Below, piece by piece: positions 1-64,000 of a stretch of 64,000 nucleotides of DNA; the first letter of the stretch is position 1; each line of letters opens with the position of its first letter. Source of the DNA: Amoebidium appalachense (Eukaryota; Protista; Ichthyosporea); NCBI GenBank assembly GCA_963693365.1, contig CAVNZM010000018.1:1695399-1759398 (forward strand). Direction: 5' to 3'. The notes below the pieces were generated by a model, which saw nothing but the letters and a program-made list of their open reading frames with translations, was not told the DNA's origin and did no database searches. Both the position numbers and the translations under genes were made by a program.

Positions 1-930
1 TTGGGACCGGACCATATATCGAAAGCGCTACAGGCCCAGGTTTAGAACAGTTGTTAGATAAAAAGGAGGCAACTTCTGCTTCAAGGAAATTTGCCAAGGG
101 TTTAAGCTCTCTAGTTCTCTCTTTCTTGATCCAAGCGGCGAGAAGGGGTAAACCATATTCACATGCCGGGAAGACAAAAGTGCGAATAAATGTAAGTCTA
201 ATAGAAGGATGGAGGGGTGTGTATTTCAAAATATTAGCAGAGAAGAAAGCTAACCGCTTACGAGCCAGCTCTACCCTCTTTTCGACCATATGGGAAAACA
301 TAACACCAACAGAATTAACCGGAACACCAAGATATTTGTATTCTGGGACTATAGGTACAGGTTTAGATGATAATGTAAATGTGTGTAAATTGTTAGCTAT
401 ATCAGGTACAAGAACACCACATTTGTCTATGTTAAGGATCATAAGGTTTGCCTTGCACCACTCTGACACTACATCGAACAATCTTTGCAGGCGTCTAGGG
501 GTACGGGCAAGGAGGGACAGATCATCAGCATAGAGAAGTGCAGGCGGAAAGTTAAATTATTAATAGGGTCATCATTTTCGGCATAAATCTTGACAGCCAA
601 ATCATCTATAAATAGATTAAACAAAAAGGGGCTAAGCAATGAACCCTGCAAGAGACCTCTAGTACGAGCAAAACCATATGAAAGATGCCCATTAACCACA
701 GCTCTACCATAGGTTTGAGACAAGAGTGCTTCTAACAGAACACCAATGCAGTGTGGTACACCCCGTGCAGCAAGCTTTTCCCATAGGAGACCAGGGAAGA
801 CAGAATCGTAAGCAGTTTTCCAATCAATAAAACCAACATATCGTGCACCAACTTGCATAGAATCGTGCAGTGCCATTATTTGAACATAACATGAATTATA
901 TCCCAATGAAAACACACCTTTGAACGTATA
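1..930 (-). mobile_element. Non-LTR retrotransposon (LINE) reverse transcriptase fragment, 5'-truncated and frameshifted; runs off the left edge
   Basis: ORF 469-999 gives RT motifs FIDWKTAYDSV and RGLLQGSLLSPFLFNLFIDDL. After a frameshift near 550 another frame reads LLYADDL (521-538), NIDKCGVL, EYKYLGVP and TFVFPACEYGL, which are typical LINE RT/thumb motifs. Confidence 0.93.
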
Positions 931-1433
931 TATTTTATTGATAAAGTGAAAGGCACTGGTTCCGGCCCAACACCCACCGCTGGCCAGCTCTGTCATCATT
1001 CAAAAACCCGACAACCAAAAAAGCTAGAAATTTCGAGATGTGGGGACAGAAACAGAAAAAACGGGGGAAATTATAACATTTCCAATGCATATCACTGATG
1101 TGCATGCGTTTGTATGACTAAACGGCATCTACATACCATTGGCATAATACTAGGATTTGGGAATTTTTATTAGTAATGAAAAATGCACTAGGTACATGTG
1201 TGTGTATGTGTGTGTCTGTGTGTTCATGTGTGTGCGCGCGCGCAGGTACGCGCCCGCGAGTCTATGTGTTGTAAGTGCAAATGTGCGATCACGTGAGCAT
1301 AGTCGACTAGGTGAGCACGCACCACGTTTGTTCCTCGATCAAGTGCAAAAACTATGCTATCTTTACACAGGGTCCCCCAATAGAGACCCTTTTCCTATTG
1401 GAGGAATATCACGTCTGCAGAAGTATTTGTGGC

Positions 1434-2275
1434 TCACTTTTGGCGCTTGAAGATTTTCTTTGCAAAGTCCATAAAAACGGCCTCAGGGATGGAGCCGGCC
1501 TCCTTCTTGATGAGGTCCAAAAGCTGTACGTGTACGTGTACATGTGTGTGTGTACGTGTGTGTGTACGTGTACGTGTGTGTGTGTACGTGTCTGTACGTG
1601 TGTACGTGTGTGTGTACGTGTGTGTGTGTACGTGTGTGTGTGTGTACGTGTGTGTGTACGTGTGTGTGTGTACGTGTGTGTGTGTGTGCGCGTGCGCACG
1701 CGCTTTCATGTGGTGTGAGTGAGTATGGGAGTGAGTGAGCGAGTGAGTGTCCGCCTGTGTGTGTGCCCATGGGTGCACGTGTTTGCATTCATGTGCACGT
1801 ACGTATGATTATGTTGGGGCAAAAAAAAAAAAAAAAAAAAAAAAAAGGCAGAGATATTTTGAAATTAAGGAAAATAACCATACCATGCGAAGTATTCCCA
1901 TCTCTCTCCACATATACACATATGCACCCTTTCTTCTCCCCCCCACCCCCCCTCCCCCCAGAGACACACACACACACACACACACACCCTCTCTTCCCCT
2001 CTCCCTCGTTCCTCTCTCTCTCCCTCCCCCCTGTCATGTGCACACACACATAGGCTCTCTTTTGTCCCCTCCCCCTTCCCCCCCCCCCCTCTTTCTTGCT
2101 CCCTCTCTCTTTCCCCTTCCTCACCTCTCTCCATTCCCTTCTCTCACTCTCTCTCATGCACGCACACACAAACACACATCCTCTATCTCGGCTAACACCC
2201 CCACCCCCCCCCTCTCTCGTGTGCTCCCCCCTCTCTACTCCCTTCTCTCTCGTCATTTCGCTCTCTCTCTCTTTC

Positions 2276-2312
<37 letters not shown>

Positions 2313-3062
2313 CCCCCCATCCCCCCCCCCCCACCACCCCCCCGCCCCTCCCTCTGTCTTTCCATCAAGTCAGTTTTTTTTTTTTTTTTTTTGGTGGTGT
2401 GTGTGTGTAGCGAGAAGGGCAGGAGTGGGGGAGGAAGGGAGGGGGGATCTGAGCAGGTACGGTACCTCAGCATAGGTGGCCTCCTCGTAGTCCTTGAAGA
2501 CCTTTTCGAGGTCCATCTGCCGGTACAGTTCCTGCATGCCCATTGGTCAATATAAGCCATTAGGGTTGAGCCAGATTTATGTGTATTAAAGAGCCACAAT
2601 TGGATGCATCACACAGGAGAGAACAGAGGGTACAGAGTGTGTGTGTGTGTGTGTGTGCGTGTGTGCGTGTGTGTGCGCGCGCGCGCGCGCGTGTGCGTGC
2701 TTGTAGGGGAGATGTGTGTGTGTGCCCTGTGCCCAGTGCCTCACGGTTCCTCTGCGTATGTGCTTGTGGTTTTTTCTTTTCTGGAGGGGGGTTGGGTGGG
2801 TTTGGGGGAAGGGGGGGGGGGAAGGTTTCAATGCGCCATAAAGTACGAAGTACACATGAACAACGGATAACACGATGCAGAGTGCAAACCGGGGAGAGAG
2901 GGGGCGGGGGGAGGGGGGGGGGGGGGGGGGGGGAGAACACACACCTTGACCTTTGCCTCGTTGTCTGCGTTCTTGCGTGCATAGTTGTCCACAAGCACCT
3001 GTTCAGGCGTAAGGGGTGTATCGGATCACTATCGTGAAAACATGCACGCACATGCCGCCACG

Positions 3063-3120
<58 letters not shown>

Positions 3121-3815
3121 TGCTCACGCACGCACACATTCCCCCCGCCCCCCACCACCCAACCTGACCCCCCTGCTCACCGACTCTCATCTCTCCACCC
3201 CCCCACCCGCCCACACACACACTCACACCTCCCCCTTTCTCTTCCCCCCCCCCCCCCCCCCCCGCGCCCCATCAAACACACACACGTACACACGCACCTT
3301 TCTCTGCTCGGGTGTGGCCCTGAGCAGTGCCTGGCATACCAACCACGAGCACTTGTTGTCTTGGATGTCCGTGCCGATCTTGCCGATCACCTCGGGCGCA
3401 CCGTAGCAGTCAAGGTAGTCGTCCTATCGGATTAAATCGTTAAAACTTACTTGAATTTTCAATTCCTTTATACATGTTTGGAGAGTGGGTCCGTAGCAGT
3501 TTGAATTAATTGTGTCATCGGAATAGATGCTTAACATTTTTAACAGCTTTATAGCGATGGCAATCCTGTCAGATGGACAAGTTTATTATATATCCGGCCA
3601 ACCATAGCAGTCCAGATACTTAGAAAACGTTAAAATTTTGAACTGCTTTATAATTTTGAGTAGAAAACCAGGTCCGTCGCAGTTTAGGTAGTTGCGCCGA
3701 AAGGGGGGGGGGGGGGAGGGGGGAGGGGGGGTAGGTACCTGAATTTGGAAGTATTCGCCCATGACAAGAAGAATCTTCTCGGCAGACTTGAAAAGGGCGG
3801 GCTCAGTGATGCCAG

Positions 3816-3862
<47 letters not shown>

Positions 3863-4224
3863 TGTGTCAGTGTGTGTGTGTGTGTGTGTGTCAGTGTGTG
3901 TGTAGTAGTAGTAGCTGTGTGTGTGTTAGTATGTGCCTGTGTGCAGATGCATGTGATCCGTTCTTGGGCTGTGGTTGTGTGTGGTGGTGTGGGGCCACGC
4001 TATGCAATATACGGACATGTCTGCTAGCGCAGAAACACTCATGTTATCTACGATGTGTTGCTCAAGTGTTAGAAGGGAAGCGGGGGTCGGGGCGGGCGGG
4101 GGGGGGGGGGGGGGGGGGTTTGAATGCGTCAAAAAGTACGAAGTACACAAGAACAAACGGACAACACGATGCAGAATGCAAGCCATACATAAAGAGTATG
4201 CATAATAAGCAGAGCCCATCCTCA

Positions 4225-4260
<36 letters not shown>

Positions 4261-4352
4261 ACGTCATCCACAGTACCCGAGTTTCGAACCATTCACCTCG
4301 TCAACGAAACCCAACTCAGATACTGTTTCACTTGAACATGGGTGGGTCTCCC

Positions 4353-4398
<46 letters not shown>

Positions 4399-4990
4399 TG
4401 GATGGTACCATAATCATAGCTTCGGCAACGGGGAGGTAGAAGGAGTAATAGGCAGTCTTGTACTTGACAATCAGCTTGTACCTGCAGCCTTACGTAAGTG
4501 TATTGCCATATATGGGCAGAAGGGAGACGCTATGATTGGCCAGAAAGAATTGACTACTGTCGTCATTCGTAAGTGTTGAAGACGTGCAAATGACGTTTTC
4601 ACACAGGAATGCTGTGGAGTATTCAAAGGGAACACGAACATAAACATGCTTACACATTAGCAGGAGGGGGGGATCACCGGGGGGGAGGGGAGGGGGTTTG
4701 AAGGGGGTAAGAATGAAGTTCAGGCATTTGCTACGGACAACAAAAAGCGATTTTTTTTTTAAAAAAAGAGAGACAGAGAGAGAGACAGAGAGAGAGAGAG
4801 GAGCACAGGCAAAGAGAATGTGCTTCATCGAGGTGTGTGTGTGTGTGCTGGGGGGGGGGGATGATTGGTGTTAGAATGCACCATAGAGTACGAAGGACAC
4901 ATTCCTGACAGACAACACAACGCAGAGTGCAAACCACACACAAAAGATTATAACAAGCAAACAGGGGGGAAGGTGTCTGTGTGTGTGTGT

Positions 4991-5021
<31 letters not shown>

Positions 5022-5122
5022 GGGGGGGGGATGATTGGTGTTAGAATGCACCATAGAGTACGAAGGACACATTCCTGACAGACAACACAATGCAGAGTGC
5101 AAACCACACAGGGGGAAGGTGG

Positions 5123-5153
<31 letters not shown>

Positions 5154-5877
5154 ATTTACTTCTCGAGTGTGAAGCGAGTGAGGTCGATTGAATCCTCCGG
5201 GGCAGTAATCAGGTCATGAAGCTGACCAACCTCGGTCTGCCACGTGGTCTGGTGGGATTTAACGTTAAATTTTATGCATATAAATAGATAGCATTCAATG
5301 AACGATTCTGCAACTTTCATAGCTATTCCAAGCTGAAATCTGGGTTTCAACTTGACTTTCACGAGTATCTGATATTCCACTTTAAGCTTTCGACCTTCTC
5401 AATTAAACCAACCACCCGCTTCTTCCATTTTAGGGGCTGGGCCGCAAGCCACATCGTGTGATGTCATTTGTTAACAATTGTCACGCAGCCGTTTTGGCGC
5501 TCAGCTCGATAAAGGCGTGAAATCGTATGTTGACATCGGTAATGTGACCTAACCTGATTACGCCTTCTGATTGGTGCGAGGCATCTGAGAAAAGTGGCTC
5601 TCGGCTGCTCGCCGCCCAGACACTAAAATGGGAGAAGCGGTGCTTGGTTTAATCTTAAAATTGATTTTGGAAGTATCATTATCGCTATTTCATGAAAACG
5701 AACATACGATATTGCAGTAAAGCATCAGAGTGGGGTGGGTGGTGGTGGGTTGGGGGGGGGGGGGGGGGGGGGGGGGGTTCAAATAATGGAATAAAATTAA
5801 AAATCACACACCCTCAAAAACAGTTCCGCCCTGCTAGGAATGCTTTCCATAAAGGAGGAAAAAAAGCGTGATTGGAG

Positions 5878-5958
<81 letters not shown>

Positions 5959-6553
5959 TTCTATGAATATAAAATCATATGCCTGCAGGAACAGCTAGAG
6001 CAGTGAGGGAGTAATCAAAGTTATAACATTAAAAAACGACATATTCCTAGATAGAAGTTCAAAATATAAAATCACGCACCTGCAGAAACAGCTCCACCAG
6101 TGCAATGTAGTAGAAGCTTTCATCACAGTATTATTAAAATACATAATAGCAGTCGAATATAAAGTATAAAATCATGCACCTGCAGAAACAGCTTCACCAG
6201 TGCATCCTAGTAAAACCTTTTATCATAAAACTATTTAGAATATAAAAAATAAAATCACGTACCTGCAGGAACAGCTCCACCAGAGCCAGATAGTAAGTCT
6301 CGCCGCCAAAGTACCTCTTGAGCATCTGGTAGATGTTGGCCTCCAACATAATGCTGTCGTTGATGGCAATGTTGCCCACCCCGGGCTGTGTAGCATAAAA
6401 ACATTGCTGTCAGCAGTGCAAACCATGAAATTTCATGATATTTGGGTAGCATAAAAACATCAGTGTCAGTGTTGTTGCGCCCGAAATTTTCACGACATTT
6501 GCATGGATGCCCTCTCTGTGGCCATGCTTGTGTTTATATTTGCATATCCCCGC

Positions 6554-6586
<33 letters not shown>

Positions 6587-8328
6587 ACACACACACACAA
6601 ACACACATCACCCACCAACCCACATACACACAACCACGACCTCCACCACCACCACTCCCTTCCTCTCTCTCCCCCCACTCTCCCCCCCCCTGCCCCACAC
6701 ACACATACACCCTTGCTCGCTCCCCCCCCCCCCCACCTTCCCCCCTCCGCCTCACTCCCTCCCTCCCTCCCCCTCCCCCCCCCCCCCCCTTCCCCCCCAC
6801 CCACCCACCCTCCGGGAACCACAAATAAAAACAGATCTCTCATTCACCCAACCTTCAAACACAGACTCCGTCTACTTTGCTAGTACTCAAATATCACCCC
6901 TCCCTCCCCACACACCACCCCACGGCCACCATATACCCATGAAATCTAACCAAAGTCCCCCTATCCCCTCTCCCTCCCCCCCCCCCCCCCCCTCCCCACC
7001 CACCCACTCACCCGATCACCTACCGAGCGCGAGCGTGCATACAGACACATACACACACACACACCATCTTGTACCAGCAGGGCTGGCCACGACGGGTGAT
7101 GGAGGCATCCATCAAATCATCGGCAACGAGGAAGAAGGCCTGGAGCTGTGTGTGTGTGTGTGCGTGTGTGTGTGTACACGTGTGTGTGTGTGTGTGGTGG
7201 TGTAAGTGTGTGACTGTGAAAGAGAGTGAGAAACAGAGAGGGGAAGGGGGGGGGGGGGGGGGGGGAGAGAGAGAGAGAGAGAGAGTGTGTGTGTGTGTGT
7301 GTTGTGTTGTGTAAGTGTGAGAAAGAGGGAGAGAGAGGGAGAGAGAGGGGGGGGGGGGGGGGGGGGAGTGTGTGTGCGTATTTGTGTGTGTGTGTACGTG
7401 TATGTGTGAGTCTGCGAGCCAGGGAGTGGAGGAGCGGGATATATGCATCGTAGTGTGACAACTTTGGACGTAAAAAATTCAAAAAACTTCAAGTCATCCA
7501 CAGTACCTGAGTTTCAACCCATTCAACCCCATTCACCTGTCAGAAAAAACCCACCTTAAATATAGCTGGCCAGGGCCACTTGTGCAAGGAAGGGGGGGGG
7601 GGGGGGGGGGGGGGGGGGGTGATGTATGCATTAGAGTTCGGAATATGGAGGGGCGCAGGGAGGGAGGGGGAGGGGGGAGAGGGAGGAAAGGGGTGGAGAG
7701 GCGTGGAGGGGGGGTGGGGGGAGGGGGGGGGGGGGGGGGGGGGGGAGAGAGAGAGAGAGACAGAGAGCAACATACCCACTCAACAGCCCATCCCAGAACA
7801 AAACACCTGAAGGTCTCCTCTCCGGTGGGTTGGCGGGGGGCAACGAGAGAGCGGTAGGCATGGAAGACGGAACGGCCACGGTTCATCTTACCACCGGGCA
7901 CGTTGTGGTCCATGTTCTGTGTGTGTGTGTGGGGGGGGGGGAGGGGGGGGGGGGGAGGTTGTGTAGGGTGGGTCTGTGTGTGTTGTTGGGGTGGCAATGT
8001 CTGTTTGTAGGGGTGTGTGCGTGTGTGTGTGGGTGGAAGTGTGCGGTGTGTTGTTAGGGTGGGAAGGGGGCAGGGTGTGCAAATGGACATAGGTGTTTTG
8101 TTAACTGTTTGTGTGTTATGGTGGAGGGGCGGGGGGGGAGGGGGGAGGTGTGCATGTACGGTGGGTGTGTGTTATGTGTAGGTGAGTGTGTGCGGGTGTT
8201 GGTGCATGTATGTGTGTGGAAGAATGGGCTATCGGGGGATGGTAGACGCGGGAGGGGGGGGGGGGGGGGGAGGGAACGAGAGAGACAGGGGAGGGAAGGA
8301 GGGGGGGTGCGGTGGGGGGGGAGGGGGA

Positions 8329-8360
<32 letters not shown>

Positions 8361-9642
8361 AAAGTGTACACACGGGCACACAAACACAAACCCACTCACA
8401 CGCACAAGCAGACATTTGCACCCATATACATACATGTACACTCACAACCCACACCCGATTGCCGTTACACGCACACCAACACACACACACACACACACAC
8501 AAACAAACACACACACACCTTCTTGAACCACTCGAGGGCATCTGCCGACACACCCATGTTCTGCATGTCGTTGACAAGGTCCCGGCTGAGTATGTTGTAC
8601 ACTGCCATGAACTGTGGTAGAAAAAGGAGGGGGAGGGCGGAAAAGAAAAAGGGGGGGAAGAGATTGAAAGAGGGAGAGACGGGGCGGGGGAGGCATGAGA
8701 GGGAGAAAGGGGAGGGGGGGGACCAAGAGCCGGGGGGGTTTGAATGCGTCAAAAAGTGCGAAGTACACAAGAACAAACGGATAACACGATGCAGAATGCA
8801 AGCCATACATAAAGAGTATGCATAATAAGCAGAGCCCATCCTCAGGGGGAGCCCACGTCATCCACAGTACCCGAGTTTCGACCTATTCCCCTCGTTAACG
8901 AAACCCAACTCAGATACTGTTTCACTTGAACATGGGTAGGTCACCCGTCTTGATCAGAGACGAGCAGGGTTGCTTATGCAGGCAAGGGCAGTGGGAAAGG
9001 GCGGGGGTTAAAGTGCAGCAGTAAGCAGAAGCAAGAAAAATATGGATAGGAAGTCAGGAGACAGGGCTTCTAGGAAGCTTCCCCGTCGCTACCTAAGTCG
9101 ATACTTCCCTGGCTAACATACTACACCAGCTGAAAAGAATTAAGTCCCAAAGGCCGAAGAATTCGCAATCAGATGGGAAAATATGAGATTTGACCCACAC
9201 CGCAGGGTAGTAACACGCATACTAAGGCGGAACTTTAACGTCTTCGAACGGAAAGCTATGCCCCCGGATGTCAGCCGGAAATATGGTATCACCCATTGCT
9301 TTGGGCTTGAAAAAAGCCAAATCGATAGTCCGAGTTATGTTACGCCGGCGGGTATAATGCCGCATGGGTTCCAAGGGAGCTGTCGCCAACAGAGCGGTGT
9401 GTGCATGCGTGCGTGTAACCCAATGTGTGAAGTGTGTCTATAGCTATGAGAGGGGTAATGCAGAAGTGGACAGATGAAATGTGTGAAGAGATAAACAGTA
9501 GGAAGAAAAGTAGACACCGGTGTGTGCAACCCCGCACAACATACATACACACACACACACATAATTAAGCGAAGATTACAGGTAATCAACCAGAACAACA
9601 AATGACAAGCAAAACAACAGGCGCCAAAAAAAAAAAAAAAAA

Positions 9643-9681
<39 letters not shown>

Positions 9682-10076
9682 GGGGGGGGGGGGGGGGGGA
9701 TGGGGCAGGGGGAGGGGGAGGGGGTCTTAGGGATGCTGCAGAATCGTCAGATATTAGACAAATCGTACCAGAGGGGGGGGGGGGGGGGGGGGGGGGAATA
9801 CAGAAAGAGAGCAAGAGGGAAAGAGGGGAGAGGAGGGGGAGTTAGGGTGTGGGTCACGGCACGAAGCACAACTACACTGAGAAGCACCTATCACGACACA
9901 GGAGGCATAATGGTGTGCAAAGAGAAACAAACCCATGCAACAATAGCGAAGCATAGTATGCAACATAAGAAGAGAAAGGGGGTGGAAGGTGGAAGGGGGA
10001 GGGGGAAGGGTGGGAGAAAGAGAAACGGAGGGAGAGACAGGGATAGAGCTATATAGGGAGGGTGGGGGGGGGGGGG

Positions 10077-10117
<41 letters not shown>

Positions 10118-10219
10118 GGAGAGATGGAGGAGAGGGGGGGGAGAGCGGGAGTGTGTGTGTGCGCGCGCGGACAAGTGTCGGTATGCTTGTGTGTGTTGTG
10201 AGCAAGCACAACACCGAAG

Positions 10220-10263
<44 letters not shown>

Positions 10264-10973
10264 TTGTTTGTGTGTGCAAGTGCATGTACGTGTATGTATG
10301 TGTGTGTGTGTGTGTGTGTGTGTGCATCAAAGCGGAGTTGCAGTAGCTGCCACATACCGACATGTCTGCGGAAAGCATGATGGGATAGAAGATCTGGTGT
10401 TGGGCAAGCGTTGACTGTACAGAGCAGGTAGGGAAGGGTGGGTGGGTGGGTGGGTTGGGGGGGGGAGGGGGGGAAGGGGGGGAGGGGGGGGGAAGGGGGG
10501 GAGGGGGGCACACACACATGCAAAAGATGAAGTTTCGGGGGAAACCAACACATGAGCTATTAGTAACCATGTCTGCAAGACCGCCAGAAATATTTCTAAA
10601 CCCATCCTGTAGACCAATATGGCCCACATTCACACACACAGGGAGAGAGGCACACAGACACGACCGTGCTCCTGCTAGCACACATGGATACAGAAACACA
10701 AACAGACACAGATGTAAACCGAGGCACACGCACGCACCCACGCACGCACGTATACAGTGACACCCAAGAAATGATATAAGCAAGCACAAGCACACATCCT
10801 TATTCACCCAAACACACGCACGCGCGAACATTCACGGACTCTCGTCTGTTCACTACTTTCTTTGTCAATCCAAGTACCTGGTCAAATTCATCTGCGTCGG
10901 TGCCGATGCGGCATTCTTCCAATATAGACGCAGGAATGGTCTTGAGAACCGCAATACCCGTAGAGAACGCCAT
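1434..10973 (-). CDS. FDPS: Farnesyl diphosphate synthase, 11 coding exons, about 369 aa
   Basis: GT-AG exons with consistent phases: 10973-10878, 8611-8519, 7916-7776, 7145-7065, 6385-6263, 5248-5160, 4481-4409, 3816-3739, 3423-3298, 2998-2945, 2531-2466, 1523-1434 (12 segments counting the first exon). Motifs: [35 protein letters not shown] (FARM), [29 protein letters not shown] (SARM), [15 protein letters not shown]-terminal KIFKRQK*. The first exon is the least certain. Confidence 0.96.
5798..6200 (-). repeat. Four decayed tandem copies of the 3' end and splice donor of FPPS exon 6263-6385
   Basis: aaaatcac(g)cacctgcag(g/a)aacagctccaccag-like units near 6168, 6068, 5971 and 5798 match 6251-6285. 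Confidence 0.8.
8738..9626 (-). mobile_element. About 0.9-kb non-autonomous dispersed repeat, long copy 1, in FPPS intron 1
   Basis: Near-identical reverse complement of 18539-19436. Shorter copies sharing the same end lie at 2825-2889, 4118-4346, 16393-16493 and 19471-19630, with internal fragments at 7490-7522 and 20466-20525. No credible protein. Confidence 0.85.
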
Positions 10974-11559
10974 GTTTTATAAAGTTATGAGCTATGATCT
11001 CGCACAGATGGGAAAAACGATGTTTTGCCTCGGAGAGGCTGTGTGCTCAGAAGAAACTCAGTTTTTGTCCGGTGGATTGGTTGTTGTTTTGGCCAGGTCA
11101 CATGGCCGCGCCAATTTTAATGTGAGCTCGCATTTGATTGGAGAAGCATAATGACATCAAAGTTATTGGTAAGACGGGTAATATTGTAAATGGTTTAAAT
11201 CCTGAAATATCGTTTTAAAACAACCAGAGAGTGGTTTTTAAATAGGTCTGAATATTATGATATCACGGATACCAAAAAGTGATCAAACGAGCACAGTAAG
11301 CCAATCACCATGCACGTGCGCTTTTTCTTTTTTTTAGTCACTTCAACAAACGAGGCTAATTGTTAGGATGTCGACAAAATAAGCAAACCGTTGAACACCA
11401 GACCTGTGCGCCAAAAACTTCACATCAGCTGATGCGTGTATGGGTGTACACTTTTTCGGTAGCCTACCACCAGGCCAACTATTCCCACCTCTCCCCTCTT
11501 TCCTTCCCTGTCTCGCTCCTTCTTCCCCGGGCACAAATACAAATAAACCCCGCAAAAGT

Positions 11560-12137
11560 GTGCGTGTGACTTTGGACTGCCACTTACTTATTAGACATGT
11601 ACATAATCACAAAATAATTACGCAATATAACAAATGGAAAAAGATACCACACGACACCAGATCCGATGAAAGCATACACCTTGAAAAACTAAGCCTTATG
11701 TCTCATTTTATATATAATGACACACGCCTTAACCGTATTGCCAAATTTAATATGGCACTCGCAAATGTGTAACACCTAAATACATATTACCTTCCTGTAG
11801 AATTGGTCTTTCTCTAGCTGATGGTATTATTGATCACATACCACGCTTTTATTGTACACGTGCTATACAGTGGAGATCTAATAAGTATAAGGTGGCATCG
11901 TTTGCATGCCCAAACAACACACTCAAACACACCAGTTTACGCGGTCATGTATCGCCAAATGTAGTTTGATAGACCACATAATACCGCAACACACACAAGA
12001 CACATTCACAACAGACACCCAGAAAGATAGCCTACCTGAGAATTACAACATCCTTGATTTTATTCTAAATACGCGTAACTATGACCTGTTTATTAGATGT
12101 ATTGATTGGCTTGAGAAACACATCATTACAAAATTCT

Positions 12138-12139
<2 letters not shown>
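11560..12139 (+). mobile_element. LINE 3'-end relic (C-terminal Cys/His region of an RT protein), disrupted
   Basis: Across a stop and a frameshift it reads KYILPSCRIG..ADGII..RAIQWRSN..FACP then FTRSCIAKC..YNILDFILNTRNYDLF*, resembling C-termini of fungal/protist LINE ORFs as I recall them. It is followed by (CA)n. Confidence 0.6.
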
Positions 12140-12210
<71 letters not shown>

Positions 12211-12248
12211 CCAGCTGATACCGAGTGTCCCAGGGGATCCCGAAAAAG

Positions 12249-12316
<68 letters not shown>

Positions 12317-12866
12317 TGTGCCCGTGCACGTGTGTGTGTGTGTGTGTGTGTGCGTTTCATGTGTGGGTGTGGGTTAAAATATGTATAATTGCAGTTTGCC
12401 GGTTTAAGTGCCACAAAGTGTGCGTGGTACATGTGGGTGTGTGTTTGTTGGTGAACGTAGTATGCATGTGAACTGTAATCACGTGTGTGTCCGGATCCTA
12501 TATGCGTGGCCATGGTGGGGGTGGCCTATATCTACCTTGTTGGGGCCACGGGAGTGGGGTTGCGCTCAGTCTGTCATATCGGCTAAGGCACATGCGCAGC
12601 CTGGAACACCCACCCCCTCTCCCTCCCTCCCCCTTCCCCCCCCCCTCCCCCCCCCCCCCCCCCCCCCCGGCCTCCTAACCAGCTTCCAAAATCCGAGTCC
12701 GACAACGGTCGCACGGATCAGTTACGTTTGAATAGATGATAATGCACCAATCATGAATGCGTTTCTATGTACGTGGACATTCCGATCTGCCACCCGGTGA
12801 TAGACATTGTGTTCAACAAACGCAAAGAAATTAGCCATTATTTATTTATCTGCAAAACTAACTAAT

Positions 12867-12914
<48 letters not shown>

Positions 12915-13289
12915 GGCCACTTTATTTTTTACCTCCAATTCCATCACCTTTGTACAAATCCTTTGTTATCATGACGCACGGCGCGCACGGGGATCCCCCA
13001 ACACTCAGATGTGTGGGGCGAATCGTATGTGTGCAACAGCGGATTTTCCGATTTTCCAGTTTCGACAATTAGGCCACGCAACAATTCCGTTACAGACATA
13101 GAGCTGCATGTGGCCCTACATATAGTAAAAATCAATAAATTTACTCTAAAAAGGGGTATCCTGGTATAACGGAGCTTTATGTTTCGTAGTTACTAGTTGC
13201 ATACTGTTACACACATATGGAAACGGGGTCTCAAATTCCCGGGAGCATGGTTACACACATACGAGTCGCCCCACAGTGGGAAGTTTTGG

Positions 13290-13547
13290 GGATCCCGCAC
13301 CGAAAACCGTGGGCCAATAGCCGCACCGAAAACCGTGGGCCAATAGCCGGGGCCCGATCATCTACAGCAACCAATCAACGCGCACCAGCACTGTGAATGG
13401 TAGATTAGCCTAAAATAGTAATTAATTTTTTCCGTTTTGCCGTTTTGAGCAAAATCGTCACAGCCAGTTCCGAAAGTTTCTCCGGCCTTTTCCCGCTGAA
13501 GTTTTTCAACTGAAATCCGGCGTAAGGGCAGCCTAAGAGGCGAAGAG
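13290..13547 (+). promoter_or_regulatory. Probable PITP promoter and non-coding first exon
   Basis: Tandem 26-bp duplication ccgcaccgaaaaccgtgggccaatag containing CCAAT, a further CCAAT at 13371, a strong donor gag|GTGAGT at 13547/13548, and an acceptor ttccacAG at 14342 upstream of the Kozak-like gccaccaccATG. Confidence 0.55.
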
Positions 13548-14385
13548 GTGAGTGATGTAAGGGGATAAGACCCAGCTCTTAGTTTATGAGGGTCGATAAT
13601 GGGCCGGAGGGCCAGGGTGAGAGCGGGGGCAAGGGGAGAGGGGAGGGGGGGCGGGAGGAGTGGGGAGGGGTATCAAGAGGAAAAGGTTGATGGGATGTTG
13701 GGTGTCGAGGACTCAACGGTAAGGGAGAGGTTAACATGTTATGGTGGACCATATGGGAATAGCACCTTCTACAGAGTTGATGATGAGGTATAATAGAATT
13801 TTGGAAATGTTGAAGACGAGAAGTTGGGTTTTGCTTGTGTTGATGGAGGGCCCGGCTACTCTGGTATAGTGAGCGGTTTGTAAGGGTAGTTAGGAATATA
13901 TGGTGTGCATGCCTCGAGTATTCGGCAGGAAAGAACGGTTGTTAGTGGATTGTTGAATGAGTCGGTAATAAAAAAAAGAGTGTGGGGGGTGGGGGGGGGG
14001 GGAGGGGGGGGGGAAGGGCGAGTACACGCTTAGCCTAGTTTCAGAACAAAGGTGGAAAGAGAGCTTGAGTGTGGGATCGGCTCACAAAGCTTTGCACAGA
14101 TTTGGGATGCAGTTCCTACGAAAATTTAGCGCAGTGGAGCATAAGCTTGACACGGAGGACAGTTGGTTCACACTTGTTTCACCCGGACGAGAGTTTTTCT
14201 TGTTCCTTTTGCATGAAGTCTGTACCTTCCAAAAAAAAAGGAGAAGGAACTCAAGGTTAAGTTTGTCGGTAGGTATGACGATGTGGGCTTGTTTCTTTTT
14301 ATGGCAGGTTGCCCGGATGTGCTAATTCTTTCCTTTCCACAGAAAACATCACCTAGATCGTAACGTGGGATAGACAGCCACCACC

Positions 14386-23708
<9,323 letters not shown>

Positions 23709-23996
23709 GTCAATGGCTGCTTGTGTGAAATAGCCTTATTAGGTTCGTTGGTGTGTTCGGACGACTTGGTGCCCTGTTGATTCTTTAAGGCATGGGTCTG
23801 TGTTTGAAGTAGTAGGGTACCACTGGAAAGTATATATGCTGCACTTTACTGAGAGCTGTTATAGAAAGAGAGAAGAAATGTAGTTGTACCAGTTCGTTTT
23901 CGCTCCTTTTTTCTTAGATGGAATTGCCTTTTTTTTGGTGTGTATGTGTGCATGTGTTTATGTGCATGTGTGTACGTGTGTGTTGTGTGTTGTGTG

Positions 23997-24050
<54 letters not shown>

Positions 24051-24985
24051 TTTGCCAACGACTATTATGTCTGGTGACTTGTGCACGTGTGCCATTGTGT
24101 ATGTATGTAGTTTCCGCAGATAGGTTTTCTGCGATCCACCAATAGGAGTGGGTGGTGATGAGCCATATATGGTTATTCACTGAAGTGTGTAAGGGAACGT
24201 GTTAAGCTTGATTGAATAAACACACACGTGCCCCACCCCCTCTTCGTCTCCATCTCAAACCATATGTATTAAATTCTCATGATTTTTTAGTGGTGTGTTG
24301 TATAACATAAAATTTGGCTATATTCCTACCCTTTTTATTGTTTTATTATACCTTTTCTTACTTTTTTGTTGTTTTATTATACCGATATCCAATACACTAG
24401 GGAGGTTAGAAAGTCATCATCTTGTGCATGAAAATTTCTGGACTTTGTCGCATGTCATTATTCTATTCTCGGGATAGTCCCACCCCCCTTCCCCCCCCCC
24501 CCCCCCCTCCTTCCCCGTGCGGGTCTCCTCCACCACCACGACCACAACCACGTACCAACGTTAACACCACCGCCAAACTGAGAAGGAAAAAAAAAAAAAA
24601 AAAAAAACCCCCCGATTCAATACAGTGTCACATACTCTCTCTCCCGGGTAACTGATATAAATTTCAAAAGCTCCATCAATGAACACGGGGTCGACCCGAT
24701 CGCGATAGACATCAACGGGTCTAAAGTGCTTGCAATTCCAGTTCTAAGGCTTCATTTTGTATACTAATTAATATTAGTGTGTTACCGTGCATCATATAGC
24801 CACTGGTACAAATCACAAATCACAACCACAATTAATCACAACGTAATCACCTACAAAGAATTTTTGATTCGTGGCTTCGTGGGGGGGAGGGGGGGAGGGG
24901 GGGGGGAGGGGGGGGGGGGGGGGGGGAGGAAGGGGGGGGGGGGGCGGGACGGGGAGCGGGAACCGGGGGAAGGGGAGGGGGGTGT

Positions 24986-25022
<37 letters not shown>

Positions 25023-25167
25023 GGGGAGGGGGGGAGGGGGGGGTTATGTAATATGTGTTACAGCGTCAGAAGTGCACATTCACAACGGACAAACCATGAT
25101 CCGGATTTCCTTTTTTATTAAAAAAAAACAAAAAAAAAACACAAAGCGTCCTCCTTACTTTCTTTTT

Positions 25168-25219
<52 letters not shown>

Positions 25220-25294
25220 TGTGTGTCTGTGTGTGTGTGTGTGTGTGTCTGTGTGTGTGTGTGTGTCTGTGTGTGTGTGTGTGTGTGTGTCTGT

Positions 25295-25408
<114 letters not shown>

Positions 25409-25851
25409 TCATAATGGTTAACAACACAATGCACAAGGCAGATGGTTCTGACACCATGGGGGTTTTGAAAGCGTGTTACAGAGTGCAAAAAAACTGTACA
25501 TCTACGACGGGCAACACACTGCAGATTACACTACACACAAATGAGCATGCATCACATGCACCTCCCACCCTCATGGGGCCAACAGACCATTGAACAGACT
25601 ACAAAGTATACATTGGCGGCAGAAACTTTCACACAGCATATATTACAAAGAGCATACATAAAAGACTACACATCACAAGCAGATCCCATCCTCAGGGGGT
25701 GTACGAATAGTTCCTTATAAAACCCAAACAAACTGTGTACTGGCACCCTCGCCTTACCCCTCTGGAGGAGGACCGCGCTGTCCGCCCAGGCGAGGTGGGC
25801 CTTCGGTGGGTGCGGTCGGTTGGGGGGCTGATGGTGGTGATGTGGGAGAAG

Positions 25852-26182
25852 GCTGAGGGGAGGAAATTTACGTAAGCACATGTTTGTTTCAACTGTGGTA
25901 TGGTTACACGATTGGAAGGTGGTGGATTTAGGGGAGAGAGGTAGGATGAGGGGGAGGGGAGGGAGGGGGCTGTATGCAACAAACGGTTGGAATTATGGAG
26001 GAGGAGGCACCAAAAGACAAAACATAAAACACCACCAACCCTCCCCCCCCCCCCCCCCCCCCCCCCGGAAATCAAACCGTAGGTTAAAAAACCCCCGGAA
26101 ATCAAACCGTAGGTTAAAAAGCACAGACAGAAGACGCCTGAATAGAGCCCACCATCAGGAGGGCCGTGGAGGGACACCTGGT

Positions 26183-26224
<42 letters not shown>

Positions 26225-26572
26225 AATTGCACTTGTCATCAAAATGCACAACGAAAAACAGGGATGGGGGTTCAGAAGGACAGGGGTACACGAACACAAG
26301 AGCATGCGGGGGGGGGGGGGGGGGGGGGAGGGGGGGTATATTACATCCCCTTGTTGAATGAACAACACATTAAAACAGAAGGTGGGCACCATGTTACAGA
26401 TAAGGAGTGTCCAAACCTGGGATATCCAAACACACACACACACAAACGAAAAGGAATCACGAGAAAATAGATTAAAAAGCAAAAAAGTGATGAGAGTGGG
26501 ATTTCAAGCCACGTCCAGAGAAAAAGCAAACGGCTGGAACCTGAACCTAGCGACTTACTCAACCATCTCGTT
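25852..26572 (-). mobile_element. Putative tRNA-Leu-headed SINE-like repeat, copy 1
   Basis: Body 25852-26530 is duplicated at 32346-32858 plus 33613-33828. Its minus-strand 5' end is a degenerate tRNA. Confidence 0.6.
26488..26572 (-). pseudogene. Degenerate tRNA-Leu(CAG)-like sequence
   Basis: Minus strand reads acgagatggttgagtaagtcgctagg-ttCAGgt-tccag...gtggcttgaaatcccactctcatca followed by a T-run. Acceptor stem, anticodon arm and long variable arm are recognisable; the D and T loops are damaged. Confidence 0.6.
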
Positions 26573-26616
26573 TGCACAGTCGCTCGATCGCAACCACACC
26601 CACAACAACAAGACTC

Positions 26617-26688
<72 letters not shown>

Positions 26689-27002
26689 ACCCACCCACCC
26701 AAAAAAAAAAAAAAAAAAAGGAGGGGAAAAAATAAAGAAAAAAATACCGCACACTGGCTACACAGTTCAAACTTGTCAAGCCAATACCGACTTCAGAAGT
26801 TGACAGAAAACAGTCACAAGTATGTCATAGCCCCTTAGCTAAATATTGGCATCTCATATCAAAACAACCCAGGGTAAATGGGTCGACGTGCGCAAAGCCC
26901 TTGGAGCAAGCTCCGAAGAGCGTGTAATCATGGGTCGAATAAAAATTGTTTAGTTAGACACAACTAACCAAAACAAAAAGAAAACATAAATGAAAAAAAA
27001 AG

Positions 27003-27076
27003 TGACGAGTGTGGGATTTGAACCCTCGGCTGGAAACCCGCACTAGGATCTGACTTTAGTCCCCACACCGGGCCAA
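27003..27076 (-). pseudogene. Second degenerate tRNA-Leu-like sequence
   Basis: Minus strand reads ...gtCAGatcctagtgcgggtttccagccgagggTTCAAATCCcacactcgtca followed by a T-run. The B box is intact and the 5' half is decayed. Confidence 0.5.
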
Positions 27077-27290
27077 CAAACACACACCACACACCACACA
27101 CCATCCCCTCAGTCTCCGATCTGTGTAAGCCCCCTCCCCTTGGCAATTACCATGTACAAAAACCAAAAAGCTTCAATTGTAGTCGATCCGAATCATGAAG
27201 TTTGATATTCGTACCCTATCAGTACTATTGAGTTGTATAAATCCCTGAGAAGAGGAAGAAATGTCGCCGGGGCAACAACCTAAGTGCACG

Positions 27291-27324
<34 letters not shown>

Positions 27325-27799
27325 AAGAATGAAAGAGAGGAAGAAATGTCGCCGGGGCAACCAAGTGCACGGGTTGCTTGATGTAGACCAGCAGTTACTG
27401 GCACCTTGGGGCCACGCAGCACGACATGGTGCCTCGTAGAGAAAGTAAACCCTGATATAATCATCACCCGACATCTATGTACGTGATCATGATATACCGC
27501 TGAGGGGATATTCCGAGCAAAAACCCCCCATACCCGAGACTGGTTTCTCTTTGCCTCGAGTAAACAGCGTAAACCCCGTGCACATATAGCATCACTGATG
27601 CGTGTGTGTACATGCAAGCTGCGTATACGACACATGGAGATTCTGACCATATGCATCATCGACATTTTCCAGGATTCCCTAAACTTTCATAGCCAGAAAA
27701 GTTCCAAATGGGCAACAGCTATGATAGCTATATTCTGCTGCAGGGGCGTAAGATTTAGAAAATATTAATCAGTGGCCCACTTTGGAAGTGGGAAGGGGA

Positions 27800-27831
<32 letters not shown>

Positions 27832-28698
27832 GCTGGCTAGTCTGCTTCCGGTCACACCTATTACGTATGCACGTGTACTGCATTTTTGCCAAAATCCATA
27901 AGCACTCCTCCACATATGAATTCACAGAAAGACACATGAACACAGCAATATACGCACAATCACAGACACCATATATGCTGTGAGCTGCCGCCCTACAAAT
28001 CGTTCGTATGCAACACTATTATATACTTGCAGGCATCAGATCAGGCTGTGCATTTCATTGAATCGTATGACGGTCACTAACATAACATGAATGTATGCAC
28101 GACCACAATCACCACATAACTCAGACTCTGCATAAACCTTGACTAGAAATGTTCGGATTTTACCCCACATTCCAACATTTCCCCCCTACCCACTATTTGC
28201 GCACTCACATCTGCATTAGAACGTTTATATGACAGAAGAATGACTGTGTTTTTCTGCTGTCCCTGATCGATTCAAAAGCTCTAAGTCTTAATATACAAAA
28301 ATTTAACAAAACACGACAATCAGTACCCCTGTTGTGCTGAACGCTCAAACAGACTCCAAACTGTAACGGCCAAGCCCGAATTGGTTAAGTGACAAACATG
28401 CATCCCAACTAATAGTATGAACAAACACAAACAAAAACCAAGAAAAACATTCTAATCGGAAACGACTAACCATACAGGTACATGCAACCTCACAAACAAT
28501 ATTGCCTAATCCACCCATTTAACCAAGAAAGATCGATTCAGAATTCCGCCACAACACCACCTCAACCAAACATTTCCATTTTGCCTGTATCTGGCAATCA
28601 TTGCCATTGAATGAAAGCCACACAGAATTACAGCAGGGGGGTTTCTTCACAACAGCAATTTTGCAACGTTTAATTGGTTGATTCACATGGATGTAGGT

Positions 28699-31505
<2,807 letters not shown>

Positions 31506-31836
31506 ATCTGTGTGCCCACAAAACACAACAGTAAGCATGCATAGTGAAGTCGTGCCATTTGCACTTTCTGTTATTCTCTTAACCACAAGCTGTTTAAGCG
31601 GGAAGTGAATTGTTTGTTCAAAATGAAAATACTACCAGACATACACACAGAAAGGAATGCTGGAACAAGGATACCAAACTCCCTTCCCCCTCCCCCACCC
31701 CCTCTACACCCCCACCCACCCGAACACCCCCATCCACCCACTCCCCCCCCCCCCCCCCCCCCAAAAAAAAAAAAAAAAAAGGGTATTTTACCAGTTTGGA
31801 CATGCGCATCAGAACTCATACAGCCGGCACCGCTTG

Positions 31837-31871
<35 letters not shown>

Positions 31872-31979
31872 GAAAAACAAAAATAAGAAAAGAAACCCTC
31901 CCCCCACACACACGCCACCACTACACCAGAAACAGTATTGGTTCAAGGCTAGCACCTCTCGGCTGGGCCATTGCCCATA

Positions 31980-32347
31980 CTGCTTTGCTGCCTATCTATT
32001 GGCTGCAGGTCACACATGTTCTGCCGTTACTGCTTTGCTGCCTATCTATTGGCTGCAGGTCACACATGTTCTGCCACTACTGCTTTGCTGCCTATCTATT
32101 GGCTGCAGGTCACATGTTCTGCCGCTACTTGCTTTGCTGCCTATCTATTGGCTGCAGGTCACACATGTTCTGCCGCTACTGCTTTGCTGCCTATCTATTG
32201 GCTGCAGGTCACATGTTCTGCCGCTACTGCTTTGCTGCCTATCTATTGGCTGCAGGTCACATGTTCTGCCGCTACTGCTTTGCTGCCTATCTATTGGCTG
32301 CAGGTCACATGTTCTGCCGCTACTGCTTTGCTGCCTATCTATTGGCT
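31980..32347. repeat. Minisatellite, 55-57-bp unit, about 6.5 copies
   Basis: ctgctttgctgcctatctattggctgcaggtcac(ac)atgttctgccgcta repeated in tandem. Confidence 0.95.
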
Positions 32348-33828
32348 GAGGGGAGGAAACTTACGTAAGCACATGTTTGTTTCCACAGTGTTACGGGTAC
32401 ACGATTGGGAGGTGGTGGATCTAGGGGAGAGACATAGGATGAGGGGGAGGGGAGGGAGGGGGATGTATGCAACAAACGTTTGGAAATATGGAGGAGGAGG
32501 CACCAAAAGACAATACATAAAACGCCACCAACCCCCTCCCCCCCCCCCCCCCCCCCCCTCTCCCCCCGAAATCAAACCATAGGTTAAAAAGCACAGGCAG
32601 AAGACGCTTGAATAGAGCCCACTATCAGGAGGGCGAGGGGGACACCCTGTGGGGAGGGGGGGGGGGGGGGGAAGGGGGAAGTAATCGCACTTGTCATCAA
32701 AATGCACAACGAAAAACAGGGATGGGGGTTCAGAATGACAGGAGTACATGAACACAAGAGCACACGCGGGGGGAGGGGGGGGGGGGGGGGGGGGATATAT
32801 TATATCCCCTTGGTGAATGAACAACACAGATTAAAACAGAAGGTGGGCACTATGGTTTATATGAAACAATTAAAAAAATTAGGAATATCGCAAAATCGAA
32901 AAAAATATGTATGGACCAATTATTTTCGCGCGATCTCACGATTAGCCAAATATAGAAATTTGGGCGGGAAGTTTTTGCGCGCCAAAAAAAAGTTTTTATA
33001 AAACAATTAAACAAAAGTAGGGATAAGCGTCGACCTCATTTTTATAAGCTCTTCCCGAGACCACAAGGGTCCCGGGAGTTGAGCAGAATGGCCGCGGCAG
33101 CTGGCTTTATATACAAGACCAGCTATCCCCCAAAACACCATTTTGTGAAACGGTCCTTGCGATACCATAATCCGCGCGTTATGGTGTATGGCAATTATTT
33201 TAAATTATTTTTATCATATTGGAACGATGTGTATTACATGTCTAAAAAAATTATTTGGCTTAAAATACGAGATAAAGATTATTTATTCTTTAGATACACA
33301 CATACGACTCGCCCTGTACATGGAGGTTTGGCGGGACCCAACCTCCAGAAAAAGCCACCAATGGATCCCGGAATATAAAACTTTTAATCTCGCGCGCATT
33401 CCACCAAAGCCAATAGCATGATCGGAAAAACTCGCGCGCATTCCATCTAATTTATCACTTAGCCAATAGCATGGTAGGTGCATCACGTCCACGATCTGCC
33501 GCAGCTTCCCGCCAAATCGGACATCCAACCACTTACCTACAGCACATGGCGCCAAAAAGAAGCCAATCAATCACAAGATAAATTATAAAAAAAAATATGC
33601 CGCAATGCCTGTTGAATGAACAACACAGATTAAAACAGAAGGTGGGCACCATGGTTTTTATAAAACAAAAAAAAAAAAGTAGGAATGTTACAAATAAGGA
33701 GTGTCCAAACCTGGGATATCCAAACACACACACACACACAAACGAAAAGGAATCACGAGAAAATAGATTGGAAAGCAAAAAAGTGACGAGAGTGGGAGTT
33801 CAGGCCACGTCCAGAGAAGAAACAAACT
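32346..33828 (-). mobile_element. tRNA-headed repeat copy 2, interrupted by an insert of about 750 bp
   Basis: Matches 25852-26530. The insert 32859-33612 is flanked by a direct repeat of about 45 bp (32814-32858 and 33613-33657). Confidence 0.6.
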
Positions 33829-34089
33829 AGTTTCTTGCTCCAACTCAGGCATCGAGCCAAGCCGCTGCCGGTGAAGAAAAGACGAACAGAGAAGGCTTGG
33901 GGGGGGGGGGGGGGGGGGGGGGGGAGCAACCGGGAGGAGGATTGAAGAAAATATTCGGGTGTGTAAATGTCAGTGGCGGAGCTAGGGAGGGAACGTGACG
34001 TGGCAACAACAAAGAACCGGGAGGGGGGGTTGCGGGTGTGTTGTGTATGGTTACGAAATTTCAAGAAAGTAGAAGGGAAAACCCCACAC

Positions 34090-38364
<4,275 letters not shown>

Positions 38365-39660
38365 CTGGAGATTTTAGTTCGTTTCTTGTATGTTATCGTC
38401 CTGGTGTTCATACCCTTTTCAAATTATGGGGAAAAAATACAAAAAAAAAAAAAAAAAAAAAACTTAGGATTTTTCAGGATTGCCACTTTCCTTTGGACCT
38501 ATACGTAGTGCAGTAACCAGATATCTTCTTCTGATATAGTTCTGAAATGGAGAAGGAAGAAGCACCAGTTTTTAATTCAGAGTAGGTAGACTCTGGTGAG
38601 GGGTCTATGTAAGAGGGATATGCTAACGATTTCGGCGGTCAAGTTTGGATGTTATGTTTTTACCTTTTTTTTGTAAACGTCATATCAGAAACATGTCTTT
38701 GTTCGGGTACTATGTTCCAGTTGAACGCTTTTTATAAAAAGAAAAACGAAGTCGTTAATGCAGTCTTCTGCGCTAAGCGTGCTCTCGTTTTAACGACCGT
38801 TGAAGCAGTGACTGACTTGACCGTCGTTTTTTCTCTTGCGTGTAAGTAGTGCTTCAACTTACACGTATGTGCGTGTGTTCAGAAGCATTTGTGGTTTGTT
38901 CGGCCTATCCAATATTTATAGCCTTTTTAATTGTTTTCGGAGTGCGCATTATTCGTTTTTTCGTGAATACACAAAATCCATGCGTTTTCCCACATACTGT
39001 ACATACAAGTAACACAAGCCTTTGAATCGCATTTGGAGTGCAAGATCGGCCTTGCAGATCTTGGTCATATTGCTTAGTTTTGATTTGCAAATAGACAATG
39101 GCCCTTATCAATGCATGATATGTATGCTTTCTGATTCGTCAACTATGTTCAACCTGCTACCTCGAGCTCTCGATACATTAGCTATATGGATGTATGTAAT
39201 CAATTCACCTGCCACAATATTGACTTGAAACAATATGTAGCTATTAATTATTATATAAAACGAGCATTTTTTTTCATCACAATTTTTTGGCCTGTGAGAT
39301 AGAGGTGCGTGTGCAAGGAGCAGTCCCGGCGGGGGAGCTTGCGGGAGCACTGATCATCGGGGGCCAATCAAAAGGCCCTTCGATTACGTCCGTGTGACGT
39401 GCTGGTTCAGATCCTTGCCGTTCTTTCTTCCCACGTGCACTTTTCAAACAGCCCCAAAAATCCTAAGAGGAGCCTTGAATATGTATGCATATATCCCTAT
39501 TTTTGAGGCTAGTAACTCAAGGGGGTTTATTACCGTTCAAGTTTGGTACATACGGTACGCACTACCAAGGCACCATTCACGGATATCATTGCTGCCGACA
39601 GGAATGCATGTACACTTGCAATTCAACTGACAAGTGCAAGCACTGTGTACATGCAGAATT

Positions 39661-39771
<111 letters not shown>

Positions 39772-39912
39772 CGCACGCACGCACGCACGCACGCACACAA
39801 ACCCACACCCACACACACAAATATTAATGCCCAAACAGTGTGCACACACACACACACGCGCTGATACACACACGCACGTACATCACACACACACACACAC
39901 ACGCACACACGC

Positions 39913-39982
<70 letters not shown>

Positions 39983-40043
39983 TCGGCACATAAAAACAGT
40001 GAACATATGCAACCACACACACAGAGCTAGCGTCGTTAAGTGT

Positions 40044-40154
<111 letters not shown>

Positions 40155-40680
40155 GGTCTCTCTCTCTAGGTCTCTCTCTCGCTCTCGCTTTCGCTCTTTC
40201 TCCCTCCCCGCCCCCCCTCCCTCCCCCATCTCCCTCCCACCCTGTCTGAACATGAGCATACTCGTCACGATGGCACACAGGCAGAAAGAGACACGTGCAT
40301 ATTGCATCATGGCACACGTCACACACTCAATGCTCTAAGCGTATGCATTTAAGTTTTATGTATTCAGTACACCGTGTCAGTTTGCAATCACCAAAATCAT
40401 GCCAATTTGTGTCATTTCATATGCCTATATACTATGCTTGAACAACATCACTCCGGACTGAGGCCTAGGTGCTTGCTTTCCATTTTTAGGGACGGGGGAT
40501 ATGGGGGAGGAGGCTTAGGGCCGAGTGGAAGGGCGAAGAGGATTGCTAAGGCTTGGAGACAAGTGAAAATTAATTTGGGGCTCAGATCTCACTAAATGAG
40601 TTTGCAGGGAGGGACGGGAATGCATTTGGCGCGTGGCGCGACCGCGTGTGCATATGCGCGCGTGTGTGTTTGGTTTCCCG

Positions 40681-40713
<33 letters not shown>

Positions 40714-40724
40714 CGTTTTTGTGT

Positions 40725-40777
<53 letters not shown>

Positions 40778-40943
40778 GGAGTAGAGGAGGGGAGGTGAAG
40801 GTGGGCAGGAAGGGTTGGAACATATACAGTCATGAATCCGAGGCACACATGCATTTCATTCCCGACGAACATCTCAGTGCAGATCGAAATTATACATAAA
40901 GAGCATGCATAATTAAGCAGCCTGTGGGGGTCCGGCAGCGCCA

Positions 40944-40988
<45 letters not shown>

Positions 40989-41270
40989 ACCTATGATAAT
41001 AGACGATGTGCAGTGGCCCTACAATAATTCGAAGTGTGTGCGTGTGTATATGTGTGAGAGTTATCGTGTTTGTGTGTTTATATATATGTTCGTCGAAGTG
41101 TTTGTTTTTATTGGTGTGCGTGTGTATGTGTGTGTGTGTGTGGTTGTGTGGGGGGGGCGGGTGAGGGGGGAGGGGAGGGGGGGGAGGGGAGGGGGAAGAG
41201 AGAGAGAGTGGGGGGGTGATGTAAGCATTAGAGGGCGGAAATACGGATGCCTCGAGGAGACACTAGGGCA

Positions 41271-41304
<34 letters not shown>

Positions 41305-41396
41305 GCGGAGGTTTAAGAAGGGACCGGAGCAGGAAAACATTACAATTCACTGGAAAATGACAGCTGGTATAAACAGAATTGTGTGTGTGAGTTTGT

Positions 41397-41435
<39 letters not shown>

Positions 41436-41459
41436 GGGAGGGAAGGGTAAGGTGCGAAC

Positions 41460-41528
<69 letters not shown>

Positions 41529-42639
41529 TGTGTGTGTGTACGTGCACGTGGTGGTGGTAGTGGTGGTATTGATGGGGTTGGAGGTGGGGGAGGAGGGAGA
41601 GGGGGGATAGAATGCCTACGCAGTATACGTAGAACCTAAATTAGGTATACATTACGATGTGCAAGAACACGACACAGTATGGTCCCCTGATTTGGGTGTG
41701 GTACATACGTGGATGTGTGTGTGTGTGCGCGCGCGCACGAATTGTGGTGGTGGTGCGGGGGGGAGGAGGAGGGGGGGGAGGACAGAACACACAGGAAAAT
41801 CTATATTGGGTACATACTATGTACATAACCAGGACACAGTATGGTCCCCTGGTTTTATTATGCGCGCGCGCACGCGTGTGTGTGCGCGCGCGCGGGTGTG
41901 TACACGTGTGTGTACGCACGCGCATTAGGGAGGGGAGGGGGGAAGGGTGAGGGACAGCAAGGGTTGGAAAACTTGTATTCTAACACAAATAGATACATAA
42001 ATTCCTCTTTCTTATTGTGCACAGTTCCAAAATCCTATTGCATACTTTACTGAGGTCAGTGGGCCCGTAGCGTAACACCAGAGAAATCAGACAGTAAGAA
42101 ATCAAGCACGCACATGTTCACTTTACATATGTAGGAAAGCAACCTAGTCATGCAGCGATAATCAGGAGTCGCGCCTAAGTTTTTGAGCTCCCCGAGACGA
42201 CAAGGGTCCCGGGAGTTGAGCAAACTGATAAAAACGAATGTAATATAGGAATTATGCATGGGCACATAGACGTCTATGTGCCCAGGAATGTATGTAGGTT
42301 CACCGTACAAACTTCTTGTGCACCATGGAGAGGGCAGGAAGGGGAGGAGCCAAGTGGAATTATGGTTCGGAACTTGGGTTGTCCTCAATACCGTTTACTT
42401 CAACATGCAGAAGCGAAGTACCGACCGCCTCTGGCACCCCGGCACTTATACATTCACAAAGTCTTATTACAGCACATACGAAAGAAGAAGCGCAATTTTC
42501 ACCGTTATTCATTATTTCTCTTTAGACTTTCATGTTTACCAGGCTATCTGACTGCTTCACGTTTACCAGATTTATCAAGTTTAAAAGATCTACATGCCAG
42601 AATAAAGCAGCAGTCAAGCCACGCTACCAGCCTGCCCCT

Positions 42640-43506
<867 letters not shown>

Positions 43507-45515
43507 TTACGTGATTTGGAGGGGATGACGTTGCTAGGCTGGACTGCCTTAATCTTATAACACAGCACCTTAAAAGAGCATATAATTGTTATATTTTCTG
43601 TGTATTAGTTTTAATGAATATATTTTGATGATTAAGATTTTTTTTCTTTTGTCCGAAAATGTATCATTAGCGAGTTACTGACAGCAAAAGCCAAAGCAGA
43701 ATCACCGAGTTGGCATGCACGAATCGCAGCACGATCGCGAATCGCGAACACGCAGACAGCTGGTCAAATGTCCGTGTGATGACGTACACGTAAAAAGCCC
43801 AACAGCCAAAAAAGATACCTGATATTGCATGTGGGTTGGTTTTAATTTTGCTTTTTCTTTATGGATCTGAACTACCAGAAACCATTCAAACACTATTAAT
43901 GGTTATGCCAAGAAGCCACATATAAACCTAAAAACAGTATAGGTCTTGGATGATCTTATCTTGGAGGTTTAGATAAAAAAAATCAGAAACTATTCCTCTC
44001 ACTTTTCACTTCATCTAAATTTAAGCAACCAATCGCAAAACACTAACAAAGAGCCAAGAGGGCGTGAATCAAGTTAGCTGATTGAACTAAGCTATGATTC
44101 GTCAAGAATGGTCACGAAAGTTTTTTATTGGCTCATTCTCAAAATATTAATGGCATGTGCAGCTCCTGCCGCCCAGTGCTCATGCATTTTTCACATTGTC
44201 ACAACAAATGAAACAGGAAATTCTATAAAGCTATTCAATATGCTAACATACAGATAAGATTAACAGGCAAATTGTTTTATTTCTTCTTATTTTTATGTGG
44301 TGCTTTTTAAACTGGCTGCTACTGTTACTAAGACATTGCTAAGGTAATTACGTCATCGAAGTACGTGCGCTGGATATGGTATTTTTCCAGCAGACTTCAA
44401 ACTGGAACATCGAATCGTTGGTTCGCAAATTCCCCTTCTGTGAAATTCGGCTAAAGCTGGTTGGAATAGGATCGCAATGCACCTAGCAATTGGCTACATA
44501 TCAGTTACAATAGAATGCCGATACGCAGAGAGCCAATCAAGCGTGTTATATTTGATAAGTAATTCCAGGGGTAATCATTGGGTCGCAGTGTGTCGCAGTT
44601 TCTACGTCATCTGTCGCATAATCTTGCGACGTCATTGGCTCCATGCGGCGAACGATCCGAATGGCTCTCGTGGAGAAAATTCTGTTTTTTGGCCCTCCCT
44701 TAGTGTAGACCTGTGAAGCACGTGACGTTTGTTGTGAAGCGGAGTCCTAAACTTAAGCTGACTAATAGTTACGTTATTTTGGAAAGTTTTAGAAAAGTTG
44801 GACCAATGGTTCAAAAGTTAAAGCGTCTTTATTGCTTCATTCTGATTGGTTGTCACACCACGGGGTTTCCCGATTGTTCTTCGAATGACAGTTTCTATCA
44901 CTATCAGACAGTTCTCCGATATTAGAACAGAAAACGGTCTCTACCCAGATGGCCAGATGGCCAGGTCAAATTCAGTGTGTGAAAAAGGTGGATAAAACGG
45001 GATAAAACGGGAGCCAAAATGATCTGGCCATCTGGCCATGTGGCCATGGAATCTCTATATCTAAAAATAGCTGGCACTGCGCCGGGGCGTGGTTCCGGGA
45101 GGCAGGGGAGGCACACGTGCAGGGGAGCACTCACTGGCACTGCGCCGGGCGTGGTTCCGGGAGGCAGGGGAGGCACACGTGCAGGGGAGGCAGGGGAGCA
45201 GGGGAGACTGGGGGGCCACTCACAGCGTGGATAAATGTTGTGTATGCATATGACCATGGTCACGTGTACTAAGAGACTCCACTGGGGGCGTGGTTCCGGG
45301 AGGCAGGGGAGCAGGGGGGCAGGGGGGCAGGGGAGGCACACGTGCAGGGGAGGCAGGGGGGGGGGGGGGGGGATAAATGTTGTGTGTGCATATGTATGTT
45401 GGTTGTGCGGCTGTTTGCGTAATAAAGGCAGAAGCCACGACACTGGGGGCGTGGTTCCGGGCAGCAGGGGGGGCAGGGGGGAGGGGGGTGACAAGGAGGA
45501 ACAGGGTTGGTTTTT

Positions 45516-45953
45516 TTATTTGGGCTTGTGCTTATGGCAATGGGTCGTAGATTTCACCCTGTTTTTGCAGGGATTGCCAGCCTTGGTTTTGCCCTGGCAG
45601 TACCCATTTTCCCTGCCCACACCCACTGCCGCAGCTACAACCGGTGGCTGTGGTGCACCCATGGGTGGATCCGGAGTGGACACAGTTGGCACGGGTACCC
45701 CGGTGCGCTCGGTGCGAGGGCGCTGCATTTCTGCGACTGTAAAGGCGGCCAGGAGGTCGTCCAGCAGGAGGTTTGCATGAGCATAGTCCCCGGCCTTGTG
45801 GGGGTGGAGGATGTTGATGGTGTTGTCGCTGTAGAGGAGGACACCGGTGGCAGGGGCAAAGCATACCCAGGGCTTGAAAATTCGGCATCTGGAGAGAGGG
45901 GTACTGGTAAAACACAAGAGCAACACGGCATCAAGAGTTTGTACCACAGGCAA
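45516..45953 (-). CDS. Small orphan protein with a C-terminal CCCH-type zinc-finger-like motif
   Basis: Ends YCQGKTKAGNPCKNRVKSTTHCHKHKPK*, the C-x3-T-x2-G-x2-C-x8-C-x2-H pattern common in large DNA virus proteins. The start is uncertain and could be internal. Confidence 0.6.
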   Translation of the reverse strand: MPVVQTLDAVLLLCFTSTPLSRCRIFKPWVCFAPATGVLLYSDNTINILHPHKAGDYAHANLLLDDLLAAFTVAEMQRPRTERTGVPVPTVSTPDPPMGAPQPPVVAAAVGVGRENGYCQGKTKAGNPCKNRVKSTTHCHKHKPK

Positions 45954-46019
45954 GATCTCAGAAGGTCACTTTTGGGGTGTAACACGTCGGATACTGAAAG
46001 TTTTGTGAGGTACACGTAC

Positions 46020-46292
46020 ATGTTCGACAGCACGGTCACCACAGGCATTCTTTATGTGATATCTATATGCAGTGTCATTGCAAATATACACTGGTACAAT
46101 TTAATGAAGTCCGAACCGAATGCTAGAGAGAAAGTGGACAAAATGTATCTGGTGTACGTCAGCGCTGCTATTGTCCTCACATGTTTATTGGTTACACCAT
46201 TGATGTATGCAGTCATATACTATTTCAATAAGAAGACGGGTGCTGCGGAGTACGACACCACTCTGAGACAAACAAGTCACTCGGACTTTTAA
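46020..46292 (+). CDS. Small two-transmembrane orphan protein, 90 aa
   Basis: 3' part of ORF 45507-46292 from the ATG at 46020. Hydrophobic segments GILYVISICSVIANIHW and YLVYVSAAIVLTCLLVTPLMYAVIYYF. Confidence 0.55.
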   Translation: MFDSTVTTGILYVISICSVIANIHWYNLMKSEPNAREKVDKMYLVYVSAAIVLTCLLVTPLMYAVIYYFNKKTGAAEYDTTLRQTSHSDF

Positions 46293-46316
46293 TCCGATTG
46301 ACGTGTCACCGCGCCA

Positions 46317-46810
46317 GCGCTGCATACAAAAAGACCCGAAGTGGAGTATACGACAAACCCAGCGCCAGCGCTTCATACCCAAAGTGGATACAATAAAAAG
46401 ACAGTTGCTGTGTGTGCAAAGCTGTGTGTGCAAAAAGAGGGGAAATAAGCGCTGCATACAAAAGCCCCGAAGTGGAGTATACGACAAACCCAGCGCCAGC
46501 GCTTCATACCCAAAGTGGATACAATAAAAAGACAGTTGCTGTGTGTGCAAAGCTGTGTGTGCAAAAAGAGGGGAAATAAGCGCTGCATACAAAAGCCCCG
46601 AAGTGGAGTATACGACAAACCCAGCGCCAGCGCTTCATACCCAAAGTGGATACAATAAAAAGACAGTTGCTGTGTGTGCAAAGCTGTGTGTGCAAAAAGA
46701 GGGGAAATAAGCGCTGCATACAAAAGCCCCGAAGTGGAGTATACGACAAACCCAGCGCCAGCGCTTCATACCCAAAGTGGATACAATAAAAAGACAGTTG
46801 CTGTGTGTGC
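46317..46810. repeat. Minisatellite, 131-bp unit, about 3.8 copies
   Basis: gcgctgcatacaaaa... units start at 46317, 46449, 46580 and 46711. Confidence 0.95.
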
Positions 46811-46821
46811 AATATACATCG

Positions 46822-47028
46822 ATAGACTTATGAAAGCACACAAACTGTGTGCCACACGGGCATGCATGCATGGGGAGGGAGTGTGGGGTGGGGGGGGAGG
46901 GGGGGAGGGGGGGGGGAGGGGGGGGGGGGGGGGGGGGGGAGACTTTGAACGTGCATAGACTTATGAAAGCACACAAACTGTGTGCCACACGGGCATGCAT
47001 GCATGGGGAGGGAGTGTGGGGTGGGGGG

Positions 47029-47065
<37 letters not shown>

Positions 47066-47156
47066 GACTTTGAACGTGCATGCAATAGACTTATGAAAGC
47101 ACACAAACTGTGTTCCACACGGGCATGCATGCATGGGGAGGGAGTGTGGGGTGGGG

Positions 47157-47188
<32 letters not shown>

Positions 47189-47431
47189 AGACTTTGAACG
47201 TGCATGCAATAGACTTATGAAAGCACACAAACTGTGTTCCACACGGGCATGCATGCATGGGGAGGGAGTGTGGGGTGGGGGGGGAGGGGGGGGGGGGGGG
47301 GGGAGACTTTGAACGTGCATGCAATAGACTTATGAAAGCACACAAACTGTGTTCCACACGGGCATGCATGCATGGGGAGGGAGTGTGGGGTGGGGGGGAG
47401 GGGGGGGGGGAGACTTTGAACGTGCATGCAA
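46822..47431. repeat. Minisatellite, 115-133-bp unit with a variable poly-G core, 5 copies
   Basis: atagacttatgaaagcacacaaactgtg...gagactttgaacgtgc units at 46822, 46955, 47085, 47209 and 47324. Confidence 0.95.
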
Positions 47432-47730
47432 GTGTGTACCAAAAGGGACCTGGACTTCTTTGTATACAATCGATATTTAATCGGTTGAAAACAGCAAAAC
47501 AAGACTTGTACATATATAATAACCACAAGATACTAAACCATCCAGAAGACTTGTACATATATAATAACCACAAATACTAAACCATCCAGAACCAGAAAAA
47601 CAAGATGCCTACATGGTGCTACCAGTATCAACAGTCATATATTAAAATACATCAGCCAGCCCCTGTGGCCATACCCAGCCCCTGACACATACAACAAAAT
47701 CAAAACACACCCCTCACCACTCCCAACCTC

Positions 47731-49122
47731 CTAATCTTGTTCGTCTTCGTGTTCATCACTGTCCGTGTGAATAACATGTACATCTGAAACTTTCTTTGCA
47801 CGTGTCCTGCCACTGCGGGCAGGGGCTGGTTTCTGACTCGGTTTTGGTTTCTTTGCTCGACCACTTTCTTTCCCTTTCTTCCCCTCGACCTTCTCGCCCA
47901 TACCCATCATGTCCTCCAATTCCTCATCTATTGCCGTCTCAAATGCCGTCTCTTCCTGGCGGTGCCGTTTGTACACACCGAAAGAAATATCTGACAGTCC
48001 TCTCTTTGAACCCTGGGGATATGCAGAGGGGTTCGACATCATGGAGGGAAGAGAGGCACCAAAAGTGCGGGATTGGGAAAAAGGTGCAGGAGTGCTGGTA
48101 ACGGTGGCGAGGGACGGATTGAAGGGGGGTACGGGCATGACAGAGGAGAAACCGGATGAGGGGAGGGCGAGAAGGGGCAGGGGGAGGTTGAGGGGGGTTT
48201 TGGGTTGAGTGGTACCGGGCGGGGGGAGGGTGGGGGTGGGATTTTGATTGGTCGTACCAGGGGGGGGGGGGGGGGGGGCGAGACCGTGTTGGACGGTAAT
48301 GTCGGGGAGGGGCTGGGGGTCATCTTTCCACCCACGAAGTTTCTGTGTGCTCTCGTCGATTGTTCTACGGTATGATTCCCTCATGGTCGCAATGTGTGAC
48401 TGAAGCCTGGTAATCTCGGCCCGGTATTTTTCCCCTTCAGCCTGATGTTCCAGGATATCGGCCACCTTTCCAACAAGCTGCCCTTCGAGGGAGGATATCG
48501 GCCACCTTTCCAACAAGCTGCCCTTCGAGGTCCCGATTCTTTTCCGATAACACCTGTTCCTTTGCATCTGCAAAGTGTTTTTGTTTGGCCGCCGCCGATT
48601 TTAGCTCGGCAATTTCCCCCTTAAGGATTTGGATGTCGTGATCCTTCGTTTGTAATTCTTTCTCTGCGGCTTCCAGCTTCTCCTGCAATTCGGTGGTTGG
48701 GGTGGTGACAGCGGGTGCAGTGGCCGCAGTACCGACCTTTGCCAATGCAGAGGCAATGGCACTGTCTACTTTCGACTGCAACACAGTCTCCAAGTACTCT
48801 TCGAACATTTTTGGATCGACGGGAGCAGTGTCGCCGGAGTGTGGGGGGGGGGTTGGATGGGGGGGGGATTTCGCCGCCGGAGTGTGGGGGGGGGTTGGAT
48901 GGGGGGGGGGGGATTTCGCCGCCGGAGTGTGGGGGGGGGTTGGATGGGGGGGGGATTTCGCCGCCGGAGTGTGGGGGGGGGGTTGGATGGGGGGGGGATT
49001 TCGCCGCCGGAGTGTGGGGGGGGGTTGGATGTGGGGAAGGCTTCCGATGTGACGGGGTCGGCGGACTTGCTGATGTTGGTTTCGTATGACCCCGACCCGG
49101 GAGTTTGCTGGGAATAATCCAT
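47731..49122 (-). pseudogene. Orphan coiled-coil/proline-rich protein gene, frameshifted
   Basis: ATG at 49122 (MDYSQQTPGSG). It encodes HSGGEIPPPSNPPP repeats with slipped C-runs, a coiled coil ELQEKLEAAEKELQTKDHDIQILKGEIAELK, and an acidic/basic tail. A 40-bp tandem duplication (48451-48530) shifts the frame between ORFs 48437-49465 and 47731-48573. Confidence 0.7.
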
Positions 49123-50610
49123 CGTGACAGTTTTCACAAAAAAAAAGGATAAACAAAGGGAAAAAAAGAAAGGAAGTCTTACGTTTCTCTGCGCAAACAC
49201 AGTCGTGTGCAAACCCAGTCGTGAACAAGGGAAAAAGGAAAAAAAAAAAACAAGGGAAAAAGGCAAAAAAAAAAAAAAAGAAAGTGCTACGAATACGATT
49301 CTCTGTTGTGAACAAAGGAAAAAGTAAAAAAAAGAGTGTTACGTTTCTCTGCGCAAACACAGTCCTGTGCAAACCCAGTCGTGAACAAGAGAAAAAGAAA
49401 AAAAAAAAGAGAGTGTTACGTTTCTCTAGGCAAACACCGTCGTGTGCAAACACAGCCATGAACAAAAGAATCAGAAAAGTAGAAAATGACAGCGCTGTGA
49501 ACTGATATAAAAAACCGCCATCAATTATTTATATGAAGCCATTGCGCAAAATACGATCTTATGTTACGAGAATCAAGCATAAGAAAAACAGAACTTTTTG
49601 GCGCTGTTAGTGAATATATCTCTAATCGTGTTTGGTTCACAGGTAAACTGTATAAAAAAGGTGAATATACGAAATAAAAATATAATATACAGGACAAAAC
49701 GAGCGCTAGTTTAAAACATCGAAGGATATACGCTTTCACAACATCTTATTCGCGGACCTTTTTACGTGCAAGCGTTTTGATTGGTGCATAGGGGTTGGTT
49801 CTTGCCCCACGTGATTCGCGGCGCTGATGCTCAGGGTATTCTGATTGAGCGAAATCGAAGCATCGGATTCAAATTAGGCAAATACAAAACGCTTTCCAAC
49901 CAAAATCCCAAGCGCATGGTTGTTTATTTATAGAACCTTATATGTCATAAAACATACAACCCTCTTTTAGGATTTCCCTTATTCCTTGCTCAGTCAAAAC
50001 GCTCCAGGGTCGGTGCTGCTATCAGTCACTAATTTCATTGGCCAGTCATCACGTAAATGCGCCAGCCAACAAAACCAATCGGTGATTGGTGAATAGTGGT
50101 TGGGTCAACGTGATCGGGCACTGGTACTCTAGGCAAGCGCTTATCGGCATTGGTACAATCTAGTTGGTCAATACACCGTGACTCAAGGCTGCAACGCTTT
50201 TCGAAGACCAGATTCACAGGACCCTTTCCAAACAAAATTCCAAGCAAATGTCTGTGTCCGCGTACAGTATAAATAAACATAAATAAATTATGCTTTTTTA
50301 ATATTTATTGCCTATTAGAATAAATCACAATTGTTACTCGCAAAAGGGTCTTGGTTGGGCAGGCTGGCCTTGCTACCCAAACTATTATTAGCCGATCTCA
50401 CTGATTAGCTTATTATCACGTACGCGCCAATCAGTGATTCCATTGGCCAAACTGAACAAAACATTAATTGGCCAGTCATCAAAAACGTGATTTTCTTGAT
50501 TGCTTCAAGCTTTGCGAAATGAGAATATATGTTCAACACTCTCTTTGCGCTCTATATACAACGGAGAAATTACAAGAGTCCATCTTGATTCCCGAACGAA
50601 CAAATATAAC

Positions 50611-50869
50611 CAAGCGCACCACACCAGTTCGTGTTACTTTCGCCCGGCGCTGCTGTTGTACATGTTTCAAACATAACCAAGCGCGCCACACCAATTCGTG
50701 TCACTTTCGCCCAGCGCTGCTGTTGTGCATGTTTCAAACGTAATCAGGCGCACCACATCAGTTCGTGTCACTTTCGCCCAGCGCTGCTGTTGTGCATGTT
50801 TCAAACATAATCAAGCGCACCACACCAGTTCGTGTCACTTTCGCCCGGCGCTGCTGTTGTACATGTTTC
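50611..50869. repeat. Minisatellite, about 67-bp unit, 4 copies
   Basis: caagcgcaccacaccagttcgtgtcactttcgcccggcgctgctgttgtacatgtttcaaacataa repeated. Confidence 0.93.
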
Positions 50870-51169
50870 CATTGTAATTACAAATAGGCTAGATTGCCAA
50901 AAACAGAACGAAAACAACAAAGAAACTTGTTATAATAACCTGTGCACACCGCGCTATCAGTTGTCCCCTTTTTTAGCCAATACAGATACATAGAATTTCC
51001 TTCATGTTTCCCTGTGCGAGGCACATTTTAGGCTTATGCACACAATCGTAGATTGTTTGGGATACGAAAACAGAGCACACACACAAACGAGTTCTGCTAA
51101 ACACAAACATTGTTAGACTGGACACAAAAAACATAGCGCGCGCATGCACGAGCTTTCCTAGGAACGATT

Positions 51170-51287
<118 letters not shown>

Positions 51288-51598
51288 AAGCACGAGCGCT
51301 ACAACACGGTGGCACAAGCACACAGACAGAGCGCTCTCACAGACAGTCTTACAGGCAGAGGGTGCTCACAATTACACACATCACAAAAACACACACAGCA
51401 ACATGGCTGTTAACGGCAATATTCTGGCGCTCATCACTCGTGCATTCCCGAGCACCATACCACTCAACCCACCCACATTTAGGCTTTCGAACGACGTTGA
51501 TCCGTCAGTTATATTTACCGGTGAAAGGCTACTCACACGTCAGAGTATTTATCGTCATCCTCAAAAAAAAAAAACTCGCACCGATCATATATTTGGTG

Positions 51599-52890
51599 AT
51601 GCCAACGGGTTCAGAACATGTTTATGTTTTTTTGATTGAACTGGACGACGGACGTCCTAGTTGCAGGAAGAACTACAACCTACACAAATTCGAAAACGAC
51701 ATGGGCATCCCGGCAGTTGTAGCCTGGATTCTCAGATTTGGTGGTCCTCGATGGAAGATTTATGATCTTCACAGCTATCATCCGTTTTCGAGTGAGGGTT
51801 GGGCGGTGAAGCTCGGTCGCATTTCTCTGTATCCTGGCAGTAACGACTACAGTCGCATACCTGCCGTGGTGGGTACTTTGCCGGGGGAGTTCCAGATTTG
51901 TCGCATGTTCAAAAAGCACGGATGGAAAGTGTGGTGGGATGGGGCTGCACGTAGCCCCCCAGGCAGCCCCGCTTTCAAGCTACCTGCACCGACGAGTGAC
52001 CGACCGAGAAAGCGGGCAAGAGTGGAGGGGGGAGAGGGAGGGGGTGGGGAGGGGGGGAGAGGGAGGGGGTGGGGAGGGGGGGGGGGGAGAGGGAGGGGGG
52101 TGGGGAGGGGGGGGGAGAGGGGGAGGGAGAGGGGGGAGAGGGGGGGGGGAGGGGGGGGAGAGGGGGAGGGAGAGGGAGAGGGTGGGGGTGGGGAGGGGGG
52201 AGAGGGGGAGGGGGAGGGAGAGGGAGAGGGTGGGGGTGGGGAGGGGGGAGAGGGGGAGGGGGAGGGAGAGGGAGAGGGTGGGGGTGGGGAGGGGGGAGAG
52301 GGGGAGGGGGAGGGAGAGGGAGAGGGTGGGGATGGGGGGAGGGAGAGGGAGGGGCAGAGGGGGCAGAGGGCTACCGCCACACCCGCAACACATCTCCTTG
52401 GGATTTCAGGCCGGGTAACCCCCCCCCCCCCCCCAACACACAAGCCATTACACGTCTGCACGCATGCATGCACCTGGGCTATCCCCCCTCTCCCCGCACA
52501 CACACGGAAGGGATCACACGTCTGCACGCACACATGCACCTGGGCTATCCCCCCTCTCCCCGCACACACACGGAAGGGATCACACGTCTGCACGCACGCA
52601 TGCACCTGGGCTATCCCCCCGCTCCCCCCCCTCCCCCCCCCCCCCAACACACAAGCCATTACACGTCTGCACGCATGCATGCACCTGGGCTATCCCCCCT
52701 CTCCCCGCACACACACGGAAGGGATCACACGTCTGCACGCATGCATGCACCTGGGCTATCCCCCCTCTCCCCGCACACACACGGAAGGGATCACACGTCT
52801 GCACGCATGCATGCACCTGGGCTATCCCCCCTCTCCCCGCACACACACGGAAGGGATCACACGTCTGCACGCACGCATGCACCTGGGCTA

Positions 52891-52964
<74 letters not shown>

Positions 52965-55900
52965 CACACAAGCCATTACACGTCTGCACGCATGCATGCA
53001 CCTGGGCACCTCGACTAGTCCCCGCCACACACACCCAACCACCACCACCACCACACACATACACACAGAGAGAGAGAGAGAGAGAGAGAGCACACACCTG
53101 CACACGTGCATCCACCTTGGCTAATCCTACCCCCCACCCCGACACACACGCACACGCACACCCGGCACAAACATGCACACACACCCGGCACACACGTGCA
53201 CACACGCATGGCACACACACACACACACACAGAGCAAGAAGCGGAGGAGGCGGATAGGGGGCAACAGCAGGGGGCGGAGACAGGGGAGTCGGTGGGGTTC
53301 ACCGAGGTACCCGTGAAACATCTCAGCCAACTGCAGTTAGAAAAGCTCTCATTTGAGACGATAGTTAGGGTAATGGAAAAACGACACGGGGTTCGGGCAG
53401 CTGGTGCCGTCAAGTTCATGCTTCCCGAACCGGTAGTGCAGGGGCTGAAAGAGGCTGCTTGGGCCACACCAGTGAGAAAATCCTACACCAAGATCTGTCT
53501 GGAGGCTACCGCCATCAAGGATGTCTTCCTCGTTTATAGGGAGGACATCAAAGAGCAAATTCCAGAGGTGCGTATTTGCAACCATTAGGGTATGGTTACC
53601 GTGAACAGGAGCTAACACGATTGAGCAGGGGGACCCGTTGGATGAGGAGGAGTTCTGGGGGCTATTGGACTGCTTACCGGAAACTTACAGTAAAATGTTC
53701 TTTTACGGAACGGATCTGACACCTCTTAAAAACACCCATACACCCAGTGAGGTACGTGTGTGTCATGTGTGTGTATGTGCGTGTGTTTGTGCAGAGGGTG
53801 CATGTTGTGTAGGCATGGGTGTATTCGTGTGTGTGTGCAGCAGAGGGTGCATGTTGTGTAGGCATGGGTGTATTCGTGTGTGTGCAGCAGAGGGTGCATG
53901 TTGTGTAGGCATGGGTGTATTCGTGTGTGTGCAGCAGAGGGTGCATGTTGTGTAGGCATGGGTGTATTCGTGTGTGTGCAGCAGAGGGTGCATGTTGTGT
54001 AGGCATGGGTGTATTCGTGTGTGTGCAGCAGAGGGTGCATGTTGTGTAGGCATGGGTGTATTCGTGTGTGTGCAGCAGAGGGTGCATGTTGTGTAGGCAT
54101 GGGTGTATTCGTGTGTGTGCAGCAGAGGGTGCATGTTGTGTAGGCATGGGTGTATTCGTGTGTGTGCAGCTGAGGGTGCATGTTGTGTAGGCATGGGTGT
54201 ATTCGTGTGTGTGCAGCAGAGGGTGCATGTTGTGTAGGCATGGGTGTATTCGTGTGTGTGCAGCAGAGGGTGCATGTTGTGTAGGCATGGGTGTATTCGT
54301 GTGTGTGCAGCTGAGGGTGCATGTTGTGTAGGCATGGGTGTATTCGTGTGTGTGCAGCAGAGGGTGCATGTTGTGTAGGCATGGGTGTATTCGTGTGTGT
54401 GCAGCAGAGGGTGCATGTTGTGAAGGCATGGGTGTATTCGTGTGTGTGCAGCAGAGGGTGCATGTTGTGTAGGCATGGGTGTATTCGTGTGTGTGCAGCA
54501 GAGGGTGCATGTTGTGTAGGCATGGGTGTATTCGTGTGTGTGCAGCAGAGGGTGCATGTTGTGTAGGCATGGGTGTATTCGTGTGTGTGCAGCAGAGGGT
54601 GCATGTTGTGTAGGCATGGGTGTATTCGTGTGTGTGCAGCAGAGGGTGCATGTTGTGTAGGCATGGGTGTATTCGTGTGTGTGCAGCAGAGGGTGCATGT
54701 TGTGAAGGCATGGGTGTATTCGTGTGTGTGCAGCAGAGGGTGCATGTTGTGTAGGCATGGGTGTATTCGTGTGTGTGCAGCAGAGGGCGCATGTTGTGTA
54801 GGCATGGGTGTATTCGTGTGTGTGCAGCAGAGGGTGCATGTTGTGAAGGCATGGGTGTATTCGTGTGTGTGCAGCAGAGGGTGCATGTTGTGTAGGCATG
54901 GGTGTATTCGTGTGTGTGCAGCAGAGGGTGCATGTTGTGTAGGCATGGGTGTATTCGTGTGTGTGCAGCAGAGGGTGCATGTTGTGAAGGCATGGGTGTA
55001 TTCGTGTGTGTGCAGCAGAGGGTGCATGTTGTGTAGGCATGGGTGTATTCGTGTGTGTGCAGCAGAGGGTGCATGTTGTGAAGGCATGGGTGTATTCGTG
55101 TGTGTGCAGCAGAGGGTGCATGTTGTGTAGGCATGGGTGTATTCGTGTGTGTGCAGCAGAGGGTGCATGTTGTGTAGGCATGGGTGTATTCGTGTGTGTG
55201 CAGCAGAGGGTGCATGTTGTGAAGGCATGGGTGTATTCGTGTGTGTGCAGCAGAGGGTGCATGTTGTGTAGGCATGGGTGTATTCGTGTGTGTGCAGCAG
55301 AGGGTGCATGTTGTGTAGGCATGGGTGTATTCGTGTGTGTGTGCAGCAGAGGGTGCATGTTGTGTAGGCATGGGTGTATTCGTGTGTGTGTGCAGCAGAG
55401 GGTGCATGTTGTGTAGGCATGGGTGTATTCGTGTGTGTGCAGCAGAGGGTGCATGTTGTGTAAGCATGGGTGTATTCGTGTGTGTGCAGCAGAGGGTGCA
55501 TGTTGTGAAGGCATGGGTGTATTCGTGTGTGTGCAGCAGAGGGTGCATGTTGTGTAGGCATGGGTGTATTCGTGTGTGTGCAGCAGAGGGTGCATGTTGT
55601 GTAGGCATGGGTGTATTCGTGTGTGTGCTTGTGTAGGCATGGGTGTGTGCGTGTGTTTGTGCGGAGAGTGTATGTTGTGTTGATGCAATGTGGTGTGTGT
55701 ACAGGTAGTGAGGGAAGAAATCGACTACATGTTCAGCTTGGAGACGCTGGGCTCGATTGTATCGAGAGAGTTCCAGAACTGTGAGGGCATCTCAACACCG
55801 ATGCTCTATAAGTATGCCCCCCCACCCCTTCCCCCCCCCCAAAAAAAAACACAACAACAAACAACAAAGGGAAAAAAGGCAGGTTTGCAGAATGCCCCTT

Positions 55901-56727
55901 TTGTTCACAGAACCATCCTGGGTGTATGTGTATGGGTCAGGTCTTCTCGGAATGTATTGGATCACATCGAAGTCGGAACTAATTATTAACCCCAATCACA
56001 TGCCTCCTTGCAGTGTCACGACGGGGTCTCCGTTTGTGCCCCACACAGAAGACGTTCTGCTCGGAAGTGTCAACATCATGACCCGTGGGCCCGGAGACAA
56101 AAGCTGGTATATAATCAGTGCAGAGTACAATGGACAGGTCACGTCTATCCTTGAGGATATCTACAAGAGGCTTGGCCTTTCGGGGGCCGGTATCTGCAAG
56201 AAAGTCACACAGCATAAGGTAATCCCTCACCCCCCCCCCCCCCAAAAAAAAAAAAAACAAAAAAAAAAACGACCACACACACAACAGAGGACTACAAGAA
56301 GAGAGAGAGAGGGAGTGGTAGACACTGACGTGAATGACGTGAAGAACAAAAAACAAAAAAGCACTTACAAAAACGACCACCCGGTTTTTCATATGACTAA
56401 CATGTGGGTGGGACAGTCTGTGTTCATCCACCCCCGTTACTTGATGAAGAAGGGTGTTCCTGTGCAGCACACGGTTCAGCAGGCCGGCGAGGTCATCTAC
56501 ACATTGCCTGGGGCATACCACTTTGGGTATGCTACTGGTAGCAGCTTGGCCGAGGCGGTAAATTTTGCCACGGTCAACTGGCTTGTGGTCGCTGGCAAGA
56601 AGCCCCCCCGGCATGCACGTGTGGCTACACTGACAGGAAACACGTTTTCAAGGTAACCCCCCCTCCCCCCCCCTCCCCCCCCCCCAAAAAAAAAAAAAAA
56701 AAAAAAAAACACGTAACACACACACAC

Positions 56728-56824
<97 letters not shown>

Positions 56825-57151
56825 ATGCCCTAGCATTCACAATTACATGTAGGGGTTCGTAAAAACGGTTTTTTGGGTCCTTGCAGAGTTTTTCTTGACC
56901 TGGTCCACACGTAGGAGTTCGTTTTCTGTGGGTGTGTGCCATGGTGGTGTAGTGGTGGGTGCGTGGGTGTGTTTGAGGTAATGGCATACAGTGATGTCTG
57001 AGCCTTGCATAAACAAATCACCTGGCTGGACTACTACTTACACCCAACTATCAACCCACAGGTGTCCCCTGCACAGTGGAAAAAGCTGAGAGAGAAGTAC
57101 AAGGCTGACATCAAGGAGTTCGAGGAGGAAGCCAAAATGAATGTGGCCTAG
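51599..57151 (+). CDS. Divergent KDM4-like JmjN/JmjC histone demethylase, about 7 exons, with homopolymer frameshift(s)
   Basis: Exons 51599-52414 (tentative), 53233-53567 (GAVKFMLP, JmjN-like), 53629-53751 (EEEFW..FYGTD), 55705-55811 (EGISTPMLY), 56014-56218 (FVPHTED..SVNIM..KSWY..C..QHK), 56417-56652 (QQAGEVIYTLPGAYHFG..AEAVNFA..W), 57062-57151. One extra C in the C7 run at 56603-56609 restores PPACTCG and the phase of the last exon. Confidence 0.85.
52436..53010. repeat. Intronic minisatellite, 66-bp unit, about 8 copies
   Basis: cacgtctgcacgcatgcatgcacctgggctatcccccctctccccgcacacacacggaagggatca repeated. Confidence 0.93.
53790..55640. repeat. Intronic minisatellite, 47-bp unit, about 39 copies
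   Basis: gcagcagagggtgcatgttgtgtaggcatgggtgtattcgtgtgtgt fills the JmjC intron 53752-55704. Confidence 0.98.
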
Positions 57152-57620
57152 GGTTTGTGGTGGGTGCGGTGGGGGAAACGTAGTTGTAGTGGTGGCGGCG
57201 GGTAGGCCCCACATTCACATCTTACTTAGGGTTTGTGGTGGGTGCGGTGGGGGAAACGTAGTTGTAGTGGTGGCGGCGGGTAGGCCCCACATTCACATCT
57301 TACTTAGGGTTTGTGGTGGGTGCGGTGGGGGAAACGTAGTTGTAGTAGTGGTGGCGGCGGGTAGGCCCCACATTCACATCTTACTTAGGGTTTGTGGTGG
57401 GTGCGGTGGGGGAAACGTAGTTGTAGTGGTGGCGGCGGGTAGGCCCCACATTCACATCTTACTTAGGGTTTGTGGTGGGTGCGGTGGGGGAAACGTAGTT
57501 GTAGTGGTGGCGGCGGGTAGGCCCCACATTCACATCTTACTTAGGGTTTGTGGTGGGTGCGGTGGGGGAAACGTATTTGTGGTGGTGTGGGCAGTAGGCA
57601 CACATCCACATCTATAGGGG
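57149..57620. repeat. Minisatellite, 78-bp unit, about 6 copies, starting at the JmjC stop codon
   Basis: tagggtttgtggtgggtgcggtgggggaaacgtagttgtagtggtggcggcgggtaggccccacattcacatcttact repeated. Confidence 0.95.
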
Positions 57621-57870
57621 TTTGTGATGGGTGTGGTGGAGGAAAGACGTGGTACAAAGTTTTCATACCAAGTTTTCTGTAATGTTTATTCGAATGTGAT
57701 CTGCTTCAATCTTATCCAAATTTTCATGTATATTGTATTTGCCCGGTAACAGTACCAAGTTTCCGTAATGATTATTGAATGTATTTGCCCGTGGTAGCGG
57801 GAGAGACTCCATTTAATATACCCCAAGTCTCCTTTTCAATCTGTGTACAAGCACACTGGCACGTACATTG

Positions 57871-57943
<73 letters not shown>

Positions 57944-58156
57944 CACACAATGATACACATGCTACCAAGTTTTCATTGAACGGTGTAGGGGAGGGGGGGG
58001 GGGGGGGGGGGGAGATAGACTCCAGCTCATCAAAATTAAACATCCCAACAGATTCTCTCGTCATTTACATTTTCCATGTTTGTGGAGATTCTCTCGTCAT
58101 TTACATTTTCCATGTTTGTGGTGTGAGTCCATTCATCCTTTGGCTTGTGTAGGTCT

Positions 58157-58417
58157 CTATGCATCCTCAGGCTCCATCATCTTCTGCAGTACAATTGCTG
58201 TCTGTCGTTGATTCTTCGGCACCCACTTCTTGAATCCACACTTCTCCGCCAACTCATCGGGCAGATCTATATAGCCCTTTTCCGCAAGCTCTTGTGCGTA
58301 TGCTCGTTGCTCCATCTGCGTCCGCCGGGTGGTGGCCTCGGTCGGCACAATAGTTGCCTGCACCACGGGTGCCTTGCCGGGCTCCTCCTTCAGCTTGTAC
58401 TCCCATCGGTACGCCAT
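58157..58417 (-). CDS. Orphan 86-aa protein
   Basis: ATG-to-stop ORF with normal composition, only 36 bp downstream of the co-oriented Cys-rich ORF. Confidence 0.55.
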   Translation of the reverse strand: MAYRWEYKLKEEPGKAPVVQATIVPTEATTRRTQMEQRAYAQELAEKGYIDLPDELAEKCGFKKWVPKNQRQTAIVLQKMMEPEDA

Positions 58418-58453
58418 ACTCTATGCCACAAAAATCTCTGCTCACCCAACCCT

Positions 58454-58846
58454 TCAAGTGCGCTCCTTGATCACCACCGCAGGCGCATGCGCACACGTGG
58501 GGCACGCCGGGCACTTCTGCTCGGGCGGGCAGCGCGTGCATGCGGGGCACTGTGCGCACCGGGCGGGGCTGGCACCGCACACGTGGCAGCGGGGGCAGTG
58601 CGCACACTTGCGGCGGGGAACGCAGCTGCCGCAGCTGGCACACATTGGGCACGCGCGCTGGCACTTGAGCACTGCCAGGCGCCGCCGCACACGTGGGCTG
58701 AACGTGTCCCAGAGCACGTAGAGGATCAGGCCGGCCAGGATGGCCAATAGGATGGGGGAGGGCCCGGGGGTGCTGCGCGGGCTTGTGCGGATCGGGGGAG
58801 GGGGTGCGAATGGGCTGGGTGGGGGAAGGGGTGCGCCAGCGTCCAT
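58454..58846 (-). CDS. Single-pass membrane protein with a CxxC/CPxC-rich tail, 130 aa
   Basis: TM segment ILLAILAGLILYVLW, a basic RVRRR stop-transfer, then CPMCASCGSC..CAHCPRCHVC..CAQCPACTRC..CPACPTC. Confidence 0.7.
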   Translation of the reverse strand: MDAGAPLPPPSPFAPPPPIRTSPRSTPGPSPILLAILAGLILYVLWDTFSPRVRRRLAVLKCQRACPMCASCGSCVPRRKCAHCPRCHVCGASPARCAQCPACTRCPPEQKCPACPTCAHAPAVVIKERT

Positions 58847-58906
58847 GTTACCCGGTGCACGATATAATGTGGGGTTGGGGTTGTGCGGGTAGATGGGAGG
58901 AGGGTT

Positions 58907-58949
<43 letters not shown>

Positions 58950-59593
58950 CGCTCATGACCGTACTCTCCAACAACACAGGTGCAAGCGCACGGTAATAGC
59001 GCTCATGACCGTACTCTCCAACAACACAGGTGCAAGCGCACGGTAATAGCGCTCATGACCGTACTCTCCAACAACACAGGTGCAAGCGCACGGTAATAGC
59101 GCTCATGACCGTACTCTCCAACAACACAGGTGCAAGCGCACGGTAATAGCGCTCATGACCGTACTCTCCAACAACACAGGTGCAAGCGCACGGTAATAGC
59201 GCTCATGACTGTACTCTCCAACAACACAGGTGCAAGCGCACGGTAATAGCGCTCATGACCGTACTCTCCAACAACACAGGTGCAAGCGCACGGTAATAGC
59301 GCTCATGACCGTACTCTCCAACAACACAGGTGCAAGCGCACGGTGATAGCGCTCATGACCCTACTCTCCAACAACACAGGTGCAAGCGCACGGTAATAGC
59401 GCTCATGACCGTACTCTCCAACAACACAGGTGCAAGCGCACGGTAATAGCGCTCATGACCGTACTCTCCAACAACACAGGTGCAAGCGCACGGTGATAGC
59501 GCTCATGACCCTACTCTCCAACAACACAGGTGCAAGCGCACGGTGATAGCGCTCATGACCCTACTCTCCAACAACACAGGTGCAAGCGCACGG
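58950..59593 (+). repeat. Minisatellite, 50-bp unit, about 13 copies (left arm of an inverted pair)
   Basis: gctcatgaccgtactctccaacaacacaggtgcaagcgcacggtaatagc repeated in tandem. Confidence 0.98.
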
Positions 59594-60069
59594 GCAGGCC
59601 CGACCATAACCCCGTTTTTACGGTAAAAAATACCCCAAAATATCATCATAATTTCAGTTTATGGTAAGCCTCCGCAAATTTCGTGTTAAGCTAAAATAGG
59701 AACCACCCTTTATCCCCTTTGACTGGGGATGAAAAATACCATACACCCCAGGCAAAAATACTCCGGGGCTTGAAAATATACCAAGAAACAAATCCGAATT
59801 TTCGGGCTTGCGCACGGGTTATGCAACCAATTGGATGGCATCCACGTTTGGCCAATCAGCGCGGCTAGCCCATGGTAACGGGATTGTTCTCTAGATTTAT
59901 CCAATCGGGATCATCCAGTTAAAAGATGTGTAATCCGCGTTTAGCCAATCAGCGCGATGACTGATGTTATATCCAAATCTTGTCAAATACACCGAACTCA
60001 GCTGCACGAAAACACAACAGGATTTGGCATGTAGGGTATAGGCAGAATTATAATATTTCGCTGTCAGCA

Positions 60070-61836
60070 ATGGGACTTGCACCCTCAATGCCAGTGCGTG
60101 TTCGGATCATTCCATCGAGGACACCGCTGTTGTTAGGCCCTGTAGGGGAAGATGTTGCAGTGTTTTCTCTTGCAAACACCAACGGCCTTGCCACGGTTTC
60201 AACCCCCGAAAATGTCACTCTCGTGGAAACGTTGCACCCTTTTGTTGTGTTTGAGGTAGACACCTCGTTGAGTCTATTGCAACTGCAGGAAGAGTTGAAA
60301 GCAGGTTTCCGTGCATGCACCGCGGTGTACCTCCGAAGCTATGACAAGCTGGCCGTGTACAACCCTGAAGGGCGCTGTTGCCTTCCAACTAGGACGGTGA
60401 TGCAGGCCACAGCAGCAGAGATTGCGGCAAAAATGTCCGAACTGGACCAAAAAACGAGCGAGAGCTTTGCCGATATGTTTTTTGCAACCTCCACGTTGGC
60501 GGATGTCCAATACGCGATAGCGAATAACAGTGATTTTCAGGATAGTAGGTTCTGGAACTGGTGGGGTTTACTACCTGAGGATGCTATTAGAAGGATCGTA
60601 GAGACACACCCCAGTGAGGGGTACACGGGGGACGGCAAACTGCGGCATTACCCGCCGTGCACTGCGTGGTTGCGAGGGTCTGCAGGAGTTGTCAAGTTAG
60701 ACAGCTCTGCGTATACGTTAGAGTCGTTTAACACGTGTTTGCTGCTGCGATTGATGGACCATTATGCCCACCGGAGGGACCACGACGACGACGGCTACGA
60801 CGATGTCCATGCGACTATAATACTAGATATGGCCACCCAAAAGGCCAATATTTTGGCACAAGCTGCCTCAAACCCGCCAGTTACAACTGCACCCCGTACC
60901 CAAGCCCACCTGTACGACTACACAAACATCATTAGACACAAGCTGGGATGGGACAAAAAGCTTTCGAATTTAATTGACAGGGTCCAGGCGGATTACAGCG
61001 AGGGTGGGCCTGCCGAGCGCAAAAACATATTCGGGCGGTACACGGGATATTTTGCTTACGAGATTCAGGAAGGGCAGGAAGAAGGCGAGTTTGTTCCCCT
61101 GGGCCAGATCGATACCGACATCGAAACCGTCGAAATTTCCACATTCATGCGGCGTCTGCAAGTGGGCGTGTCGTGGCAGATGCTTGTGGACGTCATGAAC
61201 AAACGACACGTCATGGTGCTTCCCTTCGATTGGGGAGACTTCATTGACACAACCAGGAAAGATGTTGAGCGCGAAGAGTTCCGAAAAGCCCAAGAGGAGG
61301 GGCAAGGTAGAGATTTGCCATTCGTTGTTGACGGGTTGTATGCTTACGACACCGAAACCCGGCAAGCGGCCGTCATCTACCCCCCGAGTGGATATGACCA
61401 AATCATGCTCAACGATGCCGACGGCGTCTGCCCGTGGCAGGCAGAAATCGAGCATTATTGGGTAGAAACCCCCTCCGACCATTTGGAACAACAGCGCAGC
61501 AGCTATATCGGTATTAACAAGACCACGGGCCAGCCTGACACGTCTCCCAGCGCGGATGCCCTGTGGAGTGCTGTTCCTATCGCCGAGGTTTTGGATGGTG
61601 CGGATTGGTACCCGCAACTGCCGTGTCAGACAGCCCTCGAGGATGCCATCAGGAATCACCATGTGCAAGTAGTTGGTGAACCATACGACCACTGGTTGTA
61701 TTATGAAGCAGCAACCAACACATGGGATGAACTTTGGCCTGACTGTGATCGGTATCACCATATTACCAGCAGGCCAGGCGACTTCGTGCCTTTTTACGAT
61801 CAATGGCCGGACGGATCGGTATCACCATATTACTAG
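60070..61836 (+). CDS. Intronless orphan protein, 588 aa
   Basis: Uninterrupted non-repetitive ORF with first ATG at 60070. Four CCAAT motifs lie upstream (59827-59949) and AATAAA lies at 61869-61874. No domain recognised. Confidence 0.85.
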   Translation: MGLAPSMPVRVRIIPSRTPLLLGPVGEDVAVFSLANTNGLATVSTPENVTLVETLHPFVVFEVDTSLSLLQLQEELKAGFRACTAVYLRSYDKLAVYNPEGRCCLPTRTVMQATAAEIAAKMSELDQKTSESFADMFFATSTLADVQYAIANNSDFQDSRFWNWWGLLPEDAIRRIVETHPSEGYTGDGKLRHYPPCTAWLRGSAGVVKLDSSAYTLESFNTCLLLRLMDHYAHRRDHDDDGYDDVHATIILDMATQKANILAQAASNPPVTTAPRTQAHLYDYTNIIRHKLGWDKKLSNLIDRVQADYSEGGPAERKNIFGRYTGYFAYEIQEGQEEGEFVPLGQIDTDIETVEISTFMRRLQVGVSWQMLVDVMNKRHVMVLPFDWGDFIDTTRKDVEREEFRKAQEEGQGRDLPFVVDGLYAYDTETRQAAVIYPPSGYDQIMLNDADGVCPWQAEIEHYWVETPSDHLEQQRSSYIGINKTTGQPDTSPSADALWSAVPIAEVLDGADWYPQLPCQTALEDAIRNHHVQVVGEPYDHWLYYEAATNTWDELWPDCDRYHHITSRPGDFVPFYDQWPDGSVSPYY

Positions 61837-61984
61837 CAGGGTAGGTGACTTCGTGCTTTTTCACAATCAATAAAATTCAACTTATTATAAATATGTGACA
61901 CTCAGTGCATTCTCACGAAGGGGGTGGGGGGGGGGGGGGGGGGGGGGGGGGGTGGGGGGGGGGGGGGGGGGGGGGGGGGGATGG

Positions 61985-62599
61985 GTGCGCTTGCACCTGT
62001 GTTGTTTGAGAGTAGGGTCATGAGCGCTACCACCGGGTGCTTCCACATGTGTTGTGTGAGAGCTGAGGCATGAGCGCTATCACCGGGCGCTTCCACATGT
62101 GTTGTGTGAGAGCTGAGGCATGAGCGCTATCACCGGGCGCTTTTACATGTGTTGTGTGAGAGCTGAGGCATGAGCGCTATCACCGGGCGCTTCCACATGT
62201 GTTGTGTGAGAGCTGAGGCATGAGCGCTATCACCGGGCGCTTCCACATGTGTTATGTGAGAGCTGAGGCATGAGCGCTATCACCGGGCGCTTCCACATGT
62301 GTTATGTGAGAGCTGAGGCATGAGCGCTATCACCGGGGGCTTTGTGGGTGTGTGTGGGGGGTGGGGGGGGGGGGGTGGGGGGGGGGGGGGGGGGGGGGGG
62401 AGGGGGGAAGGGGGGGGGGGGGGGATGGGTGCGCTTGCACCTGTGTTGTTTGAGAGTAGGGTCATGAGCGCTACCACCGGGCGCTTCCACATGTGTTGTG
62501 TGAGAGCTGCGGCATGAGCGCTATCACCGGGCGCTTCCACATGTGTTGTGTGAGAGCTGAGGCATGAGCGCTATCACCGGGGGCTTTGTGGGTGTGTGT

Positions 62600-62657
<58 letters not shown>

Positions 62658-63180
62658 GGGGGGAGGGGGGGGGGAAGGGGGGGGGGGGGGGATGGGTGCG
62701 CTTGCACCTGTGTTGTTTGAGAGTAGGGTCATGAGCGCTATCACCGGGCGCTTCCACATGTGTTGTGTGAGAGCTGAGGCATGAGCGCTATCACCGGGCG
62801 CTTCCACATGTGTTGTGTGAGAGCTGAGGCATGAGCGCTATCACCGGGGGCTTTGTGGGTGTGTGTGGGGGGTGGGGGGGGGGGGGGGTGGGGGGGAGGG
62901 GGGGGGGAGGGGGGGGGGAAGGGGGGGGGGGGGGGGGGGGATGCGTGCGCTTGCACCTGTGTTGTTTGAGAGTAGGGTCATGAGCGCTATCACCGGGCGC
63001 TTCCACATGTGTTGTTTGAGAGCAGGGTCATGAGCGCTATCACCGGACGCTTCCACATGTCATCGGGCGCTTTGTGTGTGTGTGTATGTGTGTGTGTGTG
63101 TGGGGGGGGGGGGGGAGGGGCAATGCGTGCGCTTGCACCTGTGTTGTTTGAGAGGAGCACGAGCGCTATGACCGTGCGCT
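61985..63180 (-). repeat. Inverted, higher-order array of the 50-bp unit with poly-G spacers (right arm)
   Basis: gtgcgcttgcacctgtgttgtttgagagtagggtcatgagcgcta(c/t)caccg is the reverse complement of the 58950 unit. It alternates with a variant unit gcgcttccacatgtgttgtgtgagagctgaggcatgagcgctatcaccgg. Confidence 0.95.
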
Positions 63181-63535
63181 CTTTGTTTTGTTTTTTGGGG
63201 GAGGGGTCTTCCCACCCTCTTGCCCGTGGCTTCTCTATTTATTTTTCATCTTTTACGTCTTTGCCTGGAGTGTACCCAGTGCGCTTCCTGGAGAAGCACG
63301 TGCTGGGGTGGTAGCTAGCCTGTCATCCCCAACAATTGGGACTCCTGTCAATAAACGGTTTCGACCAATCAGATTGAACCGGTTTCGTACAATCAGATTT
63401 AATGTTTCGACCAATCAGATTGAATAACGGGTGAAAACGATTCAAGCATTATTCAAAGGTGGTCTCTGTGATTCGATCAATATTGAAATGGATGCTCCGT
63501 GGATCGAAAGATATTGACCGAGGGTTCGTGTTTGG

Positions 63536-63710
63536 TTGACCGGATATTGGCAGGGGTTCGCGCGATGTTCGTTTTGGGTTCACTAGATTTTCGCCAAACA
63601 CGAGTTCGGGTTGACCGGATATTGGCAGGGGTTCGCGCGATGTTCGTTTTGGGTTCACTAGATTTTCGCCAAACACGAGTTCGGGTTGACCGGATATTGA
63701 CCAAAAGGGT
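63536..63710. repeat. Tandem repeat, 75-bp unit, about 2.3 copies
   Basis: ttgaccggatattggcaggggttcgcgcgatg... units at 63536, 63611 and 63686. Confidence 0.9.
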
Positions 63711-63824
63711 TCGTGTTTGGCTGGATGGATATTGGCCAACTCCTGCGCTGCTTTGACCGTTTATTGGCCAACTCTGCGCTGCTTTGACTTTTTGCCCATG
63801 GCTTCTTTATTTATTTTTCATCTT

Positions 63825-64000
63825 TTACGTCTTTGCCCGCGCCGTCCCCCCAAATCAGCTGCAACGTGTCCTCTTCGGTTGTAAGCGTGATGTTCAGCGA
63901 CGTGATGGTTTGCACGGCAATCCTGTACACGTCTGCCGGCGCATAGTCGAACAGGTGGATCCTCGGTTGTCGGTCGGGGTAGTAGTGGCTGTATGCGAGC
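63825..64000 (-). CDS. C-terminal fragment of an unidentified ORF entering from the right edge
   Basis: Open frame ...LAYSHYYPDRQPRIHLFDYAPADVYRIAVQTITSLNITLTTEEDTLQLIWGTARAKT* with coding-like composition. Confidence 0.55.

What the first reader, a model, noticed from the sequence alone, without database searches (positions are those of the whole stretch)
51599..57151. KDM4-like histone demethylase carried inside a virus-like island: candidate anti-silencing cargo
Seen: a hand-spliced protein keeps every position equivalent to the KDM4A catalytic set. These are Fe ligands H-T-E..H (HTED, AYHFG), 2-OG ligands Y (FYGTD), N (SVNIM) and K (DKSWY), and the KDM4-specific Zn site C..H (ICKKVTQHK) plus CxC (CTC, after one extra C in a C7 run). 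The rest is highly divergent, has no PHD or Tudor reader domains, and appears fused to an orphan N-terminal domain. The S288-equivalent position is Ala (AEAVNF). Established: KDM4 enzymes erase H3K9me2/3 and H3K36me2/3, and Ala at this position favours dimethyl substrates. From memory and unverified, KDM4-like genes have been reported in giant-virus insertions of the ichthyosporean Amoebidium. Inference: the element captured a host demethylase, with spliceosomal introns, to resist heterochromatin.
Basis: partly seen in the sequence, partly recalled or inferred. Interest (0 to 1): 0.82.

Follow-up and report, generated by a model that had tools for sequence, protein, structure and literature searches.

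The report
Virus-type histone demethylase gene, known family
This is a real seven-exon gene for a stripped-down KDM4-type enzyme that keeps its iron, co-substrate and zinc residues and likely removes silencing marks from histones, but it matches a family already reported, with the same hypothesis, from giant-virus insertions of the protist Amoebidium.

Summary
The gene is real. It has seven exons with GT-AG introns, and a spliced contig of a paralogue in public runs supports 5 of the 6 junctions. The Zn set and the Lys241 equivalent are shared with a canonical KDM4 and not with a KDM5. The C-run frameshift is probably an assembly error: 3 of 4 runs have the open-frame length and none has the window's. 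Two runs also extend exon 1 upstream to ATG 51403. A DNA paralogue shows purifying selection in catalytic exon 6 (pN/pS 0.21). The window holds no viral hallmark gene, so 'virus-like island' is unproven. AEAVNF is shared with trimethyl-active KDM5s. The only spliced copy found is frame-broken. Sarre et al. 2024 (PMC11244446) already describe intron-bearing, reader-less KDM4-likes in 39% of Amoebidium giant-virus insertions and propose anti-silencing. Verdict: new member of a known kind. The orphan N-terminal part is the only open novelty.

The parts
51403..52414 (+). Exon 1: orphan N-terminal region (about 200 aa, ending in a basic NLS-like stretch RPRKRAR), then a Gly/Glu-rich low-complexity linker (52022-52370). 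ATG 51403 is in frame if the A run at 51563-51574 has the length seen in runs X2 and X6; otherwise the start is ATG 51599.
   Evidence: no true homologue; donor GTAACC at 52415
52415..53232 (+). Intron 1 (818 nt, repeat-filled). The acceptor could instead be 53267 or 53270, depending on the frame through the G-rich tract.
   Evidence: not bridged by any RNA-type contig
53233..53567 (+). Exon 2: acidic stretch and a very divergent JmjN-equivalent region
   Evidence: alignment; no Pfam hit; paralogue contig covers 53373-53568
53629..53751 (+). Exon 3: FW helix and FYGTD (Tyr132 and Asp135 equivalents)
53752..55704 (+). Intron 3 (1953 nt), filled by 39 copies of a 47-bp unit
   Evidence: junction seen in loose ends of the spliced contig
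55705..55811 (+). Exon 4: EG (Glu169, Gly170) and MLY (Tyr177 kept, Tyr175 replaced by Met)
56014..56218 (+). Exon 5: HTED (Fe ligands His188, Glu190), SVN (Ser196, Asn198), K (Lys206), C..HK (Cys234, His240, Lys241)
56417..56652 (+). Exon 6: His276 (AYHFG), AEAVNF, C run 56603-56609, CxC 56614-56622
57062..57151 (+). Exon 7: short charged tail and stop; no reader domain
44900..64000 (.). Surrounding block of intronless orphan ORFs and minisatellite arrays. ORFs: 45516-45728 (-), 45780-46292 (+), 47731-49122 (-, broken), 58157-58417 (-), 58454-58846 (-), 60070-61836 (+), 63811-64000 (-, open). Candidate eroded viral insertion; borders not defined.
   Evidence: no family or viral hit

Best explanation
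This is a spliced, reader-less, highly divergent KDM4-type JmjN-JmjC gene that likely belongs to the giant-virus-associated KDM4-like family described in Amoebidium, and it is predicted to be an active Fe(II)/2-oxoglutarate demethylase that would strip repressive H3 lysine methylation, most likely H3K9me2/3, from chromatin on or around viral DNA. Shown: the exon structure, the full Fe/2-OG/Zn residue set, the absence of PHD/Tudor, several paralogue classes, and selection on the catalytic exon. Inferred: (1) the window's one-base slips are homopolymer errors and the gene is intact; (2) the host is Amoebidium or a close ichthyosporean and the orphan block is an eroded viral insertion; (3) an ancestral virus took a host KDM4 with its introns, lost the readers and gained an N-terminal module with a nuclear signal; (4) the enzyme hydroxylates the N-methyl group and releases formaldehyde as KDM4A does, delaying heterochromatin. 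My odds: intact gene about 0.85; member of the published family about 0.8; viral remnant at this locus about 0.6; H3K9 as substrate about 0.5.
For: Residue set and spacing match KDM4A through a bridging canonical KDM4. Cys234/His240/CxC and Lys241 are absent from the KDM5 comparator. Of the five H3K9-binding residues named in PMC3308871, three are kept (Asp135, Glu169, Lys241). A spliced paralogue contig supports 5 of 6 junctions. 3 of 4 runs have the open-frame C run. The exon 6 paralogue has 7 synonymous and 5 non-synonymous changes, pN/pS 0.21, p 0.009. The architecture (introns kept, JmjC only, multicopy, intron-poor neighbours) is that of PMC11244446 section 8. Intron-rich host genes end by about 24 kb and intronless orphans fill 45-64 kb.
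Against: No viral hallmark lies in the window and no IMG/VR relative was found for any neighbour tested. Exons 2-4 alone do not score above shuffles against KDM4 or KDM5 (39 and 44 against maxima 49 and 50), so the Ile71/Asn86 specificity region cannot be read, and Tyr175 and Trp187 are changed. The only spliced contig is a paralogue that is 2 nt short at 53477 and 1 nt short at 56118. Run X1 has a 6-C run that would stop the protein before CxC. The listed exon 2 differences are mostly non-synonymous (10 of 12). The flank is shared with few differences by runs of two organism labels, which fits an old, fixed locus as well as a recent insertion.
Confidence: 0.6

Rival explanations
1. Domesticated or host-born paralogue: the same enzyme family, but this copy is a resident host gene like the basal copies flanked by host genes, and it serves host chromatin regulation rather than a virus.
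For: PMC11244446 reports a couple of such copies. There is no viral hallmark in the window. The locus and flank are present in runs of two other organism labels with few differences. The introns look like host introns, with poly-C starts and CA ends.
Against: The immediate neighbours are intronless orphans rather than normal intron-rich host genes. A related upstream region recurs in another contig class at the same depth as the paralogue (583 and 582 in X2), a hint of a duplicated block.
Confidence: 0.2
2. Decaying cargo: the family was once functional in a virus, but this copy and its relatives are pseudogenising passengers with no present role.
For: The window has a frameshift at 56603-56609, run X1 has another length there, and the spliced paralogue has two indels. 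The neighbour ORF at 47.7-49.1 kb is broken.
Against: 3 of 4 runs have the open frame. All catalytic positions are intact. pN/pS is 0.21 in exon 6 and 0.18 in the listed exon 4 rows. The breaks in the window all fall in homopolymers.
Confidence: 0.1
3. An active oxygenase with a changed target: H3K36, H3K4 (KDM5-like), H3K27 or a non-histone protein. It would then reprogramme or shut down host transcription rather than resist silencing.
For: The KDM4 margin is small (239 vs 209). Exon 6 alone is closest to JMJ14 and KDM5A. The substrate-binding N-terminal half has diverged to background, and Tyr175 and Trp187 are replaced.
Against: The KDM4-type Zn set and Lys241 are kept, and there is no ARID, PHD or C5HC2 domain. 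The published phylogeny places the family in KDM4.
Confidence: 0.08
4. The ordinary single-copy host KDM4 orthologue, mis-assembled.
For: It has spliceosomal introns and host genes 28 kb upstream.
Against: It is far too divergent: score 239 against a canonical KDM4, whereas that KDM4 scores 416 even against KDM5. It has no PHD/Tudor and several paralogue classes. The paper reports a separate canonical orthologue in Amoebidium.
Confidence: 0.02

Closest known systems
KDM4-like JmjC genes of Amoebidium giant endogenous viral elements (Sarre et al. 2024, PMC11244446; sections 7, 8, 10, 15, passages and supplement text read, figures not seen)
   Same: Divergent KDM4 paralogue, no PHD/Tudor, multi-exon gene among intron-poor neighbours, multicopy, some copies transcribed. 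The same anti-silencing hypothesis is stated there.
   Different: The paper says the enzymes contain only the JmjC domain by Pfam and, in the text I read, gives no residue-level analysis and no N-terminal extension. Here a ~200-aa orphan region and an acidic linker appear to precede it. Viral core genes and methylation could not be shown for this locus.
Human KDM4A-E and yeast Rph1 (JMJD2 family; PDB 2OQ6, 6F5R, 3OPT)
   Same: His188/Glu190/His276, Tyr132/Asn198/Lys206, Ser196, Gly170/Tyr177/Asn290, Cys234/His240/Cys306/Cys308, Asp135/Glu169/Lys241. Reader-less and Ala at 288 like KDM4D/E.
   Different: The JmjN and substrate-binding half is not detectable by Pfam or above shuffles. Tyr175 is Met and Trp187 is Pro. 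There are insertions around Lys206 and before Cys234, and an orphan N-terminus.
KDM5/JARID1 and plant JMJ14
   Same: AEAVNF motif and the best hits for exon 6 alone.
   Different: No ARID, PHD or C5HC2 domain. It has the KDM4-type C..HK and CxC, which the KDM5 comparator lacks.
JmjC/cupin genes of Filamentoviridae, Megaviricetes and a cyanophage (PMC11013392, one passage read)
   Same: Virus-borne JmjC proteins gained by horizontal transfer.
   Different: Not reported as KDM4-type in that passage; Sarre et al. found no KDM4-like in public giant-virus genomes.

Membership tests
KDM4/JMJD2 demethylases | Fe ligands H-x-E...H in a JmjC domain | tested here: met
   HTED and AYHFG align to KDM4D/A; Pfam JmjC E 1.6e-12
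KDM4/JMJD2 demethylases | 2-OG ligands Tyr132, Asn198, Lys206 | tested here: met
   alignment; residue roles from PMC13632499
KDM4/JMJD2 demethylases | Zn site Cys234, His240, Cys306, Cys308 | tested here: met
   Aligned to canonical KDM4 L001 and absent from KDM5 P0003. CxC is in frame only with the run length seen in 3 of 4 runs. The identity of the four Zn ligands is recalled.
KDM4/JMJD2 demethylases | JmjN domain directly before JmjC | tested here: inconclusive
   Scattered identities in the alignment, but no Pfam hit and exons 2-4 are not above shuffles
KDM4/JMJD2 demethylases | Placement in the KDM4 clade by phylogeny | tested here: inconclusive
   Only one KDM4 and one KDM5 full reference were available: scores 239 vs 209; PDB best KDM4D 51.5 vs KDM5A 47.6 bits. 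No tree was built.
KDM4/JMJD2 demethylases | H3K9/H3K36 me2/3 demethylase activity | not testable with these tools
   needs an assay
Canonical KDM4A-C type orthologue | C-terminal PHD and Tudor domains | tested here: not met
   Stop at 57151, 29 codons into exon 7; no such Pfam hit
Amoebidium GEVE KDM4-like family | Multi-exon, JmjC-only, divergent KDM4 paralogue | tested here: met
   against the description
Amoebidium GEVE KDM4-like family | Multicopy family | tested here: met
   X2 holds exon 2 contigs with 1 and 16 differences, X6 with 4 and 51; the spliced contig is a further variant. No copy number can be given.
Amoebidium GEVE KDM4-like family | Host is Amoebidium and sequence falls in the published clade | not testable with these tools
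   No genome held, run names are coded, and no family member was found in the protein collections
Giant endogenous viral element | NCLDV core genes (MCP, VLTF3, A32, D5) in the block | tested here: not met
   None within the window. The block runs off the right end, so the test covers only 45-64 kb.
Giant endogenous viral element | Gene-dense, intron-poor orphan genes | tested here: met
   Seven intronless orphan ORFs in 45-64 kb against intron-rich FPP synthase and PITP genes at 1-24 kb
Giant endogenous viral element | Non-CGC/GCG hypermethylation; polymorphic insertion | not testable with these tools
   CpG counts by context were uninformative; the flank is present in two other organism labels

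The most novel reading that the evidence does not exclude
The virus-borne KDM4-likes are not just truncated. This one has swapped the PHD/Tudor readers for a new ~200-aa N-terminal targeting module with a nuclear signal and an acidic linker, and has rebuilt the substrate-binding half while keeping the catalytic and zinc core under purifying selection. That would make it a retargeted demethylase that finds viral or DNA-methylated chromatin, a dedicated counter-silencing weapon with a new reader fold.
Probability: 0.2. Interest if true: 0.65.

Novelty: new member of a known kind. Interest (0 to 1): 0.28.

Why it matters
The idea that giant viruses carry a captured KDM4 to erase host heterochromatin is published, but I found no enzymatic test of it in five literature searches. 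This locus adds a residue-level case that the catalytic and zinc sites are complete and under selection, plus a splice model supported at 5 of 6 junctions, so it is a usable candidate for that assay. The orphan N-terminal region could show how a reader-less viral demethylase is aimed. As a discovery it is modest, because the family and the hypothesis are already in print.

Tried and rejected
No whole genome is held, so copy number, synteny and the host's own KDM4 were not examined. Exon 2 found no homologue among 237 candidates. Exon 6 returned 1 of 34 candidates, a mollusc KDM5. The N-terminal region (132 aa from 51599) gave 2 hits among 1.84 billion representatives. Both were rejected as summed repeat matches in an OGG1-like protein and an HYR-repeat protein. 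The Atlas gave no usable hit, and the single-sequence fold was uninformative (pLDDT 35), so no fold search was run. The 53-aa upstream piece was scanned only against Pfam and PHROGs. IMG/VR scans found no relative for exon 6, the N-terminal region, ORF 60070, ORF 45728 or the 50-bp repeat; these use few exact peptides and are weak negatives. The one hit for the Cys-rich ORF (L025) covers only its proline-rich start in a phage-like contig and was rejected. The metagenome scan gave 24 loci from 478 candidate stretches. L001-L006 encode one canonical intronless KDM4 and L007-L024 KDM5-like exons; none resembles this family. ORF 60070-61836 had no hit in Pfam, PHROGs, PDB or the protein search, and the Atlas best score was 0.81; its fold has pLDDT 33. 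I suspected from memory a giant-virus DUF5763-like motif in ORF 45728; Pfam did not support it. CpG context counts gave no border. No listed run is on record as RNA, and exon 1 has no cover in the RNA-type runs; neither says anything about expression. NCBIfam was not searched. Three earlier-finding look-ups were empty.
Full report
Gene model. The + strand from 51.4 to 57.2 kb holds seven exons: 51403/51599-52414, 53233-53567, 53629-53751, 55705-55811, 56014-56218, 56417-56652 and 57062-57151. All six introns are GT..AG. Intron 3 is 39 copies of a 47-bp unit. Run X18 (RNA by the tool's guess) holds one 1184-nt contig that lies on exons 4, 5, 6 and 7 in order with the introns absent, and its loose 5' end matches the end of exon 3. 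The same contig, and a 1183-nt twin in X19 from the same sample, joins exon 2 to exon 3. So 5 of 6 junctions are supported, from one sample. The DNA-type runs show no such joints. The exon 1-2 junction is not bridged; it rests on a donor identical to that of intron 6 and a CA-ended acceptor, and its phase depends on the G-rich tract that the tool skipped.

Frameshifts. With 6, 7 or 8 bases in the run at 56603, the frame stops before CxC, misses it, or reads through CxC to the stop at 57151. X2, X6 and X18 have 8, X1 has 6, and none of the 4 has the window's 7. All the breaks in the window are in homopolymers. I infer assembly slips; the alternative Amoebidium isolates in PMC11244446 were assembled from nanopore reads with Medaka polishing discarded (section 15), though I do not know that this window is one of them. 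These runs differ slightly from the window (for example at 55985 and 56152), so they do not prove the state of this isolate.

Enzyme identity. Exon 6 hits Pfam JmjC at E 1.6e-12. Exons 5 and 6 together hit KDM4D best (51.5 bits) and KDM5A next (47.6) in the PDB; exon 6 alone prefers JMJ14 and KDM5A. A metagenome locus, L001, encodes a canonical KDM4 (E 5e-98 to KDM4A) and gave a bridge to KDM4A numbering. The spliced core, with X at the C run, scores 239 against it and 209 against the KDM5 P0003, with shuffles near 34. Columns shared only with KDM4 number 36 and only with KDM5 28; at least two of the 36 come from a misaligned YGAD in the KDM5 row. Kept positions: Tyr132, Asp135, Glu169, Gly170, Tyr177, Phe185, His188, Glu190, Ser196, Asn198, Lys206, Trp208, Cys234, His240, Lys241, His276, Asn290, Cys306, Cys308. 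Changed: Tyr175 to Met, Trp187 to Pro, Ser288/Thr289 to Ala/Val. The Zn set and Lys241 are the KDM4-specific part. Of the five H3K9-binding residues named in PMC3308871 (passages), Asp135, Glu169 and Lys241 are kept, Tyr175 is lost and Asn86 cannot be aligned, because exons 2-4 alone do not exceed shuffles. The S288A/T289I change raises dimethyl activity in KDM4A. But AEAVNF is also in KDM5A/B/C, which demethylate H3K4me3, and in L001, so it does not predict a dimethyl preference here.

Copies and selection. DNA runs hold a window-like class and at least one more divergent class: X2 has exon 2 contigs with 1 and 16 differences, X6 with 4 and 51, and X1 and X2 each have exon 6 contigs with 0 and 15. 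All 15 of the latter are listed: 3 are intronic, 7 synonymous and 5 non-synonymous, pN/pS 0.21, binomial p 0.009. For exon 4, 10 of 14 differences were listed (6 synonymous, pN/pS 0.18). For exon 2, 12 of 16 were listed and 10 are non-synonymous (pN/pS 1.5), which does not show constraint. Against the expression side of the story, the spliced contig is a paralogue (22 differences in 196 nt of exon 2) that is 2 nt short at 53477 and 1 nt short at 56118. On window letters either loss leads to a stop, so that transcript cannot carry His188 and His276 in one frame. I have no evidence that the window's own copy is transcribed.

Surroundings. The left part of the window holds intron-rich host genes, a polyprenyl synthase and a phosphatidylinositol transfer protein. 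An intronless ubiquitin-ubiquitin-AN1 gene lies at 42640-43317. From about 45 kb on there are only intronless orphan ORFs and minisatellite arrays. None gave a convincing match in Pfam, PHROGs, exact look-up or IMG/VR. The layout fits an eroded viral insertion, but no hallmark gene is present and the block runs off the window's end. The 588-aa ORF at 60070-61836 lies between inverted arrays of a 50-bp unit, which looks like a separate foldback-type element. Runs labelled organism B and C hold the 47.6-52 kb flank with few differences, so the locus is not private to this assembly.

Comparison with what is known. PMC11244446 (abstract, sections 7, 8, 10, 15, passages and supplement text read; figures 2E and S6C not seen, and they may show domain layouts or loci that bear on the N-terminal question) reports that JmjC is the most enriched domain in Amoebidium giant-virus insertions. 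These are divergent KDM4 paralogues without PHD/Tudor, they keep introns, they occur in 39% (52) of insertions, four are transcribed, a couple lie among host genes, and they may help the virus avoid H3K9me3 silencing. The finding repeats this point for point. No call named the organism; the assignment to Amoebidium is inferred from that match. Five paper searches showed no enzymatic test of these proteins; two further papers checked by passage search had no mention of KDM4 or JmjC. One earlier scan note on another genome describes a spliced demethylase-like gene in an algal giant virus; I did not test it.

Verdict. The enzyme is probably intact and KDM4-type, the viral context is plausible but unproven, and the family and hypothesis are published. 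What stays open is the orphan N-terminal region, about 200 aa ending in a basic NLS-like stretch (motif type recalled), for which no homologue or fold was found. Novelty: new member of a known kind. Interest 0.28.

Noticed in passing
window 58949-63060: A 588-aa orphan ORF (60070-61836) lies between inverted arrays of a 50-bp tandem unit (58949-59593 on +, 61985-63060 on -), like a foldback-type transposon. No homologue or confident fold was found.
   Followed up: partly
window 42640-43317 (-): Intronless gene for two ubiquitin units fused to an AN1 zinc finger, at the edge between intron-rich host genes and the orphan block. It could be a host gene, a retrocopy or viral cargo.
   Followed up: partly
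run X18/X19 contig laid on window 53373-57129: The one spliced family member seen is 2 nt short at 53477 and 1 nt short at 56118 and ends with a different tail after 57129, so a frame-broken paralogue appears to be spliced and transcribed.
   Followed up: partly
window 58454-58846 (-): 130-aa ORF with a Pro-rich start, one hydrophobic segment and a tail with 16 Cys in CPxC repeats, a layout I recall from small giant-virus membrane proteins; no real database hit.
   Followed up: partly
window 45516-45728 (-): 70-aa ORF ending in a C-x8-C-x8-C-x-x-H-like basic motif; only a weak Pfam zf-primase score, E 0.027.
   Followed up: partly
window 56219-56416: Intron 5 is 198 nt and open in frame, so exons 5 and 6 read as one ORF if it is retained.
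   Followed up: no
window 1300-11000 (-) and 14380-23700 (+): Divergent intron-rich host genes: a polyprenyl (FPP-type) synthase and a phosphatidylinositol transfer protein, the latter with a near-duplicate of one exon at about 17010-17105.
   Followed up: partly
window 1-600 (-): Fragment that reads like a non-LTR retrotransposon reverse transcriptase (ORF 469-999 and downstream; seen, not searched).
   Followed up: no
L001-L006: An intronless canonical KDM4 in 62-63% GC metagenome contigs that has Ala at the Ser288 position.
   Followed up: partly
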